64,000 nt of DNA from a bacterium (GTDB lineage: Bacteria > Patescibacteriota > Minisyncoccia > Moranbacterales > UBA1568), in the NCBI GenBank assembly GCA_021821305.1, contig JAKACP010000001.1, positions 330,453 to 394,452 on the forward strand, in the 5' to 3' direction. This document shows, piece by piece, positions 1 through 64,000 of the stretch. Position 1 is the stretch's first letter; every line of letters begins with the position of its first letter. Both the position numbers and the translations under genes were made by a program. The notes beneath the pieces were generated by a model. The model was not told the origin of the DNA and did not search any database. It saw only the letters and a list, made by a program, of their open reading frames with translations.

Positions 1-17
1 ATTCGAATACCCTCCGG

Positions 18-1532
18 GTGAAGAAGCGCGTGAAGAACAAACGGGCGGCGTTCGACTATATCTTCCGCAATTTCGACGAGGAGAGCGCGATGCTGCTCTC
101 GGCCGAGGAGATCGCGAGCATCTTCCATTTCCCGATATCCGTGACCGAGACGCCCAAGATAAAATGGCTCAAGTCCGGAGCCGCCGCGCCGCCGGTCAAT
201 ATCCCGAAGGAAGGCATACTCCTCGGCTACAGCGACTACCGCGGCGTGAAGACGGATATCCGCATCACGGACAAGGACCGCCGCCGGCACATGTACGTGA
301 TCGGTCAGACGGGTACCGGAAAGTCCGTTTTTCTCGAGAACATGGCCAAGGCGGACGCCAAGGACAAGAAGGGATTCTGCGTCATCGATCCGCACGGTGA
401 TCTCATCGAGGATGTGCTCGCCGCTATTCCCCGCGAACGGGCGGACGATGTCATCGTGTTCGATCCGTCCGACATCGGTCGCCCTATCGGCCTCAACATG
501 CTCGAGTACGATGCCAAACATCCGGAGCAGAAGACCTTCGTGATAAACGAGATGATCGGCATATTCGATCAGCTCTACGACCTGAAGTCGACCGGCGGCC
601 CGATGTTCGAGCAGTATATGCGAAACGCGATGCTCCTCATCATGGAGGATCCGTCGACCGGGTCGACCCTGATGGAGATACCGCGTGTGCTCGCGGACGA
701 GGAATTCCGGCGGCTCAAGCTTTCCAAATGTCAGAATCCGATCGTCCGGGACTTCTGGCTCAAGGAGGCGGAGAAGGCCGGGGGCGAGGCATCACTCGCG
801 AATATGGTTCCCTATATCACGTCCAAGCTCACGACGTTCATCTCCAACGACATCATGCGGCCCATCATCGCCCAGCAGGAATCCGGGCTCGATTTCCGCG
901 ATATCATGGACAGCGGTAAGATCCTGCTCGTGAACCTGTCCAAGGGAAAGATCGGGGAGATCAACGCGCGGTTGCTCGGTATGGTGGTCGTCGGTAAGAT
1001 CCTCATGGCGGCACTCTCGCGGGTCGACACGCCGAACGAGGACGATCGCCGCGATTTCTACCTGTACCTGGACGAATTCCAGAATGTCACCACCAATTCC
1101 ATCGCGCAGATACTCTCGGAGGCGCGCAAGTACCGGCTCGACCTCGTTCTCGCGCATCAGTTCATCGGCCAGCTCAAGGAGGAGATCTCCAAGGCGGTGT
1201 TCGGCAACGTGGGATCGATGATCACGTTCCGTGTCGGCCCGGAGGACGCCGATTTCCTGGAAAAACAGTTCTCGCCCGTATTCTCCGCGAACGATCTCAT
1301 GAACGTCGACAATTTCAACTGCTTCACCCGATTGCTCGTGAACAACGAGCTCACCAAGCCGTTCAATATGAGGACGAACGCGCCCACGGGCGGGGATCGC
1401 GAGCTCGCAAAAGCGTTCAAGGAGCTCTCCCGCCTCCGCTACGGTCGCGACGCGACCATCGTGAACCGCGAGATCCTCGAGCGGGTGAACCGTTTTACCA
1501 AGATAGCGGACTCGGTGATGAAGAAGGACTGA
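18..1532 (+). CDS. TraG/VirD4-like (type IV coupling protein family) P-loop ATPase, probably 5'-truncated by the window edge
   Basis: Walker A GQTGTGKS; DEFQN...AHQ motif typical of the TraD/TraG C-terminal region; ORF runs to the window start. Confidence 0.5.
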   Translation: MKKRVKNKRAAFDYIFRNFDEESAMLLSAEEIASIFHFPISVTETPKIKWLKSGAAAPPVNIPKEGILLGYSDYRGVKTDIRITDKDRRRHMYVIGQTGTGKSVFLENMAKADAKDKKGFCVIDPHGDLIEDVLAAIPRERADDVIVFDPSDIGRPIGLNMLEYDAKHPEQKTFVINEMIGIFDQLYDLKSTGGPMFEQYMRNAMLLIMEDPSTGSTLMEIPRVLADEEFRRLKLSKCQNPIVRDFWLKEAEKAGGEASLANMVPYITSKLTTFISNDIMRPIIAQQESGLDFRDIMDSGKILLVNLSKGKIGEINARLLGMVVVGKILMAALSRVDTPNEDDRRDFYLYLDEFQNVTTNSIAQILSEARKYRLDLVLAHQFIGQLKEEISKAVFGNVGSMITFRVGPEDADFLEKQFSPVFSANDLMNVDNFNCFTRLLVNNELTKPFNMRTNAPTGGDRELAKAFKELSRLRYGRDATIVNREILERVNRFTKIADSVMKKD

Positions 1533-1560
1533 TCGTGCGGTCGATACGACCGGAAAAGCG

Positions 1561-1590
1561 AAAGCCCCGCATTTGCGGGGCTTTCGCCGT
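1561..1590. terminator. Hairpin AAAGCCCCGCATTTGCGGGGCTTT between convergent genes (bidirectional terminator)
   Basis: Perfect GC stem flanked by A/T runs, seen in sequence. Confidence 0.5.
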
Positions 1591-1623
1591 AAGAAAGAAC
1601 TTCATGAAGTCTGTATCCTGATC

Positions 1624-2226
1624 CTATTTCCTGAATTCCGCCACGCGGGAGGAATACTTCTCGAGATTCTTGAGCTGTCCTTCGGAGAGCGTCTTGGATT
1701 GAGCGATAGCCTGTCCGATGAGATCTTTCGAGAACTCGACGGATGTTCCGATCTCGACGCCGCCTTGGTGCGTGACCGCCTTGCGGAGATAATCCTCGAT
1801 GTAGATCTTATGCTCGACGGTGAGCGACGAATCCGGGTTCTTCTCGAGGTAGTTCGCGGTGGCCTTTCTGGCGAGGTGCGTCAACCCGTCACCACGTTCC
1901 GCCGTTTCGATGAACGATCCGGCCGTTTCGCGGCTGGTTTCCGTCGGGGCGACGGTCTCCTGTCCGGATACCGGCTCCGCTTCCACCTCCTCCGCCTCCA
2001 TGCCTTCCTCTTCCGCTTCGGTGGCTTCGGACGAGACACTCGTCTCATCGGCGGTCATCGATTCGTCTGACGGCAGGCTTCGGTCGGAGTATGAGTAGAT
2101 ACCGAGCGCGATCGCCGCGACGATGAAGACGCTGACGATGACGCGGAGATTTTCCTGTATCCACGCCTTCGTCTTTTCAGCTGTTCCCTCCTCAAAGTCC
2201 ATTTCTTCGTTTTCCATATGAGTCAC
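1624..2226 (-). CDS. Hypothetical membrane-anchored protein with an acidic Glu-rich segment
   Basis: 200 aa ORF, N-terminal TM helix, no recognisable domain. Confidence 0.4.
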   Translation of the reverse strand: MTHMENEEMDFEEGTAEKTKAWIQENLRVIVSVFIVAAIALGIYSYSDRSLPSDESMTADETSVSSEATEAEEEGMEAEEVEAEPVSGQETVAPTETSRETAGSFIETAERGDGLTHLARKATANYLEKNPDSSLTVEHKIYIEDYLRKAVTHQGGVEIGTSVEFSKDLIGQAIAQSKTLSEGQLKNLEKYSSRVAEFRK

Positions 2227-2851
2227 CTTCCTTTCTAGCTAATAGGTTATGGAAAGGAACCGCTTGCGTTGAAGCTTCTCTTTTTGATGCGCCCGCGATA
2301 CGTGATCTTGGGCGATCGACCCCCTTGCCTCCATGGTAGAGCCGTCCACGGGATGCGTCAACACTGGACAACCTACCCCGTTTATGGCGATATTTCCTTT
2401 TCGTATCGTATTTTTTGAGCGATTTTTCGGCCGGCTTTTCCATGTCAATGCATGAAAAACATTTCCGAACGTTTCTCAGCCGGGAAAATTTCTTTCGCAT
2501 CATCATATTCGGAATATGCTTCGTATTTTCGGGAGTGAATCTTTCGGATGAAAGAGCATAGACGTGTTCGAGTGAAAAAATCGAAACATCGATCACTGAT
2601 CGTTCATCGCATGTGAAATGTTTTTCTTTCTTTTTATTTTTTCATGCGGGAGCTTTCATTTCGTTCGACGATACCTCTTGACAGGATTTTATTTCGCTTC
2701 CATTTTTTGAAAAAATATCATACAATAAATTCACGTAGGAGAAAAAAATTTCTCCGCGTGACATAAACAATTCGCGTTCGACGATACAACGTATCATCGT
2801 TGCGCGAACAAATCTCCGCGAAAGCGGAAACACGAAAGGAGGTGAACAACC

Positions 2852-3028
2852 ATGGCCGCAAAAAAGAAAGTCGCGAAGAAGAAAGTCGCGAAGAAGGCAG
2901 TGAAGAAGACCGTGAAGAAGGCTGTGAAGAAGGTCGCCAAGAAGGCGGTAAAGAAGACCGCGAAGAAGGCGGTAAAGAAGACCGCGAAGAAGGCTACCAA
3001 GAAAGCGACGAAGAAGGGTAAGAAATAG
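2852..3028 (+). CDS. Small lysine-rich histone H1/Hc1-like DNA-binding protein (AKKAVKK repeats), 58 aa
   Basis: Strong SD AAAGGAGGTG 7 nt upstream of the ATG; KKAVKKT repeat protein; absent from the ORF track because it is <60 aa; the minus-strand ORF 2794-3000 is its mirror image. Confidence 0.6.
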   Translation: MAAKKKVAKKKVAKKAVKKTVKKAVKKVAKKAVKKTAKKAVKKTAKKATKKATKKGKK

Positions 3029-3079
3029 TCTTATTTCTCCACTTTTTGGTTCTTCGAATAATCCCGCCGCAAGGCGGGT

Positions 3080-4006
3080 TTATTCATGTCCGAGAACAAA
3101 GGAAAAGATGCGTGATCTCCCCGACAGATCGGGGAGTATGGAGGACCGTTCGCGCGGGAATGTCCCCTTGAAGAGGTCGGTGATGAGGGCGTCCTGTTCG
3201 GGACCGATCTCGAATATTCCACGGATGCCAAGAGACGGATATGCCTCCGTCATTTTTCGTATCTGTGAGAAGAGTTCGCGATAGTGATCGAGTCCGTCCG
3301 CTCCGCTTTCGAGCGCGTCCTTCGGTTCGTAGAGTCGCACGTCGTCGGAGGAGGAGCGGTAGATATCCGAGGAGAGATAGGGGAGATTCGCGAGGATGAC
3401 GAGCTCATCAGTGGCGACGATCGATCCCGTGATCGGTTCGAGAAGGCTTCCCTGATGAAATGAGATGATATCGCCGACCCCGTTTCGTTCCGCGTTCGCT
3501 TCCGCCATCCTGAGCGCGGCGGCGGAAATATCGATGGCATGGAACGCGAACATCGATTTCTCCTGCATGAGTTCGGCGGCGACGGATACGATGATGGCTC
3601 CGCTGCCGGTGCCCACATCCGCGACGAGGATGTTCTTTGCCGGCTTTGCCGTTTCATCCGCGATGAGCCGGCGCAGCTCCTCGATCGCCCGTTCCACGAG
3701 GAGTTCGGTTTCCGGTCGGGGAATGAGCGTATTTTCGGTCACGAGAAAGGATCGGCCGAAAAATTCCTTTTCCCCGACGATGTAGGCGACCGGTTCGCTC
3801 CGCTTCCGCCGTTCGAACATCCCGACCGCTTTTCGGTATTCCTCGTCGGAGAGGACGTGTTCGGGATGGGCGAAGAGGAACTCTTTCGACCGGCCCGCGG
3901 CATGGGCGAGCAGGATGAAGAGGTCTTCGGGAGCGAGCGCCGCCGCGTACGCTTTCCGGATGTGTCCGACCGTCTTATCGTTCATCGGAATTGTGGTGGC
4001 TGTCAT
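3080..4006 (-). CDS. prmC: Release factor glutamine methyltransferase PrmC/HemK
   Basis: SAM MTase motifs [11 protein letters not shown] and NLPY; ATG overlaps the prfA stop (ATGA); start chosen at MTATT rather than the upstream ORF start. Confidence 0.8.
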
Positions 4007-5088
4007 TTGTTCGATTCCTGTTCGAGTTTGCGGCGCATGTCCTCTTCCTCGAGCGCGGTGGCGATGTCCTTGAGGCCGCCGTTCAGTATCCCGGGGATGT
4101 TGCTCCACGATTCCTTGATGCGGTGATCCGTGACGCGATCCTGGGGGAAATTGTACGTGCGGATCTTCTCGGAGCGGTCTCCGGTACCGATCTGGTTGCG
4201 CCGCGTGTCACCGAGCTCCTTGGCCTGCCGCTCCTCCTCCATCTGGAGGATGCGGGAACGGAGCACCTTCATCGCCTTTTCCTTGTTCTTGATCTGGGAT
4301 TTCTCGTCCTGACAGGACACGACGGTATTGGTCGGTATGTGCGTAATGCGCACCGCGCTGTAGGTCGTGTTGACCGATTGGCCGCCGGGGCCGGAGGAAC
4401 AGAAGGTATCGATACGCAGGTCGCTCGGATTGATCTCGATGTCGACCTCTTCGGCCACCGGAAGCACCGCGACCGTCGCGGTCGAGGTGTGTATGCGGCC
4501 GGCCTTCTCGGTTTCCGGTATGCGCTGGACCCGGTGGACACCCGATTCGTACTTCAGTTTCTGATAGACGGGGGAGGGGGAACTTCCACGGCTCACCTCG
4601 AAGACGACTTCCTTGAACCCGCCGACTTCGGTCTGGTTCGAGTGGAGGACGTTGAGACGCCACTCCATGATTTCGGCATAGCGCGAATACATACGGAACA
4701 GATCCGCCGCGAACAGACTGGATTCGTCGCCACCGGCACCGCCGCGGATTTCCACGATCGCATCCTTGTCGTCGTTCGGGTCGCGGGGGAGGAGGAGCTT
4801 CTTCAGCTCCTTTTCGAGCGTGTCGCGGCGGACGGCAAGCGAGATGTTCTCCTCCATCGCCAGTTGCTTGAACTCCTCGTCGTCGGAATCCCTGATGATT
4901 CCCGCGTTTTCCTTCATCGATCGCAGGACGGCGTCGAATTCCCGCGCACGCTCAAGGACGCCGGAAAGCTCCGCTTTGCGGCGACCGAGCACGGCGAGGC
5001 GCTTCGGGTCCCTCGAGACCTCCGGGTCGCTCAGTTCGGCATCGACCCGCTCCGCCTCCTCCTGGATATTTTTTATGAGTTCGTCCAT
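4003..5088 (-). CDS. prfA: Peptide chain release factor 1
   Basis: GGQ motif ([11 protein letters not shown]), full-length RF1 similarity. Confidence 0.9.
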
Positions 5089-5124
5089 ATGTCTCCATGA
5101 TACTACGAAAGCGTCTTCAATCTA

Positions 5125-5306
5125 AGAGCCTGTTGAAAAACTCACCGCCATGAAAGAAGATACCCGCTTGTCGGCTAAAATTCCGAAATTTCGTCTGCAA
5201 ACCGCTCACGCCTCGTCGGAATATCTCGATATTCCTCCTCGACCTTCACGGTTTTCGATCGAAATTTCGGAATTTGTAGCTCGACATGACTTTTTCAACA
5301 GGCTCT
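5125..5306 (-). repeat. Palindromic intergenic element, copy 4 (reverse orientation relative to copies 1-3)
   Basis: Terminal inverted repeats AGAGCCTGTTGAAAAA/TTTTTCAACAGGCTCT; conserved core motifs shared with copies at 18252, 20964 and 39296. Confidence 0.7.
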
Positions 5307-5361
5307 AAGCAAAAGGCGCCTGCCGAAATCGTATGGCAAGCGCCCCTGTTTCCGCGCCGGA

Positions 5362-5655
5362 CTACTTTGCGGCGACAGCTTCCTTTTTCTCGGCTTTCTT
5401 TGAGGCCTTTTCTTCCTTCGAAGCATGCTTCTTGGCGGCCGTCTTCTTTTTCTCGGCCTTTTCGGCGAGTTTCTTGAAGCGATCGACCCGTCCGGTGGTG
5501 TCGACGTACTTCTTCTTCCCGGTGTAGAACGGATGGCACTTCGCGCAGATCTCTATCTCGAGATCCTTGGTCGTCGAGCCGGTCTCATAAACCGCGCCAC
5601 AGGCGCACTTTATGGTCGCATCTTCGTGATATTTCGGATGAATTCCCTGTTGCAT
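5362..5655 (-). CDS. rpmE: Ribosomal protein L31 with a Lys/Ala/Glu-rich C-terminal extension
   Basis: [10 protein letters not shown]...CHPFYTGK signature; ~30 aa KKAEKK tail. Confidence 0.85.
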
Positions 5656-5992
5656 AGCGGTGTGAGGCGGAGAGGCTCAAAAAGGATTATAAAAAAAGAC
5701 GCTTCTCCTAAGCGAAGGAAGCCTACCATGCGTTATCGAAATTGACAAGGGGCGGAAGTTCGTTTATGCTCAATCGTGCCTTCCGCTCTAAGGAGCGGTC
5801 GGACATCATTCATGTTTTCCGCGATTTCCGGCCTTTTCCTGTCCCGCTTCGGCGGGATTACTGGTCCGGTTGGAGAACAGGTGGTAGCGCCATGTATCAG
5901 GCGTTTTTGTTTATCGAAGACGCAAGATCGGCGCTTCCGGAGTAAATCAAGGGATTCTTTCCCCTCCGGATTAAGCAATTAAGGAAAAACGT

Positions 5993-6793
5993 ATGTCGAA
6001 TGCAGCAATATCCGCCGAGCCGGAGGTTTCTCCGGTGAAGGCCAAGGCGTCACCGCTCGCCGAACTTTCGTTCACGGAGTTCGATTTTTCGGGTCTCGAC
6101 CAGAGCCTCGAGTCGATGCTCAAGAGCGGCGTCCACTTCGGACACCTGAAATCGCGTCTTCATCCGAGGATGGCCGATTTCGTTTTTTTGACTCGGCAGA
6201 ATATCAATATCATCGACCTTGAGAAGACGAACGAATATCTCGGGCGCGCCGGAGAGTTCCTCGCGAGCGTCGCGAAGAGCGGCAAGCCGATCCTGTTCGT
6301 CGGCATGAAGAAGCACACGCACATCTTCATCAAGTCCCTCGCGGACCGGCTCGGCGAGCACTACGTCATCGACCGCTGGCTCGGCGGCACGCTCACCAAC
6401 TTTTCCTGCATCCGGAAGCGCGCGGCGTATCTCTGCGACACCGAGGAGAAGCTCGAGCAGGGAGCATTCAATATGTACACCAAGTTCGAGCGGCAGAAGA
6501 AGCTCGAGGAAGTCGAACGGCTGGAGCGGCGCATGGGCGGTATCAAGAACATGAAGGAGCTCCCCGGAGCGATCGTCATCGCCGACGGCAAGGAGGCGAA
6601 AATCGTCATAGACGAGGCCCGCGCCATGGGTGTCCCGGTCGTGGCGATCATCGACACGAACGCCGATCCGTCTTCGGTCGAGTACCCGATTCCCGGCAAC
6701 GATGACGCACTTTCGTCGCTTCGGTTCCTGCTCGGATCCCTCGGGAAAACGGTTTTCGAGGCGAAGCACTCGGCCCCGAAGGAGACAAAATAA
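5993..6793 (+). CDS. rpsB: Ribosomal protein S2 (possible ~41 aa N-terminal extension; alternative start at 6116)
   Basis: GVHFGH...WLGGTLTN motifs; SD AAGGA before 5993. Confidence 0.85.
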   Translation: MSNAAISAEPEVSPVKAKASPLAELSFTEFDFSGLDQSLESMLKSGVHFGHLKSRLHPRMADFVFLTRQNINIIDLEKTNEYLGRAGEFLASVAKSGKPILFVGMKKHTHIFIKSLADRLGEHYVIDRWLGGTLTNFSCIRKRAAYLCDTEEKLEQGAFNMYTKFERQKKLEEVERLERRMGGIKNMKELPGAIVIADGKEAKIVIDEARAMGVPVVAIIDTNADPSSVEYPIPGNDDALSSLRFLLGSLGKTVFEAKHSAPKETK

Positions 6794-6800
6794 ATATTGA

Positions 6801-7397
6801 GTGACAACCACTATGGCAACCATGGAGCAGATAAAAGCGCTTCGTGAGCGGACCGGGGCAGGCATCGTCGATGTCAAGAAAGCCCTCGAAGAAGCGAACG
6901 GGGACGAGGAAGGGGCGATCAAGATCCTCCGGGAGCGCGGCGCCGCCAAGGCGGTCAAGAAGACCGACCGCGAAGCCAAGGAAGGCTTCATCGGGTCGTA
7001 CATCCACACCAACGGGAAAGTGGGATCGCTCGTCAAACTGTACTGCGAGACCGACTTCGTGGCCCGCAATGACGATTTCAAGACCCTCGCGCGCGACATC
7101 GCCATGCACGTCGCCGCGATGAACCCTTCGGTGGTCCGTCCGGAGGACGTGCCCGAGGAGACGATCTCCAAGGAGCGCGAAGTGTGGGTCGAACAGGTCC
7201 GACAGGAGGGGAAGCCGGAAGCCATCGCCGAGAAGATCCTCGCCGGCAAGGAAAAGAAATTCCGCGAGGAGACCGCGCTTCTGACCCAGAGCTTCGTGAA
7301 GGATCCGGAAGTGACGGTAGAGACCCTCATCTCGACGAATGTCCAGAAGATGGGCGAGAACATACAGGTCGGATCGTTCGTCCGCTTCGAGATATAG
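6801..7397 (+). CDS. tsf: Elongation factor Ts, short form (~198 aa)
   Basis: LRERTGAGIVDVKKAL UBA-like N-terminus; alternative starts at 6813 or 6822. Confidence 0.85.
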   Translation: MTTTMATMEQIKALRERTGAGIVDVKKALEEANGDEEGAIKILRERGAAKAVKKTDREAKEGFIGSYIHTNGKVGSLVKLYCETDFVARNDDFKTLARDIAMHVAAMNPSVVRPEDVPEETISKEREVWVEQVRQEGKPEAIAEKILAGKEKKFREETALLTQSFVKDPEVTVETLISTNVQKMGENIQVGSFVRFEI

Positions 7398-7429
7398 GGT
7401 ATTAATCGGGAACACCAGCATTCACGTTC

Positions 7430-8245
7430 ATGTGGTATCTCATCGTCCCACCATTCATAGTGATATTCGGCCTCGGGGTGCTCTTGTGGTATCTGTCCCG
7501 GAGGATGGACGACCCGACGACGATCGAGAAGATGGAGGCGCTCAAAGGTACGATCGACTCGGGGGCCCATTCCCGCTCATTGGATAGGAAGGCTTTTTTC
7601 CTGAAGCTTCTGGAAAAGAACGCCTCCCGGTTCAAGACGGGAACGCTCCGTGTCCACAACTTCTTCCAGTATTCCCTCGAGGGGCTGCGCGCGAAAAGGA
7701 AAAAGCTCGATGAGATGCGGAAAGAGGTGGAGGAGAGACGGCACGCCGAGGCCACTCCCGAGGAGAAGCATCGCTTTCTCGGCGGATGGGGCAGGAAGAG
7801 CGAAGAGACCGTAATCGAGGAGCCGACGGTTCCGGCGGTTCGGGAGGAACCGATCGCCACGCCCATCATCCAGAAACCGGGTCGCTCGTTCAAGCGATTT
7901 CTGCAGAGGAATGTTCCGGTAGAGACCGAAACGGTCGTTACCGCGGAAGCGGAAGCCGAGAAGTCGTTCGAACCGACGGTGAGCCGCAGGGTAGCGAATC
8001 CCGACACCGTCCCGGAAATCGCTCCAAAAAAGAGTGCGCGCGAGGAAGCCCTCATCTCGAGGATCGCGGAGAATCCGAGGGACGCAGCCGCCTATGAGGA
8101 GCTCGGTGACCTGTATTTCTCGGCGAAGAACTTGCAGGATGCCAAGGCCTGCTACCGGCAGGTGATCAAACTCCATCCGACGAATCGCGCGGTGAAGATC
8201 AAGATCAGGCGATTGGAAAAGTTTTTTGAAGGCGGTGCTTTGTAG
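7430..8245 (+). CDS. Hypothetical membrane protein with a C-terminal TPR-like segment
   Basis: N-terminal TM helix, TPR-like C-terminus (YEELGDLYF...AKACYRQVIKL). Confidence 0.4.
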   Translation: MWYLIVPPFIVIFGLGVLLWYLSRRMDDPTTIEKMEALKGTIDSGAHSRSLDRKAFFLKLLEKNASRFKTGTLRVHNFFQYSLEGLRAKRKKLDEMRKEVEERRHAEATPEEKHRFLGGWGRKSEETVIEEPTVPAVREEPIATPIIQKPGRSFKRFLQRNVPVETETVVTAEAEAEKSFEPTVSRRVANPDTVPEIAPKKSAREEALISRIAENPRDAAAYEELGDLYFSAKNLQDAKACYRQVIKLHPTNRAVKIKIRRLEKFFEGGAL

Positions 8246-8270
8246 TATACTGTTGCGGTGAGGGTGCCGC

Positions 8271-8342
8271 GCCACCTTAGCTCAGTGGTAGAGCAGCGGT
8301 TTTGTAAACCGTTGGTCCTCGGTTCAAATCCGAGAGGTGGCT
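8271..8342 (+). tRNA. tRNA-Thr(TGT)
   Basis: Cloverleaf; anticodon loop TTTGTAA; acceptor GCCACCT/AGGTGGC. Confidence 0.8.
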
Positions 8343-8440
8343 CATGGAAGGGGATGGAAACATCGGAAGGTGCAACGGTCGTATTCCGCTTGTCGGAATC
8401 CCTCGTTCTCGTTCCGAGATTTGCATCCGCAGGTCTCCGT

Positions 8441-8524
8441 GGGCAGGTGGCGGAGCGGTCAATCGCAGCAGACTGTAAATCTGTCGCCCTACGGGCTACG
8501 GGGGTTCGAATCCCTCCCTGCCCA
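8441..8524 (+). tRNA. tRNA-Tyr(GTA), long variable arm
   Basis: Acceptor GGGCAGG/CCTGCCC; anticodon loop CTGTAAA; T-loop TTCGAAT. Confidence 0.85.
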
Positions 8525-8600
8525 CAGAAGCCGTTTTTGATGTCGCAAGCGTGGCAATGGAGTCGGTTTTATGAAGAAGGAGGGAGGGATGAGAAGTTTA

Positions 8601-8637
8601 TGCCCCGCAGGGGTAAATCCCTCCCTGCCCACAGAAA

Positions 8638-8643
<6 letters not shown>
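8601..8643 (+). repeat. Duplicate of the tRNA-Tyr 3' end (AATCCCTCCCTGCCCACAGAA) preceded by hairpin GCCCCGCAGGGGT; att-like scar
   Basis: 21-27 bp direct repeat of 8509-8535, placed 80 bp downstream of tRNA-Tyr. Confidence 0.6.
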
Positions 8644-8710
<67 letters not shown>

Positions 8711-8770
8711 CAATATTGACGGAATGCGCTTTTTTCCGTACAGTAGGTACATTATCTTTTTTGAATCGGT

Positions 8771-8932
8771 ATGGGGAAGATCAAGGACAACATGGCGAAA
8801 ATGAAGTGCTCCGAGTGTGGACGCATCACGACGTATACGAAGCGGAATAAGAAGAAAGTGAAAGAGAAGCTTTCCCTCCAGAAGTACTGCAATTTCTGCA
8901 GGAAACACACCACGCACAACGAGAGCAAATAG
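8771..8932 (+). CDS. rpmG: Ribosomal protein L33 (alternative start 8792)
   Basis: Two CxxC pairs (CSEC, CNFC) and the KYC..C.KHT.H.E.K signature; <60 aa so absent from the ORF track. Confidence 0.75.
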   Translation: MGKIKDNMAKMKCSECGRITTYTKRNKKKVKEKLSLQKYCNFCRKHTTHNESK

Positions 8933-8950
8933 GCTCTCGTTGCGGGTTTC

Positions 8951-9021
8951 GGGAGTGTCGTATAGTGGCAGTACAACGGTCTCCAAAACCGTTTGCGTAG
9001 GTTCGATTCCTACCACTCCTG
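8951..9021 (+). tRNA. tRNA-Trp(CCA)
   Basis: Anticodon loop CTCCAAA; acceptor GGGAGTG/CACTCCT (G1-U72). Confidence 0.75.
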
Positions 9022-9042
9022 CTGAAGGCAACGCCGAATCAT

Positions 9043-9114
9043 GGCCCTATCGTCTAGCGGCTAGGACATCTCCCTCTCACGGAGGAAACAGGGGTTCGAT
9101 TCCCCTTAGGGCTA
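9043..9114 (+). tRNA. tRNA-Glu(CTC)
   Basis: Glu-type D-arm TCGTCTAGCGGCTAGGAC; anticodon loop CTCTCAC; acceptor GGCCCTA/TAGGGCT (G1-U72). Confidence 0.7.
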
Positions 9115-9160
9115 CGGATAAAATCATAAAATTGAGGCTTTACCGAAGCCTCTTTTTTTA

Positions 9161-9189
9161 TTGACAAAATTGCAATAGTATGCTATTAT
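9161..9189 (+). promoter_or_regulatory. Consensus sigma70-like promoter TTGACA-N17-TATTAT upstream of the lipoprotein gene
   Basis: Seen in sequence; preceded by terminator hairpin GAGGCTTTACCGAAGCCTC plus T-run (9134-9158). Confidence 0.5.
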
Positions 9190-9257
9190 ATGCAGTTGCG
9201 AGTACTCATCGCAATCGCCTGATTCTCAGCGTATGAGAAAGCTCTTTCAAGGAGAAA

Positions 9258-9536
9258 ATGATGGCCCGTTACCACTTACCGTATTTGTTTCTGGCGTTCT
9301 TGTTGTTGGGATGCGATCCTGCTTCCAATCCGAAGAATGTTGAGGAAGAGACATGCGGTGAGGTCGACTACCGTAATGGTGTCCTCTTCTTCCCATGCGC
9401 AAGAGACAACTTTGCGAATAGCCTCAGTCGTTATCGGGAGGCACATCCGGATCTGGATGTCGTTAGCATCGCTGGAAATAGTGCTGGTTTCTACGGTACA
9501 GACAAAGGATACTTCGTAGTTGTCAAAAAGAAGTAA
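9258..9536 (+). CDS. Small lipoprotein (lipobox LLLGC), low-GC gene
   Basis: Signal peptide plus lipobox; GC content clearly lower than neighbouring genes. Confidence 0.5.
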   Translation: MMARYHLPYLFLAFLLLGCDPASNPKNVEEETCGEVDYRNGVLFFPCARDNFANSLSRYREAHPDLDVVSIAGNSAGFYGTDKGYFVVVKKK

Positions 9537-9576
9537 GCGCTTCAAAATTTTTCGGGTATAAAAGAAACCCCGAAAA

Positions 9577-9619
9577 CCGCGCACACAGGAACAACAATTC
9601 TCGTGCGCGGTCTTTTTTT
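9577..9619 (+). terminator. Rho-independent terminator CCGCGCACA...GTGCGCGG plus T9
   Basis: GC-rich stem followed by TCTTTTTTT. Confidence 0.6.
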
Positions 9620-9782
9620 ATTCCGTTTCCTCAATTTAGTACGCCAGCCAGCAGTTCATTCGCTTACTCACCAATAAGCTCCAGCTCCCTGTTATCTGAT
9701 TCCAATCGTTTCTTATGTTGACTACAAAAGACCCGCCTTTCGGCGGGTTTTGTGTTAGAATAAATATCTAAGGCTTACCCCT

Positions 9783-10493
9783 ATGGCCACCCTCATCTTC
9801 GACATCGAGACTATCGGCGAGGATTTCGACGCGCTCGATGAGGTGACGCAGGAGGTGCTCACGCGTTGGATCAAGCGCGACGCCGAAAGCGAGGAGGGGT
9901 ACAAGGCCCTGCTCACCGACGTGAAGGAGGGGCTCGGGTTCTCGCCCTTGACCGGGGAGATCGTCGCGATCGGCGTCCTCGACGCGGACAAGGGAAAGGG
10001 CGCGGTGTACTTCCGGTCGCCCGGAGACACGAAGGGCGCCTTCGAGGAAGGTACGTACAAGTACGATCCGCTATCGGAAAAGGAGATGCTGCAGAAATTC
10101 TGGGACATCGTCGGCAAGTACGATACCTTCGTCACGTTCAACGGCCGCGGGTTCGACGTGCCGTTCCTCATGGTCCGTTCGGCGATCCACGGGATCCGTC
10201 CGTCCAAGAACCTGATGGCGAACCGGTACCTCAATTACCAGCCGGGAAACGCCCGCCACATCGACCTCTTCGACCAGCTTTCGTTTTACGGGGCGCTCCG
10301 CCGCAAGGGGAGTCTCCACCTTTGGACGCGTGCGTTCGGTATCGAGAGCCCCAAGGCGCAGGGCGTCTCCGGGGACGATGTCGCGGCGCTGTTCCGGGAC
10401 AAGCGGTACGAGGATATCGCCCGGTACAATGCCCGCGACCTCGAGGCGACGCTCGCTCTCTATCGGAAATATGAGGAATTCCTGGCGTTCTGA
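9783..10493 (+). CDS. PolB-exonuclease-domain-like 3'-5' exonuclease (DnaQ/RNase H fold, COG3298-like)
   Basis: Exo I motif FDIET at the N-terminus; FNGRGFDVPFL; YNARD exo III-like motif. Confidence 0.6.
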   Translation: MATLIFDIETIGEDFDALDEVTQEVLTRWIKRDAESEEGYKALLTDVKEGLGFSPLTGEIVAIGVLDADKGKGAVYFRSPGDTKGAFEEGTYKYDPLSEKEMLQKFWDIVGKYDTFVTFNGRGFDVPFLMVRSAIHGIRPSKNLMANRYLNYQPGNARHIDLFDQLSFYGALRRKGSLHLWTRAFGIESPKAQGVSGDDVAALFRDKRYEDIARYNARDLEATLALYRKYEEFLAF

Positions 10494-10541
10494 AGCGTAT
10501 TTCCCAAGGATTGCCATTTTCCGTTTCGGTGTTACAATGGC

Positions 10542-11627
10542 ATGGTTGCTATGGATATCTCATCGGAACTCAAGGATTTCAAGACGCGGATCGACCCCCA
10601 TATCGCCGCGTATTTCGATACCGCCATCGCGGAAGCCCGCAAAGAGGATAGTCTCGTGGAGGAGGCGCTCATCGCGGTGAAAGAGCTCGCGCTCGCCGGC
10701 GGGAAGCGGCTTCGTCCCGCGTTCATGCATCGGGCATACCTTGCGGCCGGCGGCGATGACGAGGAAAGGATTCTCAAGACATCGGTATCCGTGGAGCTCC
10801 TGCATCTCTTCCTGCTCGTCCACGACGACATCATCGATCGCGACGATACACGCCACGGACTCCCGACGCTCCACCGGAAGTACGCGGAGATCGGAAAGAA
10901 ACATTTCGATATCGGCGATACGGATCACTTCGGCGTGTCGATCGCCATCATCATGGGCGACATGCTCATGGCCTTCGGCAACGACATCATTTTCCGCTCC
11001 GGGTTTCCGGAAGACCGCGTCTTCCGGGCGCTTTCGAAACTGCAGAGCGTCGTTTCCTATACGGTCATCGGCCAGGGACGGGATATCTATATGGAATACA
11101 AGAAGTCCGCGACCGAAGAGGAGATACTGCGCATGTACCGGAACAAGACGGCGAAATATACGGTCGAGGGGCCGATGCATCTCGGCGCGGCGCTCGCGGG
11201 ATCGCCCGAGGATACGCTTCAGAAGTTTTCCGCGTACGGGGTCCCCATCGGGGTCGCCTTCCAGATCCGCGACGATATCCTCGGGATCTTCGGATCCGAG
11301 GAGAAGCTGGGGAAACCGGTCGGATCCGATATCGAGGAAGGAAAGCTGACCCTGCTCGTCTCGCGAGCTCTCGAGAAGGGGTCCCGTGCCGAAGAACGGG
11401 AGCTTCGGCGGATTCTCTCGGTCGGGGAAGGGTTGTCCGGAGAGGATATCGATCGGTTCCGGGACATCATCCGTGGGACCGGCTCGCTTGGATACGCCGA
11501 GGATATGATGCGCAGGCTCGTCGACGAGGGACGATCGGCGCTCCGTCTCATCGGCGGCGGTTTCGGCGAGGAGCACAGTGCTTTCTTTCTCGGGGTCGCG
11601 GACTATCTCGCCGCACGGGAGCAATAA
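10542..11627 (+). CDS. Polyprenyl (geranylgeranyl/farnesyl) diphosphate synthase
   Basis: First Asp-rich motif LVHDDIIDRDDTRHG; second motif FQIRDDILG. Confidence 0.8.
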   Translation: MVAMDISSELKDFKTRIDPHIAAYFDTAIAEARKEDSLVEEALIAVKELALAGGKRLRPAFMHRAYLAAGGDDEERILKTSVSVELLHLFLLVHDDIIDRDDTRHGLPTLHRKYAEIGKKHFDIGDTDHFGVSIAIIMGDMLMAFGNDIIFRSGFPEDRVFRALSKLQSVVSYTVIGQGRDIYMEYKKSATEEEILRMYRNKTAKYTVEGPMHLGAALAGSPEDTLQKFSAYGVPIGVAFQIRDDILGIFGSEEKLGKPVGSDIEEGKLTLLVSRALEKGSRAEERELRRILSVGEGLSGEDIDRFRDIIRGTGSLGYAEDMMRRLVDEGRSALRLIGGGFGEEHSAFFLGVADYLAAREQ

Positions 11628-11654
11628 TCAGACATATCCGGAGGGGATCGAATC

Positions 11655-12365
11655 ATGAACGAACATATGAACATTCCGAATCACATCGCTATCGTTCCGG
11701 ACGGCAACCGCCGCTGGGCGCGTGAGCGCGGGCTCCAGCCATGGGAGGGACATGAAGCCGGAGCGGGAAACACCGAAGAAATCATCCGGGAAGCGAGACG
11801 GCTCGGTATCCGGGAGATCTCGTTCTGGGGCTCCTCGCTCGAGAATCTCGCGAAGCGTCCGGTCCTCGAGACGAAAGCGCTCCTTCGCATCTACACGGAA
11901 TATTTCGGCAAGATCCTCGAGGACGAGGACATCGTCCGCGAAGAGGTGCGGATCCGCTTCATCGGGCACTGGAAGGAACAGTTTCCTGCGCCGCTTCGGA
12001 AGCTCCTCGAACGGATCGAGGAAAAAACGAAACATCATGGCCGGCATTTCCTCAATTTCTTCCTCGCATATAGCGGAGTGGATGACATGCTCGGCGCGGT
12101 ACGCGGTATCGTCCGGGAGGGAATGTCACCGGAGAAGGTCGATGAGGGGACGATCAAATCACACCTCATGACCGCCGAACTTCCGCCGGTCGACCTCCTC
12201 GTCCGGACGGGCGGCGACGCCCATCTGTCTGCGGGATTCCTCATGTGGGATGCGGCCGACGCACAGCTGGTTTTTTCGGACCTCCTCTATCCTGATTTCG
12301 GACCGAAAGCCTTCAGTGAAGCCATTTCCGAGTATGGCCGGAGGGAACGCCGCTTCGGGAAATAG
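11655..12365 (+). CDS. uppS: Undecaprenyl diphosphate synthase (cis-prenyltransferase)
   Basis: [10 protein letters not shown] motif; FSSEN-like region; full-length similarity. Confidence 0.85.
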
Positions 12366-12428
12366 GTCGCGTCGGGTGGGGAACGAATGTTTTTCCGCGG
12401 GCTTCCACGGCCGGTGGACCATATGGGT

Positions 12429-12457
12429 TTGACAAAATACGGGATGTTGCGTACAAT
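12429..12457 (+). promoter_or_regulatory. Consensus promoter TTGACA-N17-TACAAT with a ~155 nt leader upstream of infA
   Basis: Seen in sequence. Confidence 0.55.
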
Positions 12458-12613
12458 GGTTCCACACAGAAAAAACCGCTTATCCTTCGGGACAGAGGCG
12501 ACGCAGGAAAGATTTCAGGAACGAGGATCGGTTGTCCGGCGGAAAGGCTCTCTGTTTTTGTGTTGTCTTTTTCGGAGACATTAATTTTCATACAGACAAT
12601 CCATCTTTTTCCT

Positions 12614-12838
12614 ATGGGAAATACCAAGGAAGTGATACGGATGGAAGGCGAAGTCGTCGAATCCCTTCCGAGCGCGACATTCAAAATACGGCTTTCGAGC
12701 GGCCATGACGTACTCGGACATATCTCCGGGAAGATGCGGGTGCACTACATACGCCTTCTTCCGGGAGACCGGGTCATCATCGAGATGAGCCCGTATGACC
12801 TTTCGAAGGGGAGGATCGTGCAGCGCCTCAAGCAGTAA
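12614..12838 (+). CDS. infA: Translation initiation factor IF-1
   Basis: S1-like fold; [25 protein letters not shown] signature. Confidence 0.85.
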
Positions 12839-12867
12839 GATACTTGACGTTTGACCGGAAAATAGCT

Positions 12868-12981
12868 ATGAAAGTAAGAGCATCAGTCAAAAAGATCTGC
12901 GCGCACTGCAAGATCGTGAAGCGGCGGCGGAAGATATACGTCATCTGCTCCAATCCGAAGCACAAACAGCGCCAAGGATAA
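12868..12981 (+). CDS. rpmJ: Ribosomal protein L36
   Basis: [14 protein letters not shown]...R....[12 protein letters not shown]; <60 aa so absent from the ORF track. Confidence 0.85.
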
Positions 12982-13010
12982 ATCTTCGTTTTCCCAAGAA
13001 ATCAAATGCT

Positions 13011-13400
13011 ATGGTAAGAATCGCAGGTGTCAACATCCCGGATGAGAAGCGGATAGAAATGTCCCTCACCTATATATACGGTATCGGCCTTACTACGAGC
13101 CGCAAGATTCTTGCCGCGCTCGACATCGATCCGAACGTCCGCACCAAGGATCTCCCCGCGACGGATGCTAACAAGCTCCGCGAAGCGATCGAGAAGAAGT
13201 ATCGCGTCGAAGGAGAACTCCGCCATCAGGTGAAGATGAACATCAAGCGGCTCAAGGAAATCAGCTGCTATCGGGGGACGAGACACCAGAAGGGACTTCC
13301 TTCCCGGGGTCAGCGGACCAAGACCAATACCCGAACCGTCCGCGGCAACGTGCGAAAGACCATGGGAAGCGGTCGCCGCAAGGCAGGAGAGAAGACATAA
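13011..13400 (+). CDS. rpsM: Ribosomal protein S13
   Basis: [10 protein letters not shown]...YIYGIG signature. Confidence 0.9.
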
Positions 13401-13442
13401 TATTTCCCCTTGGTATCGATCGATTGATTACGAGAATCTCAT

Positions 13443-13901
13443 ATGGCAGATGAAGTGAAAAAAGAGGAGTCCCTGACGACGGAGCCTACCGGCGCCGATC
13501 AGGCCGTCGCCGAGGCCGAGGCGACCAAGAAGCGCGGCAAGAAGAGCAAGCGTCAGGTTTTCCGTGGCCGGGCGAGCATCCAGTGCACGTATAACAACAC
13601 GATCGTGACGCTCACGGACCAGAACGGCGCCGTGCTCGGATGGTCGAGCTCCGGACATCTCGGTTTCAAGGGAGCCAAGAAGTCCACTCCGTACGCCGCG
13701 ACCCAGGTCGTCGCCAACGTGACGGAGAAGGTCAGGAAGTACGGTCTCCAGGAACTCGATGTCTTCGTACGTGGCGTCGGTAGCGGTCGCGAGGCTTCCG
13801 TCCGCGCGCTCGCGAACAACGGATTTTCCCTCCTCTCGATCAAGGACATCACGTCCATTCCCCATAACGGTTGCCGCCCGAAGCGGCCGAGAAGGATCTA
13901 A
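13443..13901 (+). CDS. rpsK: Ribosomal protein S11
   Basis: Full-length S11 similarity with an N-terminal Lys/Ala-rich extension. Confidence 0.9.
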   Translation: MADEVKKEESLTTEPTGADQAVAEAEATKKRGKKSKRQVFRGRASIQCTYNNTIVTLTDQNGAVLGWSSSGHLGFKGAKKSTPYAATQVVANVTEKVRKYGLQELDVFVRGVGSGREASVRALANNGFSLLSIKDITSIPHNGCRPKRPRRI

Positions 13902-13913
13902 ACGAGAAACGAT

Positions 13914-14543
13914 ATGGCAAAGATAATGGACAAGTGCAGACTGTGCCGCCGCGCCGGGGAGAAACTCTTCCTGAAGGGTGACCGTTGCTTTTCTCAGAAA
14001 TGCGCGATGGTTCGCCGTCCGACGCCCCCGGGTGTCCATGGCGCGTCCAAACAGCGCTCTCCCAGCGAATACGGCCGTCAGCTCGCCATGAAACAGAAGA
14101 TCAAGCGCGTCTACGGCGTCATGGAACGCCAGTTCCGCAAGCATTTCGAGGAAGTGAAGAAGCGCAAGGGGATCGTCGGTAACGAACTCCTCGGTCGGCT
14201 CGAGCGTCGTCTCGACAACACCGTCTACCGGCTCGGATTCGCCTCGTCGAGATCGCTCGCGCGACAGCTCGTCTCCCACAAGTGTTTTTCCGTCAACGGG
14301 AAGCGCATGGACATCCCGTCGTTCGAGCTCAGCATCGGCGACGTGATCGCGGTCAAGCCCGGGAAGAAGGAAAAAGTCTATTTCAAGAATCTGGCCGAGA
14401 CGATAAAGAACAAGAAAGGCCTGCCGGGGTGGCTCTCGCTCGATGCGGAAAAGCTCGAGGGGAAGGTCGTCTCCCTTCCGGCTCGGAACGATGTCGAGGT
14501 CAATGTCGACCCCCAGCTCGTCGTCGAATATTATTCGAAATAA
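13914..14543 (+). CDS. rpsD: Ribosomal protein S4
   Basis: Zn-finger CRLCRR...C..KC and S4 domain. Confidence 0.9.
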   Translation: MAKIMDKCRLCRRAGEKLFLKGDRCFSQKCAMVRRPTPPGVHGASKQRSPSEYGRQLAMKQKIKRVYGVMERQFRKHFEEVKKRKGIVGNELLGRLERRLDNTVYRLGFASSRSLARQLVSHKCFSVNGKRMDIPSFELSIGDVIAVKPGKKEKVYFKNLAETIKNKKGLPGWLSLDAEKLEGKVVSLPARNDVEVNVDPQLVVEYYSK

Positions 14544-14606
14544 TTAAATCGCAAGGAGGGATGTCCCGACGCCGGAAACGCCCGTCGGAACATCTGAAGC
14601 AAACCT

Positions 14607-15368
14607 ATGATTTCCGTCCCGCAACAGCCCAAGGTCACTTCTCTCGGAGAGAACCACTCGAAGTTCGAGATACTCGGATGCTATCCGGGTTATGGCGCGA
14701 CGCTCGGCAACGCCATCCGGCGCGTGCTCCTTTCCTCGCTCGACGGTGCCGCGGCGCAGTCGGTCAAGATCAAGGGCGTTTCGCACGAATTCGCCACGAT
14801 TCCCGGCGTCATGGAGGATGTCGTGCAGCTCCTGCTCAACCTCAAGCAGATCCGCTTCCGCATGCACGGTGATGAGACCGTCAAGGTGACGATCAAGGCC
14901 AAGGGAGAAGGCGAGGTCACCGCGGGCGATATCAAGGCCCCGTCGTCGGTGGAAATCGTGAACCCCGCGTACAAGATCGCGACGCTTACCGACAAGAAGG
15001 CCGAACTCGAGCTGGAGCTCGAAATCGGAAAGGGAATCGGATACGTTCCGATCGAGGCTCGTGACGGTGAGGACCGGGAGATCGGCGTCATCGCGCTCGA
15101 CTCGATCTACACGCCGGTCCGTCGCGTGAACTACGAGGTCGAGAACATGCGTGTCGGCAAGCGGACGGATTATGACAAGGTCTCGATCGAGGTGGTCACC
15201 GACGGAAGCATCACCCCGGAAACGGCATTCGCCAAATCGATAGATATCCTCGTCGGCCAGTTCGAATCCATCCGGATGGAACAGCCGAAGGAAGAGGCAG
15301 CGGCGGAAGAGAAGCCGAAGAAGGCCGCCAAGAAGGCCGCCAAGAAAGCCGAAAAGGAAGAGGCATAA
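14607..15368 (+). CDS. rpoA: DNA-directed RNA polymerase alpha subunit, N-terminal domain only, with a KKAAKK tail (no alpha-CTD)
   Basis: Alpha-NTD similarity over ~225 aa, then a 28-aa E/K/A-rich tail and stop; rplQ follows 6-21 nt later, leaving no room for a CTD. Confidence 0.85.
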   Translation: MISVPQQPKVTSLGENHSKFEILGCYPGYGATLGNAIRRVLLSSLDGAAAQSVKIKGVSHEFATIPGVMEDVVQLLLNLKQIRFRMHGDETVKVTIKAKGEGEVTAGDIKAPSSVEIVNPAYKIATLTDKKAELELELEIGKGIGYVPIEARDGEDREIGVIALDSIYTPVRRVNYEVENMRVGKRTDYDKVSIEVVTDGSITPETAFAKSIDILVGQFESIRMEQPKEEAAAEEKPKKAAKKAAKKAEKEEA

Positions 15369-15389
15369 ACAACGTTGTTCGAGTTTCGT

Positions 15390-15758
15390 ATGAATCACCG
15401 GAAAACAGGGCGAATATTGTCGAGAACCCGGAATCAGCGCCGGGCGCTTCTGAAGACGTTGTTCGGGAGCCTTATTCTCCATGAGCACATCCAGACCACG
15501 GAGGCCAAGGCCAAGGAAGTGAAGCTCCATATCGACCAGCTCGTGAACAAGGCCAAGCGCGCCCAGACGGACGAGGTCCGGAAGATCAGCCTGATCCGCG
15601 ATCTGCGCAGGAAACTCCCGCTCGTCGCGGTGGAGAAGCTCTCTTCGCCGGAGTTCATTTCCCGATTCTCGGGACGTGGCAGCGGGTATACCCGTGTCGT
15701 GAAGCTGCAGGCACGGAAAGGCGACGGCGCCCACATGGCCATCATTGAATTTGTCTAG
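15390..15758 (+). CDS. rplQ: Ribosomal protein L17
   Basis: MNHRKTGR start typical of L17. Confidence 0.85.
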   Translation: MNHRKTGRILSRTRNQRRALLKTLFGSLILHEHIQTTEAKAKEVKLHIDQLVNKAKRAQTDEVRKISLIRDLRRKLPLVAVEKLSSPEFISRFSGRGSGYTRVVKLQARKGDGAHMAIIEFV

Positions 15759-15766
15759 AAACCAGT

Positions 15767-16171
15767 ATGCCCCAAGGAATACACCGGAAATATCATCTCT
15801 TCGACGCCCAAGGAAAGGTCCTCGGACGTTTGGCGACCGAAATCGCCGGCGTGCTTTCCGGCAAGGTGAAAGTCGATTACGCTCCGCATGTCGATGGCGG
15901 TGATTTCGTGGTGGTCATCAACACCGACGGCATCCAGGTAACCGGCAACAAACGTGAGGGGAAACTCTATCACCACTTCACCGGATATCCGGGCGGCATC
16001 CGTTCGATCGCGCTCAAGGATCAGATGAAGAAGGACTCGAGGAAGATTCTCCAGAGCGCTCTCTACGGTATGCTCCCCAAGAACTCGCTCCGCGACCGCA
16101 TGCTGACGAGACTCCTCCTCTACAAGGGAGCCGAGCATCCGCACAAGGCTATCCACGTGACCCACGAATAA
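15767..16171 (+). CDS. rplM: Ribosomal protein L13
   Basis: Full-length L13 similarity. Confidence 0.9.
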   Translation: MPQGIHRKYHLFDAQGKVLGRLATEIAGVLSGKVKVDYAPHVDGGDFVVVINTDGIQVTGNKREGKLYHHFTGYPGGIRSIALKDQMKKDSRKILQSALYGMLPKNSLRDRMLTRLLLYKGAEHPHKAIHVTHE

Positions 16172-16178
16172 AACCATT

Positions 16179-16637
16179 ATGGCGACGACGAAGAAATCGG
16201 CTATCATCGAGAAAAAGACGGAAGGACCCAAGGCGAAACTCGGGAAGTATTTCTATGCGGTCGGTCGCCGCAAGACCGCCGTGGCCCAGGTCCGCCTGTA
16301 CTCCGAAAAGGAGAACAAGGGCGCCGGACACAGCATGAACCGGAGGGCGCTCGAGGAGTATTTCCCCGCGGTCTCGCATGCCACGCCGATTTTCCCGCTC
16401 ACGGTCACCGGACTCGGTGAAGAGTTCCAGGTTTCCGCCACCGTCCAGGGCGGAGGCGTCCAGGCGCAGGCCGAAGCGGTCCGCCTCGGTGTCGCCCGCG
16501 CGCTTCTCAAGCACGACGAGTCGCTCCGTGCCACGCTCCGTGCCAACGGTCTCCTCACCCGCGATGCCCGATCCGTCGAGCGCAAGAAGCCGGGTCTCAA
16601 GAAGGCCCGACGCGCGCCGCAGTGGGCGAAGCGCTAG
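16179..16637 (+). CDS. rpsI: Ribosomal protein S9
   Basis: C-terminal GLLTRDAR..ERKK.G..KARRA..WAKR signature. Confidence 0.9.
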   Translation: MATTKKSAIIEKKTEGPKAKLGKYFYAVGRRKTAVAQVRLYSEKENKGAGHSMNRRALEEYFPAVSHATPIFPLTVTGLGEEFQVSATVQGGGVQAQAEAVRLGVARALLKHDESLRATLRANGLLTRDARSVERKKPGLKKARRAPQWAKR

Positions 16638-16685
16638 GACGATCTCGAACGGTTTTCCAAGACCCGCGTTTCGCGGGTCTTTTTC

Positions 16686-16973
16686 ATGTGTGGTATAATA
16701 TTCCCCATGGAAGAGCTTCGGCAAAAAATAGAGGACATCTTCGAATCGGCAGGGCTTTCCGAGGAGGATCGGGCGTTGTGGCGGTCGCGCCTCTCGGCGG
16801 CCGACGATTCGTTTCCACGGACCTTCGTGACCCTGTTCGATGAGGAGGGTGATATGCTCCGTTTTTTCACGAACGATCTCCGCAAACGTGCGGAAGCCGG
16901 AAACGATGCCGAAAAACTTTCTTCCGTCCTCCGGGAAGAGAAGGAGTATTTCGCCAATATCCTCGCTGAGTAG
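16686..16973 (+). CDS. Small hypothetical protein
   Basis: ORF only. Confidence 0.3.
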   Translation: MCGIIFPMEELRQKIEDIFESAGLSEEDRALWRSRLSAADDSFPRTFVTLFDEEGDMLRFFTNDLRKRAEAGNDAEKLSSVLREEKEYFANILAE

Positions 16974-17014
16974 CCGTCTCAAATCTCACCGCGTAGATAA
17001 AAGAAGAACATAGT

Positions 17015-18253
17015 ATGCCATCATTCGAAACTTTTCCCGCGTCACACGGAACGGACGCGGAATCCGGGAAGAAAGCCTCCTTTGAACTGAACGGCACCTC
17101 GGTACCGGTCGAGGAGTTCATGACGCACCCGGCCGAGGCTGCCCTGGCCATACACGAGGCGAAGGAACGGCAGGAAGATCTCGGTGAATTCCGGACACAT
17201 ATGGAAGAGGCGATGCGGAACATCGAATCCGCGCTTCCGACCATGTCCGGAGAACAAGCTCCCGTGGAAGGAGCTGCTCCGGAATCCACCTCGAAGGCGG
17301 CCGAGAGACCATCCGAGGAAGACGACAAGGACGCGTTGCTCCTCAGGATCGCTTCCTTTGCGGAACGCATACCGGGCGGCAAAAACGCGCTCGGTGCGCT
17401 CGCGCTCGTCATCGGTCTCTCCTCCCTTCCGAAAGACGCCGAAGCGTTCTCGTTCGATCCGATCCAAGTCGCCGAGAAGGAGGTGGAGAGAGGCGTCAAC
17501 AGCGGCGTCCGGGGAGCGAGCCGCGATGCCGGCAGAGCGGTCGGCGGCGTGATCGAGCAGGCGGTCGGCGCCCTTCGCAAAAGCATCGGCCTCGAAACGC
17601 CCCAAGAGCGGGCGAAGCGGGAAAACGAGGAGAGGCGTGCGGAACAGCAACTCAAAAAACAGCATGATATCGAGGTGAGGAAGTTCAACCAGGAACAGGT
17701 TCAGCGGGTACGCGAGGATACCAAGCGAGTGACGAATTTCGAGCGGGCCACGGATCAGTACCAGCGGAAGCTCGAGGAGGTCCGAAGGACGTTCAATCAG
17801 GAGTTCGACCGGGCCCAGGCTTCCTACGTACAGCAACGGGATCGCGTGGGTTCACCCGAGCAGGCCAAGCGCTACGAACGCGAGCAGTGGCAACGGTGGC
17901 TCCAAGCGGCGAGGAGCGGCCTGCAGAGATTGGAGCAGTATGACAATGAGATGGACAATGCCGCGACGGACGTCTCGGGCGTGGTTTCCAGCCTTACGGA
18001 GCGTGCCGCGGAGGCCGAGCAGGAGCGAAACGGGCTCCTGCGGTCGAGCGAGGAGATGCGCCGGGCGTTGTCGGATCTTGCGGACAAGATGGAACGGAAT
18101 CTCGGAATCACCGAAAACGCCCAAAGCCCGCTCCGAAATCTCGAAGAGGAGAGGACGTCACCCGCCCCGTCTTCCCGGGCGGAACGGTCGTCCGGCGAAG
18201 AATCTTCCAGTCGTGATGACTGGGGCAAGATAGACCCGAAATATCGTTTTTAG
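17015..18253 (+). CDS. Hypothetical coiled-coil protein (Arg/Glu/Gln-rich C-terminal half)
   Basis: 412 aa ORF with a predicted TM segment and a long charged helix. Confidence 0.45.
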   Translation: MPSFETFPASHGTDAESGKKASFELNGTSVPVEEFMTHPAEAALAIHEAKERQEDLGEFRTHMEEAMRNIESALPTMSGEQAPVEGAAPESTSKAAERPSEEDDKDALLLRIASFAERIPGGKNALGALALVIGLSSLPKDAEAFSFDPIQVAEKEVERGVNSGVRGASRDAGRAVGGVIEQAVGALRKSIGLETPQERAKRENEERRAEQQLKKQHDIEVRKFNQEQVQRVREDTKRVTNFERATDQYQRKLEEVRRTFNQEFDRAQASYVQQRDRVGSPEQAKRYEREQWQRWLQAARSGLQRLEQYDNEMDNAATDVSGVVSSLTERAAEAEQERNGLLRSSEEMRRALSDLADKMERNLGITENAQSPLRNLEEERTSPAPSSRAERSSGEESSSRDDWGKIDPKYRF

Positions 18254-18437
18254 AGCCTGTCTAAATTCTCATGTCTTGAGAAAATATTCAGATTTCGAGC
18301 GAAAACCTTGAAAAGGGAGGAGGGCTATCGAGATACCCCGACGAGCTTTGAGAGGTTTGCAGCCGAAATCTGGATATTTTATCAGACAAGCTGTGAGTTT
18401 TCTTTTCTATTGGGCGGTGAGATTTTAGACAGGCTCT
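18252..18437 (+). repeat. Palindromic intergenic element, copy 1
   Basis: Terminal inverted repeats AGAGCCTGTCTAAATTCTCAT / GTGAGATTTTAGACAGGCTCT; nested inverted repeat AAAATATTCAGATTTCG / CGAAATCTGGATATTTT; core motifs TTTCGAGCGAAAACC, CCCCGACGAG, GGTTTGCAGCCGAAAT. Confidence 0.75.
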
Positions 18438-18455
18438 TGGTTGAACGAATAAAAT

Positions 18456-18490
18456 ACGCTCGACGGATTTTCCTCGAGCGTGTTTTTTTG
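18456..18490. terminator. Hairpin CGCTCGACGGATTTTCCTCGAGCG plus T7 (probably bidirectional, between convergent genes)
   Basis: Seen in sequence. Confidence 0.5.
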
Positions 18491-18498
18491 TCGTGAAT

Positions 18499-19452
18499 TC
18501 AGGCGTGCTTCAGTTCGTCGGCGATCCAGAGCGCCGCGAGTTTGTGATCGATGAACCCGCGCTCGGCTTCCCGCTCGAGTACGAGCGCCGTCTTTTCCAG
18601 GGTGTTTCCCGGTTTGTAGGAACGGGGATTTTTGAGCGCGTCGAAGATGTCGGCGGCGCGGAGAATCCAGCTCGCACGGAAGGAGGAACGGGAGATGGGC
18701 TCCAGCCCCTCCGTCGCCGGACGGTGGTGGTGGCTTTCGGCGATCTCGGCGGAGACGCGGAACCCATAGGCGCGGAGAATCTCGCCGGAGAGCAGGGCGT
18801 GACGGCCCATGATGATGCCCAGCGGAAGATCGGGGTCAATGCCTTCCTTCCGGAGTTCCTCGGCGATATCGGACGAGATCGTGCAGGAGAAGGGGACGAG
18901 GTCCTTGGCCCGGAGGTGCGGGCTCTCCGTGAGCGCCTGTGAGACCGATTCGAAATTCTTCTGGTGGAGAAACGCCTTGGCGAGCATGATCCACTCGTCA
19001 TCCGTCGTGACATCGTGGAGGATCTCCTTGGGGATGGTGACCTTGCCGATATCGTGGAGGAGTGCCGCGCGGTAGAGATCCTCCTTGGAGACGTCTTCGC
19101 GGAAGAGATGGTCGCGCAGGAAGATGCCCACCGGGCGGCGGCCGGTGACCTTGTCATATATCGATTCGAAGACGCGCAGAGCGTGCCTGAACGTCAGCTG
19201 GTCGTAGAGTTCGAGGATGGTGAGTATCTCCCATTCCTTCTCCGAGAGGAACGTGACGTGGTGGAGTCGCGGCCCGTATTCCTGCCGGATGCGCTCGCGC
19301 TCGCCTTCGTAGAGACCGCTTTCCCGGAGATGTTCGAGCAAGGTGAAATAGTCGCCGGACCGACAGACGCCCCGTGCGATCGTCTCCGGGTCCGGTGCGG
19401 TCTCCGTGGCCTGAAGCGTCATATCGCCCGTCAGTGTTGCGATCTCGGACAT
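18499..19452 (-). CDS. HD-domain metal-dependent phosphohydrolase
   Basis: LLHDIGK motif plus downstream HH...D residues. Confidence 0.6.
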   Translation of the reverse strand: MSEIATLTGDMTLQATETAPDPETIARGVCRSGDYFTLLEHLRESGLYEGERERIRQEYGPRLHHVTFLSEKEWEILTILELYDQLTFRHALRVFESIYDKVTGRRPVGIFLRDHLFREDVSKEDLYRAALLHDIGKVTIPKEILHDVTTDDEWIMLAKAFLHQKNFESVSQALTESPHLRAKDLVPFSCTISSDIAEELRKEGIDPDLPLGIIMGRHALLSGEILRAYGFRVSAEIAESHHHRPATEGLEPISRSSFRASWILRAADIFDALKNPRSYKPGNTLEKTALVLEREAERGFIDHKLAALWIADELKHA

Positions 19453-19459
19453 AGGTGGT

Positions 19460-20944
19460 TTATCTCACGAAGATCCCCGTTTCCTCGGGAAAAGTGATGA
19501 ACGAGAACGACGCGTCCCCTTGGTCGTTTCTGGTGAGAAGGTAAATACGGTCTTCGCCGAAGGAGGAGAGCGCCTGTACGAGGGTACTGCCCGTCGGAAT
19601 CGGAATCAGGGTCTCCATCTGGCGGCGATCGCGGTGGTCGAGCTCGGCGATCTTCACTTCGCCGCCTATGCCGAACAGGATGTGTTCGTAGTCTTCGGTC
19701 CACTGCGCGGAGGAGAGGGGGGAGGAGAATCGGGCGATCTGGAGGACGTCGCCGCTCGATCGGACCGGCTGGACCTCCCAGTCGCGGGTGAACGCGACGG
19801 AGATCTCGTTTTCCGAGTAGAAGAGGAGCTTCTTGCCGTCATCGGAGAACTGGACGCCTTCGACCGCGTCGCCGAGCGATATCATCGCTGGGTTTCGGCC
19901 GCCGTCGTCATTGTAGAGGATTCCCTTGCCATGGAGGTCATAGACCGCCACCCGTCTCTCGTCGTAGACCGTGAGGACCGGGGTTTCGGCCCCGAGGATC
20001 GATTCGATCGGCGGGGTGATGGGATCCGGACCGAATTCCTCCTCGTTTCCGTAGGCTGACCGATAGACGATGCCTGTTTCCGCCTCGAGGGTGTAGAGAT
20101 ATCTCTGCGAGAGATCATAGGCGGATATGCCGGAGGAGAGGAGGACGGCTCTTTTTTCGGGAAGCGATTCTTTGGGTCGGATGACATAGAGATCCGAGTC
20201 CCCGGAGAGGACGAAAAACGCCCGCTCATCGGTCGGATGCCAGCGAGCGAAGGACGGGGCCGTGATCGGCGCGATATCGCGGATATCGGTGGTCTCCCCG
20301 GTCTCCCGGTCGATGATGAGTATGGTGGCGCCCCGATCGTCCGTGACGGGGACGAGTATACGTTCCTGGTCGGACCAGGAGAGCTCGATGTTCTCGAGGG
20401 TGTTGTCCGAGAACCGGTAGCGATCGCTTTCGAATACGAGAGTGCTTTCCCCGGAGATTTTGTCGAGAGCGTTGATGAATATCCGCTCGCCTTCCGTTCC
20501 GGAAAAAAGTATCGTGGCGCCGTCCGGAGAGGGGAACGCCTGCTCGTAGCGATCCGTCGATATCGTCTCCATCGGGTACTCTTGTCTCGGAAGGATGATG
20601 TTCCAGAACTCGGTCGATATCCCGCTCCCCACGGAGATCTTCTTCTCCCAGGGCTTGAATCCTGCGGCTTCGACGCGGATGAAGTGTTCGCCGGGCTGTA
20701 TGCCGGCCACATGCATCGACTGATTGATGATATTGAGCATCCCGTTGGGGACCTTTTTCCCGTCGAGGAAGATATCCACGGTCCTCGGGTTGGACTTGAT
20801 GGTCGCCGAGCCCGTGTAGATGAAGATGCCCCGATCGGCGCTCCACCGGTAGCCGAACGTCAGGAACAGCACGAGCGCGGTCGTCGTGACGAACAGGACG
20901 ATAAGTGTCCAGGAAAGCACAAATCGGAGGCGGTCGATACGCAT
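19460..20944 (-). CDS. Membrane-anchored PEGA-domain / beta-propeller (TolB-like) protein
   Basis: N-terminal TM helix; PEGA-like IFLDGKKVPNG; repeated beta-strand-rich C-terminus. Confidence 0.5.
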   Translation of the reverse strand: MRIDRLRFVLSWTLIVLFVTTTALVLFLTFGYRWSADRGIFIYTGSATIKSNPRTVDIFLDGKKVPNGMLNIINQSMHVAGIQPGEHFIRVEAAGFKPWEKKISVGSGISTEFWNIILPRQEYPMETISTDRYEQAFPSPDGATILFSGTEGERIFINALDKISGESTLVFESDRYRFSDNTLENIELSWSDQERILVPVTDDRGATILIIDRETGETTDIRDIAPITAPSFARWHPTDERAFFVLSGDSDLYVIRPKESLPEKRAVLLSSGISAYDLSQRYLYTLEAETGIVYRSAYGNEEEFGPDPITPPIESILGAETPVLTVYDERRVAVYDLHGKGILYNDDGGRNPAMISLGDAVEGVQFSDDGKKLLFYSENEISVAFTRDWEVQPVRSSGDVLQIARFSSPLSSAQWTEDYEHILFGIGGEVKIAELDHRDRRQMETLIPIPTGSTLVQALSSFGEDRIYLLTRNDQGDASFSFITFPEETGIFVR

Positions 20945-20963
20945 AGGAGAGAGTGAAAGAGTT

Positions 20964-21154
20964 CTTAGTAACTGTACAAATTCTCATGTCGAGATGAAAT
21001 CCGAAAATTTCGAGCGAAAACCATGAACGTTGAGAAGGGATACTATCGTACCCCGACGAGACGTGAACGGTTTGCAGCCGAAATTTTCGGATTTCAGCCG
21101 GCAAGCGGAATTTTTCTTCTTATTCTTTCGGTGAGAATTTGGACAGTTACTTAG
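20964..21154 (+). repeat. Palindromic intergenic element, copy 2 (divergent termini)
   Basis: Terminal inverted repeats CTTAGTAACTGTACAAATTCTCAT / GTGAGAATTTGGACAGTTACTTAG; nested inverted repeat GAAATCCGAAAATTTCG / CGAAATTTTCGGATTTC; same core motifs as other copies. Confidence 0.7.
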
Positions 21155-21262
21155 TATGCCGGGAGTATACCACGCCCGCCCGTTCTTGAAAATCCTCTTT
21201 GACAGGGCATTTCTCCGTGGTGTACACTTCCGGAAAGGATGACTTTTTCATGATCTGCCGCC

Positions 21263-21766
21263 ATGCCGGACATACTCTCCTTCCTTCCGAGCGTCGGGCT
21301 TTCCAAGGACATCGCCAGCATCCTCTCGTTCGTGTTCCTGTTCGCCGGCGTCGCCATCGCGGCCGGCTTCGTGTTCGGGCGCAACAAGCTCGTCAACATA
21401 TTCATCAATATCTATATCGCGCTCGCCTTCACGAAGGCGATGCCCGTGGACGATATCTCGTCTTCTCCGTATGCCGAGGCCATACTGTTCGTCGTCTTGC
21501 TCGTGTTCCTGACCGCGATCGACGAGCACCTGTTCGACCTCCACATCCCGAACGCTTCCTATGATATCTTCTGGCGTCTGTTCGTGATGAGTCTGCTCGT
21601 GGTGGGAATGGTGACGAGCGTACTCGTGACACTGCTTCCGAAAAAAGCCCTCGCCGCGATCCCGTTCCCGTTCCTGACTGATTTTTTCGGCTTGCCGGTG
21701 GCGCATATCCTCTGGCTCTTCGTGCCGCTCATCCTGCTTATTTTCATGAATAAAAGGCTTCGTTAA
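21263..21766 (+). CDS. Hypothetical polytopic membrane protein
   Basis: 167 aa, ~5 TM helices. Confidence 0.4.
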   Translation: MPDILSFLPSVGLSKDIASILSFVFLFAGVAIAAGFVFGRNKLVNIFINIYIALAFTKAMPVDDISSSPYAEAILFVVLLVFLTAIDEHLFDLHIPNASYDIFWRLFVMSLLVVGMVTSVLVTLLPKKALAAIPFPFLTDFFGLPVAHILWLFVPLILLIFMNKRLR

Positions 21767-21839
21767 GCCATTGATAAGAGGGGATTCCCGTGGGATTTCC
21801 CGGGAGGGCCGGACCGGACGGCGAGCCCGGCAGGCCGAC

Positions 21840-21868
21840 TTGACAGCTTCCCGCAGGCCCCCTATACT
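21840..21868 (+). promoter_or_regulatory. Candidate rRNA promoter TTGACA-N17-TATACT ~190 bp upstream of 16S
   Basis: Seen in sequence. Confidence 0.5.
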
Positions 21869-22057
21869 TGTTAGGCAGTCTGAAGGAAGTACTGCTTCTT
21901 TTTTACTGTATTCCGCACATTTACAATCGATGGAGAAATCACAATTTTTTGTGGTTGGTCCTAAATTTCTTTGAGAAGGGTCATAGTCATCTTTGTAGGG
22001 TTTCCTTCGGGAAGCTCTACTCGGGGAAAACCTGTCTTCGGATAGATTTTCCTCTTT

Positions 22058-23549
<1,492 letters not shown>

Positions 23550-23680
23550 TAGGGAGTAAACGGTGGGTGCCGGGTTTCTCGCAAGAGAAGTCCGGAACCA
23601 ACGAAGGTCGATCGTTCCGATTCGTCGGAACGATACCTTCTCAAAGAACTGGACCAACCACAAAAGATTGTGAATCTTGA

Positions 23681-23708
23681 AAAAACACCCATAATGGGTG
23701 TTTTTTTG
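23681..23708 (+). terminator. Rho-independent terminator ACACCCATAATGGGTGT plus T7, 130 nt after the 16S 3' end
   Basis: Seen in sequence. Confidence 0.6.
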
Positions 23709-23725
23709 CTTTTCTTGAGGGCTGT

Positions 23726-23753
23726 TTGACAAACTTCCGTGACGTTATATACT
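23726..23753 (+). promoter_or_regulatory. Promoter TTGACA-N16-TATACT upstream of lexA
   Basis: Seen in sequence. Confidence 0.45.
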
Positions 23754-23791
23754 TATGAGTGAAAGAAAGGTAAACACATAAATCGGGACGT

Positions 23792-24442
23792 ATGGATATT
23801 CTCACGCCGAAGCAGAAAATCGTGTTGCAGGCGATCAAGGACTTCTTCTCCGAGAACGGGGAGATGCCGACGGTGCGCGAACTGCAGGGCCAGGCCGGGC
23901 GACTGGGGCTCAAGCTCAAGAGCCTCCGGAGTTTCTTCCTCTACTTAAACGAGCTCGAGGAAAAGGGCTACATCGAACGGACGAGCGAGGACCGGGGGAT
24001 CCGGCTCAAGGGAGTCACGAGCGAGAGTTTCCTCGACGTGCCGGTGTTCGGCATGGCGAACGCGGGCGCGGCGACGATGTTCGCGGACCAGTATATCGAA
24101 GGATACCTCAAGGTTTCCAAGAAAATCGTCCGCAACGCTCGGAGCGTCTACGCGATCCAGGTATCGGGGACATCCATGAACAAGGCCCGGGTGAATGGCA
24201 AGACCATCCAGAACGGGGACTTCATCCTCGTGGACTCCTCGTGGAATCACTATGACAACGGCGACAAGGTCTTAGTCGCGATCGACGGCCTCGCTACGGT
24301 CAAGACCTATCGGACGGTCGACGGGCGCAACATCGTCCTTCTCCCGGAGTCGACCGACAAGAAGCACAAGCCGATATTCCTCACCGACGAGGACGATTTC
24401 GTGATCAACGGCAAGGTGATCGACGTGCTCAAGATGAAATAG
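23792..24442 (+). CDS. lexA: LexA-like repressor (winged-helix plus S24 peptidase)
   Basis: N-terminal wHTH; S24 catalytic Ser in GTSM and a downstream Lys; typical length. Confidence 0.75.
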   Translation: MDILTPKQKIVLQAIKDFFSENGEMPTVRELQGQAGRLGLKLKSLRSFFLYLNELEEKGYIERTSEDRGIRLKGVTSESFLDVPVFGMANAGAATMFADQYIEGYLKVSKKIVRNARSVYAIQVSGTSMNKARVNGKTIQNGDFILVDSSWNHYDNGDKVLVAIDGLATVKTYRTVDGRNIVLLPESTDKKHKPIFLTDEDDFVINGKVIDVLKMK

Positions 24443-24558
24443 GTATCCGATGACCGTCAGATCGAAAGCGCCCTCGCCGGGCGCTTTTTCGGTTCCTGGG
24501 TATGGTATAATTCGATCGTGAACGGACACGGATCGAAACAAAGACATCATACGGAACA

Positions 24559-25749
24559 ATGAAACACGCTGGCCTCTCCCTCTATCCGCGACAGCCACTC
24601 TGGTTCCTCCTCCGCGCATCCGCGCTCGTGGTGATCGGAACGATATTCTTCCTCCTCGTCACGGGGAAGAAGCTTTTCGGGCTGTCCGGACTCGAGCTGT
24701 TCTGGGTGGTGCTCATGCCGATCGCGGTGCTCACGATGTATTTCGCGCCGCTTTTGTGGCGCAACGTCTGCCCGCTGTCGACGGTGAGTCTGTGGCACTG
24801 GTCGCTCTTCGGTCGGAGGCGGCTCGAGCGCGAGGGGATGTCGGCGCGGATACTCACCGGGTGGCGCGCCGAGGCGCACGCGTTCCTGACGAAAAACGGG
24901 CTGATCGTGTCCGCCATCCTCTTTTGGATCATCGTGCCGCTCCGGATCCCGTTCTTCAACAGCGAGGCGCAGGCGACGCTGTGGCTCCTCGCGCTCGTGT
25001 TCCTCGCGGCGGCGGTGTTCGGATCGCTGTTTCCGGTCAAGAGCGGATGGTGCACGAGCATCTGCCCGGTGGCGGCCGTCGAGAAGGTCTATGGCTTGAA
25101 TCCCGCGGTACGGGTGAAGAACAACCGCTGTCACTACCGGAACAAGGAAACGGCCGCGGTGGCGAGCTGTAGCGGATGCTCGTTCAACTGCGGCGATGTC
25201 GTCGAGCCGGAGCATGCCTATTGGCAGGCGGAGAAGGGAGGCTTGTTCCATGACACGATCAACGCGGAAATGCGCAAAGTGTTCATCGGGAGCTTTCCCG
25301 GATTCATCCTCGCCTTTTACCTCTATGCGTCGAAGATACTCGTGCTTCCGGACGGGCTGGTCGAGGGTGTGCTCGTCCTCTATATGACGTTCGCCGCGTT
25401 CATGGGGATATCGGCCCTCATATACCTGCTCGCGAAACGGCGCCTGCGGGCCGGCGCGGAGCGTCGTGAGGGGGGCATGACACCGGGAACGGTTTCCCTC
25501 TCGTATGCGGTCTCCAAACGCCGTCTCGACATGGTATTCCTCACGGTCGCGATCAATGTCATCGCCGGGTTCGCCTTCAACTCCATCGTCGGGAAAGTGC
25601 TCCCGAAATGGTTCGCGCTCACGCCGGAAACGGGCACGGCGATCCTCGCTTCGCTCATCGCGGTCTTTTTTCTCGCCTCGCTCTACAGCCTCCGCAACGC
25701 CTGGAACGAAGGTCCGATGCCGGGACAGTATCGTCCGTCGTGGTGGTAA
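24559..25749 (+). CDS. Polytopic membrane protein with NapH/CcoG-like CxxxCP motifs (putative membrane Fe-S / redox protein)
   Basis: RNVCPLS and GWCTSICP motifs plus CSGCSFNCGD cluster; ~8 TM helices. Confidence 0.4.
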   Translation: MKHAGLSLYPRQPLWFLLRASALVVIGTIFFLLVTGKKLFGLSGLELFWVVLMPIAVLTMYFAPLLWRNVCPLSTVSLWHWSLFGRRRLEREGMSARILTGWRAEAHAFLTKNGLIVSAILFWIIVPLRIPFFNSEAQATLWLLALVFLAAAVFGSLFPVKSGWCTSICPVAAVEKVYGLNPAVRVKNNRCHYRNKETAAVASCSGCSFNCGDVVEPEHAYWQAEKGGLFHDTINAEMRKVFIGSFPGFILAFYLYASKILVLPDGLVEGVLVLYMTFAAFMGISALIYLLAKRRLRAGAERREGGMTPGTVSLSYAVSKRRLDMVFLTVAINVIAGFAFNSIVGKVLPKWFALTPETGTAILASLIAVFFLASLYSLRNAWNEGPMPGQYRPSWW

Positions 25750-26444
25750 AGTAAAAGCCCCCGGAAGCGGACTCGTGTGAGTGCTTGGCGGGGGCGATTG
25801 AGGGGATACATCGTTGATGGATCTCCCGGGAGCTGAAAGGATGAAGATCCTTGCGGGCTATGGGGTGGCGGGAATGTTTCCTGCCAGAGTCTCTGTCTTT
25901 TCCTTCCGGATATTTTTCCTGTCTTTCGACGTGTGTCGCTACCGCGATGGTCCGGTTCATGGGAGAATCGGATCGTTTTTTTTGGTTGCGGAGGTTGGGA
26001 AAAACGGATGGGGGAGGGAGGGGACGGGAGACTGGGAGAGGGAGCGGATGAGTGGTGCGGGAAAAAAAGGATTCCGCGCGGATCCATCCGACAAAAGATT
26101 GTGAAAAAGCGACCGCTTCCTCCTTGCAAAAATGATCCGAAGATCCGACATTAAGGCAGAAATGATTTCTATCGCCAATGAAGGGCGAGCCTGTCGGAAA
26201 CGGATATTCCCCGAAGGGAGTGCGAGGGATGAAAGAGCGGCCCTCGCGGGCAGCATGGAAGGAAGCAGTGGTTTCGGGGAAAGCCTGTTTCCCGAAAACC
26301 GCTGCCCCCTTCACCGCATTCCGGAGGGAAAGTCACTCTATGATATCGGGAGAAACTTGTCAAGAGCGGTTTGCCGGAAAAGAAAACCAGGCTCGCCGGG
26401 GAGGCGGACCTGGAATTCGGAAGGATTCCGAAGAAACGGCCAAA

Positions 26445-26520
26445 GGGGTGACTAGAGGGAATCGAACCCTCATTCATGGTACCACAAACCATTGTCCTGC
26501 CATTGAACGATAGTCACCCC
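26445..26520 (-). tRNA. tRNA-His(GTG) with encoded G-1
   Basis: Anticodon loop TTGTGGT; extra 5' G pairing with discriminator C73. Confidence 0.7.
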
Positions 26521-26554
26521 TTCACTCGCTTCTTTTCGGAGTACTGCTTCCTTG

Positions 26555-26626
26555 TGCCCTCGGCAGGAATCGAACCTGCATCAAGGGCTTAGAAGACCCC
26601 TGCTCTATCCATTGAGCTACAAGGGC
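26555..26626 (-). tRNA. tRNA-Arg(TCT)
   Basis: Acceptor GCCCTTG/CGAGGGC; anticodon loop CTTCTAA. Confidence 0.8.
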
Positions 26627-26634
26627 AAACCGGG

Positions 26635-26707
26635 TGGGTCGTGGAGGATTCGAACCTCCGACCGTTGGCTTAAGAGGCCACTGCTCTACCAACTGAGCTA
26701 ACGACCC
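26635..26707 (-). tRNA. tRNA-Lys(CTT)
   Basis: Acceptor GGGTCGT/ACGACCC; anticodon loop CTCTTAA. Confidence 0.8.
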
Positions 26708-26910
26708 GAAACGCAAAAAAAAACGATGTCCCAGGAAAGACTTCTCACAAGATACCGTAAAAGCAGGGCTCTGTCAAACGCCGAAAATCCTGTTGACGCG
26801 GGCTCTCTTTCACGGTACAACGTATGAGTGGCTCGCCGATCATTCGGCTGAAAAACGCTCCTGTGGTGAAATGCCTGCTTGTCGGCAGACAGGGATATCA
26901 CAAGGGTGAT

Positions 26911-26982
26911 GCCCCGATAGCTCAACGGATAGAGTACCGGTCTTCGGAACCGAGGATGGGGGTTCGATTCCCTCTCGGGGCA
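26911..26982 (+). tRNA. tRNA-Arg(TCG)
   Basis: Acceptor GCCCCGA/TCGGGGC; anticodon loop CTTCGGA. Confidence 0.7.
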
Positions 26983-27001
26983 CAATAAGTTGGGAGTGTC
27001 G

Positions 27002-28303
27002 TCAGTCCTGGTCTTCCTGCGGAACGTCCTTGGGAATGGTCGCGTAGGCGGCCCGAAGTTTGGCTTCGTAGTCGGCTTTCTGAACGAGGTATTCGGACCA
27101 CTGCTTCTTGGTCCATGATTTCGGTTTTTCGGACAGTATCTCGAATTTCGGATAGAGATCGGGAGATCGGTAATTGCTCGGGAAAGCGTCGTCGATGATC
27201 ACGTTTCCCGAGGCGTCGACCACCTTCTGTGAGAAGGTCGTCTTCATGCTGCCGTCCGGATTCGACTCGAGGACGTGCGGACCATCGATCGAGACGGAAC
27301 GACCGTCCTTGGTCCCGTAGAAACGGAAGGCGAGTTGGGTTCCTTCGATGGCGGCTTGGATGAGTATGTGATTCGGCGTGTTGTTGACGAATTTTAGGTC
27401 AGGGCTGGGTATATAGATGGTGGCGTCGAAGCCGTATGGTTTGTAGTATTTCACCGGATAGGCATGATTCTTCCTGCCTGTTACCTTGAAGCCCGCGTTG
27501 ATGGCCGCGCGGAACACCGTGGTGGAGACCTGGCAGATACCGCCGCCGAATTCCGGTTCGGTCTTGTTGTATTTGATCACGAGCTCCGGCAGGTATCCGT
27601 TCGCTCCGTCGACCTCTCCGAGATATTCCACGAAGGAGAATTCCTGACCCGGCGCGAGAAGGAGTCCGTGGTACTGTTTCATCGCCCGTTTGATATTGTA
27701 CAATCGGTTTTTCGGTGATCCAGCGAAGTCGGTGACCCCTTCGCTGACGAGCTCCCGGAGTCCGAGCTTCTCCATGTCTGTCGAAGCGATCATCGGCGCT
27801 ATCTTTTCCGACGGGAGCACCGCGGTGTCCCGGCCGTCCTCGATGGCCGCAAGGATGGCGGCCGTCGCCGCTTCGGCGTCCATGCGGATGCCCTCCTCGC
27901 TCGGTTCGACGACGACGATGCGCCGTTCGGTATCCTCGCCGAACACCGCGTTTTTCGGATCCCGGTTCGCTCTCGAAACGATGGTCTCGACATAGGAGCG
28001 GACCTGCGCCGAATCGACGCGTTCGGTGACGCGGACAGCGGTCGTCTCCCGGCTCTGCCGCGACATGGTCCACTGGCAGAGGATCGGAGCCTCGCAGAAC
28101 GATATGTTCTCGATTTCCGACCGGGTATCCGATTTCGGGACGAGGATCGTGTCGACGAAGGTGAAGGAGGACAGGGTATCCGTCGGTATCTCCTCGCGGA
28201 AGGATCCCGACTCGACCGTCAATGCCGCCGCAGGCGAAGCCAAAAGGGTTCCTGCGATCAGCAGGCCGTATGAGAGCATGGTTGGGGAAGTGCGGTTCGT
28301 CAT
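27002..28303 (-). CDS. VanW-family protein with an N-terminal signal/TM anchor
   Basis: GGGICQVSTT motif typical of VanW/YoaR; SD AGGAG upstream of the MTNRTS start. Confidence 0.7.
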   Translation of the reverse strand: MTNRTSPTMLSYGLLIAGTLLASPAAALTVESGSFREEIPTDTLSSFTFVDTILVPKSDTRSEIENISFCEAPILCQWTMSRQSRETTAVRVTERVDSAQVRSYVETIVSRANRDPKNAVFGEDTERRIVVVEPSEEGIRMDAEAATAAILAAIEDGRDTAVLPSEKIAPMIASTDMEKLGLRELVSEGVTDFAGSPKNRLYNIKRAMKQYHGLLLAPGQEFSFVEYLGEVDGANGYLPELVIKYNKTEPEFGGGICQVSTTVFRAAINAGFKVTGRKNHAYPVKYYKPYGFDATIYIPSPDLKFVNNTPNHILIQAAIEGTQLAFRFYGTKDGRSVSIDGPHVLESNPDGSMKTTFSQKVVDASGNVIIDDAFPSNYRSPDLYPKFEILSEKPKSWTKKQWSEYLVQKADYEAKLRAAYATIPKDVPQEDQD

Positions 28304-28413
28304 ACCGTTTGTGTTCTCCTGATTGTAGCGGTTTTTTCGGAAATTGGGAAGAAAGACGGAAAGCCCGGTCCGACGGAACGTAGACCGGGCTAAGTAACTG
28401 AATGCGTTATCGG

Positions 28414-28992
28414 TCAGAATCCGCGGACCTGGATCTTCTTGACCTTGGTCGTGTCGGCCTTGGGGAGACGTATGGTGAGGATGCCGTTCTTGAGCGATGC
28501 GTCGGCTTTGTCCGGGATCACGTCGACCGGAAGGAGCACCGACCGGGAGAATCCGCCCCAGTAGCATTCCTGGTAGTAATAGTTGCCGTTGTCGACGACC
28601 TCCTCGTTCCGCCGTTCGCCCTTGATGGTGACCATGTCGTTGTTGATGGTCACGTCGAGGTCCTCCGGCTTGACGCCCGCGATCGTGGATTTGATGACGA
28701 TTTCCATTTCGGTCTGGTAGACGTCGATCGTGAGCTGTCCCTCGGCGTCGTTTTCGGAGGGCATGGTCTGCGGTTGGACTTGCGGCTGCATCTGGGCCTG
28801 GTAGGCCGGGGTGCTCCAGGCAGGCTGGGATTCCATGGGCATGGCCGGCTCGCTCTCGGTACGCATCGAGAACTGCGAAGTCTCTTCTTCCTCGTATATC
28901 GGGACGGAGGCGCCGTCGGAGGAATCGCCCTCATCCATGCGCTTGGCACCGGTCAGACGTTCGAAAAATGACTTCTTTTCCTTGGTAGCCAT
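28414..28992 (-). CDS. Hsp20/alpha-crystallin small heat-shock protein with a long disordered N-terminus
   Basis: C-terminal ACD with GILTIRLPK. Confidence 0.7.
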   Translation of the reverse strand: MATKEKKSFFERLTGAKRMDEGDSSDGASVPIYEEEETSQFSMRTESEPAMPMESQPAWSTPAYQAQMQPQVQPQTMPSENDAEGQLTIDVYQTEMEIVIKSTIAGVKPEDLDVTINNDMVTIKGERRNEEVVDNGNYYYQECYWGGFSRSVLLPVDVIPDKADASLKNGILTIRLPKADTTKVKKIQVRGF

Positions 28993-29044
28993 AGGATATT
29001 TCGTTTATCGCGGTTATGAGGATAGTATAGGAAATTTCGGCTTT

Positions 29045-29500
29045 CTACGCAAGGAAGACGTTGTAGAAGAAGTGGAGGAGGGTGCCGAGCAGGAATGAGG
29101 CCGGCCAGAGGAGTTTCGGGATATTCTGCCTGACGGCGTACCCGTAGAGGAGGGCGGTCACGAGATGGAGGGTGGGAATGCCGACGAGCGCCGGGACGGG
29201 CATCTCGGGAAACATGGCCCGAGCGATGAATATCTCGGTTCCGCCGAATCCGATGCCGAAAAGAACGAGGGAAAGCGTGAAGGCCGCTTCGCTCGGGAAT
29301 CTTCGGATGAGCTTTCCGATCGTCGCGAGCTTCACGGATTCCTCGATGATCGCGAAGACGAGCAGTCCGAGGAACGGTGCGAAGAAGGTCCAGTCGTTCC
29401 CGGAGGGGGCGGGAACGATTTCCGCGATGAGGCTCGCGGCGAGCTCGAGGAATCCCGCGGCGACCGCGGCGAGGACTCCCATGATGAGGTAGGTCGGCAT
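29045..29500 (-). CDS. CPBP (CAAX protease/Abi)-like intramembrane protein
   Basis: EE...K, LH....A and HFFYN motifs in TM helices. Confidence 0.35.
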   Translation of the reverse strand: MPTYLIMGVLAAVAAGFLELAASLIAEIVPAPSGNDWTFFAPFLGLLVFAIIEESVKLATIGKLIRRFPSEAAFTLSLVLFGIGFGGTEIFIARAMFPEMPVPALVGIPTLHLVTALLYGYAVRQNIPKLLWPASFLLGTLLHFFYNVFLA

Positions 29501-29509
29501 ACGATGCGG

Positions 29510-32182
29510 TTACGAGAGGGATGCGACGTGCTCCCGGAGTTCGCCGGCTTTCGCCCGGGTTTCTTCGAGGAGTGTCTTCGTGCTCTCGACGATTTCCTTG
29601 GGGGCGCGGTCGGCGAAGGCGGGATTGCCGAGTTTCGATTCGAGTGACGCCGCGTATTTTTCCGTCTGCGCGAGGTCGGCTTCGAGCCGGGCTTTTTCCT
29701 TGGCGATGTCGATCACGCCTTCGAGGTGGAGGAATGCCTGGAGGAGTCCGACCTGAATGAGGAGCGAATTTTTCGGGGTGTCGGCGGAGCTGTCGATGCT
29801 CCGTATCTCACCTATGCGCGCGATTCGTTTAATAATTTCCTCATTGTCGTGGATGGTATTTTTATGACGGATTGTTCGTTCTGATGCGCCTCGAGCGCTC
29901 AACACCATTTTTATGGCAGGGTCGATGTGGTAGGTCGCGCGGATATTGCGGATGGCCGTGATGAGTCCTTTGACGAGCTCGAACCGATTTGCGTCCGCAA
30001 TCATCTTGTGAGTGGATTCAAATACGGGCCACTTGGCGATCATGAGGAATTCGCTCTTATCAAGATGGAATGTCTGATGGATCGCTTCGGTGACGAAGGG
30101 CATGAACGGATGCCAGAGCTTGAGGATGACGTCGAAGGCGTGGCGCAGGAGCGCGTCGTTTTTTTCGATCTTATGGACTTCGACATACCAGTCGGCGAAA
30201 TCGCCCCAGGTGAAATCGCGGAGCTCTTCGGTCGCGAGCGAGAGTTCGTAGCGGTCGAGATGACGCGTGACGCTCGCGGCGACCTCTTCGAGTTTCCGCA
30301 TGATGTATCGGTCGGCGTCGGATCGCGGTTCGGGTGCGGCGTCCGTTTCCGCGCTCATCGTGCCGATATAGCGGGCGAGATTCCAGAGTTTGTTCGTGAA
30401 GTTGCGCATCGCGACGATCTTCTCGTCCGAGAGTTTCACGTCGTTGCCGGGTGTCGATCCGGATATGAGCGCCATCCGGAGTGCGTCGGCGCCGTGGACT
30501 TCCGAGACATCGAGGGGATCGATGATATTGCCGAGGCTCTTGGACATCTTGCGTCCCTCGGCGTCGCGGACGAGGCCATGGAGGTAGACTTTTTCGAATG
30601 GGGGCATCCCGATGAAGTATTCGCTCATGAGGATCATCCGCGCGACCCAGAAGAAGAGGATGTCGTAGCCGGTCTCGAGGAGGTTGGTCGGGTGGTAGGT
30701 CTTGAAGTCGTTCGCTTCGGTATCGGGCCAGCCGAGCGTCGAAAACGTCCACAGTCCCGATGAGAACCACGTGTCGAGCGTGTCCTGATCCTGTTCCCAG
30801 CCGTCGCCTTGGGGGGCGTCGATGCCGCAGAAGATCTCCTCGCCCCGATACCACACGGGTATCCGATGCCCGAACCAGATCTGCCGCGAGATGCACCAGT
30901 CGCGGAGGTTGTCGATCCAGTGGAAATAGGTCTTGGCGAACCGGTCGGGGAGGATGGCGATATCGCCGGATGAGACGGCCTCGCGCATGAGCTCCTTGAG
31001 CGAGACCTGCCGTCCGTTCTTTTCGAATTCCTTGTTCACGTCGATGAACCACTGCTTCATGGGCAGGACTTCGACGACGTCCTTGAACCGGTCGCTCGTG
31101 CCGACGCTCTGGTCGACCTCTTCCTCGTGTTCGAGGAGCCCGGCCGCCCTGAGCGAGGCGATGACCTTTGCGCGCGCGTCCGCCACGGAGAGTCCGGCAT
31201 AGGCGTCGCCCGCCCATCGTGTCATTGCCCCGTCTGTCCCGATGACCGCCTCGTCCGCGGGGGCGAAGGCGATCTCGGCTTTGTGCCGGAGGTAGAAATC
31301 ATAGTCCGTGTGGCTGTGCGCCGGGGTGATGCCGACCGCACCGGTGCCGAACGCGGGGTCGACCATCTCGTCGGCGATGATCCGGATGGAGAGGTTCGGG
31401 CCGCCCGCGAAGGACCCGATCTCGTAGGTCTTGCCGACGAATTCACGGTATCGCTCGTCGTCCGGATGCACCGCGACGGCGGTATCGCCGAGCTTGGTTT
31501 CCGGCCGGGTCGTCGCGATAGCGATGGGGAAATCTTCGGAGTACCTGAAGGTAGAGAGTGTCGCCTTGCGGTCGATGTAGACAAGCTCGTCGTCGGAGCA
31601 GGTGGACTGTCCTTTCACGGACCAGTTGACGGTCCGATAGCCGCGGTAGATGAGTCCGTCGTCATACATCCGTTTGAACGCGGTGCGGACGGCGAGGGAG
31701 CGTTTCTCATCGAGGGTATAGGCTTCGCGCGACCAGTCGACCGAGGAGCCGAGCTTCTCGATCTGATGCTTGATACGATCATGGCTTTCCCGGGCGAATG
31801 TCTCGAGACGCGCGAGGAACTCCTCGCGGCTGAAGTCGTAGCGTGTCTTTTTCTCCTCCTGCCAGAGGATGTCCTCGACCTTGCTCTGCGTCGCGACGGC
31901 GGCGTGGTCGGTGCCGGGGAGCCAGAGCGTCCGGTCGCCTCTCATGCGGTGATAGCGGACAATCGTGTCCTCGATCGCGAGCATGGCGGCGTGTCCCGCA
32001 TGGAGGACGCCGGTCACGTTCGGCGGCGGGAGCACGATGGAAAACGTCGGTTTCGTCGCGTCCGTGACGCCCGCTTCGATGCATCGGTCCGGATCGAAAA
32101 ACCCGCTCTCCGTCCATCTGCGGTAGAGATCGTCCTCCCACTCTTTGGGGGTATATGCCTTGGGGATGTCGGTTTCGTTCAT
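29510..32182 (-). CDS. valS: Valyl-tRNA synthetase
   Basis: HIGH-like PPNVTGVLHAGHA and KMSKS; start taken at MNETDIPK. Confidence 0.9.
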   Translation of the reverse strand: MNETDIPKAYTPKEWEDDLYRRWTESGFFDPDRCIEAGVTDATKPTFSIVLPPPNVTGVLHAGHAAMLAIEDTIVRYHRMRGDRTLWLPGTDHAAVATQSKVEDILWQEEKKTRYDFSREEFLARLETFARESHDRIKHQIEKLGSSVDWSREAYTLDEKRSLAVRTAFKRMYDDGLIYRGYRTVNWSVKGQSTCSDDELVYIDRKATLSTFRYSEDFPIAIATTRPETKLGDTAVAVHPDDERYREFVGKTYEIGSFAGGPNLSIRIIADEMVDPAFGTGAVGITPAHSHTDYDFYLRHKAEIAFAPADEAVIGTDGAMTRWAGDAYAGLSVADARAKVIASLRAAGLLEHEEEVDQSVGTSDRFKDVVEVLPMKQWFIDVNKEFEKNGRQVSLKELMREAVSSGDIAILPDRFAKTYFHWIDNLRDWCISRQIWFGHRIPVWYRGEEIFCGIDAPQGDGWEQDQDTLDTWFSSGLWTFSTLGWPDTEANDFKTYHPTNLLETGYDILFFWVARMILMSEYFIGMPPFEKVYLHGLVRDAEGRKMSKSLGNIIDPLDVSEVHGADALRMALISGSTPGNDVKLSDEKIVAMRNFTNKLWNLARYIGTMSAETDAAPEPRSDADRYIMRKLEEVAASVTRHLDRYELSLATEELRDFTWGDFADWYVEVHKIEKNDALLRHAFDVILKLWHPFMPFVTEAIHQTFHLDKSEFLMIAKWPVFESTHKMIADANRFELVKGLITAIRNIRATYHIDPAIKMVLSARGASERTIRHKNTIHDNEEIIKRIARIGEIRSIDSSADTPKNSLLIQVGLLQAFLHLEGVIDIAKEKARLEADLAQTEKYAASLESKLGNPAFADRAPKEIVESTKTLLEETRAKAGELREHVASLS

Positions 32183-32333
32183 AGTCGAATGAAGACTCCA
32201 CGGATCGTGGATCCTTATGTTTCCCACGATAGCAGGAAAAAGGCGGTGTTTCAAGGAAAAAAGAAAACCGCCGGGCGTGGCCATGCGGTTCGATCGTGTT
32301 TTTACAGGTGGGAGCCGCTGGTTCTGTCTTATG

Positions 32334-33413
32334 TCAAAGGGCGAGATTGGAGTCCGCATCGAGCGACAGAGCGTCGGTCGCGAGTCGGTCGCGATCTTCG
32401 GCTCCCATGTGTCCGTAGCGGAAGACCGCAGCCGAGCCGATCATCGCCGCGTTGTCGAGAGAATACTTGAATTCCGGCATCATGAACGTCGTCTCCGGAA
32501 AATCGCGCAAGACGAGCTCGCGCATCCGGTCGCGCAGGCGCGTATTGGCCGAGACGCCGCCGGCGATGATGACGGTCGTGGGGGAATACGCTTCGATCGC
32601 TTTTCCGGTCTTGGCGACGAGGACGTCGACGACGGCTTCCTGGAATTCGTGCGCGACCGCATCGATGAAGTGCGTATCGTTTTTCCGCGCCTCGTTCTCT
32701 TTCATCAGATACAGCACCGCCGTCTTGAGTCCCGAGAAGGAAAAGTCGAGATTGTCGGAATCGATCATCGGGCGCGGCAACGGGAATTCCGGATTCTTCC
32801 CCGGTTCGTGATTCTCCGCCCGCGCGGCGATCGCCGGTCCTCCGGGATAAGGGAGACCGAGGAGCCGGGCCGCCTTGTCGAACGCCTCACCGGCCGCGTC
32901 ATCGCGCGTCTCGCCGAGGATCTCATATCGGAAGTGATCCCGCATCAAGACGAGCTGCGTATGGCCGCCGGATACGATGAGGGCGAGGAGCGGGAACGAA
33001 TCGGTCTTGTCGGGATCCGTTCCGATGAAGTTGGCGTAGATGTGTCCTTCGAGGTGATTCACGCCGAGCAGGGGTTTTTTCCAGACGAGCGAGAGGGTCT
33101 TGGCGGCCGAGACGCCGATCAGGAGCGCGGGGATGAGACCGGGTCCCTTGGTGACGGCGATCGCGGAGAGATCGTCCGGGGCGATGCCGCCCTTGCGGAT
33201 CGCATCCTCGACGACCGGGATGATGTTCTCGACGTGCTCGCGCGCGGCAAGGTTCGGGACCACGCCGCCGTACTTGGCATGCAGCTCGATCTGGGTCCTC
33301 ACGACGGACGAGAGGACGGTGACTTTCCCGTCGACCACGCCGACCACGGCCGCCGCGGTCTCATCGCAGGAGGTCTCGATCGCGAGTATAGTGATGTCGT
33401 GTGAATCGTTCAT
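32334..33413 (-). CDS. tsaD: tRNA N6-adenosine threonylcarbamoyltransferase TsaD (Kae1/YgjD)
   Basis: ILAIETSCDETAAAV and GVNHLEGH metal-binding motifs. Confidence 0.85.
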   Translation of the reverse strand: MNDSHDITILAIETSCDETAAAVVGVVDGKVTVLSSVVRTQIELHAKYGGVVPNLAAREHVENIIPVVEDAIRKGGIAPDDLSAIAVTKGPGLIPALLIGVSAAKTLSLVWKKPLLGVNHLEGHIYANFIGTDPDKTDSFPLLALIVSGGHTQLVLMRDHFRYEILGETRDDAAGEAFDKAARLLGLPYPGGPAIAARAENHEPGKNPEFPLPRPMIDSDNLDFSFSGLKTAVLYLMKENEARKNDTHFIDAVAHEFQEAVVDVLVAKTGKAIEAYSPTTVIIAGGVSANTRLRDRMRELVLRDFPETTFMMPEFKYSLDNAAMIGSAAVFRYGHMGAEDRDRLATDALSLDADSNLAL

Positions 33414-33464
33414 GATGCTTTACTTTATTCCGTTTTGTGATAGAACACAAGGAAGGCATACCCT

Positions 33465-34043
33465 ATGGAAAAGAAGGCATATACCGACGCTGAGCTCGCG
33501 CTCCGTTCCCGGAAGGGCGATCAGGCCGCTTTTCAGGAGCTCGTGTCGCGGTATCGGGAAAAGCTCTCGCTCTACCTCCGCCACCTGACTCTCGGCCGTG
33601 ACGAATCGGAGGATCTCGTCCAGGACGTGTTCATGAAGGCGTACCGCGCACTCGGGAGTTTCGACGGGAGACGCCGGTTCTCGCCGTGGATCTATCGGAT
33701 CGCGCACAACGAGGCGATCAACTACCTGAAGCGCAAGAGCCGCCGCCGAGTCGTCTCCTGGGAGGATATTTCGGATTCACAAGACGAGCTCGAGGCCGCA
33801 CAGATTGCCGATACGCCGGAGGAACTGTGGGCGAACGAAGAGGATCGGGAGAGGGTGCGTCACGCGCTCAGCGAACTGTCTGAGCCGTATCGCGAGGTGC
33901 TCATACTCCGGTACTATCTCGACAAGTCCTACACCGAGATGAGCGAGATACTCGGCAAGCCGGAGAATACCATCGCGAGCACCCTGAGCCGGGCGAAAAA
34001 GAAGCTGGCGCAACGGTTGGACCGGCGAAAGAAGCCGAGATGA
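33465..34043 (+). CDS. ECF-family RNA polymerase sigma factor
   Basis: Sigma-70 regions 2 and 4 (DLVQDVF...W.YRIA.N). Confidence 0.75.
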   Translation: MEKKAYTDAELALRSRKGDQAAFQELVSRYREKLSLYLRHLTLGRDESEDLVQDVFMKAYRALGSFDGRRRFSPWIYRIAHNEAINYLKRKSRRRVVSWEDISDSQDELEAAQIADTPEELWANEEDRERVRHALSELSEPYREVLILRYYLDKSYTEMSEILGKPENTIASTLSRAKKKLAQRLDRRKKPR

Positions 34044-34125
34044 ACGACGACATCAGGATTTCATAAAAACATCCGCGAGTGGCGGATGTTTTTTGTTTCT
34101 TGTTCCGGCGGGCGCGGCTACTGCT

Positions 34126-34374
34126 TCAGCGCAGAGCTTTGAGCGCGGCGATCAGGACGATGGCGCCGACCAAAGCTACTGCGAAACTGCCGATGTTGAA
34201 GCCGGTCACGCCGCCACCGATGCCCAGGAGGCTGAAAATCCAGCTGCCGAGCATGGCGCCGACGATACCGACGATGATATTGAGGATGATACCTTGCTGT
34301 CCGTCGGTGTCCATCAGCACCGAGGCGATCCAACCGACCAGCCCTCCGAAAATGATATAGATGAGGAGACTCAT
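34126..34374 (-). CDS. GlsB/YeaQ/YmgE-family stress membrane protein
   Basis: 82 aa Gly-rich 3-TM protein. Confidence 0.55.
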   Translation of the reverse strand: MSLLIYIIFGGLVGWIASVLMDTDGQQGIILNIIVGIVGAMLGSWIFSLLGIGGGVTGFNIGSFAVALVGAIVLIAALKALR

Positions 34375-34394
34375 AGGGGTACGCGTGAATGGGA

Positions 34395-34751
34395 TTATTT
34401 GTCCTGCTGATCAAGCTTCATCGCCGCTTCGGGCGTGGAAACGGTCTTGCCCATCACCAAGAGTTTGATTATACCCCAAGCCACGACGTAATAGACGAAC
34501 ATCGCGAGGATGGTGGTCCACTCGAAGACGCTTCCCTGCGCTTTGGTGACATTGAACACCGCGGCAAAGGGAGTGGCAAACGGTGCCGTGACCGCATAGA
34601 TGAAACTGGTGAACCCGGCTTCGGCATTGGCACCGAGGAGTTTCAACACGAAACGGAACGCGAGAAGAACCTCGACGAGGCCCAAGATATACCAGACGAT
34701 CTGCGTGCCACGATAGAGCGGTTGTGTGCTGCCTGATGATTGCGCGTCCAT
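34395..34751 (-). CDS. Small membrane protein (YggT-like?)
   Basis: ORF with TM helices. Confidence 0.35.
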   Translation of the reverse strand: MDAQSSGSTQPLYRGTQIVWYILGLVEVLLAFRFVLKLLGANAEAGFTSFIYAVTAPFATPFAAVFNVTKAQGSVFEWTTILAMFVYYVVAWGIIKLLVMGKTVSTPEAAMKLDQQDK

Positions 34752-34935
34752 ATGTTTTGAGCTAGATGATTACTGGCGACATCCCGATACGGCTGCGTAG
34801 ACCCATATCGTGTGTAATGAAAAATTGTAGCTCTATGAATGAAGTATACTCCTCCTAGCCGATAATAGCGAACGATCGTATGAAAATGAATGAAACAAAA
34901 GACACCGTCAGGTGACGGTGTCTTATTGAAGAATG

Positions 34936-35007
34936 TAGCCCGTAGGGGAGTCGAACCCCTCTTACCAGGATGAAAACCTGGCGTCCTAACCGATAGACGA
35001 ACGGGCC
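34936..35007 (-). tRNA. tRNA-Glu(TTC)
   Basis: Acceptor GGCCCGT/ACGGGCT (G1-U72); D-arm TCGTCTATCGGTTAGGAC; anticodon loop TTTTCAT. Confidence 0.75.
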
Positions 35008-35064
35008 AAGTAAAATGTCAAAACTAAGTGCTATTAAAGCAAGAGTAGCGAATTATAGCAAGAG

Positions 35065-36315
35065 TCAGGATTCCAGGGTATTCGTTTCCGCAATCCGCGC
35101 GTACGCGCGAGCGCTTTCGCGGATGGCGCGGCCTTGGGTCGTGCGGTCGACGGCGACGAGGCCGAATCGGAGCCAATACCCCTTGTCCCACTCGAAGTTG
35201 TCGAGAAGCGACCAGTAGAAATAGCCGCGTACGTCGACGCCGTCGGCGATCGCGTGATGCATGGCGGCAAGCGCACGCGGGATGAATTCCCGTCGGAGTT
35301 CATCGGAGGCATCCGCCAGACCGTTTTCGGTGATATATATGGGTTTGCCGTAGCGTCGCAACTCCATGAGCGCCTGATAGATGGATTCCGGGTGGAACTC
35401 CCAGCCGAAATCAGTCTGTCGTTCGTTCGGATTCTTCCCGAAACCGTTGTCGATGACGTTTCGGTTGTAGTGGTTGAGGCCGATGAAGTCCTGATGTTTT
35501 CCGATGCGGTTCAGGAAGTAGAGATTCCACCCGTAGTCGGCGGCGGCCTTGAGCGCGCGGTTGACCGGGGTCGGACGCACCATTTCGAATACGACCTGAT
35601 GCTTGGCGATGCCGATCTGCGCTTCCGGGAAATTTTCCTTGATCGTCGCGTATGCGAGTCGGTGTGCGTCGATAAGGCGGTGTATGGACTTCAGGAAGAG
35701 GCGCACGCTTTTTTTCTGCGGCGGCCAGGCGCCTTTCATGTATGCATGCGAGGAGACGACATCGGGTTCGTTGAGCGTGATCCAGAACTTCACGTCGTTC
35801 CCGAGCGACGAGACGATCTTCTCCGTGTATATGCGGAACCGTTCCGGGAAATCCGACGCGGTCGTTCCGCCACGTTCCGAGAGCCACAATGGGAGCGTCC
35901 AGTGCCAGAGTGTGACGAAGGGCTCGATGCCGCGCGCGCGGAGCGATCGGATCATCTGCCGGTAGCGGTCGATCGCGGTCTCGTCGAAGACGCCTTCCTC
36001 GGGTTCGATCCGCGACCACTCGATCGAGAAGCGGTAGGCCTTGAGATGGAGTTCGCTCAGGATATCGAAATCTTCCTCATAGCGGTTCCAAGAGTCGCAG
36101 GCGATTCCGGAGAGGTAATTCGCGGGGTCGATCGCCTCCTTTTCGAATTTTTTCCAGTTCGGGTTCCAGCGGAAGGACGCTTCCGATTCGGCCGCGAGGC
36201 GCTCGGCGTTGGCCGCTTCCCATTCGCTCCAGTCGTTGTGCTGACCGCCCTCGATCTGATGCGAGGCGGTCGCCGCGCCCCAGAGGAAGCCTTCCGGAAA
36301 TTCGAGTTTTGGCAT
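35065..36315 (-). CDS. GH1-family beta-glucosidase
   Basis: LNEP (acid/base) and ITENG (nucleophile) motifs; full-length GH1 similarity. Confidence 0.85.
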   Translation of the reverse strand: MPKLEFPEGFLWGAATASHQIEGGQHNDWSEWEAANAERLAAESEASFRWNPNWKKFEKEAIDPANYLSGIACDSWNRYEEDFDILSELHLKAYRFSIEWSRIEPEEGVFDETAIDRYRQMIRSLRARGIEPFVTLWHWTLPLWLSERGGTTASDFPERFRIYTEKIVSSLGNDVKFWITLNEPDVVSSHAYMKGAWPPQKKSVRLFLKSIHRLIDAHRLAYATIKENFPEAQIGIAKHQVVFEMVRPTPVNRALKAAADYGWNLYFLNRIGKHQDFIGLNHYNRNVIDNGFGKNPNERQTDFGWEFHPESIYQALMELRRYGKPIYITENGLADASDELRREFIPRALAAMHHAIADGVDVRGYFYWSLLDNFEWDKGYWLRFGLVAVDRTTQGRAIRESARAYARIAETNTLES

Positions 36316-36326
36316 ATCGTTTCAGT

Positions 36327-36866
36327 ATGAAAATCCTTACCCGATCATTCTATCACAAGGACACGCTCGAGGTCGCCCGCGGACTCCTCGGAAGCGTGCT
36401 CGTTCGCCGGGTGGGACGGAAGACCGTCCGGGCGCGGATCGTGGAGACGGAGGCGTACGTCGGCGAGGACGACCTCGCGTGCCACGCTTCGAAGGGCCGG
36501 ACGAAGCGGACCGAGGTGATGTACGGCGAGGCGGGACACGCGTATGTCTACATGATCTACGGGATGTACCACTGTCTCAACATCGTGACGGAAGCGAAGG
36601 ATTTCCCGTCGGCGGTGCTCATCCGCGCCGTGGAAATCGACGGGGTGCCCCGCAAGGAGACGGACGGCCCCGGAAAACTCTGTCGATTCCTCGACATCGA
36701 CCGGAGCCTGAACGGGTGGGATGTGACGCGCGGCGGGAAACTGTGGATCGAATCCGGAAAACCATCCGACGATGAAATCGTCTCAGCGGCGAAACGGGTC
36801 GGCATCGACTACGCGGGACACTGCCGGGAGTATCCCTGGCGGTTTGTCTTGGAAGGGAAAAAATGA
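36327..36866 (+). CDS. mpg: DNA-3-methyladenine glycosylase (Mpg/AAG family)
   Basis: ETEAYVGEDD.A.HA..G.T.R...MYG motif. Confidence 0.75.
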   Translation: MKILTRSFYHKDTLEVARGLLGSVLVRRVGRKTVRARIVETEAYVGEDDLACHASKGRTKRTEVMYGEAGHAYVYMIYGMYHCLNIVTEAKDFPSAVLIRAVEIDGVPRKETDGPGKLCRFLDIDRSLNGWDVTRGGKLWIESGKPSDDEIVSAAKRVGIDYAGHCREYPWRFVLEGKK

Positions 36867-36898
36867 GAAGCTGGGGTCATACATGAATCGGCCATCCT

Positions 36899-37174
36899 AT
36901 GGGTTTCGAAGATATCACCCGATCATCGGAAGCGGAGTCCCGGATGTCCGAGGAATCCTTTTTCCTGACGGAGCAGAAGGTGCTCGAGGAACTGTTCGGC
37001 GATGACGGGGAGAAAGCCTCCGAGTGGCTTCTCCGTGACGGCGGGCACAACGGCGCGCTGCTTCGCGAAGCGACCGAACGGCACCTGCGTTCATCCGGAA
37101 GCGACTCGGATATCGTTCTCCGGATCGCGGATGAACTGCGCTTTCATCCCGAAGATCTCCGGGAGGCCGCGTGA
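36899..37174 (+). CDS. Small acidic hypothetical protein
   Basis: ORF only. Confidence 0.25.
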   Translation: MGFEDITRSSEAESRMSEESFFLTEQKVLEELFGDDGEKASEWLLRDGGHNGALLREATERHLRSSGSDSDIVLRIADELRFHPEDLREAA

Positions 37175-37177
37175 GAG

Positions 37178-39265
37178 TTATTCCAGATGGATCTTTTCTT
37201 CGAATTTCCTGAGTTCGTCGCGGAGCAGGGGGTGGTGTTCGAGTGACGGATCCTCGGCGAGAAGCCGCGCCGCTTCCGTACGGGCGATCTCGATGAGCTT
37301 GAGATTGGTCAGGTTTTCCATGGAAACATCGGGCAGTCCGGACTGGCGCGTGCCGAAGAAGCTTCCCGGACCGCGGAGCGCGAGATCGGCTTCGGCTATC
37401 TCGAACCCGCTTGCGCTTTTCTCGAGCGCCTCGAGGCGGGCGTTCTTCGCGGAGACACCTTCTCCGGGGAAGAGGAAACAGTAGGACTGGTGTTCGGACC
37501 GGCCGACCCGGCCGCGGAACTGATGGAGCTGTGAAAGTCCGAAGCGTTCGGCGTTCTCGATCAGGATGACGCTCGCGTTTGGGATGTCGATACCGACCTC
37601 GATGACGGAGGTGGCGACGAGGATATCGGATTTTCCGAGACGGAAGTCCTCCATGATCGCTTCCTTTTCCTTGGCCTTGAGTTTGCCGTGGACGAGCGCG
37701 ATGCGCAGGTCGGGGAAGACTTCCTTTTGCAGGCGCTCCGCTTCCGCGGTCGCGGCCTTCACGTCCTCCATCGCCTCGGATTCCTCGACCAAAGGCGAGA
37801 TGACGAATGCCTGCCGTCCGTCCGCGATCTCCTTGCGGATGAAATCATAGATGACCTCGCGGTCCGCGCGGTTGTGCGCGATCCGGGTCTTGATCGGTTT
37901 GCGGTCTTTCGGGAGCTCGTCGAGCACGGAGAGGTCGAGATCGCCGAAGAAGGCGAGCGCGAGCGTCCGCGGGATCGGGGTCGCGGTCATGGTGAGGAAA
38001 TGCGGGACCGCGTCCTGGAGCCCGTCGTTGATCTCGGAGGCGCGGAGCTGGAGCGATGCGCGCTGTTCGACGCCGAAGCGGTGCTGTTCGTCCACGACGA
38101 CGAGCGCGAGATTCCGGAAACGGATCTTCTCCTGGAGGATAGCGTGCGTACCGATGATGACGCGCGGGATGCCCGCCTGTATGGCCTTGATGAGCGACGG
38201 CTTTTTGACGGGGTCGCGGTTGAGCGCCTGATATTCGCGGGTGAGGAGCGCTATCGAGAACGGTTCGTCGGCGAACAGGCGCGACAGGCTCTCCCAGTGC
38301 TGGCGGGCGAGGACCGCGGTCGGCGCGAGTATGACCGACTGGTATCCGGCGAGCGCCGCAGCGCGGAGCGCGAGCCCGGCGACCACGGTCTTACCCGATC
38401 CGACGTCGCCGTTGAGGAGTCTATTCATCGGGCGGGGCCGCGCGAGGTCATCTTGTATCTCGGTCGCGGCTTTTTTCTGCGCCCGAGTAAGGACGAAGGG
38501 GAGGGCATCCATGAAGGCCTCGGTCGCTTTCCGGTCCGAAGGGATCGGCACCGCGGCCGCCGTATCGAAGAGCGCCTTCGCCTGGAGGGAGCGGAGTTCG
38601 AGAGTGAGCATCTCATCCCAGGCGAAACGCTTACGGGCGACCTGCCAATCGTTCTCATCGGCCGGGAAATGCACCGATCGTATCGCGGCTCCCAAGGTCG
38701 GCAGGTGGAGGCGCTCGAGGATGTCCTTCGGAACGGGATCGGGAATCGATTTCAGCTGTTTGAGGATCTCGATGATCTGCCAGCGGAAGAATCGTGACGT
38801 CACGCCGGCGGTTTCGGGATATATGGGTATGAGGCGCGCGGTATGCGTCGCCGTCCTCGCCGAGCGCTCATAGTCGGGACCCTGGAAGAGGAGTCCCTTC
38901 TTGTCCTCGGAGACCTTGCCGGAGAGCCGCACCGAGAGCCCTTCGCTCAGGGTCGCGGCGATGAAGCGGTTGCCGAACCATATCGCGCGGACCGTACCGG
39001 ATCCGTCGTCGAGCGTCGCCTCGGTCAGGTAGACGTGTTTGTGGAATGTCCGACCGGCGCTGAGCCGGGTGATCGTCCCTTCGACCGTGCAGAGGTCTCC
39101 CGGAGCGAGGTCGGCGATCGGCTTCACCGCGGAATAGTCCTCGTAGTGACGGGGAATATGCCGGAGGAGGTCACCCACGGTCGTGAGCTCGAGGCGTTTC
39201 AGGCGTCCGAGCACGTTTTTCTTGAAAGCGGGGATTTCCGCAAGCGGCGTATCGAGTGTGAACAT
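37178..39265 (-). CDS. recG: ATP-dependent DNA helicase RecG
   Basis: Wedge domain; Walker A GDVGSGKT; DEQHRFG; full length. Confidence 0.85.
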   Translation of the reverse strand: MFTLDTPLAEIPAFKKNVLGRLKRLELTTVGDLLRHIPRHYEDYSAVKPIADLAPGDLCTVEGTITRLSAGRTFHKHVYLTEATLDDGSGTVRAIWFGNRFIAATLSEGLSVRLSGKVSEDKKGLLFQGPDYERSARTATHTARLIPIYPETAGVTSRFFRWQIIEILKQLKSIPDPVPKDILERLHLPTLGAAIRSVHFPADENDWQVARKRFAWDEMLTLELRSLQAKALFDTAAAVPIPSDRKATEAFMDALPFVLTRAQKKAATEIQDDLARPRPMNRLLNGDVGSGKTVVAGLALRAAALAGYQSVILAPTAVLARQHWESLSRLFADEPFSIALLTREYQALNRDPVKKPSLIKAIQAGIPRVIIGTHAILQEKIRFRNLALVVVDEQHRFGVEQRASLQLRASEINDGLQDAVPHFLTMTATPIPRTLALAFFGDLDLSVLDELPKDRKPIKTRIAHNRADREVIYDFIRKEIADGRQAFVISPLVEESEAMEDVKAATAEAERLQKEVFPDLRIALVHGKLKAKEKEAIMEDFRLGKSDILVATSVIEVGIDIPNASVILIENAERFGLSQLHQFRGRVGRSEHQSYCFLFPGEGVSAKNARLEALEKSASGFEIAEADLALRGPGSFFGTRQSGLPDVSMENLTNLKLIEIARTEAARLLAEDPSLEHHPLLRDELRKFEEKIHLE

Positions 39266-39295
39266 AGAGATGCCTCCAGCATAGCAGGGGTGTCG

Positions 39296-39457
39296 AGAGC
39301 CTGTCTAATAAGTCTCTTTCGTCGCGATTTTCCAAAATTTCGAGCGAAAAACGTACGGATGGAGGAGGGCTACTCGGAGGGTAGCCAGACGAGATACGGA
39401 CGTTTTACAGCCGAAATTTTGGAAATGCAGCGGAATACGGGCTTTTTAGACAGGCTC
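39296..39457 (+). repeat. Palindromic intergenic element, copy 3
   Basis: Terminal inverted repeats AGAGCCTGTCTAA / TTAGACAGGCTCT; nested inverted repeat TTCCAAAATTTCG / CGAAATTTTGGAA; core motifs TTTCGAGCGAAAA and CAGCCGAAAT. Confidence 0.7.
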
Positions 39458-39469
39458 TAAGGAAAAAAA

Positions 39470-39510
39470 AGAACCCCGACGCGTAAAGGGGATAGCGTCG
39501 GGGTTAAGAA
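39470..39510 (-). terminator. Minus-strand terminator (AACCCCGACGC...GCGTCGGGGTT plus T8) after gene 39605-39976
   Basis: Seen in sequence. Confidence 0.5.
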
Positions 39511-39604
39511 CCGCCTATGGATTTACCCGTTCTGGCGGGTGAGGAACGGACCAAGGAGTATCCGTTCCGAAATCCATGACGGGGGACACACGAATCAGGT
39601 CACA

Positions 39605-39976
39605 TCAGAACATCGACAGGCGCTCGGCCGGGATGGGGGTGAAGCGTCGCTTGGCCCCCGGATTGAGCGTGTCGTCGTTCGCGAGTTTCCTTCTGACGGG
39701 GACATCGTTGCCGAGGCCGAGCTCGCCGAGCATGTCACGTACGAATGACTCGTCGATTTCGAACGTCGTCCGGGTGGGCGAGGTCGGCTTCATGAGTACC
39801 CGGGTCTTGTCGGTATGCAGGGAAAACCCGGCGCCGTTGTTTTTCAGGAATGTCTCGAGGCCTTTCCGTATGCCGACGCGGTCCTGCGGATCCGGTTCAC
39901 GATTGAGTTCAAGGGTGATATTTCCGGTTCCGATGTTGAGCCACGCGGCGACACAGAAAAGAGGGGATCGGTTCAT
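39605..39976 (-). CDS. Hypothetical secreted protein
   Basis: ORF with a signal-peptide-like N-terminus. Confidence 0.35.
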   Translation of the reverse strand: MNRSPLFCVAAWLNIGTGNITLELNREPDPQDRVGIRKGLETFLKNNGAGFSLHTDKTRVLMKPTSPTRTTFEIDESFVRDMLGELGLGNDVPVRRKLANDDTLNPGAKRRFTPIPAERLSMF

Positions 39977-40067
39977 GTGAATCTCCAAGAATGTGAAGGG
40001 ACGAAACAAGACTTCCTTGTGAAGAAGTCTTGTTATTTAAGCAGGAAATATACCTTTTGTCAATATG

Positions 40068-40139
40068 TGCGCTCGGCAGGAATCGAACCTGCATCGCCTC
40101 CTTCGGAGGGAGGCGTCCTATCCATTGAACGACGAGCGC
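40068..40139 (-). tRNA. tRNA-Arg(CCG)
   Basis: Acceptor GCGCTCG/CGAGCGC; anticodon loop CTCCGAA. Confidence 0.75.
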
Positions 40140-40152
40140 GATTTTTTGGTGT

Positions 40153-40224
40153 GCGCTTGGCAGGAATCGAACCTGCGACCTTCTGGACCGCAACCAGACG
40201 CTCTATCCACTGAGCTACAAGCGC
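40153..40224 (-). tRNA. tRNA-Arg(GCG)
   Basis: Acceptor GCGCTTG/CAAGCGC; perfect anticodon stem TCTGG/CCAGA; loop TTGCGGT. Confidence 0.75.
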
Positions 40225-40263
40225 AAATTTTTCTATCTTCTTCAACCAGTCAACTAGCTTGAA

Positions 40264-40341
40264 GTTGCGGTACCGCAACCAGACGCTCCCCGCCCGAACG
40301 TACCGTTCGGTACGGGCGGGTATCCACTGAGCTACAAGCGC
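40264..40341 (-). pseudogene. Partial copy of tRNA-Arg(GCG), positions 1-38, carrying a 32-nt palindromic insert in the D-loop
   Basis: GCGCTTGTAGCTCAGTGGATA [CCCGCCCGTACCGAACGGTACGTTCGGGCGGG] GAGCGTCTGGTTGCGGT, then ACCGCAA completing an 18-nt palindrome; lies 39 nt upstream of the intact gene. Confidence 0.6.
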
Positions 40342-40417
40342 AAAAAGAAACACAGCCCTCCAAGTATCTCTCTCAAATCTCCGTATTCTGCTGCAACAAT
40401 GCTCTTTTGAGGGCTCA

Positions 40418-41005
40418 CTAAATATGGAATATTCTCTCGATCGTGTCAATGAGCCCCGGCTCGTACTTCTGCTCGGGGACAAATGGTGCTATGAGGCTCC
40501 GTATCGCCTGGGGGTTCTGTTCGGCGAGCGGTATATGCACGTGGGATATGAGCAGACCGTCGGTCCGGATGATGAGGTGCTTGGGGAAATCCGGATGATC
40601 CTCGAGAATCCAGAACGAGGCGATATCGTCGTATTCGTAGAATTCCCGTCCGACGGAGATACCCTTGTCCATCACCGCGTACCGGACCGGTTCCTCGGGG
40701 CGGTTGAGCGAGAGATAGCCCACCATGCCGATGAGGATGAAGACGATGGCCATGAGCGGGCTGTCGGTGTAGATGGCATAGGCCACGATGACGATGAGCG
40801 CCGCGATGGCTATCGTGACGGCTCTCGAGCCGAACTGTGCGGGCTCATGCTCGAGCGTTTCCCACTGGGCGAGGACTTTGCCGCTCTTCCGATCGGAAAT
40901 CGGAGGGGAGGCGGTTTTCGGGGCCGGATCCTCTATCGGTTCCGGCTTCCCGCCGAGAAAGGGCGAGCCGTTGGCGGATCCGGGCGTCTTCATGTCGAAA
41001 CTCAT
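40418..41005 (-). CDS. Hypothetical membrane protein
   Basis: ORF with 2 TM helices. Confidence 0.4.
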   Translation of the reverse strand: MSFDMKTPGSANGSPFLGGKPEPIEDPAPKTASPPISDRKSGKVLAQWETLEHEPAQFGSRAVTIAIAALIVIVAYAIYTDSPLMAIVFILIGMVGYLSLNRPEEPVRYAVMDKGISVGREFYEYDDIASFWILEDHPDFPKHLIIRTDGLLISHVHIPLAEQNPQAIRSLIAPFVPEQKYEPGLIDTIERIFHI

Positions 41006-41117
41006 AGGCGTGGCGACAAGGATGATCGATTCTTATCTCGGATTATACCATAGGTACGGCCACGCTTCACAAACCACCCGGGGTTTGCTAGCCTGATGGA
41101 ACATCGGATGGAGACAG

Positions 41118-41204
41118 GGAGGAGTGGCCGAGTGGTTGAAGGCAACAGTCTTGAAAACTGTCATACCGGAAACGGTATCGTGAGTTCGAATCTCACCTCC
41201 TCCG
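41118..41204 (+). tRNA. tRNA-Ser(TGA)
   Basis: Acceptor GGAGGAG/CTCCTCC; long variable arm; anticodon loop CTTGAAA. Confidence 0.8.
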
Positions 41205-41229
41205 CAGTAATTCCTTAACGTGGAGATCT

Positions 41230-41547
41230 ATGAAAAGAGCGGTGAAGGGGTTTCTCGACTTCGTCCGGGAACAGGGAGTTGTCGGTCTCGCGATCGGTTT
41301 CATATTGGGCGGCGCGGTATCCAAAGTGGTATCGGCGCTCGTGACCGATATCATCAACCCGATCATCTCGTTCTTGATCGGATCGAACGAAGGACTGAAG
41401 GAAACGCATATCGCGCTCGGCGACGCGAAGATCATGTGGGGGGATTTCCTGTCCGTCATCATCGACTTCCTTATCATCGCCGCGGTCATCTATTTCGGAT
41501 TCAAGGGACTGGGCCTCGATAAGCTCGACAAGAAGAAGGAGAAGTAG
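41230..41547 (+). CDS. mscL: Large-conductance mechanosensitive channel MscL
   Basis: F..F..RGNVVDLAVG..IG-like N-terminus; two TM helices; K/E-rich tail. Confidence 0.8.
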   Translation: MKRAVKGFLDFVREQGVVGLAIGFILGGAVSKVVSALVTDIINPIISFLIGSNEGLKETHIALGDAKIMWGDFLSVIIDFLIIAAVIYFGFKGLGLDKLDKKKEK

Positions 41548-41579
41548 GCACCCTCCCGATAATACGTGGTATCGACACC

Positions 41580-42239
41580 ATGACGGAGGAATCGGACAAT
41601 CATCCTCTGAACGAGTCCTATCTCCGTGCGAAGGAGGTGCTTCGGCGCGCGGATGCGAGCGTTGCCCCGGCGAGCGGGGACGGCCGGATTCCTCCGGGAC
41701 AGCGTCCTGTGGAATGGATGGTCGCAATGCCGCCTATCATCGCGGATTATCCGCACGTGCCGAAATCGGAGTGGAAACTCCGTGTGTTCGGCGAGGTGGC
41801 ACATGAACGGGAATATGATTGGAACGGCATACGGAAGTTTCCGGTCGTGGAGTACGAAATCGATTTCCACTGCGTCACGCACTGGTCCAAATTGGGGCAG
41901 AAATTCTCGGGCGTTCCGTTCCGATCGATCGCCGAGGCAGCGGGGCCGCTCGACACGGTGAAGCATGTCATCTTCGAATGCGCCGACGGATATACGACGA
42001 ACGTGCCGTATGGCGAGCTTGTCGAACACGAGGCCTTCCTCGCGCTCCGTATGGACGGGCAGGATATCGAGGACCGCTACGGCGGGCCGGCGCGGATGGT
42101 CATCCCGCACCTGTACGGGTGGAAGAGCGCCAAACACGTCATCGGTATCCGATTCCAGTCCCAGGATGAGCCGGGATTCTGGGAGACCCGCGGGTATCAC
42201 AATCACGGCGATGCCTTCCGGGAGGAACGATACTCCTAA
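41580..42239 (+). CDS. Sulfite-oxidase-like molybdopterin-binding oxidoreductase domain protein (YedY/MsrP-like)
   Basis: HWS motif FHCVTHWS and overall domain similarity. Confidence 0.55.
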   Translation: MTEESDNHPLNESYLRAKEVLRRADASVAPASGDGRIPPGQRPVEWMVAMPPIIADYPHVPKSEWKLRVFGEVAHEREYDWNGIRKFPVVEYEIDFHCVTHWSKLGQKFSGVPFRSIAEAAGPLDTVKHVIFECADGYTTNVPYGELVEHEAFLALRMDGQDIEDRYGGPARMVIPHLYGWKSAKHVIGIRFQSQDEPGFWETRGYHNHGDAFREERYS

Positions 42240-42305
42240 GTGCCCGGTTTCTTTTTCTTTCGGAAAGGGATATAATCGAGGCGTAAACCGTATCAAGGGA
42301 AACAT

Positions 42306-42518
42306 ATGGATCTCGGGAATATCTTGTGGGTCGAATTCGTCGTACTGCTCGCGGGGACGATATACGCGTGGTACAACTGGTACCTCGTGCTCGTCAAGAA
42401 ATGCGATACCTGTTCCATCTCGGTGCACGAGAACCCGTTCACGTCGAAGTGTTTCTGGGGCGCGCTGTTCTTCACGCTCGCACTTCTCATCAATGTCTGG
42501 TCGATCATGGCGGCCTAG
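42306..42518 (+). CDS. Small hypothetical membrane protein
   Basis: ORF with 2 TM helices. Confidence 0.25.
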   Translation: MDLGNILWVEFVVLLAGTIYAWYNWYLVLVKKCDTCSISVHENPFTSKCFWGALFFTLALLINVWSIMAA

Positions 42519-42719
42519 TTCCGACACAGGCGACTTCTCTCGAGCCCTCGGCCATTGACCGCGGGGCTTTTTGATTCCGATCGCGGGCGTTCGTAGTCTC
42601 CTGAACAAAGATTATGGAGGGGTGTGAATGGTTGACATTTGTAACATAATATGTTAATATATTCGTGCTGAACGATCAGCTGGGTTCGTTACCAAATCAC
42701 TTTTGCGGAGGTATACATC

Positions 42720-43199
42720 GTGGAGAGAATCATTGGTATTTTCATTCTGGCAAGTTGCTTGTTGCCCGGCTGCGCGGTCGTCGAGATGAGCGGGAAAATG
42801 ACCCGCGCGACAGGGGAGGTCATGACGAACTATGCCAACACCCATACCGGTTTCATCGCCAGAGGGGCGGGGGTCGGCGGCAGGATCAACACGGCCGTCG
42901 GTACGGCCGTCGAGGATGTCGGCAAAAAAGGAGAGAACGGCGACTCGAAAGGAAAGCGGTTCGTCGACGCCAACAAGCAGGTGATGACGGCTGCAGTGGG
43001 CGCCGTCAAAAATGACGAGGATGTGAATGTCCGCGCACAGAAACGATTGAAAGCGCTCGGATATGACATCGGGCCGGTCGATGGCGCAGTGGGACCCAAG
43101 ACCAAGGCGGCTCTCGGCGACTATCAGGAGAAGAACGGCCTGGAAGTCACGCGGACACTCGACAGCGCCACGGTGAAAGCTCTCGAGGCCGGCTCTTGA
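42720..43199 (+). CDS. Lipoprotein with a C-terminal peptidoglycan-binding (PG_binding_1-like) domain
   Basis: Lipobox LLPGC; LKALGYDIGPVDGAVGPKTKAAL..YQ motif. Confidence 0.6.
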   Translation: MERIIGIFILASCLLPGCAVVEMSGKMTRATGEVMTNYANTHTGFIARGAGVGGRINTAVGTAVEDVGKKGENGDSKGKRFVDANKQVMTAAVGAVKNDEDVNVRAQKRLKALGYDIGPVDGAVGPKTKAALGDYQEKNGLEVTRTLDSATVKALEAGS

Positions 43200-43325
43200 G
43201 TTTCGGAACCGGGTTCGCAGACACATGGAAGGTTCGGTATTTCATACCCAGCCTTCCTTTTTATTAGTATGCGAAGCGAGCTCGTGGGTAGAAAACGGCA
43301 CGCTTGATTTGAACAAAGGGAAATG

Positions 43326-44930
43326 CTAGCATCGGTTAGGCATCAAGGAAAGGTGGGTGAGCGGCTGAAACCAGCACACTGCTAACGTGCCAGGGGGTAA
43401 AACCCCTCGAGGGTTCGAATCCCTCCCTTTCCGCCAAAATTGGAAGTCTGCATTGGAACCCGAAATGGGGTCGCGCCGAAGGCGCGACACTAATGCATTC
43501 CCCCCAAAAAATTCTGAATCTGAAAGGGTTTTCCACGCTCCGCGTGGCTCAAAAAGTACGGTTCGATCCTTAATTAAAAAGTTCGAACCGACTTTTTTGA
43601 ACAAATGAGTATTTTCCTCATTTGTTCGGTCGTTTGCCAATTCCATATTGTATTTCAAAAACTTTTCGGTAAGTTCGAACCGATTATTCGCTTTTTGTTC
43701 AAAAGCCGATAATTTCTCTTTGAGAAGCTGTTTTGCGGCAACCAGAGCATTTTTAGCATCACGATATTCTTCTAGTGAAAGTGCGCTCTCCAAATACGCC
43801 GTCATCAGCTTCTCAATTTTGATTTCTAAAAGAGAAATATCGGTTTTCAAGTTATCGGCAAAAAGCGTACTCGATTGGATTTCGGATGATTGGTCTTTTC
43901 TGTTTTCTTCAATCATCCAAGAAAGCCAATCGAGGGGCAAAGAAACTTTTTTGATTTCTTCTTGAATTTGAAAAGTGATGAGCTCCTCGCGGACATACTT
44001 CTGCTCACAAGGATTTTTCCGTTTGGTACATCGCAAATAGTTATGACCTTTTTGTTGCTCGGTGGTAATGAAGCAACCACATTCTCCGCAACGGAAAAAT
44101 CCTCTGTACAAATAATCCTTTAGCCCGCGAGATTTCGGTTTTGACTTTCGGCTCATCACTTCTTGAACGGAATCAAAAAGTTTCTTTGTGATAATTGGTT
44201 CATGCTTTCCCTCAAAAATCTCGCCATTGTAAAGCATTAAACCTGTGTAAATAGGATTTTTGAGAAGTTTTTGATAATTCGACACCGCAAGTTCCTTTCC
44301 GCTTTTTCGCTTCAATCCAAGTGCGTTAAATTTGTCGCGGAGTTCTCGCAAAGTGAAAGACCCAGACGAATATGCCTCAAATGTTTTCTTAATTAAGGGT
44401 GCGATATTTTCATCAACAACAATTTTTCCACCCTTGTTTATATATCCCAACGGAGACATTTGAGGCCATATTCCGTCTTTCACTTTGTTTCTCTTTCCAC
44501 GCTTGATATTTTCCGACAAATTATCGACATAATACTTGGATTGCGAAAAAGCGATTGAGAGCATGAACTTGCCTTGCGGTGTCGGATCAAACCAAAAAGT
44601 TGGGAATTTCATTTCAGAAATTACCCCGGTATCAACGAGGTAGATTATTTTTCCTCCATCTACCGAGTTGCGAGCAAGTCTATCAGGATGCCACGCCAAA
44701 ATACCAGTAGCTTCGCCCGCTTCCATTCTCGCTATCATTTCATTAAACACAGGGCGACCTGGTATTTTGGCGGTCTGCTTTTCGACAAAGACATCTACCA
44801 CTTCCAATTGTTCTTTCAACGCGAGTTCCTTTAATTCACTTAACTGGTCGGCAATACTGCGGACTTGTCTGTCTTTGTCGTCCGTAGACTTGCGAGTATA
44901 GATGAAAAACTTTTTGGTTTGATTATTCAT
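43326..44930 (-). CDS. Large serine recombinase (resolvase domain, recombinase domain, Zn ribbon); the C-terminal ~68 codons read through IR-A and antisense to tRNA-Ser
   Basis: N-terminal YTRKSTDDKDRQVRSIADQ with catalytic Ser; recombinase domain; CGECGC zinc ribbon; the functional C-terminus probably ends near residue ~465. Confidence 0.8.
   Translation of the reverse strand: MNNQTKKFFIYTRKSTDDKDRQVRSIADQLSELKELALKEQLEVVDVFVEKQTAKIPGRPVFNEMIARMEAGEATGILAWHPDRLARNSVDGGKIIYLVDTGVISEMKFPTFWFDPTPQGKFMLSIAFSQSKYYVDNLSENIKRGKRNKVKDGIWPQMSPLGYINKGGKIVVDENIAPLIKKTFEAYSSGSFTLRELRDKFNALGLKRKSGKELAVSNYQKLLKNPIYTGLMLYNGEIFEGKHEPIITKKLFDSVQEVMSRKSKPKSRGLKDYLYRGFFRCGECGCFITTEQQKGHNYLRCTKRKNPCEQKYVREELITFQIQEEIKKVSLPLDWLSWMIEENRKDQSSEIQSSTLFADNLKTDISLLEIKIEKLMTAYLESALSLEEYRDAKNALVAAKQLLKEKLSAFEQKANNRFELTEKFLKYNMELANDRTNEENTHLFKKVGSNFLIKDRTVLFEPRGAWKTLSDSEFFGGNALVSRLRRDPISGSNADFQFWRKGRDSNPRGVLPPGTLAVCWFQPLTHLSLMPNRC
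43347..43436 (+). tRNA. tRNA-Ser(GCT), CCA encoded
   Basis: Acceptor GGAAAGG/CCTTTCC; long variable arm; anticodon loop CTGCTAA. Confidence 0.8.
43431..43550. repeat. IR-A left arm (120 bp), perfect inverted repeat of 44952-45071
   Basis: Sequence comparison; includes CCGCCA from the tRNA-Ser 3' terminus. Confidence 0.8.
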
Positions 44931-44951
44931 AGAATTGTATTGGCAAACGAC

Positions 44952-45071
44952 GAGCCACGCGGAGCGTGGAAAACCCTTTCAGATTCAGAATTTTTTGGGG
45001 GGAATGCATTAGTGTCGCGCCTTCGGCGCGACCCCATTTCGGGTTCCAATGCAGACTTCCAATTTTGGCGG
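44952..45071. repeat. IR-A right arm (120 bp)
   Basis: Reverse complement identical to 43431-43550. Confidence 0.8.
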
Positions 45072-45339
45072 TGTGTATTAGACAACGTTCGAATGTATTT
45101 TGAGCTAAATCCTGACGATGAGCCCTAATCGCACGCGCGGAGCGCGTGGTGACTTGAAACTGCATTGTACGCTCGGATTGCGTGGTGATGCGAACCAAAG
45201 CGCCTCGGACACGCTCGCGGACTCGCGTGTGCAAAGACCAAAAAATTTCCTTGCATTTTTCTCGCGTCTCCTCCCCCCACCCCTCCGCCGCGAAGCGGAA
45301 AAAGAAATGGAAAGGAAATTTTTGGTTTTGCTTCGCCGT
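45068..45339. repeat. IR-B left arm (~272 bp), near-perfect inverted repeat of 47478-47750
   Basis: Sequence comparison (2 differences). Confidence 0.8.
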
Positions 45340-45412
45340 AGTCATACCTATATTGTATTTTATCACACCATTGAGTCAAGACACAACATTGATTATACTC
45401 AAACTAACAAAT

Positions 45413-45619
45413 ATGTCTGATTCATCAAAAAAACTTGCCGTGAATATGAAAAAGATTAGGGCTCGTAAGCATATGTCGCAAGGCGACATATGCCGAGAGC
45501 TTGGCGTTGACCGCGCTTACATCAGCACGATTGAATCGGGGAAACAAAACCCTACACTTTTAACGATTGAAAGAATAGCCAAAGCTCTCGGCGTTTCGGT
45601 TGATGAGTTGTTGAAATGA
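45413..45619 (+). CDS. XRE-family HTH transcriptional regulator
   Basis: HTH_3-like motif (MSQGDICRELGVDRAYISTIESGK); low GC. Confidence 0.65.
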   Translation: MSDSSKKLAVNMKKIRARKHMSQGDICRELGVDRAYISTIESGKQNPTLLTIERIAKALGVSVDELLK

Positions 45620-45740
45620 TATAGAGCAAGACATTCTCAGAACCCACCGATGCTTTACACAGCGATTGAGAAAGTGAGGTGTGGATAACGAATCGTATGT
45701 GTGCTTGCATTATTATATACGAATATGCTAATATACGCAT

Positions 45741-46040
45741 ATGATAGATTTATGCAAAGAAATCGCCCGCATGGGTAGAGGTATCGGCAATGAAAACCGC
45801 TATCGTATTATTGAAACCCTCATGAAGGGCTCCCAAACAGTTGGTGATATTGCTGGGAAAGTCGGCATGCCACAACCGACCGTTTCTCAAAATCTTCGGG
45901 TTTTGAAAGAAGCGGATCTTGTCGTTGACGAACGACGCGGACAAGAAGTGTATTACACGATTAATGTTATGTATATGACAAAACTGCTCAAGCGTTTGGC
46001 CGATGACGTATCAAAGAGCGGTGGCAAAAAGCCACATTAA
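45741..46040 (+). CDS. ArsR/SmtB-family transcriptional regulator
   Basis: Winged HTH; YRIIETL...TVSQNLRVLKEADLV. Confidence 0.7.
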   Translation: MIDLCKEIARMGRGIGNENRYRIIETLMKGSQTVGDIAGKVGMPQPTVSQNLRVLKEADLVVDERRGQEVYYTINVMYMTKLLKRLADDVSKSGGKKPH

Positions 46041-46068
46041 CAATTAAACCAATATTAATCACATCACT

Positions 46069-46710
46069 ATGAAAACAATTATTGATTCTCTCAAGTGGCG
46101 CTATGCTACTTACACATTTGACACCAGTAAAGGAATTTCAGAAAAGGATTTGCATACCGTTCTCGAAGCGGGAAATTTAGCGGCTACCGCTTTCGGCTTA
46201 CAACCATTCGAGTTTGTGGTAGTTAAAGATCAGACCATGAAAGAGTCGCTAGTTCCGCACGCGTACGGACAACAGCATCTCGCAAAAAACTCTGCTTTGG
46301 TGGTACTAGCTATTCGTACTGATCTCGATGAAGCCTATATTACCGAGTACATTGAGCGTATCGGGCGTGTCCGTGGCGTTCCCGTGGAGATGCTTGAAGG
46401 TTTCAAGCAATCAATGCTCGGCGCAATGAGTATGAAAGGAGCTGATGGCAGGAATGCGTGGGCGCAAAAGCAAGCATACATTGCACTCGGCACCATGATG
46501 GCAGCTGCTTCAGAATTACGAATAGATAATCACGGTGCGGAAGGCTTTGACCCCGAGAAGTTCGATGAAATGCTCGGCCTTAAAGCAAAGAATCTTCACG
46601 CCACTGTACTTCTTATGCTCGGCTACCGTACTGATACACCAGATGACAAGGAGAAAATGTTCCAAATCAAGGTCCGCAAGGAGTATGACGATATCGTAAG
46701 TGTTATCTAG
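46069..46710 (+). CDS. NAD(P)H nitroreductase-family protein
   Basis: Nitroreductase fold similarity over the full length. Confidence 0.7.
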   Translation: MKTIIDSLKWRYATYTFDTSKGISEKDLHTVLEAGNLAATAFGLQPFEFVVVKDQTMKESLVPHAYGQQHLAKNSALVVLAIRTDLDEAYITEYIERIGRVRGVPVEMLEGFKQSMLGAMSMKGADGRNAWAQKQAYIALGTMMAAASELRIDNHGAEGFDPEKFDEMLGLKAKNLHATVLLMLGYRTDTPDDKEKMFQIKVRKEYDDIVSVI

Positions 46711-46731
46711 TTACTTACACGAAAACATTCT

Positions 46732-47115
46732 ATGAAAACTTTCTTCAAAACGCTTACGACACAGCAAAAGGTTGGCTATGTGCTCGCTACGCTTCTCTCG
46801 ATTCTTTTGCTTCTACCCGCGACCCTCAAAATCATAAGTTTCCCGATGTTCGTCGAACTCTTTACAGCACACAACATTGGCGAGTTTCTGACCGTTATCG
46901 GCCTTGGCCTCGCAGTTTCGAGTATTCTCTACGCGATACCTCGCACTAAAATGCTCGGCACCCTTCTTTTGTCAGCGTACTTCGGCGGCGCAATCGTCTT
47001 TCACATGACTGCTGACGAGCCGTTTATCATTCAGTCGGTTGTTCTTGTACTGATGTGGCTCTTTGCTTGGCTTCGTGATCCGAATGTATTTCTTCCAAAG
47101 TACTCAGATGAGTAA
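46732..47115 (+). CDS. DoxX-like membrane protein
   Basis: 127 aa, 4 TM helices, DoxX-like pattern. Confidence 0.45.
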   Translation: MKTFFKTLTTQQKVGYVLATLLSILLLLPATLKIISFPMFVELFTAHNIGEFLTVIGLGLAVSSILYAIPRTKMLGTLLLSAYFGGAIVFHMTADEPFIIQSVVLVLMWLFAWLRDPNVFLPKYSDE

Positions 47116-47477
47116 AGAGGTCTTTTTGAAGTTAAGGGAGCCAACCCCCGTCGTTTTATAATTTTCCTCAAAAACGGCGGGGGTTGTTGTGCGCGCACTG
47201 GGTGGGGCAAGCACATACAGATTTGTTTGTGCCTCAGCACAATCCATATTCCTTTGAATCACCACTAAACTCTCTCGAAGCCACCAAGCGAACACACACA
47301 ACACCGAAGCAGCCAGCGCGAGCGAATGCGAGCGGGCTATGCGAAGGCGGTTGTGTGTGGTTCGCGGACGTTAGAGTTACCACCAAACGCGGATACGGAT
47401 GCGCCTCGGTCGCCGTGAGGGTGGAGAAAAGAGCAATCAAAAGTGATAAACTAATAGTGCTTTTTTCGGAGACTGAA

Positions 47478-47750
47478 ACGGCGAAGCAAAACCAAAAATT
47501 TCCTTTCCATTTCTTTTTCCGCTTCGCGGTGGAGGGGGTGGGGGGAGGAGACGCGAGAAAAATGCAAGGAAATTTTTTGGTCTTTGCACACGCGAGTCCG
47601 CGAGCGTGTCCGAGGCGCTTTGGTTCGCATCACCACGCAATCCGAGCGTACAATGCAGTTTCAAGTCACCACGCGCTCCGCGCGTGCGATTAGGGCTCAT
47701 CGTCAGGATTTAGCTCAAAATACATTCGAACGTTGTCTAATACACACCGC
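47478..47750. repeat. IR-B right arm
   Basis: Reverse complement matches 45068-45339. Confidence 0.8.
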
Positions 47751-48211
47751 AGAAGTGAAAGAGGAGCCATTTTGTATGGCTCCTTTTTTGCTTCTATGAT
47801 GAACGCATTCGGAGTTTATGCCCCGAAGGGGTAAATCCCTCCCTTTCCGCATCAAGCTCATAGTATCGAGGGTGACCCGAGAGCCTCGAATGAGCAACAT
47901 AAAACCAAACCGCCGGTAAATGGCGGTTTTATTCTTTCTGATCTATAGATCTTCTTTACTGTATGATCCCTCTCTTTTGACTGTCACGGACAATCTTACT
48001 TTGGTCCCATAAGCTCGAGAAATTTCATGGGGTCTATCGAGAAACCGCCTATACGAACCGAGAGATGGAGGTGAGGGCCGAGAGAATAGCCCGTATTGCC
48101 GCTCTTGGCTACGGGGTCACCTTTTCCCACGTTGTCGCCCGCTTCTACACCGATTTCGGAAAGATGCATGTACATGGTCATGATACCCAATCCATGATCA
48201 ATGATGACGGT
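47747..48211. repeat. 465-bp direct repeat DR-1; includes the att-like copy of the tRNA-Ser 3' end, two terminator hairpins and the last 72 codons of an M23 peptidase gene. Identical to 60277-60741
   Basis: 100% identity at a constant offset of 12,530 bp. Confidence 0.85.
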
Positions 48212-48958
48212 ATTGCCGAAGTTTCTCAGGCTTTGGGCAAGGACCACCTTGCCGGAGTTCATGGCATATACCGACGTTCCCTCCGCTGCTCGAAAATCCG
48301 TGCCTTGATGGCTGAGACTTACGGATCCAGTCTGCCTCTTGTAGCCATAAGTATCGGTAACGGTAAGAGATCCATCAAGCGGTAAGCGGAACTCTCCGCT
48401 CCAGAGTCGTTCCGGGCCTATGATGGTGGTGACAGAGTTGAGGATAGCCGCGTCCCGTGACAAAGTGCTGGTAAGCTCGTGCTCCGCTTGGGGAGTATTG
48501 CCGCCAAGTTGCTCCGGGATGTCGAATTCTTCCGTAGCGACAACCCTTTGGCCGATCTCAAACTCCTCTTCGATTTTCCGGCCGTCCTTGAGGGTGAGGA
48601 CGATCGGATACGAACCGGGCTTTTTATGGAAATCGATTCCTACAAGTGCGGCAACCTTACCCTCATCAGCAAACACGGCAAGCGGCTTGCCATCAAGAGC
48701 AAGCGACTCGATGTTCGAGATATCGCTGATGCCGTCCAGGGTAATCCGCGCGGGCTCTCCCTGGATGAGAGCAGTGGGGAAAACGGAAAGCGATACCGGT
48801 TCCACGGCGGAAACAATGCCGGGTTTTTCTGCCTCCATGGCTTGTGATTCGGATTCTGCTTCAGGCTGGTCTTTTAGCTGTGGCAAGGCAAAGTAGAGAG
48901 CGAGGAATAAGGCTGGTAAAGTGAGCCAAAGGAGTGTTCTCATCCCTGGATTGTACAC
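47996..48958 (-). CDS. M23-family (LytM-like) metallopeptidase, paralog 1, with N-terminal TM anchor
   Basis: HxxxD (IDHGLG) and GNTGYSLGPHLHLSV motifs. Confidence 0.75.
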   Translation of the reverse strand: MYNPGMRTLLWLTLPALFLALYFALPQLKDQPEAESESQAMEAEKPGIVSAVEPVSLSVFPTALIQGEPARITLDGISDISNIESLALDGKPLAVFADEGKVAALVGIDFHKKPGSYPIVLTLKDGRKIEEEFEIGQRVVATEEFDIPEQLGGNTPQAEHELTSTLSRDAAILNSVTTIIGPERLWSGEFRLPLDGSLTVTDTYGYKRQTGSVSLSHQGTDFRAAEGTSVYAMNSGKVVLAQSLRNFGNTVIIDHGLGIMTMYMHLSEIGVEAGDNVGKGDPVAKSGNTGYSLGPHLHLSVRIGGFSIDPMKFLELMGPK

Positions 48959-49056
48959 TTCTCTGGTGGAATCGTGAAGACCGGTACTGCTTGGTCATTT
49001 ACATCAGCTTTTCAGTTGATAGCTTCCGGAAATCGTGCTATCGTGTGAGGGCGCTT

Positions 49057-49476
49057 ATGTCCAAAATAAAGAAAACGTCTCTTTTCGTCTTCGTGCTGGC
49101 CGTGATGCTTTCCACCGGAAGCTCGTGCGCTTTCCCCATGCTTCCGGCCCAAGCTTCTTCGGGGGCGATGCAAATGGGTGATCAAAGCGCTTCAGGCGAG
49201 CAGAGTGAAATCATGGATGGATATGATATGGGGTCGATGGCGCATGCGCCTCTTCCCCAAGAGCATGTGAAAACATGTTCGGCGGACTGCGGGCAGACTG
49301 TCGATGACGCGGTTACGACAAAGAAAGACAAAGAACTTTTGGAGCTTCCTGCTCTTGTTTCACAAGGTATTTTCATGCCCCCGTCGCCTCTCGATGGATC
49401 GGATCTCGAGGCTTTTGAGCGGTCAGAAATCCCGCCTTTAGGGGATGCTCTCCTCACCGTTGCCAAAAAAGAATAG
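49057..49476 (+). CDS. Secreted Met/His-rich small protein (candidate periplasmic copper-binding protein)
   Basis: Signal peptide; MQMGDQ and MDGYDMGSMAH motifs; lies in the copper gene context. Confidence 0.35.
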   Translation: MSKIKKTSLFVFVLAVMLSTGSSCAFPMLPAQASSGAMQMGDQSASGEQSEIMDGYDMGSMAHAPLPQEHVKTCSADCGQTVDDAVTTKKDKELLELPALVSQGIFMPPSPLDGSDLEAFERSEIPPLGDALLTVAKKE

Positions 49477-49618
49477 ATTGATCGAAGTGTCAGAAAGCTG
49501 AGACATTTTATCCTTGTGGATAATACTCTCTCCTTCTGGCATTTTTTGTTTCCGTTTCTTCGTGAGAGAAATGGATTTTAGCAGTCGGATCAAATAGTTA
49601 AGTCTTACATACAACCTT

Positions 49619-51259
49619 ATGGACAAGAAGAAAATAATTGTGGCGATCATAGCCATAGTCATCCTCGGCGCTCTCGCCTGGTATGGGTCGGTCGATCGCC
49701 GGATGAGAGTCGGCACCTCTGAAGAGGGGACGGCGAACCTGAACGCTCCGCCATCCGGAGATATACGGCAGGCTGTTCCGTCGGAAATCGTCGATCTCAA
49801 GGACGGTCAATCGATCGACCTTGCCATCACACCCGTCAAGAAAACGATCGCCGGGCGTACGGTGAAGATGCTCGGATACAACGGCTCCATTCCCGGGCCC
49901 ACCCTCCGTGTTCCGGAGGGTTCGGAGATTACCGTCAACCTGAAGAACGGCGGTGATATCGCCACGTCGCTCCATGCCCATGGAGTGCGGATGGAAAACC
50001 CGTTCGATGGGGTGCCGGGCGTGACTCAAAAGGAGATCGCTCCAGGTGAATCGTTCGCCTACAAGCTCAAGTTCACCGATCCGGGTGTCTTCTGGTATCA
50101 CCCCCATGTGAGAACGGATTACGCGGTCGAGTCAGGGCTCTATGCGAACATCATCGTGACGCCGAAGGATAGCGGCTATTTCCCGCCCGCCAACCGCGAG
50201 GTGCCGCTCATACTCGACGATATAGCGCTCGACAAGGACGGGATGCTTCCGTTCGATGCCAAGGTTGCGGATCATACCCTTATGGGGCGCTTCGGCAATG
50301 TCATGCTCGTGAACGGCGAGACGGACTACAAACTCCAAGCGAAACAAGGCGAGGTGGTGCGTCTCTATCTCACCAATGCGGCCAACACGAGACTCTTCAA
50401 CTTCACTCTTCCCGGAGCGAAGATGAAGCTGGTCGGGGCGGATGTGGGACGCTATGAAAAGGAAACCTTCGTGGAGGGCGTGCTTGTTGCTTCCGGCGAG
50501 CGTCGTGTCGTGGATGTTCTCTTTGAAAAGGCCGGCGAGTACGCGATGAAGCACGAGACTCCTGACAAGGAGTATGCTCTCGGAACGGTGTCCGTTTCCG
50601 CTGAAACCATCAGCCTCTCCTATACCGAAGAGTTTTCAGCGTTGCGGACGAACGCGGCCGTCGTCGATGAGTTGGAAAATCTCATGAATACGTATCTTGC
50701 GAAGAGTCCGGACAAGATCCTGAATCTTTCACTCGATATGGATCAGGAGATGCGTCAGGGTATGCCTATGGGAATGCACTCGATGAACTCGATGGGTGGA
50801 GGCGGCATGGCCATGTCGGATGCGGATATGGGCATGGGCGATGACGGAGACGCGTTGGAATGGGAGGACACGATGGCCGGTATGAACGCCCAGTCCACAT
50901 CGGACATGCTGGAATGGAAGCTCGTGGACGGCATGACGGGCAAGGTGAACGCGGATATCGATGACTGGAACTTCCGGACGGGCGACAAGGTCAAGATCCG
51001 TATCTTCAATGATCCGAAATCCCTGCATCCCATGCAGCACCCGATTCACTTCCATGGACAGCGCCTCATGGTGCTCTCGACGAACGGCGTGAAGAATGAC
51101 AACCCGGCATGGGTCGATACGGCGTTGGTAGCCACAGGCGACACGGTCGACATCCTGCTTGACGCCTCCAATCCCGGCACGTGGGTCGCACATTGTCATA
51201 TCCTGGAGCATGCGGAAAGCGGCATGATGCTCTCATACACCGTGGGAAAGACCGACTAA
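49619..51259 (+). CDS. Multicopper oxidase (CueO/laccase-like) with a Met-rich insert
   Basis: Cu-binding motifs LHAHG, WYHPH and HCHILEHAESGMM; Met-rich segment MRQGMPMGMHSMNSMGGGGMAM. Confidence 0.8.
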   Translation: MDKKKIIVAIIAIVILGALAWYGSVDRRMRVGTSEEGTANLNAPPSGDIRQAVPSEIVDLKDGQSIDLAITPVKKTIAGRTVKMLGYNGSIPGPTLRVPEGSEITVNLKNGGDIATSLHAHGVRMENPFDGVPGVTQKEIAPGESFAYKLKFTDPGVFWYHPHVRTDYAVESGLYANIIVTPKDSGYFPPANREVPLILDDIALDKDGMLPFDAKVADHTLMGRFGNVMLVNGETDYKLQAKQGEVVRLYLTNAANTRLFNFTLPGAKMKLVGADVGRYEKETFVEGVLVASGERRVVDVLFEKAGEYAMKHETPDKEYALGTVSVSAETISLSYTEEFSALRTNAAVVDELENLMNTYLAKSPDKILNLSLDMDQEMRQGMPMGMHSMNSMGGGGMAMSDADMGMGDDGDALEWEDTMAGMNAQSTSDMLEWKLVDGMTGKVNADIDDWNFRTGDKVKIRIFNDPKSLHPMQHPIHFHGQRLMVLSTNGVKNDNPAWVDTALVATGDTVDILLDASNPGTWVAHCHILEHAESGMMLSYTVGKTD

Positions 51260-51290
51260 GCAAATATTCAAATCGATAACGGAGAATCCT

Positions 51291-52121
51291 ATGCAAGATG
51301 AACACAGGCAGGAAAAAGACGAAGCCGGAGATCCGGTAGAGACTCGGGGAAAAGAAGGGGCGTCGGGTCGGGAGACGTGGATCATCGCCGGGGCGATCCT
51401 CTTGGGGAGCCTCATCGTCAGCGGGGGCATACTCTTCTCCCGTGGGACCTTTCAGAAAACATCCGATTCAGGCGCGACTGGAATACTGCAGCCGTCAGAA
51501 AATCCCTCGCCGATCGCGGAGCGGCCGGAGAGGCGGCCCGGCGAATCGGTGAAGGTCTCGACGGATGATGATGCCGTTTTGGGAGACAAGGATGCGCCGA
51601 TCACGCTGATCGAGTTTTCGGACTATGAGTGTCCATTCTGTAAACGCTCGTTCACTGATGTGCTTCCGGAGCTCAAGAAAACATATATCGACACAGGAAA
51701 AGTGAAACTCGTCTTCCGGGATTTCCCCCTGTCCTTCCATGCGAACGCCGGGAAGGAGGCGGAGGCGGCCGAGTGTGCGAGGAGCCTTGGGGATGATGTG
51801 ACGTACTACAAATTCCATGACCAGATCTTCACCAAAACCACTTCGAACGGGACTGGTTTGGCTCTTACGGAATTGCCTGCGATTGCGAAAAACCTTGGTC
51901 TCAACGTGAATCAGTTTCAGCAGTGTTTGGATTCGGGAAAGTTCAAAGACGAAGTAGCCAAGGATATGGCCGACGGGGAGGCGGCCGGTATTTCCGGTAC
52001 GCCATCATGGATTATCGGTGCTTCCAGCAAGGATGGCCAGATTGAGGGGCAGCTTGTCGTGGGAGCCCAGCCTTTCTCCGCGTTCAAGGCTATTATCGAT
52101 GAAAAACTCGGTAACAAGTAA
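51291..52121 (+). CDS. DsbA-family thiol:disulfide oxidoreductase, membrane-anchored
   Basis: CPFC active site in a thioredoxin fold. Confidence 0.7.
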   Translation: MQDEHRQEKDEAGDPVETRGKEGASGRETWIIAGAILLGSLIVSGGILFSRGTFQKTSDSGATGILQPSENPSPIAERPERRPGESVKVSTDDDAVLGDKDAPITLIEFSDYECPFCKRSFTDVLPELKKTYIDTGKVKLVFRDFPLSFHANAGKEAEAAECARSLGDDVTYYKFHDQIFTKTTSNGTGLALTELPAIAKNLGLNVNQFQQCLDSGKFKDEVAKDMADGEAAGISGTPSWIIGASSKDGQIEGQLVVGAQPFSAFKAIIDEKLGNK

Positions 52122-52127
52122 AAGATT

Positions 52128-52631
52128 ATGAGTAAGAAACAGCGAAAAATACCTTCCGCGGCCTGGTGGACTATCGGGTTAACTGTTGTCGTTATCGGGC
52201 TGATCGTGTTCCTTGGAGCAAGGTACTCCGGTCCTTCGAAAACCAATCGAGAGGTGGCTTTGTCGTGTACTACTGATATGGCTACCCGATTCCATATTCA
52301 TCCCAGCCTGGAGATTCGCATCAACGGCGAGAAACAGGTTATTCCTACGAATATCGGAGTCGATGCCAACTGCATGAATGCGCTCCATACCCACGGAACG
52401 AGCGGTGAAATCCATGTCGAGTCGCCGCAAAAACGAGACTTCACCCTTTCCGATTTCTTTGCGGTATGGGGCAAAACATACAGCAAAGATCAGATCCTCG
52501 ATTCCAAGGCTGATGAGAAATACATCATTCGCGAAACCGTAAACGGCCAAGAGGTGGGGGATTACGAAAATACCATCTTGCATGATAAGGACAAGATCGT
52601 TATTTTCTACGAGGAGAGAAATAAGGAGTGA
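52128..52631 (+). CDS. Hypothetical membrane-anchored His-rich protein
   Basis: ORF with TM anchor; HIHP...HTHGTSGEIH. Confidence 0.35.
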   Translation: MSKKQRKIPSAAWWTIGLTVVVIGLIVFLGARYSGPSKTNREVALSCTTDMATRFHIHPSLEIRINGEKQVIPTNIGVDANCMNALHTHGTSGEIHVESPQKRDFTLSDFFAVWGKTYSKDQILDSKADEKYIIRETVNGQEVGDYENTILHDKDKIVIFYEERNKE

Positions 52632-52667
52632 TGCCGCGGATCCGGTCAATGACGAAGGCTACAAGAT

Positions 52668-53213
52668 ATGAAAAACATCTGGTCTCCAAAAACCATTCTT
52701 CCCGCAGTCATGATCGCGGCGCTCTATGTCGTGGTAACCGTGTACCTCATGAATGCGGGGCTGGTGATGGATGCGATGTTCGGAACCCATTCGGCCGGAT
52801 ATAGGCAGAGTATCCTCATCGCGTTGCTTACGGGCATGTGGACGGCCATGAGCGCGCCCAGTCTGTTCCTCCTTGTCGTCGTCGCGATGCTTACCGGACT
52901 CAATCTCATGTTTGTCCTGGAGCGGCTCCGGACGGTCCGGTCTTCCGGGAAGATGCATCTGGCGGTAGGCGGGAGCTCCCTTCTTGGGATAGTGGGGAGC
53001 GGCTGTGCGAGTTGTGGACTGCCGATACTGGCCTTCCTGGGTCTCGGCGGCGCAGCCGCCTCCCTGCCCTTTCGGGGCATGGAGCTTTCCATCCTGACCG
53101 TCGCACTCCTTTCCGTATCCTTGTATATCCTGGTGAAAGGACGCGAACGGCAGGCGGTCTGTGCCGTCGGGACCATGGAATACCAGGATCGACACGTCGT
53201 CATTCCGGAATGA
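52668..53213 (+). CDS. Polytopic membrane protein with a CxxC motif (GSGCASCGLP)
   Basis: ORF with ~5 TM helices. Confidence 0.35.
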   Translation: MKNIWSPKTILPAVMIAALYVVVTVYLMNAGLVMDAMFGTHSAGYRQSILIALLTGMWTAMSAPSLFLLVVVAMLTGLNLMFVLERLRTVRSSGKMHLAVGGSSLLGIVGSGCASCGLPILAFLGLGGAAASLPFRGMELSILTVALLSVSLYILVKGRERQAVCAVGTMEYQDRHVVIPE

Positions 53214-53284
53214 TCTCCGACAGGCATGGAGATGAACGGGGGCAGAAGAATCGAAGTCCAAGAGAAAAGATCTTACCTCATAAC

Positions 53285-53677
53285 ATGAAGAATATGGAAT
53301 ACGGATACAAGCGCAGCGTATCGTTCCCTTTCGCCGATGCGGTCCTGAAGACGAAGGCGGAGCTCTCGAAGGAGGGATTCGGTGTCCTTACCGAGATCGA
53401 TGTGAAGGCGGCATTCAAGGAAAAACTCGGCGTGGAGCATGATGAGTATCTCATTCTCGGCGCATGCAACCCGAAGCTTGCCCAAAGAGCGCTCCAGGCG
53501 GAAAAGGGAATCGGCCTCTTCCTGCCTTGCAATGTCATCGTGTACAGGGAGGAAGGAGAGACAGTGGTCGCGACGATCCTCCCCGCCGCGGCAATGAGCG
53601 TGATCGGGAACCCGGCTTTGGACGAAGTCGCACGGGAAGCGGAGGAGAAACTGAAGAGGGCCGTCGATGCGGTCTGA
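53285..53677 (+). CDS. DUF302-domain protein
   Basis: Full-length DUF302 similarity. Confidence 0.55.
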   Translation: MKNMEYGYKRSVSFPFADAVLKTKAELSKEGFGVLTEIDVKAAFKEKLGVEHDEYLILGACNPKLAQRALQAEKGIGLFLPCNVIVYREEGETVVATILPAAAMSVIGNPALDEVAREAEEKLKRAVDAV

Positions 53678-53691
53678 CTATACGGAATGAT

Positions 53692-54402
53692 ATGGAATAC
53701 ATCTGGTTCATCTGGAGTCTGATATCGGTCGGCATCTGGCTGGCTATCTATCTTTCCCTGGACACGAGGGAGAAAAAGAAAGAAATGCTCATCGTCAGCC
53801 TGTGGACATCGCTCCTGGGCCTCACCGAACCGATTTTCGTTCCTGAATACTGGTCTCCTCCTTCGCTCTTCGATCTGGCCATGAAAACCGGGTTCGATAT
53901 CGAGAGTCTTGTTTTCTCTTTCGCTATCGGCGGCATAGCCGTGAGTCTGTATGAGCGGATCCTGCCGATCCGACATGTTTCCCTCTCAGCCGCAGAACAG
54001 CGCTCCGCCCGTCACGGATTTCATATCTGGGCGCTTCTTTCGGCGCCGGCGGTTTTTATCGTCCTGCTCCTCGCAGCCGATCTGAACCCGATTTACTCGG
54101 CGGTTGTCGCCATGGTTACCGGTGGACTGGCCACGTGGTATTGCCGGCCGGATCTCAAGAAGAAGATGTTCACGAGCGCTTTCATATTTCTTGCCCTCTA
54201 TTTCCTCTATTTTTTCACGCTTATCGCCATGTCGCCGGGCTATGTAGGACAGGTCTGGAATCTCCTGGCGATTTCAGGGATTCTGATCCTTGGTATTCCG
54301 CTCGAGGAGCTCTTGTTCGCGTGGAGTTTCGGGTTCATCTGGTCGAGCGTTTATGAACATGTCACATGGCGAAAATTTAACCAGAGCGCAAATTTATCTT
54401 AA
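53692..54402 (+). CDS. Membrane protein with lycopene-cyclase-domain-like PxEE motifs
   Basis: LTEPIFVPEYW and GIPLEELLFAW repeats. Confidence 0.35.
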   Translation: MEYIWFIWSLISVGIWLAIYLSLDTREKKKEMLIVSLWTSLLGLTEPIFVPEYWSPPSLFDLAMKTGFDIESLVFSFAIGGIAVSLYERILPIRHVSLSAAEQRSARHGFHIWALLSAPAVFIVLLLAADLNPIYSAVVAMVTGGLATWYCRPDLKKKMFTSAFIFLALYFLYFFTLIAMSPGYVGQVWNLLAISGILILGIPLEELLFAWSFGFIWSSVYEHVTWRKFNQSANLS

Positions 54403-54461
54403 GTCTTGTCATGGTATCATTGTATCTTGAGGTTATAAGTATCACCGATTACTAAAATAAT

Positions 54462-55403
54462 ATGTATGAAAAACCACAGGCACAATCTTCTTCTCTCGGA
54501 TCACATACGCCCTCTTTGACAGGCGCTAGGGACGCGCGCGCTCTCAAGATTGCCGGGTGGCTGACCGGAGTATACTTTGTCTTTGAGCTTGGTGTTGGCC
54601 TGTGGACAGGCTCAGTGTCTGTTACTTCTGACGCATTTCATACGTTCTCTGCCGTTGGCGGGGTATTGATTGCGGTCGTGGCGAGCGCCTATGCCAAGCG
54701 AGCGGCAACACCGGTTCAGACATTCGGACTTATACGAGCTGAGGTTGTCGGAGCTTTGTTGAATGGATTATTCCTCTTCGGCATGGCGGGATTTGTTCTT
54801 TGGATGGGGATCATGCGCCTACAAAATCCCATCGATCTTTCAGCGGGTACCATGTTCTTGGTAGCTATCGGAGGCCTTATAACTGAGATAATTTCCATGC
54901 GTCTGATGTGGGCGGGGCAAAAGGAGAACCTGAATATGAAGGGAGCCTTCTGGCATATCATTCAAACATTTGTCGGTAGCATTATCATTATTGTTTCGGC
55001 GCTCGTCATACAATTTACGGGATTTCTCCAAATCGATCCACTCCTTGGTATGGCATTTGGACTCGTATTGTTTTGGGCATCGTGGAAAATTATAAGAGAG
55101 GCTCTGCACATACTTTTAGATAACGTGCCAAAGGGCCTTGATCTCCATGATGTGAAAACTGTCATCGAAAAGATACCGGGGGTAGAAAACATCCATCATT
55201 TGCATGCGTGGGCTTTAACAAGCGGGAAAAATATCGTATCTGCTCACGTACGAATTACGGACATGGCGGAAGGCGTTCGTATTCAGAGGCAGATATACGC
55301 AATACTCACCAACGACTTCAACGTATATTTTTCTACAATACAAGTTGAAACCGAATGTTTAGAGCAAGAGACAGCGCAGGAGATAGATTTTTTAGGTAGG
55401 TAG
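54462..55403 (+). CDS. Cation diffusion facilitator (CzcD-like) metal efflux transporter
   Basis: 6 TM helices plus cytoplasmic domain; CDF signature; low-GC block begins here. Confidence 0.8.
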   Translation: MYEKPQAQSSSLGSHTPSLTGARDARALKIAGWLTGVYFVFELGVGLWTGSVSVTSDAFHTFSAVGGVLIAVVASAYAKRAATPVQTFGLIRAEVVGALLNGLFLFGMAGFVLWMGIMRLQNPIDLSAGTMFLVAIGGLITEIISMRLMWAGQKENLNMKGAFWHIIQTFVGSIIIIVSALVIQFTGFLQIDPLLGMAFGLVLFWASWKIIREALHILLDNVPKGLDLHDVKTVIEKIPGVENIHHLHAWALTSGKNIVSAHVRITDMAEGVRIQRQIYAILTNDFNVYFSTIQVETECLEQETAQEIDFLGR

Positions 55404-55447
55404 CAGATCACGATGATCACTAACCCGATAATAAACGGAACAAGACT

Positions 55448-57649
55448 ATGACTCTATATACTTGCCCCATGCATTCAAAGGTGCAACAAGACAAACCTGG
55501 ATTATGCCCCAAGTGTGGCATGAGACTTGTTAAGGCTGAAACAAAAACAGATCATAGTGCTCACGCTGGTCACGTCATGGGAGAACAGTCCAAAATGGGT
55601 TTCTGGGAGAAATTCAGGATGAGTATGTCCATGACGATGGGGATGGATCATACCGGTCTCGCTGGACGGGAAATGGCTCGCCTCATGGAGATTGACATCC
55701 GAAACAAGTTCTTCTTCGCGTTTATATTGACCATTCCGATCATCCTCTACTCACCCCTGGGCACGGAGTTTCTTGGGCTTAACCTTCCATCCCCATTTCC
55801 GCTACCATGGCTTCTTTTTCTTCTCACCACGCCGGTATTCTTCTATTCGGGTTGGATTTTTCTCTACTCGACATATTTTGCATTGAAAAATAGGACGCTC
55901 AATATGGCCGTACTTATTGCGGTTGGCATCACAGCTGCCTATGGATTCAGTATCTTACTTACCTTGATTGGTAGCGCTGACTCTTACTATGAAGCGGCGG
56001 CTATGCTTATTACGTTTGTTCTCTTCGGTCATTGGATGGAAATGAAGTCTCGCCGTGGAACAACTGATGCGCTGCAGGCACTTTTTAATCTCGTACCACC
56101 TCAAGCCAGAGTCTTCAAAGATGGTAAGGAGATAATGGTTGCAACGAGCGATATACAACTTGGAGACATCATTATTCTTAAGCCGGGAGACAAAGTTCCA
56201 GTTGATGGTGAAATCATTGAAGGCGAGACTGCCATTGACGAATCCCTCGTTACTGGAGAATCGATTCCTACAGCGAAGAAGATCGGGGATCAGGTGATTG
56301 GCGGATCAATCAACACTGCTGGCTCGGTCAAATTTAAGGCAACAAAAATCGGTAAGGATACCGCTCTTGCTCAAATTGTCCGGATGGTTGAGGAGGCGCA
56401 GAACTCAAAAGCCCCTGGACAAAGAATCGCTGACAGATTTGCGAAATATCTGGTCATTGGGGCTATCGGGTCAGGACTTCTCGTTTTTATTATCTGGTAT
56501 TTTATTGTCGGTTCACCATTGCTTTTGGCGCTTTCTTTTGCGATCGCTACGGTTGTCATTGCTTGCCCAGATGCTTTGGGGTTAGCCACTCCGACGGCGG
56601 TAGCGGTCGGAACGGGTCTCGGAGCTAAACATAATATTCTTATCAAAGATGCTCCGACTCTTGAGCAAGTCTCAAAAATTCAAGCCATTGTACTCGACAA
56701 AACAGGCACCCTCACTGACGGAAAGCCGAAAGTAACCGACATAGCTACAGTGGATGGATTTGAGGCAAATGAAGCACTTCGTTTAGTTGGAGCGGCTGAA
56801 GCGAAATCATCTCACCCTTTGGCCGGGGCTGTCCTTGAGGAACTTAAAAAACGAAGCCTGACATTGCCAGAGTCAGTTGATAAATTTGAAAACCTTTCTG
56901 GTTTGGGAGTGAAAGCCATCGTTGATGGGAAAGCTGTGCTCATAGGGACAGTTAAGCTTATGAAAGAAAGTAACATTGCTCTCGGTGAGTTGGAACAAAA
57001 AATCAATGAGTATCTGGAAAGAGGAGAAACGATTATGATTCTCGCGGTTGATGGCACTATCAAGGCAGTAATTGGCGCGACTGATCCCATAAAACCCAAT
57101 GCCATAAAAGCAGTAGAACGTCTGAAGCTACTTGGAATCGAAATCGCCATGATTACCGGTGATAATAAAATGACCGCAGATAAAGTAGCGAGTCAGATTG
57201 GTATAGAAAGAGTGTTTGCAGAAGTGATGCCAGAAGATAAGGCGAGTTATGTCAAAAAGCTCCAGCAGGAAGGAAAATTCACGGCAATGGTTGGCGACGG
57301 TGTCAACGATGCTCCCGCGCTTGCTCAATCGGATGTCGGTATTGCGATTGGTGCGGGCACGGATGTCGCGATTGAGACAGCGAAAGTTGTTCTCATGAAG
57401 TCTGACCCGCTAGACATCCTTCGAGCAATAACTTTGAGCAAGGCGACAGTTCGCAAGATGAAGCAGAATCTTTTCTGGGCGTCCATCTACAATATTCTTG
57501 CCATACCAGTTGCTGGTGGCATTTTGTACCCGAGTTTTGGCATCATGCTCCGTCCGGAATTTGCAGCGCTTTTGATGAGTGTGTCTTCGATCATTGTTGC
57601 AGTAAATGCCGTGCTATTGAAGCGAGTTGAATCAGAACTTAAGGCTTAA
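55448..57649 (+). CDS. copA: Heavy-metal (copper-type) P1B ATPase with an N-terminal Cys-rich metal-binding module; TM6 motif reads CPD
   Basis: DKTGTLT, TGDN and GDGVNDAP motifs; N-terminal CPMH...CPKCGM; IACPDALGLATP. Confidence 0.85.
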   Translation: MTLYTCPMHSKVQQDKPGLCPKCGMRLVKAETKTDHSAHAGHVMGEQSKMGFWEKFRMSMSMTMGMDHTGLAGREMARLMEIDIRNKFFFAFILTIPIILYSPLGTEFLGLNLPSPFPLPWLLFLLTTPVFFYSGWIFLYSTYFALKNRTLNMAVLIAVGITAAYGFSILLTLIGSADSYYEAAAMLITFVLFGHWMEMKSRRGTTDALQALFNLVPPQARVFKDGKEIMVATSDIQLGDIIILKPGDKVPVDGEIIEGETAIDESLVTGESIPTAKKIGDQVIGGSINTAGSVKFKATKIGKDTALAQIVRMVEEAQNSKAPGQRIADRFAKYLVIGAIGSGLLVFIIWYFIVGSPLLLALSFAIATVVIACPDALGLATPTAVAVGTGLGAKHNILIKDAPTLEQVSKIQAIVLDKTGTLTDGKPKVTDIATVDGFEANEALRLVGAAEAKSSHPLAGAVLEELKKRSLTLPESVDKFENLSGLGVKAIVDGKAVLIGTVKLMKESNIALGELEQKINEYLERGETIMILAVDGTIKAVIGATDPIKPNAIKAVERLKLLGIEIAMITGDNKMTADKVASQIGIERVFAEVMPEDKASYVKKLQQEGKFTAMVGDGVNDAPALAQSDVGIAIGAGTDVAIETAKVVLMKSDPLDILRAITLSKATVRKMKQNLFWASIYNILAIPVAGGILYPSFGIMLRPEFAALLMSVSSIIVAVNAVLLKRVESELKA

Positions 57650-57662
57650 CTAGGACAGTGCT

Positions 57663-58250
57663 ATGAAGAAAACTATTGCTATTTCTGTTCTTCTTCTCGC
57701 TCTCATGGAAGGTATTTCCTGGTGGGCTTATAAGTCATGGTCTTCTCAAGGCACTGATGAACCCTCTTGGCCTTCAGAGGAAAAGCAAGTACCAGCGCCT
57801 TTGTCTAATGCGGTAAGTCAACAGCCAATCGAAAAACCCGAAAGTATCCCACCGAGTGACAACCAAACCTCAACTACTCCCGAAACTTCTCCTGCCGATC
57901 TTCTTCCAAAGGGGATGGGTTCCAGCAGCTCAGAAGGCAGTTTCCCGCTACCCAGCACTGAAGTAGTTAATGGAGTGACGGAACGCACTATTCATATGGG
58001 GGTGCGGCAATACGAATGGGACCCGAAAATCATTCGGGCCAAGCAAGGAGAATTAGTGCGCCTCATAATACACAATGCTGATGTAAAGCACGGTATTGCT
58101 ATTCCTGAGCTTGGAGTGAACGAAGACATCTCTCCCGATGGCGCAGTAGTTACCTTTCAGGCAACAAAGAAAGGAACCTTTGAGTTCTTTTGTTCTGTCT
58201 GGTGTGGGGAAGGGCATATGGAAATGACAGCGAAGCTTGTTATAGAATAG
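57663..58250 (+). CDS. Secreted cupredoxin-like (CuA-type) domain protein
   Basis: H...CSVWCGEGHMEM matches the CuA-like Cx3CGx2Hx2M pattern; signal peptide. Confidence 0.6.
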   Translation: MKKTIAISVLLLALMEGISWWAYKSWSSQGTDEPSWPSEEKQVPAPLSNAVSQQPIEKPESIPPSDNQTSTTPETSPADLLPKGMGSSSSEGSFPLPSTEVVNGVTERTIHMGVRQYEWDPKIIRAKQGELVRLIIHNADVKHGIAIPELGVNEDISPDGAVVTFQATKKGTFEFFCSVWCGEGHMEMTAKLVIE

Positions 58251-58292
58251 GAAGCCCCCTATCATTTTTGCCTGTATTCAAGGAGCTTCTAA

Positions 58293-59063
58293 GTGGACAA
58301 TTACATAACGATGGAAATCAAAAAAAAGACAATTCTGCCGATCCTCATACTCGTGTTTGTTGGTATCTCACCCATCATTTTTCTCTCAAGAGAAGCAGAA
58401 GAAGAGCAGAACACTAACCCTTCTTCCCAGGCGACACAGGAAGACATAACTCCTCCAGACTCTAAAAAAGAAAACGACGCTCAGGAAGGCATGGTATTAA
58501 ACGTCCCGTTTACTGCTCAGGCTCCGCTTGGTAATTGGAGCGACCCGAGACAACAGAACGGCTGCGAGGAAGCGGCCACTCTTATGGCTATGGCTTGGGT
58601 GGAAGGAAACACTTTGACGCCGGAAGAAGCTGAAAGAGAAATCACGGCCATCGCGGATTATGAACTTCAAAACATGGGGCATTTCCATGATTCATCAGCC
58701 GAAGATCTGGTGAGATACATTTTCAAAGGATATTTCGGTTATGAGAATGTTGAGATCAAGTACGATATTGATGCCGAAGATATTAAAAATGAACTAAGAC
58801 GTGGCAATCTGATCTTAGTACCTGCGAATGGTAAAACATTGAATAACCCTTTCTATACAGAGCCGCCACTGGAGCATATGGTCGTCATCCGCGGGTATGA
58901 CAGTGAAACAAAAGAATTCATCGTGAATGATTCCGGTACAAGCCGAGGTGAGTTATTTCGCTACGCTGAAGATGTCATTATGAACGCCATCTACGACTAC
59001 CCAACCGGCTATCATGAGCCAGTAAATGAGCTGAGAAAAGCAATGATTATTGTTAAAAAATAA
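58293..59063 (+). CDS. C39-like (papain-fold) cysteine peptidase domain protein, membrane-anchored
   Basis: QQNGCEEAATLMAMAW (Cys) and HMVVIRGYD (His). Confidence 0.5.
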   Translation: MDNYITMEIKKKTILPILILVFVGISPIIFLSREAEEEQNTNPSSQATQEDITPPDSKKENDAQEGMVLNVPFTAQAPLGNWSDPRQQNGCEEAATLMAMAWVEGNTLTPEEAEREITAIADYELQNMGHFHDSSAEDLVRYIFKGYFGYENVEIKYDIDAEDIKNELRRGNLILVPANGKTLNNPFYTEPPLEHMVVIRGYDSETKEFIVNDSGTSRGELFRYAEDVIMNAIYDYPTGYHEPVNELRKAMIIVKK

Positions 59064-59079
59064 GTACCGCCCTGTGAGT

Positions 59080-60057
59080 TTACCTTGAGCCCATAAGCTC
59101 GAGAAATTTCTGGGGATCTATCGAGAAACCGCCTATGCGGACCGAGAGATGGAGATGGGGGCCGAGAGAATAGCCCGTATTACCGCTCTTAGCTATGAGA
59201 TCTCCTTTTTCCACGCTATCACCCAGTTTTGCATCGGTTTCGGAAAGGTGCATGTAAAGCGTCATTAAACCCAAACCATGGTCAATGATGACGGTATTCC
59301 CATAGTTCCTGAAGCTCTTGGAAAAGACTACCTTGCCAGAGTTCATGGCATAGACAGATGTCCCCTCAGACGCTCGAAAATCTGTGCCTTGATGCATGAG
59401 ACTTACGGATCCTGTCTGCCTGCTGTAACCATAGACATCTGTGACAGTAGGAGATCCGTTGAGAGGGAGCCGGAATTGTCCGCTCCAGAGCCTCTCTGGG
59501 CTTATGGTTGTGGTAATAGAGTTAAGGATGACGGTGTCCTGCGCTAAGGTACTGGTGAGCTCATGCTCCGCTTGGGGCGTATTGCCTCCCAGCTGCTCAG
59601 GGATGTCAAATTCTTCCGTAGCAACAGTCCTTTTCCCAACCTCAATCTTTTCTTCGATTTTCTGACCGTCTTCAAGAGTGAGAACGATTGGATACACACC
59701 GGGTTTTTTATGTGGATCGATACCGACTAGCGCCACAAGCCTTCCTTCATCAACAAATACGGAGAGTGGCTTGTCATCGAGGGTAAGTGATTGAATGGGT
59801 GCGGCAGAGACGAGGCCGGCTATGGTAATCCGCGCGGGCTCTCCCTGGATGAGAGTAGTCGGGAAGACAGAAAGTGATACCGGCTCTACGGTGGAGATGG
59901 GGCTAGATTCTTCCGTCTGTATGAGTGGTGATTCAAGTGTTGCTTCGGGCTGACTTTTTAGTTGCGGCACGATAAAATATGTCGCGAGGAATAAAATTGG
60001 TATAGCACTCCAGAGAAGTAGTTTCATCACTCTATTATACAGCTTTTCCATCAGCAT
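59080..60057 (-). CDS. M23-family metallopeptidase, paralog 2 (diverged)
   Basis: Same architecture and motifs as paralogs 1 and 3. Confidence 0.75.
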   Translation of the reverse strand: MLMEKLYNRVMKLLLWSAIPILFLATYFIVPQLKSQPEATLESPLIQTEESSPISTVEPVSLSVFPTTLIQGEPARITIAGLVSAAPIQSLTLDDKPLSVFVDEGRLVALVGIDPHKKPGVYPIVLTLEDGQKIEEKIEVGKRTVATEEFDIPEQLGGNTPQAEHELTSTLAQDTVILNSITTTISPERLWSGQFRLPLNGSPTVTDVYGYSRQTGSVSLMHQGTDFRASEGTSVYAMNSGKVVFSKSFRNYGNTVIIDHGLGLMTLYMHLSETDAKLGDSVEKGDLIAKSGNTGYSLGPHLHLSVRIGGFSIDPQKFLELMGSR

Positions 60058-60276
60058 TTCACCTTTGACTATTAAACCAATATATTAGGGAAGGAGAGGA
60101 TAGAGGAGACACAAGGCTGTCTCATTATGATAAAATGAGACATAGCCTGTCCTGTGTCTCATTTGTCTCGTTTTATCCTCAAAACCGCGACCCGAGAGCC
60201 TCAATTCACTCGTCGGCCAAGACCCCCAAGAAATCCCTCAACAGCTTGATTTCTCAAAGTTCTAGACCGATGACGC

Positions 60277-60741
60277 CCGCAGAAGTGAAAGAGGAGCCAT
60301 TTTGTATGGCTCCTTTTTTGCTTCTATGATGAACGCATTCGGAGTTTATGCCCCGAAGGGGTAAATCCCTCCCTTTCCGCATCAAGCTCATAGTATCGAG
60401 GGTGACCCGAGAGCCTCGAATGAGCAACATAAAACCAAACCGCCGGTAAATGGCGGTTTTATTCTTTCTGATCTATAGATCTTCTTTACTGTATGATCCC
60501 TCTCTTTTGACTGTCACGGACAATCTTACTTTGGTCCCATAAGCTCGAGAAATTTCATGGGGTCTATCGAGAAACCGCCTATACGAACCGAGAGATGGAG
60601 GTGAGGGCCGAGAGAATAGCCCGTATTGCCGCTCTTGGCTACGGGGTCACCTTTTCCCACGTTGTCGCCCGCTTCTACACCGATTTCGGAAAGATGCATG
60701 TACATGGTCATGATACCCAATCCATGATCAATGATGACGGT
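60277..60741. repeat. 465-bp direct repeat DR-2 (identical to 47747-48211)
   Basis: Sequence comparison. Confidence 0.85.
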
Positions 60742-61473
60742 TTTTCCGAAATTCCGAAGGGTTCCGGTATAGGCCACTTCCCCGGAGTTTATGGCATGGA
60801 CGGGTGTTCCTTCGGCAGCCCGGAAATCCGTTCCCAGGTGACTCAGGCTCACCGACCCCGTTTTTCTGCTGTAGCCGTAGGTGTCGGTGACCATCGGATC
60901 GCCTCCAAGAGGAAGTCGGAATGGACCGCTCCATAGCTGTTCCGGGTTTACCTTCGCGGTCACCGAGTCGAGCACGGACGAATCCGTGGACAGGGTGGCC
61001 GTAAGTTCGTGTTCGGCTTTGGGAGTATTGCCACCCAGTTGTTCCGGGATATCGAATTCCGCCGTAGCCACTACCCGCGGCTTCACTTCCAGGTTTTCCT
61101 TGAATATCCGGCTATCATCCAACGTGAGGACGAGCGGATACGAGCCTGGCTTCTTATGGAAATCGATACCGACCAGCGCGGCCATCCCGCTCTCATCGGA
61201 AAATACGGGAACGGGCTTGTCATCGAAAGTGAGTGATTCGATGTCAGAGAGGGAAGCGACGCCGCGTATGATGATCCGCGCGGGCTCTCCCGGGATGGCG
61301 GCAGCCGGGTCAGGAGCAAGGGATACCAGTGTCTCGGGCGAGGGCATGCCGGGTTTCTCTGCCTCTTCCCGTGGCGGTTGAGGTGCCTTCTCGGGATTAT
61401 TTTTTTGCTCCGGCACAACAAAATACAGAATCAGCAAGAGTATGGGGAGAGTGATCGCGAGAAGTGTTTTCAT
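60526..61473 (-). CDS. M23-family metallopeptidase, paralog 3
   Basis: M23 motifs; 3' end identical to paralog 1. Confidence 0.75.
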   Translation of the reverse strand: MKTLLAITLPILLLILYFVVPEQKNNPEKAPQPPREEAEKPGMPSPETLVSLAPDPAAAIPGEPARIIIRGVASLSDIESLTFDDKPVPVFSDESGMAALVGIDFHKKPGSYPLVLTLDDSRIFKENLEVKPRVVATAEFDIPEQLGGNTPKAEHELTATLSTDSSVLDSVTAKVNPEQLWSGPFRLPLGGDPMVTDTYGYSRKTGSVSLSHLGTDFRAAEGTPVHAINSGEVAYTGTLRNFGKTVIIDHGLGIMTMYMHLSEIGVEAGDNVGKGDPVAKSGNTGYSLGPHLHLSVRIGGFSIDPMKFLELMGPK

Positions 61474-61610
61474 CTAAAAAGTATACGATTCTCTCGCGAT
61501 TTTGGAAAGGAGAAAATCCCTCATCCTCTCCGTCGCGGGAACGGAACATGCTATACTCGCGAGGAATTCATACTGCCGGGTGTCGGCATTTATCGCTGAT
61601 TGAAAGACCC

Positions 61611-62651
61611 ATGAGTACGCCTCCATCCTGGAAATTTTCCACCACATCGGCAGAGACATGGCAAGATATGCTCGCATCCTGTCGCAAGGCGGAAAAAAGC
61701 ATCGACCTCGAGCAGTACATTTTCGGGAGTGACGGGCCGATCATCGAGGAGTGGAGCGCGCTCCTCAAGGAAAAAGCGCGACAAGGGGTGAAGATCCGTC
61801 TGCTTTTAGACGCTCTCGGGAGCTTTTCTTTTTTCCGCTCGGCGCTTTGTACGAATCTTCGGGATTGTGGGATAGCGATCGCGTTCCACAAGGTGACTCT
61901 TCCTCCGTCCATACGTCGCTTCATCCCGTTCATCTTGCGCGATCATCGCAAACTGCTCGTCGTCGATGGCCGCGAGGCGCACATCGGCGGGGTGATCATC
62001 GAGGAGCGCGCTCGCGACTGGCGCGACACGAGCGTCCGTCTCACGGGGGACATCGTGGCGGATTGTGGAACGGCATTCGAAACGGCATGGGACCGGGCTC
62101 TGCACATGCGCCCGATGGGTCAGGTGCTTTCGCGAGAAGGAAGGTCGGCTTTTTATCTCGCAGGCAATTCCTTCCATTTGCAGGACAAAGAGCTCTATCG
62201 GATAATCCTGCGCCATATCGTTTCGGCGAAAAAGGATATCTTCATCACGACGCCTTATTTTTCGCTGACGAGAGATTTGCGCCGCGCGCTTTATTTCGCG
62301 CGCTCCCGTGATGTCGAGGTCAGAATCCTCCTCCCGCGGCGATCGGACAATTTCCTGGCCGACCTGCTCGGGCGTCTTTACTACCGTCGTCTCCTGCGTC
62401 GGGGAGTACGCCTGTTTCACTATACGGGGAACATCCTTCATGCCAAGACCATCGTGATCGATGAACGCTTCGCCTCGGTAGGAAGCTGTAATTTCGATTG
62501 GCTGAGTTTTCGCCTCAATTACGAGCTCAATGTAATGAGCGAAGGGCGGGAGTTCGCGACCGAACTTCGGGAAATATTTCTCAGGGATATCGAAGAATCT
62601 CCGGAGGTGACTCTCTCTACGCCGATATTTCGCGGTTTTTTCAGCGCCTAA
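61611..62651 (+). CDS. cls: Cardiolipin synthase / phospholipase D-family protein (two HKD motifs)
   Basis: HRKLLVVDG and LHAKTIVIDERFASVGSCNFD. Confidence 0.75.
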   Translation: MSTPPSWKFSTTSAETWQDMLASCRKAEKSIDLEQYIFGSDGPIIEEWSALLKEKARQGVKIRLLLDALGSFSFFRSALCTNLRDCGIAIAFHKVTLPPSIRRFIPFILRDHRKLLVVDGREAHIGGVIIEERARDWRDTSVRLTGDIVADCGTAFETAWDRALHMRPMGQVLSREGRSAFYLAGNSFHLQDKELYRIILRHIVSAKKDIFITTPYFSLTRDLRRALYFARSRDVEVRILLPRRSDNFLADLLGRLYYRRLLRRGVRLFHYTGNILHAKTIVIDERFASVGSCNFDWLSFRLNYELNVMSEGREFATELREIFLRDIEESPEVTLSTPIFRGFFSA

Positions 62652-62930
62652 TTTTTTTTGCGTCATTTCCCGCATATGGAAATCATTTTTTCATAAAATT
62701 GACGTAGGGCGTTTTATTGAGACCCCATTGAACAAAAGGGTAGGCAAAGTTGTACGACTACTATGGTTTTTTAGAGGACAAAAATCGACTCCAGCCTTCT
62801 GTGGTGATTTTATATTTTCGTAGTATCAGTTTCTTGTCTTTTGTCAGAATGAGCCTGCCTTTTAGACTGGTGAGCAGCTTTCGCTTCTCGAGAAGCCTGA
62901 CATCGGGTAAAATCACGTTATCATATCCGA

Positions 62931-63230
62931 ATGGACATCATCCCTCTTTCCATCCTGACGTTTTTTCTCGTCGTCAATCTGGCGGCGTTTTTGGCCATGC
63001 TTTGGGACAAGTCGCGGTCGAGGAAGGAGGGTGCGGAACGGATTTCCGAGGGGATGCTGTTTTTTCTCGCGGCGGCATTCGGCAGTGTCGGAGTGTATGC
63101 TGGGATGCTCGCGTTCCGGCACAAGACGCGGAAGTGGCCGTTCATCCTTGGCATCCCGCTTCTCATGATCCAAAACCTCGCCTTTCTCTATCTGGCGTAT
63201 TCGATCCTGTCCGAGCGGACTCTCCGCTGA
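62931..63230 (+). CDS. DUF1294-family small membrane protein
   Basis: Full-length similarity to DUF1294. Confidence 0.5.
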   Translation: MDIIPLSILTFFLVVNLAAFLAMLWDKSRSRKEGAERISEGMLFFLAAAFGSVGVYAGMLAFRHKTRKWPFILGIPLLMIQNLAFLYLAYSILSERTLR

Positions 63231-63239
63231 CAGGTATGG

Positions 63240-63938
63240 TCATCGTGCAAGCACGATGCCGAAGACTTTTTTCGCGCCGCGCTTCTTCAGGATACGGGCG
63301 CATTCCTCGAGCGTGGTGCCCGTCGTAGCGACGTCGTCGACGAGCCAGAACGTCTTTCCCTTGATCTCCTCGCGGAGATTTTTTCCTTTGTAGAGGGCGA
63401 AAGCGCCGGAAAGATTTTCCCTGCGTTCCTTCGCGTTCTTGCTCCGCGCCTGGGAGAGGGTGAACCGCGTGCGCCGGAGGATATCGTCGCGGAGCGGGAT
63501 CGACAGACCGGGGGTGAGTTCCGAGGCGAGGATGTCGGCGATGAGGGATGCCTGATTGAATCCGCGGAATCGGAACCGCCACGGGTGGAGCGGTACGGGG
63601 ATGAGCGCATCGGGGATCGGCAGGTCGGTCGCGGAGACCGAATCGACGAGGAGTATCCCGAGCGGATAGGCAAGCTCGGTCACGAATTCGTATTTCAGGA
63701 CGTGGATGGCGTCCTCGACCGTCGGATTTCCCTGGAAGGGCATGGCGGCGAATATCCCGTCGAGCGCGTGGCGTTTCGCACAGGAAAGACAGGTGACGCC
63801 GTAAGGAGTGTCCACACGGCGGCAGAAGGGGCAGTCGTGGCGTTCTTTTCTCGGCAGGGCGTTTCGGCACGCATCGCAGAGAAACGATCCGTCCCGGTTA
63901 CAGCCGACGCAGGCGCGCGGGAAGAGGAGCTCGGCCAT
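63240..63938 (-). CDS. comF: ComF-family protein (N-terminal Zn-finger plus phosphoribosyltransferase domain)
   Basis: Four Cys at the N-terminus; PRTase motif WLVDDVATTGTT. Confidence 0.7.
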   Translation of the reverse strand: MAELLFPRACVGCNRDGSFLCDACRNALPRKERHDCPFCRRVDTPYGVTCLSCAKRHALDGIFAAMPFQGNPTVEDAIHVLKYEFVTELAYPLGILLVDSVSATDLPIPDALIPVPLHPWRFRFRGFNQASLIADILASELTPGLSIPLRDDILRRTRFTLSQARSKNAKERRENLSGAFALYKGKNLREEIKGKTFWLVDDVATTGTTLEECARILKKRGAKKVFGIVLAR

Positions 63939-64000
63939 CCATTCGGTTGCGGCCTGGCGTGCGTCACGAAAAAACCGCCCCGTGCGCGGTGACGCGTGGG

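Follow-up and report, generated by a model that had tools for sequence, protein, structure and literature searches.

The identical direct repeats of 465 bp that bracket a 12.5-kb metal-resistance block next to a tRNA-Ser gene probably result, as far as the compared sequences can tell, from a recent non-reciprocal homologous exchange between two paralogous segments, each containing the end of an M23 peptidase gene. Confidence in this reading is moderate. The window, i.e., the whole 64,000-nt stretch of DNA analysed here, is part of a single 826,099-bp contig of a tiny Patescibacteria genome. The repeats are organized as follows:

47747-48211, + strand: repeat 1, the putative donor, formed by the native tRNA-Ser trailer and the stop codon and last 71 codons of the peptidase gene M23A; it contains a terminator (47762-47784), a pseudo-tRNA 3' fragment (47821-47850) and a bidirectional terminator (47907-47929)
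60277-60741, + strand: repeat 2, the putative recipient, an exact copy of repeat 1 that would lie over the original trailer-like segment and the 3' end of the gene M23C

A repeat search and a windowed alignment gave 465 identical positions out of 465 at an offset of 12,530, in agreement with the preliminary description. The further contents that it listed for each copy were also recovered: the two terminator-like hairpins (the copies of those of repeat 1 lie at +12,530), the end of an M23 peptidase ORF, given there as 72 codons and consisting of 71 codons plus the stop, and a 17-bp copy of the tRNA-Ser 3' end. This 17-mer, AATCCCTCCCTTTCCGC, corresponds to the last 17 nt of tRNA-Ser(gct), 43418-43434. 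In the motif search, it occurs at exactly three sites (43418, within the tRNA gene, 47834 and 60364), with ~0.01 expected by chance, and the likeness to the tRNA around it weakly reaches 30 nt (24/30). From the 17-mer, the repeat continues for 87 bp on its upstream side and for 361 bp on its downstream side, where it enters the M23 coding sequence. The 17-mers of repeats 1 and 2 are copies of each other, hence not independent att sites.

Both edges are sharp. To the left of 47747, the identity between the repeat surroundings falls to background, and repeat 1 shares its first bases, CCGC, with the outer end of a 280-bp inverted repeat ending at 47750. To the right of 48211, in the rest of M23A versus M23C, 60-70% identity is left (24-33 matches per 40-nt window), in line with the abrupt loss reported earlier within the M23 coding region. 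This edge directly follows ATCAATGATGACGGT, which is conserved in all three M23 paralogues of the window:

47996-48958, - strand: M23A peptidase (Pfam PF01551)
59080-60057, - strand: M23B peptidase, the third paralogue, inside the block (Pfam)
60526-61473, - strand: M23C peptidase (Pfam PF01551)

The ORFs of M23A and M23C are both intact. M23C is chimeric: the N-terminal 243 aa are its own, and the C-terminal 71-72 aa are of M23A type. As a baseline, 621 pairs of M23 homologues with 65-80% N-terminal identity were compared: conservation is higher in the last 71 aa than in the remainder by 9.9 +/- 5.4 points. M23A shows this normal relation. For M23C, the same difference (C-terminal minus N-terminal identity) amounts to -5 in the comparison with P0002, its closest relative (0.3% tail), and to +21 to +23 in those with A-type relatives, which indicates that the shared C-terminus is of A-type and that repeat 2 would be the copy. 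The direction draws mainly on one close C-type homologue, P0002, with support from P0022 and P0052. The phylogeny of the tract conflicts with that of the rest of M23C, the putative recipient gene, and the tract combines perfect identity in diverged paralogues with abrupt edges, as expected from gene conversion. A gene-conversion tract had been put forward only as the alternative in the preliminary description; of the readings compared, it agrees best with the data. M23B had been overlooked there; in its N-terminal part, 72% of the amino acids are identical to M23A and 58% to M23C.

The left edge of repeat 1 coincides with the right end of an integrative element with a large serine recombinase (LSR):

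43347-43436, + strand: tRNA-Ser(gct), the gene hosting attB of the LSR element (ARAGORN; Rfam tRNA, 49.8 bits)
43431-43550, + strand: b arm, left terminal arm of the LSR element, with attL as the tRNA/b junction (inverted repeat)
43326-44930, - strand: large serine recombinase gene (Pfam Resolvase, Recombinase and Zn_ribbon_recom; translation; cluster members)
44952-45339, no strand assigned: internal junction, made of the inverted b arm (44952-45071) and the inverted c arm (45068-45339) (inverted repeats I1-I3)
45413-47115, + strand: cargo of the LSR element (Pfam), with an HTH_3 regulator (45413-45619), ArsR (45741-46040), a nitroreductase (46069-46710) and a DoxX-like protein (46732-47115)
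47478-47750, + strand: outer c arm, right end of the LSR element, with attR (47747-47750) as the c/CCGC/trailer junction

The recombinase-bearing island described earlier at tRNA-Ser is thus confirmed as the LSR element 43435-47750, which combines recombinase domains (PF00239, PF07508 and PF13408, all above the Pfam cut-offs) with ends that recur at one target site. Around 70 independent junctions of the LSR family in metagenomes place the crossover at CCGC(CA), the extreme 3' end of tRNA-Ser; among the metagenome loci, ~45 junctions are of the tRNA/b-arm kind and 8 of the c-arm/host kind. The b arm lies next to tRNA-Ser, in all isoacceptors, in 51 of the 52 tRNA-adjacent junctions, and the c arm adjoins unrelated host trailers after CCGC. 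The nested inverted repeats recur in >100 unrelated metagenome contigs, with arms 95-100% identical within each family element. The b arm, a 120-bp perfect inverted repeat with 44952-45071, begins with CCGCCAAAATTGG, gives the tRNA back its CCA end and encodes LSR residues ~460-499. The LSR ORF crosses it into the tRNA, so that the C-terminal tail varies with the integration state; the LSR homologues are identical as far as ...FQFWR and divergent after it.

The segment 44952-45339 is an inverted copy of the c/CCGC/b junction that excision would be expected to produce, making it a putative attP-like site. Junctions of this type are found in most complete family members and are also an internal feature of integrated copies. 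In one member (L131), the LSR segment is flanked by a c arm on either side, which fits a circle or a tandem. Of the cargo, the nitroreductase recurs in identical form on 22 contigs; these come from many samples, and the majority measure ~2.2 kb and break at the arms. These data support the view that foreign DNA builds up at the tRNA-Ser locus. Within the region, the family of LSR elements is more unusual than the repeat-bracketed structure, which is of an ordinary kind.

The bracketed copper/zinc-resistance block consists of the following features:

49057-59063, + strand: metal-resistance cluster (Pfam; gene calls in contigs L010 and L011), encoding a 139-aa protein (49057-49476), a multicopper oxidase (MCO, 49619-51259), a DsbA-like protein (51291-52121), proteins of 167 aa (52128-52631) and 181 aa (52668-53213), a DUF302 protein (53285-53677), a membrane protein with a lycopene-cyclase domain (53692-54402), a CDF transporter (54462-55403), a P1B ATPase with HMBD (55448-57649), a cupredoxin-like protein (57663-58250) and a C39-like peptidase (58311-59063)
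60058-60276, + strand: region f, the upstream region of M23B and right end of the block

Region f contains a long imperfect palindrome (~60097-60173) and a CCGC-GACCCGAGAGCCTC motif (60185-60202) in common with the repeat. The preliminary description had interpreted the block as a second element at the same tRNA-Ser attachment site, closed, like the first, by an att repeat with the 17-bp tRNA fragment as its core. The first element of this tandem is supported; the second is not. From the junctions of the LSR family, attR falls on the first four bases of repeat 1 (47747-47750) rather than at 47834, the 17-mer being 87 bp further in; the neighbouring LSR acts on CCGC at the tRNA end, not on the 17-mer. 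No recombinase was found by Pfam among the ORFs of the 12.5-kb block, and the sole recombinase nearby belongs to the separate 4.3-kb LSR element, the ends of which are independently defined; an integrase of its own, inside or at the tRNA-proximal end, is lacking for the block as delimited by the 17-mers (47851-60363). Element-type arms are also absent from the block: region f gave no match to the c-arm profile of the LSR family and no likeness to a tRNA. An island would be bounded by the tRNA fragment or att core alone, whereas the repeat measures 465 bp, and conservative recombination cannot duplicate the 87 + 361 bp around the core, which reach into a gene. The copying of the internal 17-mers from each other and the chimeric nature of M23C are likewise difficult to reconcile with a second integration.

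In favour of such accretion, tRNA-Ser is a proven integration hotspot of the LSR family, the right end of the block is followed by the same CCGC core as the LSR junctions, and the GC content is lower over 54-60.5 kb. Composite LSR-driven islands with repeated ~18-bp att sites, such as SCCmec, provide a precedent. Moreover, contig L010 (SRR33230237) carries a near-identical block with different flanks on both sides. However, the core of the cluster is chromosomal in the relative L093 (95%-identical ComF), where the order M23-139aa-MCO-DsbA-167aa...cupredoxin is found in the same neighbourhood, with other immediate surroundings, and M23A is, by synteny, the orthologue of the M23 gene beside the 139-aa protein and MCO genes. 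Neither a tRNA nor the repeat lies beside the M23 gene in L093, and L010 has the block without repeat 1. A precise empty site was not found among the relatives and metagenome contigs, L093 and L010 included. A second integration at tRNA-Ser is improbable, and the block is best explained as a variable, largely chromosomal cluster rather than a second integrative element.

Under gene conversion (or a duplication with subsequent deletion, to equivalent effect), the starting state would have been two old, diverged paralogous segments, each composed of a tRNA-trailer-like sequence beginning with CCGCAG and the 3' end of an M23 peptidase gene. The segment beside tRNA-Ser and the LSR element, with its trailer and the M23A 3' end, would have been the donor; the one past the copper block, with an x-type trailer and the M23C 3' end, the recipient. 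The left limit of the tract would be the end of homology, where the LSR c arm faces region f with CCGC after both: as the family junctions always read arm/CCGC/flank and the edge of repeat 1 is the attR core, homology between the loci cannot run further left. The right limit would fall in the most conserved stretch of the M23 domain. The 17-mer would be a passenger in the tract, a relic of an older tRNA-trailer event copied by the conversion, and the perfect direct repeats that now flank 12.5 kb of metal-resistance genes would be a by-product. A point against this reading is that CCGC lies just left of the tract at both the donor and the recipient junctions. By chance this has a probability of 1/64 to 1/256, and it would be fortuitous unless site-specific recombination at the tRNA-Ser core had produced the older paralogy in the first place.

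Other assemblies bear on whether the structure is real and how the block arrived. Contig L011 is 100% identical to 48742-59853, and the Logan contig L089 (SRR13304626) to 60712-64000; L089 ends 30 nt inside the repeat, the behaviour of a k=31 graph at a true branch. That the second copy or the join to region f was made during genome closing is very improbable. In its favour, every repeat in the region is 100% identical, the contigs assembled for this organism by MEGAHIT and Logan all break at or close to the repeats, and the junction between region f and repeat 2 was found in none of the other assemblies compared, which also counts against gene conversion. However, the end of L089 fits the presence of both M23A/repeat and M23C/repeat in the sample, region f and the c arm have only CCGC(AG) in common, too short for a k-mer misjoin, the two M23 ORFs are intact, and the adjacent nested inverted repeats are seen again in unrelated contigs.

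L010 shows no mismatch to the window over 2.1 kb (58152-60282). At the left edge of repeat 2, it switches to ...CCGCAG-TGAACGAAGTGAACGGAGGAAAGG, a diverged homologue, of which 24 nt are available at the contig tip and which may represent the unconverted state. This tail and the repeat have GAAGTGAA..GAGGA in common, with a 6-nt indel; the estimated probability that two 24-mers share an 8-mer by chance is ~0.004.

A 12.53-kb copper circle with one 465-bp copy, inserted by a Campbell-type crossover or coexisting with a block-free chromosome, is an unlikely source of the repeats. One crossover between circle and chromosome would yield two identical direct repeats bounded by the shared homology, contigs such as L089 stop at the repeat edge, the block is found in the second sample with other flanks, and a short-read de Bruijn graph cannot tell an integrated block from a block-free chromosome plus a circle sharing the 465 bp. 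On the other hand, a donor with region f joined to the exact 465 bp is needed, and the sole other copy, L010, joins the diverged version. A circle born from M23A x M23C recombination predicts a C-type shared C-terminus, and the A-type is observed. Moreover, Pfam detected no replication or mobilisation genes among the ORFs of the block, and the source is a single 826-kb contig.

Gene conversion, which we infer together with its direction, is known between bacterial paralogues at ectopic positions, for example, tufA/tufB and the rRNA operons. The present tract resembles the tufA/tufB type in its perfect identity within diverged paralogues, abrupt edges and incongruent phylogeny, with one edge at the homology limit and the other in a conserved motif. 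In contrast, it covers an intergenic tRNA trailer plus a gene end, the event is deduced, and as a side effect a 12-kb accessory cluster is bracketed by direct repeats.

The layout of the LSR element alone recalls the yeast 2-micron plasmid with its FLP/FRT inverted repeats: the circular form would hold two inverted repeats of ~400 bp bearing recombinase sites, which would part the recombinase segment from the cargo segment. The likeness is one of predicted layout; this recombinase is of the serine and not the tyrosine type, and the element is integrative at tRNA-Ser. In SCCmec and other SCC elements, Ccr large serine recombinases act at the 3' end of rlmH, and the units are bounded by ~18-bp integration-site repeats. 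SCC composite islands (e.g., PMC10581047) and the present locus both have a large serine recombinase that targets a conserved gene at its 3' end, and both have elements arranged serially at a single site; unlike here, SCC units have no long nested inverted repeats, and the second unit here is bounded by 465-bp homologous repeats, without element ends. Islander-type islands and tycheposons mostly use tyrosine integrases and have tRNA-fragment repeats as their limits (PMC4383910; bioRxiv 10.1101/2020.12.28.424599). They share with this locus the tRNA 3' end as target, a displaced tRNA fragment in the trailer, small cargo-carrying elements and variable DNA gathered downstream of a tRNA. Unlike in those systems, integration can be demonstrated here for the 4.3-kb LSR element alone, which leaves the CCGC core without duplicating a tRNA fragment, and the copper block lacks the integrase and the tRNA-fragment limits of an island.

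Long direct repeats are a classic substrate for RecA-dependent loop-out and tandem amplification, as in resistance loci and the AUDs of Streptomyces. Here too, perfect direct repeats, several hundred bp long, enclose an accessory metal-resistance cluster; unlike in AUD-type units, the repeats are a converted gene end plus trailer instead of IS elements or rRNA operons. No copy-number or deletion variants of the block were seen among the compared assemblies. Nevertheless, the copper block could plausibly be deleted or amplified through the repeats: RecA-type recombination could amplify it or excise it as a loop, after which a single repeat and an intact M23C would remain.

The two 465-bp direct repeats that bracket the copper block, the metal-resistance genes lying between them, are the same at 465 of 465 positions (repeat 1, 47747-48211; repeat 2, 60277-60741; offset 12,530 bp), as the preliminary description had stated. 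In a windowed alignment, similarity is at background left of 47747, 40/40 per window within the repeat and 24-33/40 right of 48211: the abrupt stop reported inside the M23 peptidase coding region is real. Two terminator-like hairpins (47762-47784 and 47907-47929) are present as described, and both copies include an M23 3' end, i.e., the stop codon and the final 71 codons of the ORF. The right edge falls directly after ATCAATGATGACGGT, a stretch common to the three paralogous M23 genes. Rfam searches for structured RNA in the repeat and the long inverted repeats gave the true tRNA only, and an exact 33-mer from the repeat had no match in the JGI metagenomes.

M23 peptidase genes at the copper block
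47996-48958, minus strand, M23A peptidase
59080-60057, minus strand, M23B peptidase
60526-61473, minus strand, M23C peptidase

Among these genes lie a 139-aa protein, a multicopper oxidase, a DsbA-like protein, two unknown proteins, a DUF302 protein, a membrane protein with a lycopene-cyclase domain, a CDF transporter, a P1B ATPase with a heavy-metal-binding domain, a cupredoxin-like protein and a C39-like peptidase. The block lacks genes for a recombinase or for replication, and no megablast match in PLSDB pointed to a plasmid origin. Upstream of M23B, a long imperfect palindrome (60097-60173, GAGACACAAGGCTGTCTCATT...AATGAGACATAGCCTGTCCTGTGTCTC) has Rfam matches at chance level only and may serve as an operator or form an RNA hairpin.

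Between tRNA-Ser(gct) (43347-43436) and repeat 1, two nested pairs of perfect inverted repeats, the b and c arms, delimit a 4.3-kb large serine recombinase (LSR) element. The recombinase has Resolvase, Recombinase and Zn-ribbon domains, and the cargo (45413-47115) consists of an HTH regulator, ArsR, a nitroreductase and a DoxX-like protein. CCGC is common to all three junctions of the element.

Arms and junctions of the LSR element
43431-43550 and 44952-45071, inverted, 120 bp, b arms flanking the LSR gene
45068-45339 and 47478-47750, inverted, about 280 bp, c arms flanking the four cargo genes
43431, junction of tRNA, CCGC and b arm
45068, junction of inverted b arm, GCGG and inverted c arm
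47747, junction of c arm, CCGC and trailer

This layout is not an assembly quirk, because it recurs in independent data. One MEGAHIT contig from this organism (L012) is 100% identical over 11.7 kb, spanning the b arms and ending at the c-arm start; the whole element is present in a second locus (L002) at 93.6% identity; an identical (100%) nitroreductase occurs on 22 contigs from many samples, most of them about 2.2 kb long and thus broken at the c arms; and a 36-nt b-arm pattern matched at least 120 JGI metagenome contigs. The HTH-ArsR-nitroreductase-DoxX cassette is carried by those 22 contigs, whose samples are unrelated. In two loci, one beside an ATP synthase operon (L001) and one beside a bAvd/DGR-type gene (L003), the c-arm core is CCAC instead of CCGC, and on that side the arm abuts non-LSR sequence.

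The crossover site can be placed from the family. In all of the ~80 loci examined, the outer b-arm end reads CCGCC(A)AAA, flanked by a class-II tRNA 3' end or by a c arm. ARAGORN called the adjacent tRNA as tRNA-Ser in 51/52 cases, with every anticodon represented, and the LSR gene is oriented toward the tRNA in 24/26. LSR proteins clustered at 90% are the same up to ...SGSNADFQFWR and then differ, their tails being translated T-arms of various tRNAs or translated c arm; the junction therefore lies immediately past the b arm. At the outer c-arm end, eight other loci show c arm, CCGC and then unrelated host sequence. These junctions indicate that the family enters tRNA-Ser genes at their outermost 3' nucleotides, with CCGC(CA) as the core. 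On this sequence comparison, attL is 43431-43434 and attR is 47747-47750, at the left edge of repeat 1; the 4-nt overlap between repeat 1 and the c arm is the CCGC core, and from 47751 on the original tRNA trailer follows (AGAAGTG..., then a terminator).

The architecture of the family is fixed (L100-L179, L002): tRNA-Ser, b arm, LSR, inverted b arm, inverted c arm, cargo, c arm, host. The b arm always measures 120 bp and the c arm 204-419 bp, with arms 95-100% identical inside one element and ~10% diverged from element to element; the cargo is variable (2-13 kb). The inverted c-CCGC-b junction, attP-like, is always kept inside integrated copies. In a circular form, two inverted repeats of the recombinase site would therefore stand between the recombinase and the cargo, a formal parallel to the 2-micron plasmid, and the double inverted-repeat layout may serve flip-flop inversion, as a docking site or for 2-micron-like amplification. 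The 3' end of the LSR ORF (43326-43550) passes through the b arm and over the crossover point into the tRNA, so the last ~35 residues of the protein vary with the integration site or state; the variants (P0123-P0137) end in sequence from different tRNAs, in sequence from a c arm or in a short RR*. Against phage serine integrases, the LSR reaches 27.5% identity at most; one IMG/VR contig matched at 63%. No description of such a tRNA-Ser-targeting family was found in the literature searched.

Other tRNA genes of the window bear on the same subject. The tRNA-Ser(tga) gene (41118-41205), 2.2 kb upstream, ends in ...CTCCGCAG (...CCGCAG) with CCA not encoded, much as the tRNA-Ser(gct) site is inferred to have ended ancestrally; no element occupies it, though in 13 other loci the family has tRNA-Ser(tga) as its target. 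A 24-nt exact repeat (40204-40227 and 40321-40344) comprises one end of tRNA-Arg(gcg) and a copy 117 bp from the gene, and looks like a displaced fragment from another old integration or excision.

The preliminary description had read the repeats as att sites closing two tandem islands, on the basis of a 17-mer, AATCCCTCCCTTTCCGC. The copies at 43418 (within the tRNA), 47834 and 60364 were all recovered, with a chance expectation of 0.01 matches. The trailer motif matches the T-stem and acceptor of its own tRNA at 17/17 nt, and at 24/30 overall. It lies 87 bp inside the trailer and is not the crossover point of this recombinase family, since no tRNA sequence is duplicated in conservative serine recombination; the motif is probably a tRNA 3' fragment displaced in an older event. 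The copy at 60364 exists only through the 465-bp duplication and is no separate evidence of a second att site. The tandem-att reading of the copper block is not supported: the block has no recombinase, its right end (region f, 60058-60276) is neither c-arm nor tRNA-like, and ~70 family junctions place the crossover elsewhere. A profile of 22 c arms, searched for a degenerate arm in region f, found only the two known arms and nothing at 60130-60280 (E <= 10). To look for the decayed 3' half of a tRNA, f was compared ungapped with both tRNA-Ser genes (p = 0.70 and 0.12); Rfam had no tRNA match there at E <= 10. Of the copper block and the LSR element, only the latter qualifies as an integrative element, by its recombinase domains and its reproducible ends at one target.

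The gene-conversion tract that the same description had offered as an alternative is probably the correct reading, as the structure of M23C and an independent metagenome contig both support it. M23A and M23C share 63% identity over the first 243 aa, followed by an identical tail. Among 621 pairs of M23 homologues with N-terminal identity of 65-80%, conservation of the last 71 aa exceeds that of the remainder by 9.9 +/- 5.4 points. For M23C, the difference is -5 against its closest relative, P0002 (0.3% tail of the distribution), and +21 to +23 against A-type relatives; M23A is normal, with 0 to +11 against its closest relatives and +8 against M23B. The tail of P0002 groups with other C-type proteins. 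M23C is thus chimeric: the shared tail is A-type, repeat 1 being the probable donor and repeat 2 the probable recipient. Plain best-hit identity gave no answer on the direction, which emerged only on comparing C-terminal with N-terminal identity.

The contig (L010, SRR33230237_1180349) matches 48777-60282 with 90 mismatches, none of them over the last 2.1 kb (58152-60282). Exactly at the left edge of repeat 2 (CCGCAG), it switches sharply to TGAACGAAGTGAACGGAGGAAAGG; this tail, 24 nt at the contig tip, aligns to the repeat start (GAAGTGAA.GAGGA) with substitutions and an indel of 6 nt. Most simply read, the diverged trailer-like segment has been retained in its original form in L010, and the lineage of the window overwrote its own. 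The mismatches are distributed as a mosaic, 68/90 in the first 1.4 kb (48777-50200) and 20 in the cupredoxin gene (57500-58200), with 0-2 in the remaining ~9 kb, a pattern that would be the signature of recombination patches inside the block. In the left part of L010 (1-3330), ahead of the copper block, are ORFs for a 621-aa protein, a UvrD-like helicase of 686 aa and a 165-aa product; they leave only the first ~60 codons of M23A and may represent a defence-type insertion.

In the proposed history, a RecA-type non-reciprocal exchange would have overwritten the paralogous site 12.5 kb downstream with a 465-bp copy of the trailer, its pseudo-tRNA fragment and two terminators, and 216 nt of M23A. 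The conserved ATCAATGATGACGGT at the right edge would be a natural place for heteroduplex or crossover resolution, and the left edge would be the end of homology between the c arm (or the tRNA, before arrival of the element) and region f. Both paralogous trailer-M23 segments start with CCGCAG, and site-specific recombination at the tRNA-Ser core may lie behind the older duplication that produced them. An exact 14-mer, GACCCGAGAGCCTC, is common to region f (60185-60202, where CCGC stands directly before it) and the repeat (47874-47887 / 60404-60417), and may derive from an older junction.

A less likely alternative is a block-free chromosome accompanied by a 12.53-kb circle sharing the 465 bp, a layout graph-equivalent to the assembled one. 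The window derives from a single 826-kb contig; a Logan contig from SRR13304626, a sample that appears to include this strain, ends 30 nt inside the right edge of the repeat, as expected for a genuine two-context repeat, and the junction of f with the repeat was not found in any second assembly. In look-ups with ComF and PLD for empty-site or deletion-junction variants, the sole match was a Logan contig of 3.9 kb. For a relative with 98.4% identity in RecG, the contig extends away from the site. RecG-anchored synteny among GTDB genomes offered no relative closer than 76% identity, and these lie on short contigs.

Perfect direct repeats of 465 bp far exceed the minimal homology for RecA recombination; the block is therefore plausibly deletable, or tandemly amplifiable under metal selection. 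Deletion would leave c arm, repeat and M23C, with M23C intact. The look-ups for strain variants found neither a deletion nor an amplification of the block. A bolder proposal, which we consider very unlikely, is that pseudo-attB copies in the repeats let an attP-bearing LSR element capture the looped-out block as cargo. A near-perfect mimic of the left half of the family attB (tRNA-Ser 3' end and CCGC) does occur at 47821-47850 and 60351-60380: RecA-mediated loop-out would yield a 12.53-kb circle with pseudo-attB, to be caught by the intact inverted attP-like junction at 45068. If true, a chromosomal copper cluster would become cargo of a widespread tRNA-Ser-targeting element, a route for streamlined Patescibacteria to package chromosomal genes for transfer; to our knowledge, these organisms have no conjugative machinery.

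A relative (ERZ534008, NODE_6, a 198-kb contig; L092/L093) with 95% nucleotide identity in ComF has M23-139aa-MCO-DsbA-167aa-...-DUF302-cupredoxin in the corresponding neighbourhood, at 76-91% nucleotide identity. There, an ATPase gene directly follows M23, with no tRNA and no trailer. The M23A-plus-copper core is thus an old chromosomal synteny in a variable region. The cluster of the relative also has a SHOCT protein, an alginate lyase, MarR and a MacB-type ABC transporter, and CDF, ATPase and C39 are absent at that position; given this different composition, the M23-to-ComF region is a variable hotspot across the lineage.

The repeat itself would be nothing unusual, a case of ectopic gene conversion that leaves a unit open to amplification or deletion. 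Taken together, the locus recalls tRNA-linked island arrays, among them Islander-type islands (PMC4383910) and tycheposons (bioRxiv 10.1101/2020.12.28.424599), and LSR-driven SCC composites. It is also a cautionary case: a tRNA-like motif in a long repeat beside a recombinase mimics tandem att sites, when the repeat instead most likely records a history of homologous recombination and the true crossover is placed by the ~70 same-family junctions. About 1.5% of the 826-kb chromosome, with the multicopper oxidase, the Cu-ATPase, the CDF transporter and associated genes, would be poised for loss or amplification. This potential is relevant to metal-stress adaptation in ultra-small Patescibacteria, and to the assembly and binning of such MAGs. 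More noteworthy than the repeats is the neighbouring LSR family, an interesting by-product that is abundant in groundwater-type metagenomes: strictly tRNA-Ser-targeted, with two nested pairs of perfectly maintained inverted repeats and an internal inverted attP-like site.

Follow-up and report, generated by a model that had tools for sequence, protein, structure and literature searches.

Copper genes as probable cargo of a composite genomic island at a tRNA-Ser gene of a CPR bacterium

The window (the whole stretch of 64,000 nucleotides that was analysed) is DNA of an ultra-small CPR (Patescibacteria) bacterium. Its copper genes are probably carried by a composite genomic island that is integrated into the 3' end of a tRNA-Ser(GCT) gene. 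The nearest relatives of this bacterium are labelled Moraniibacteriota/Moranbacteria. The island occupies positions 43431-60276 (16.8 kb), between tRNA-Ser(GCT) and the native downstream DNA of the tRNA. Its first 4.3 kb form a complete small element, composed of a recombinase and an ArsR-nitroreductase-DoxX cassette, and the remaining 12.5 kb, ending in a conserved segment designated d, constitute the copper unit. The first-pass annotation had limited the island to 49057-59063; the genes it placed there were confirmed, whereas the extent was not, as the island reaches left to 43431 with the recombinase, attachment (att) sites and a conserved end. The tRNA-Ser gene at the island boundary had been overlooked. 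The features of the boundaries and of the small element are as follows.

43347-43436, plus strand: tRNA-Ser(GCT) (ARAGORN; Rfam tRNA, 49.8 bits)
43326-44930, minus strand: large serine recombinase (LSR; Pfam Resolvase, Recombinase, Zn_ribbon_recom; phrog_95 integrase, E 2e-79)
43431-43550, no strand: repeat a (core CCGC and recombinase 3' end), 120 nt, 100% complementary to 44952-45071
44952-45339, no strand: inverted copy of the intact element junction; its reverse complement is beta.CCGC.a
45413-47115, plus strand: cargo cassette of the small element (Pfam)
47474-47750, no strand: repeat beta, right end of the 4.3-kb recombinase element
47747-48211, no strand: first copy of direct repeat c (465 nt), a perfect match to 60277-60741
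60106-60280, plus strand: d, conserved right end of the island, 175 nt
60277-60741, no strand: direct repeat c, copy 2, native tRNA-Ser downstream DNA and the 3' end of the native M23-3 gene

The 3' end of tRNA-Ser(GCT) (...TTTCCGC|CA) makes up the left arm of the attachment site, and the CCGC core is common to all four junctions of the window (tRNA|a, a'|beta', beta|c and d|c). The attL was determined to be tRNA.CCGC.a with the core at 43431-43434, the attR of the small element beta.CCGC.c with the core at 47747-47750, and the attR of the copper unit d.CCGC.c with the core at 60277-60280. The inverted junction consists of a' (44952-45071), the core GCGG (45068-45071) and beta' (45068-45339); inverted repeats bracket each module of the small element. 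The recombinase, with a YTRKS motif at its N-terminus, is encoded by an ORF that spans the att core, resulting in 534 aa in the integrated state and 518 aa if read over the beta.CCGC.a junction. The window island is a member of a tRNA-Ser-targeting element family driven by a large serine recombinase. The tRNA-Ser.CCGC.a junction recurs in L042 (anticodon GGA) and L044 (anticodon GCT), where it is followed by the recombinase and, further on, by beta.CCGC and host DNA; beta.CCGC passing into host DNA was detected also in L043. The inverted-repeat arrangement of a was kept in L011, L026, L042, L043 and L044. A different copper cargo (CsoR, HMA-ATPase, HMA-DsbD_2 and cupredoxin) is carried within the same element family by L042. 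The right arms of the att sites were very variable across the family, which is unusual for LSR attB sites. Neither an empty site nor a circular junction of the island was found for the window's own genome; relative L035 carries a matching empty site, the intact tRNA-Ser(GGA).CCGC.x. No recombination directionality factor was identified.

The cassette of the small element encodes HTH_XRE (45413-45619), ArsR (45741-46040), nitroreductase (46069-46710) and DoxX_2 (46732-47115) proteins. An identical nitroreductase was present on 22 contigs from many samples, including L010 and L012, in which it occurs in other genomic contexts without the recombinase. The recombinase element has probably spread horizontally among distantly related CPR lineages, because its recombinase homologues are 80-92% identical in genomes with RecG just 37-40% identical, and their GC content is 40-42% regardless of that of the host. 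Each of the best 120 recombinase clusters was at least 79% identical, and the named ones among them belonged to Pacebacteria, Liptonbacteria, Shapirobacteria, Minisyncoccia or the Patescibacteria group. The low-GC block at 43.4-47.7 kb with the recombinase is a third such block, absent from the first-pass annotation.

The right end d contains hairpins of GAGACA/TGTCTC, and its terminus (...GTTCTAGACCGATGACGCCCGC) resembles a tRNA T-arm. Its nucleotide identity to L003, L026 and L027 was 88-90%, compared with 73-77% for the coding DNA. The exact d end was recovered from 14 metagenome contigs. There are 15 different right flanks among them, frequently a terminator hairpin and in one case the next tRNA. 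On the left side of d these contigs carried accessory cargo, including copper clusters as well as a ResIII-family helicase, DUF7380/DUF4209, DUF3644 and several proteins without a family match. In L027 and L036, d is joined to the right arm x (d.CCGC.x), and the same x lies downstream of the intact tRNA-Ser(GGA).CCGC in L035; since x is native to that tRNA, d is an attR-type island end. L026 and L027 are 99.55% identical as far as the core, past which L026 continues as d.CCGC.a-recombinase, its recombinase being 80% identical to the window's. At the level of the family, d is the island end and tRNA-Ser the target.

The copper unit is flanked by the two copies of c, and three M23 peptidase genes are located in this region, of which two had been counted previously.

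47996-48958, minus strand: M23 peptidase 1 (M23-1), chimera (Pfam M23, E 4e-31; paralogue alignment; split BLAST)
59080-60057, minus strand: M23 peptidase 2 (M23-2), GC 49%, which goes with the low-GC half
60526-62651, no strand: native right flank (Pfam)

On the native flank, M23 peptidase 3 (M23-3) is encoded at 60526-61473 on the minus strand and a PLD-family protein at 61464-62651 on the plus strand. This divergent M23/PLD pair is found together with its flanking gene in L007 as well, and L004 also has the flanking gene. Besides the core and a terminator hairpin, copy 1 of c contains 30 nt left over from a tRNA-Ser 3' end (47821-47850), intergenic DNA and the final 216 nt of an M23 gene; the tRNA-Ser remnant in copy 2 is at 60351-60380, and the identity between the copies breaks down at 48212. 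The chimera breakpoint of M23-1 is sharp, at 48211/48212: its last 72 aa are of the M23-3 type, and its first 248 aa are nearest to the M23 genes of L020 and L003 (72-74%). A homologous M23-d arrangement was found in L003 and L036. Two attR-type junctions share the right arm c, and one canonical LSR integration therefore cannot yield both. The perfect 465-nt direct repeat around the copper genes had likewise escaped notice.

Between the M23-1 and M23-2 genes, all eleven co-directional ORFs of 49057-59063 were confirmed, with gaps of 6-142 nt.

49057-49476, plus strand: protein with a stretch rich in Met and His, secreted or anchored in the membrane, no family match
49619-51259, plus strand: three-domain, CueO-like multicopper oxidase (MCO)
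51291-52121, plus strand: DsbA-family thiol-disulfide oxidoreductase, membrane-anchored, CPFC (Thioredoxin_4, 1e-29)
52128-52631, plus strand: His-rich single-pass membrane protein with HIH and HTH motifs, GC 47.8%
52668-53213, plus strand: polytopic membrane protein with a CASC motif, no family match
53285-53677, plus strand: DUF302 protein (Pfam, E 4.5e-24)
53692-54402, plus strand: lycopene-cyclase-domain membrane protein with a PLEE motif (Lycopene_cyc PF18916, E 1e-16)
54462-55403, plus strand: CDF transporter (Cation_efflux, 2e-31; ZT_dimer; TIGR01297, 226 bits, cutoff 82)
55448-57649, plus strand: P1B-type copper ATPase (E1-E2, 2e-56; TIGR01511, 590 bits, cutoff 397)
57663-58250, plus strand: CuA-type cupredoxin, membrane-anchored (Cupredoxin_1, 1.8e-8; COX2, 2.9e-8)
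58293-59063, plus strand: Peptidase_C39_2-like protein, secreted or anchored (Peptidase_C39_2, 1.2e-13)

The metal-related domain assignments of the first-pass annotation were all upheld by the Pfam and NCBIfam searches, and three of them were refined. The gene described as a PxEE membrane protein exists and has the PLEE motif, and it was now assigned to the Lycopene_cyc domain; the higher-GC half ends with this gene. The CzcD-like CDF, the first gene of the low-GC half, belongs to the CDF family, with the transport site HA-HT instead of HD-HD in the alignment to ZnT1, a variant kept in the closest relatives only. The copA assignment was correct as to the family; the ATPase has CPD, not CPC, in TM6 together with YNILAIP and MSVSS, and an HMBD zinc-ribbon-like motif and a His/Met-rich stretch at the N-terminus. 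The CPD is conserved in L003, L023, L025, L026 and L027. The substrate specificities of the ATPase (CPD) and the CDF (HA-HT) are not fixed by these motifs.

In the case of the MCO, the E values for Cu-oxidase_3, Cu-oxidase_2 and Cu-oxidase of Pfam were 1e-32, 4e-31 and 1e-15, respectively, and the best NCBIfam match was CueO with 182 bits, under the equivalog cutoff of 525. The MCO is anchored in the membrane by its N-terminus and has an insert rich in Met (residues 376-430, with 13 Met) and the motifs HAH, HPH, HPIHFH and HCHILEHAESGM. The Met-rich protein and the two membrane proteins (His-rich and CxxC) had no family match in Pfam or NCBIfam, and the His-rich one had none in PDB either and no tblastn match in any related locus. 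The CxxC (CASC) protein comes after DsbA in L004, L020 and L038; it is a candidate for the redox partner of this oxidoreductase. The cupredoxin consists of one N-terminal helix, a disordered linker and a domain at about residues 95-195, which was modelled with an AF2 pLDDT of 84-98 and had the best fold match to 2cua (rmsd 1.9 Å). The earlier reported CuA-like ligand set is indeed complete (H143, C177, C181, H185 and M188) and unchanged in 119-120 of 120 homologues. Contrary to the earlier statement that it stands alone, the cupredoxin directly follows the CPD-type ATPase in every fetched locus with that ATPase, at 13-25 nt in the window, L003, L023, L026, L036 and L038; it is the constant partner of this ATPase. 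By the positive-inside rule its domain would face outside. CPR cells are generally described as being without an outer membrane, and the term periplasmic is therefore doubtful for this protein.

The GC content of the background (window 1-43346) was 57.2%, and the left half of the copper unit (48212-54402), the right half (54403-60276) and the recombinase block at 43.4-47.7 kb resulted in 53.9%, 46.4% and 44.6%, respectively. The GC3 per gene was 0.54-0.73 in the left and 0.42-0.51 in the right half. The tetranucleotide L1 distances to the background were 0.226 for the left and 0.514 for the right half, compared with 0.154 ± 0.021 (maximum 0.194) for the 5-kb chunks of the background; thus, the left half is marginally atypical and the right half strongly foreign in composition. 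The GC step at about 54.4 kb noted previously is real, but the figures of about 60% and 42% were too extreme. The left half had been considered host-like, similar to the core genome; it is also situated inside the inserted segment between tRNA-Ser and the native downstream DNA.

Comparison with relatives shows the copper unit to be a mosaic, in which two diverged versions of the same conserved copper cluster of CPR genomes are joined near 54.4 kb. The conserved cluster consists of the MCO, DsbA, small membrane proteins, DUF302, the CPD-type ATPase and the CuA-type cupredoxin, in an order seen in L023-L027. The left half (M23-1, Met-rich protein, MCO, DsbA, CxxC protein, DUF302) matches a high-GC CPR chromosomal tRNA-Ser-M23-MCO locus. 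It is nearest to L020 (55% GC), with identities of 87% for the MCO, 92% for DUF302, 82% for the CxxC protein and 79% for DsbA, and a homologue of the Met-rich protein is in the same position there (74%). The order in L004 is tRNA-Ser-M23-MCO-DsbA-CxxC-DUF302-flank. The right half (CPD-type ATPase, cupredoxin, M23-2, d) matches island-borne clusters of lower-GC CPR lineages and is nearest to L003, L023, L026, L036 and L038, with ATPases 73-77% identical. The His-rich, Lycopene_cyc, CDF and C39 genes had no counterpart in any fetched relative and are therefore read as single-gene additions. The previous suggestion of at least two acquisition layers agrees with the composition, the tetranucleotides and the relatives, which indicate more than one evolutionary layer; the two halves are, however, not unrelated acquisitions. 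We infer the order of events in the island build-up and suggest that the modules were joined via site-specific recombination at the CCGC cores, together with gene conversion or homologous recombination for which the M23 paralogues and repeat c supplied the shared sequence.

Alternatively, only the 4.3-kb recombinase element might be mobile, the copper cluster being a long-resident chromosomal locus by tRNA-Ser/M23 whose right half was replaced through homologous recombination with the DNA of a lower-GC relative, and d being a preferred secondary attachment site found by chance at the ends of copper clusters. The apparently chromosomal M23-MCO-DsbA-CxxC-DUF302 neighbours in L004 and L020, the position of the L004 cluster beside tRNA-Ser(GCT), the near-host composition of the left half and the complete attL and attR of the small element, which flank a plain tRNA|c site, are in agreement with this. 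The L026/L027 pair, too, can be read in this way, with d as an attB that is occupied in one and empty in the other. However, d.CCGC.x is an attR, not an attB, as x is the native downstream DNA of the L035 tRNA-Ser(GGA), and in most contigs d lies away from copper genes, with variable accessory cargo on the left and chromosomal or terminator DNA on the right. Moreover, relatives share tRNA-Ser followed by M23-3, PLD and the flank gene, so that all of 43431-60276 is extra, and the duplication of c is left without account. A resident copper locus is therefore considered unlikely, and the composite island is preferred.

The domains and motifs are consistent with the metal homeostasis proposed earlier and suggest a copper function of the cluster. 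Cu(I) would be pumped from the cytoplasm by the ATPase, and the membrane-tethered cupredoxin, encoded 13 nt downstream, may take up or redox-buffer this copper on the outside of the membrane. The CueO-like oxidase, likewise anchored, would turn Cu(I) into Cu(II), and thiols mis-oxidised due to copper could be repaired by DsbA and the CxxC membrane protein. No copper-sensing regulator was found within the island, which would suit a redox module rather than primary detoxification: the cupredoxin would feed electrons to the O2-reducing MCO in a minimal oxygen-consuming or metal-oxidising chain, and the ATPase would metallate these cuproproteins. In its full, invariant ligand set and its fold the cupredoxin corresponds to a CuA centre for electron transfer and not to a Cu(I) chaperone, and export ATPases serve cuproprotein maturation, as passages of two papers describe for CopA with CutO and CcoI with cbb3 oxidase (PMC8456105, PMC8475189). 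Such a chain appears improbable, as the island genes include no electron donor, quinol-oxidising or cytochrome component, whereas metal-stress loci typically contain such features as the Met-rich insert of the MCO, the Met/His-rich proteins, the DsbA pair and the CDF, and the cluster moves on mobile islands beside other resistance and defence cargo.

It is highly improbable that the mixed composition arose during assembly or binning, through contigs of two organisms being joined into a chimera. The repeats of the window (120, 277 and 465 nt) exceed typical k-mers, short-read assemblies from this population are interrupted there and the differences between assemblies cluster within c, but the GC step lies in a stretch assembled identically in three assemblies, the 451-kb contig L001 runs from d through c into M23-3, and the repeat architecture recurs elsewhere in diverged copies. 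Two independent assemblies, the ENA contig L001 (48085-61265, 99.9% identity) and the Logan contig L002 (48742-59853, 100% identity), are contiguous over the GC step, by which a chimeric assembly at this point was ruled out. The left junction of the copper unit (beta.CCGC.c-M23-1) is present solely in the window's assembly, as the ENA assembly breaks at the repeats. Within copy 2 of c there are 16 differences between the ENA assembly and the window, all in 60408-60516, and the perfect 465-nt identity may therefore be a strain-specific or polishing effect.

The M23 and C39 peptidases beside metal genes had been regarded as an unusual grouping. The C39-like gene, with no counterpart in related loci and no PDB or PHROG match, is unique to the island. 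M23 genes, on the other hand, are recurrent, being next to copper modules in 7 of the 10 contexts examined and absent from L019, L021 and L022; they are best read as chromosomal anchor genes co-transferred with each module and not as obligate partners of the copper genes.

The eleven co-directional ORFs which the first-pass annotation had placed at 49057-59063 were present, with intervals of 6-142 nt between them, and formed the inner part of a larger structure. Two relatives share the surrounding frame (tRNA-Ser, M23 peptidase gene and flank gene in contig L004; M23, PLD and flank gene in L007), and relative to this frame the entire stretch 43431-60276 was regarded as extra DNA. This 16.8-kb island consists of a 4.3-kb recombinase element, located at a tRNA-Ser gene, and a 12.5-kb copper unit. 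In the list below, a stands for the 3' end of the recombinase gene, beta for the right end of the 4.3-kb element, a' and beta' for inverted copies, c for a 465-nt direct repeat and d for the 175-nt right end of the island. Junctions are written in the text as left arm, core and right arm.

Features of the insertion site (all four junctions share the core CCGC)
43347-43436, tRNA-Ser(GCT), at the start of a low-GC block (43431-47746, 44.6% GC)
43326-44930, minus strand, large serine recombinase (LSR) gene (Pfam; phrog_95 integrase)
43431, junction X, between the tRNA end and a
45068, junction Y, between a' and beta', an inverted intact beta.CCGC.a
47747, junction Z, between beta and c
60277, junction W, between d and c

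The 64-kb window contains 14 tRNA genes, with clusters at 8.3-9.1, 26.4-27.0 and 40.1-41.2 kb. Among these genes, only tRNA-Ser(GCT) at 43.3 kb carried an insertion; tRNA-Ser(TGA) (41118-41205) was unoccupied. A clear dyad was not seen in the symmetry analysis of the att half-sites.

The recombinase contained the catalytic Resolvase, Recombinase and zinc-ribbon domains (PF00239, 6e-19; PF07508, 7e-15; PF13408, 2e-7, respectively), carried an N-terminal YTRKS motif and matched the phrog_95 integrase with an E-value of 2e-79. Its ORF spans the core: the protein has 534 aa in the integrated state, and 518 aa when read across beta.CCGC.a. A complete 4.3-kb element lies between the tRNA and c, with junctions X (tRNA.CCGC.a) and Z (beta.CCGC.c) as its attL and attR, respectively. 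Recombinase copies in L042 and L044 adjoin tRNA-Ser genes with the anticodons GGA and GCT, respectively, at ...CCGC, and host DNA comes after beta.CCGC in L042, L043 and L044.

Within the element, inverted repeats enclose the recombinase (a/a', 120 nt) and the cargo cassette (beta'/beta, about 277 nt). The perfect inverted repeats, CCGC core included, are 43431-43550/44952-45071 and 45068-45339/47474-47750. Such repeats might have arisen as snap-back artefacts of assembly; this was ruled out, as the same layout recurs in diverged copies of 80-94% identity from other assemblies (L011, 93.6% at the nucleotide level; L026; L042; L043; L044). Inversion at the core would flip the recombinase or the cargo module and leave the junction sequences unchanged, with the C-terminal tail of the recombinase swapped.

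The cassette cargo differs between the copies: ArsR, nitroreductase and DoxX were found in the window, Fic in L043, and AHSA1, DUF4440 and DUF1761 in L044. The cassette of L042 holds a different copper set, composed of CsoR, an HMA-ATPase, a beta-propeller protein, HMA-DsbD_2 and a small cupredoxin. In that contig (3769-9589, GCA_964597575.1, at tRNA-Ser(GGA)), the copper-set cassette is followed by a type I restriction-modification system. The HTH-ArsR-nitroreductase-DoxX cassette (45129-47686) has terminal inverted repeats of about 212 nt and behaves as its own unit. Across many samples, 22 contigs encode the identical nitroreductase protein. In L010, beside an ATP-synthase operon, and in L012, beside a bAvd gene, the match to the window begins exactly at 45129, without the recombinase.

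Across genomes whose RecG proteins are 37-40% identical, the recombinase was 80-92% identical, and the locus supplies this enzyme together with testable att sites. The GC content of the recombinase was 40-42% whatever the host GC. The best 120 recombinase protein clusters were all at least 79% identical, and the named ones among them are labelled Pacebacteria, Liptonbacteria, Shapirobacteria, Minisyncoccia or Patescibacteria group. The spread of their lengths, 500-647 aa, is expected if the tail is read from the flanking DNA. Judging by these sequence comparisons, the recombinase has spread horizontally. A candidate recombination directionality factor was not recognised; the 147-aa ORF upstream of the recombinase (44923-45366, minus strand) had no family match.

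The right end of the island was assigned by d (60106-60280, the 175 nt before junction W). It was 88-90% identical to the copper-cluster ends in L003, L026 and L027, whereas the coding DNA beside it was just 73-77% identical to the same contigs. L026 and L027 are 99.55% identical up to CCGC, after which a and the recombinase follow in L026 and a sequence designated x in L027. The same x was detected after an intact tRNA-Ser(GGA)...CCGC in L035 and after d.CCGC in L036. The exact terminus of d was found on 14 metagenome contigs; 15 right flanks could be distinguished, many of them terminator hairpins and one the next tRNA of an array. To the left of d lie accessory genes: copper clusters in L036 and L038, and elsewhere DUF7380/DUF4209, DUF3644, a ResIII-family helicase, a PrnB-like protein and unknowns. 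On the basis of the L026/L027 split, the occurrence of x in L035 and L036 and the contexts of the d terminus, tRNA-Ser.CCGC.x is the empty attB, d.CCGC.x the attR, and d.CCGC.a the junction expected of an excised or tandem island; d is therefore the right end. A pair of empty and occupied sites is thus available at the level of the family (tRNA-Ser(GGA).CCGC.x in L035 versus d.CCGC.x in L027 and L036); an empty site was not found in the window's own genome. The d.CCGC.a junction was seen in L026 and, as a remnant, in L003, where a circle and a tandem array would look alike. The last 22 nt of d resemble the T-arm and acceptor strand of a tRNA, as does the end of beta. Judged by junction Z, the window's d.CCGC.c joins d to the DNA natively following tRNA-Ser(GCT).

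Since terminator hairpins come after d and its folding is strong (z = -6.3), it was also considered as a small RNA gene carrying a promoter and a terminator of its own. As the main reading this was rejected: Rfam gave nothing, the inner helix is not kept in the subfamilies, accessory cargo lies to the left of d, and what comes after d in L027 and L036 is DNA natively found downstream of a tRNA-Ser, which assigns the terminators to the targeted tRNA. The possibility that d is the attB of the copper cluster was dismissed, as most d copies have no copper genes near. The left part of d (60106-60170) carries repeated GAGACA/TGTCTC half-sites around TGnTAAAAT, which are kept in many d copies, and was flagged as terminator-like in a pattern scan; a role as terminator, as operator array or as accessory recombination sites is conceivable. 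A scan for the d end in viral contigs gave no match.

The direct repeat c flanks the copper genes on both sides and is perfect over 465 nt (47747-48211 and 60277-60741), breaking off sharply within M23 genes. The independently assembled ENA contig L001 differs from the window over 13 kb at 16 positions, all situated at 60408-60516 in the second copy of c (L001 12324-12426; 110 nt). Such clustering means that the two copies are still undergoing gene conversion in the population or that one assembly contains a polishing artefact. They are compatible with two once-distinct copies undergoing conversion, and the perfect identity of the copies may be specific to the assembly. Repeat c also holds a 30-nt remnant of a tRNA-Ser 3' end, ...AATCCCTCCCTTTCCGC, at 47821-47850 and 60351-60380. 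It is followed by ATCAAGCTCATAG, resembling the native sequence past tRNA-Ser(GCT) in L004 (ATCTGTTTGATAG), and a d-like fragment (GACCCGAGAGCCTCGAAT) is located about 30 nt beyond the remnant. From its sequence, the remnant looks like the scar of a still older insertion at the same tRNA.

The metal-related domain assignments of the copper genes were all upheld by the Pfam and NCBIfam searches. A three-domain multicopper oxidase (MCO), a DsbA with CPFC, DUF302, a CDF transporter and Peptidase_C39_2 were confirmed; the P1B ATPase scored over the NCBIfam copper-ATPase cutoff, and the cupredoxin matched both Cupredoxin_1 and COX2. The gene of the membrane protein that had been described by its PxEE motif was present, and its product is now identified more closely as a lycopene-cyclase-domain protein (PF18916). 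The Met-rich, His-rich and CxxC proteins matched no family in Pfam or NCBIfam, and searches of these three and the C39-like protein against PDB, Pfam, NCBIfam and PHROGs gave nothing beyond PF13529. The composition step near 54.4 kb exists, at a size below the approximately 60% and 42% GC initially claimed for its two sides.

Composition of the copper unit (tetranucleotide distance to background)
1-43346, background, GC 57.2%, distance 0.154 +/- 0.021 for 5-kb chunks, maximum 0.194
48212-54402, left half, GC 53.9%, GC3 per gene 0.54-0.73, distance 0.226
54403-60276, right half, GC 46.4%, GC3 per gene 0.42-0.51, distance 0.514

The step is not a chimeric join, because both L001 (99.9% identity) and the independent Logan contig L002 (100%) cross it.

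A conserved cluster was determined in the CPR contigs L023-L027 (JGI, NCBI) with the order HMA-ATPase, DUF411, two small proteins, MCO, DsbA, small proteins, SHOCT, DUF302, an ATPase of 685-698 aa, cupredoxin and sometimes CDF. The identities to the window proteins were 77-79% for MCO, 70-71% for DsbA, 65-66% for DUF302, 76-77% for the ATPase and 64-66% for the cupredoxin. The window retains the order of this cluster, and the nearest relatives differ between its two halves. The left half is nearest to L020 (199 kb, 55% GC), with identities of 87% for MCO, 92% for DUF302, 82% for the CxxC protein, 79% for DsbA, 74% for the Met-rich protein and 75% for M23; it also matches L004, where the cluster directly adjoins tRNA-Ser(GCT) and M23. 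The right half is nearest to L003, L023, L026, L036 and L038 (ATPase 73-77% identical), and its tetranucleotide usage is like that of loci of 43-49% GC. The His-rich, Lycopene_cyc, CDF and C39-like proteins had a counterpart in no related locus fetched, and their genes look like single-gene additions. Of the at least two acquisition layers proposed by the first-pass annotation, the multiplicity stood and the number was revised to at least three blocks plus additions. The layers represent versions of one cluster rather than unrelated islands.

The gene of the His-rich single-pass membrane protein (52128-52631, 47.8% GC; HIH and HTH motifs, two Cys) lies between those of DsbA (54.9% GC) and the CxxC protein (58.8%), which are adjacent in L004 and L020, and appears to be a one-gene insertion. 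The closest homologues of M23 and the cupredoxin carry the names Candidatus Moranbacteria/Moraniibacteriota, Minisyncoccota or Dojkabacteria. From this, the host is a CPR/Patescibacteria bacterium and probably belongs to the Moraniibacteriota lineage, as its closest relatives do. L003 and L008, which contain CPR-type M23 and copper genes, carry the label 'uncultured Bdellovibrionales' as deposited MAGs; being similar in gene content to Moraniibacteriota loci, they may be mis-binned.

A single canonical integration was ruled out because two attR-type junctions carry the same right arm c. Several multi-step histories would fit the present arrangement, none of them singled out. In one, which agrees with the data as a whole, the small recombinase element would have been inserted at a tRNA-Ser beside the chromosomal M23-MCO cluster of a relative, and further to the right there would have been the end (d) of an older island. 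By excision from the outer attL to the d-type attR, the intervening DNA would then have been taken up, giving d.CCGC.a as in L026; after integration at the tRNA-Ser|c site of this genome, gene conversion could have made c uniform up to 48211. Alternatively, a circle may have been inserted in a Campbell-type manner via c.

In comparison with LSR elements and islands (phiC31, Bxb1; SCCmec Ccr; Tn5397 TndX), the element has in common the size (about 500 aa) and the Resolvase, Recombinase and zinc-ribbon domains of the recombinase, a short core shared by all junctions, occupied and empty sites in relatives and resistance-gene cargo. In contrast to these, insertion takes place at the very 3' end of tRNA-Ser genes and the right arms vary strongly, the ORF of the recombinase extends across the core, the recombinase and the cassette each lie within inverted intact-junction copies, and the hosts are CPR bacteria. 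The ends beta and d mimic the T-arm and acceptor end of a tRNA, which may permit tandem accretion. With tRNA-linked islands showing tandem accretion, classically those of tyrosine integrases, it has in common the insertion at a tRNA 3' end, remnants of tRNA ends (47821-47850, 60351-60380) and the stacking of several elements at one tRNA. Unlike in those islands, the enzyme is a serine recombinase, the common core is only 4 nt, and the 465-nt flanking repeat corresponds to downstream DNA and part of an M23 gene instead of the tRNA end.

Somewhat less than an even chance is given to the broader reading that these loci represent a family of mobile islands. Such a family would combine a near-invariant LSR spanning its own core, insertion at tRNA-Ser 3' ends, potentially invertible modules bounded by inverted junctions, and tRNA-mimicking ends by which islands and neighbouring genes are accreted or co-mobilised. 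It would perhaps be a major vehicle of CPR accessory genes, with the copper cluster and its CPD-ATPase/CuA-cupredoxin pair as recurrent cargo across CPR phyla. Copper islands, LSR elements and tRNA-linked islands are already known kinds, and the mobile-element side is more novel than the copper genes themselves. Patescibacteria genomic islands have been predicted in bulk, recombinases and copper being unmentioned (PMC12455944). Neither in that study nor in the searchable literature was a description of the enzymes, target sites and ends of CPR islands found; likewise, searches of that literature yielded no account of the recombinase family, the tRNA-Ser target, the inverted-junction architecture, the d end or the CPD-ATPase/CuA-cupredoxin pair in CPR. 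The defined tRNA-Ser target and the signature end sequence are usable for finding islands in metagenomes, and a recombinase with simple sites could be of interest for genome engineering with large serine integrases.

The P-type motifs DKTGT, TGES, HP and GDGxND of the ATPase (55448-57649) were located at positions 417, 269, 455 and 616, respectively. The TIGR01511 score was 590 bits compared with the cutoff of 397, and the top PDB matches were Cu(I) CopA structures. In copper ATPases, the TM6 motif is canonically CPC or CPH. The window ATPase reads CPD, not CPC, at position 373, and CPD is kept in all the close homologues fetched (L001-L003, L023, L025-L027). TM7 contains YNILAIP at 681, corresponding to YN(x)4P, and TM8 MSVSS at 710. 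A ferredoxin-fold HMA domain with CxxC was not matched (PF00403); the N-terminus has instead an HMBD (PF19335, 1e-10) and a His/Met-rich stretch. CPD has a single earlier report, from three rhizobial ATPases in which it was described as a novel CopB-like subtype (PMC5552934). This P1B-3-like subtype shares CPD, YN(x)4P and the MSxSS-type TM8, whereas the window ATPase differs by its N-terminal CPxH...CPxCGM HMBD motif with the Met/His-rich stretch, its CPR host and the constant pairing of its gene with a CuA-type cupredoxin.

The cupredoxin gene starts 13 nt 3' of the ATPase and follows the CPD-type ATPase in every fetched locus having it. The protein consists of one helix, a disordered linker and a domain, for which the pLDDT of the AF2 model was 84-98. 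The full CuA ligand set (H...Cx3CGx2Hx2M) already read from the sequence was corroborated, all five positions aligning to 2cua, the Thermus CuA domain. H143, C177, C181, H185 and M188, together with H111 and H137, were invariant in 119-120 of the 120 homologues. The top Foldseek match was 2cua_A (E 6e-10, rmsd 1.9 A over 101 columns, TM 0.72 on target), followed by the CuA domains of N2O reductases. The fold and the five ligand positions are thus those of CuA in cytochrome ba3 oxidase subunit II and nitrous-oxide reductase. In contrast to both, this is a stand-alone protein with one helix, where two are expected for oxidase subunit II, with the additional invariant H111 and H137 and an export ATPase as the genomic partner. 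The NCBIfam CoxB and NosZ scores were far under the cutoffs, oxidase genes were found neither at the window locus nor at related loci, and neither oxidase subunit I nor a NosZ catalytic domain is encoded nearby. By analogy, the nearest functional counterpart is CupA of the S. pneumoniae CupA-CopA pair, likewise a membrane-anchored cupredoxin-fold protein with Cys/Met copper ligands and a gene beside a copper ATPase (PMC7558416). No similarity to CupA (4f2e) was detected: it is missing from the 60 highest-ranking PDB sequence matches and from the 50 highest-ranking fold matches. In comparison with CupA, which is on the cytoplasmic side, the window protein has the full H-C-C-H-M set, a gene downstream of the ATPase and a domain predicted to face outward. 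It offers a small soluble CuA-like protein for biochemistry.

The MCO had three cupredoxin domains, four copper-binding motifs and 13 Met in residues 376-430. It scored 182 bits with the CueO equivalog NF008205, under the cutoff of 525, and a plain hydrophobic anchor forms its N-terminus and is not preceded by a twin-arginine, so that a Tat signal is lacking. The combination of a P1B ATPase with a three-domain MCO bearing a Met-rich insert and the full set of four copper-binding motifs is shared with E. coli CopA/CueO and the plasmid-borne pco/cop islands. Unlike CueO, the MCO has the membrane anchor in place of the Tat signal and stays below the equivalog cutoff; unlike in those systems, there are no Cus or Pco partners and no CueR, CopY or CsoR regulator, the island containing no copper-sensing regulator, and DsbA, CxxC, DUF302 and cupredoxin genes are added. 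A DsbA-family protein with a CxxC membrane protein in a copper-stress locus is reminiscent of the Scs and Dsb systems, but the CxxC protein matches no DsbB, DsbD, VKOR or Scs model and the likeness is functional only. From homology, the ATPase would export Cu(I), the tethered cupredoxin would capture or redox-buffer copper at the outer face, and the anchored CueO-like enzyme would next oxidise it; DsbA and the CxxC protein may repair thiols. CPR bacteria have tiny genomes and are episymbiotic and largely non-respiring. A multi-gene copper system circulating among their lineages bears on metal and oxidative stress in such cells.

The CDF (54462-55403) scored 226 bits with TIGR01297 (cutoff 82) and matched the Pfam Cation_efflux and ZT_dimer domains. 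In the alignment with ZnT1, its TM2/TM5 transport site was HA-HT, not HD-HD or DD-HD. Among the 150 best representatives from a library of 1.8 billion proteins, 101 had HDHD. Most of the closest relatives have HA-HT or HT-HA, a form absent from the more distant full-length matches that were checked.

Three M23 paralogues, 71-73% identical, were determined at the island and its right border.

M23 peptidase genes
47996-48958, M23-1
59080-60057, M23-2
60526-61473, M23-3

The last 72 residues of M23-1 are of the M23-3 type and the remainder is nearest to M23 genes of other genomes; as repeat c ends abruptly inside the M23 genes, M23-1 is a chimera. M23 homologues stand beside copper genes in L003, L004, L006, L007, L020 and L036, with only weak ATPase matches in L005, and without adjoining copper genes in L019, L021 and L022. 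A functional partnership of M23 with the copper genes was not favoured, as three of the four additional M23 contexts had no copper genes. Together with the chimeric M23-1, the contexts fit a conserved chromosomal gene by a recombination hot spot, which would be carried with each module and serve as a substrate of homologous recombination. The M23 alignment gave no match when used to scan JGI metagenome contigs. The C39-like gene was, among the loci compared, specific to this island.
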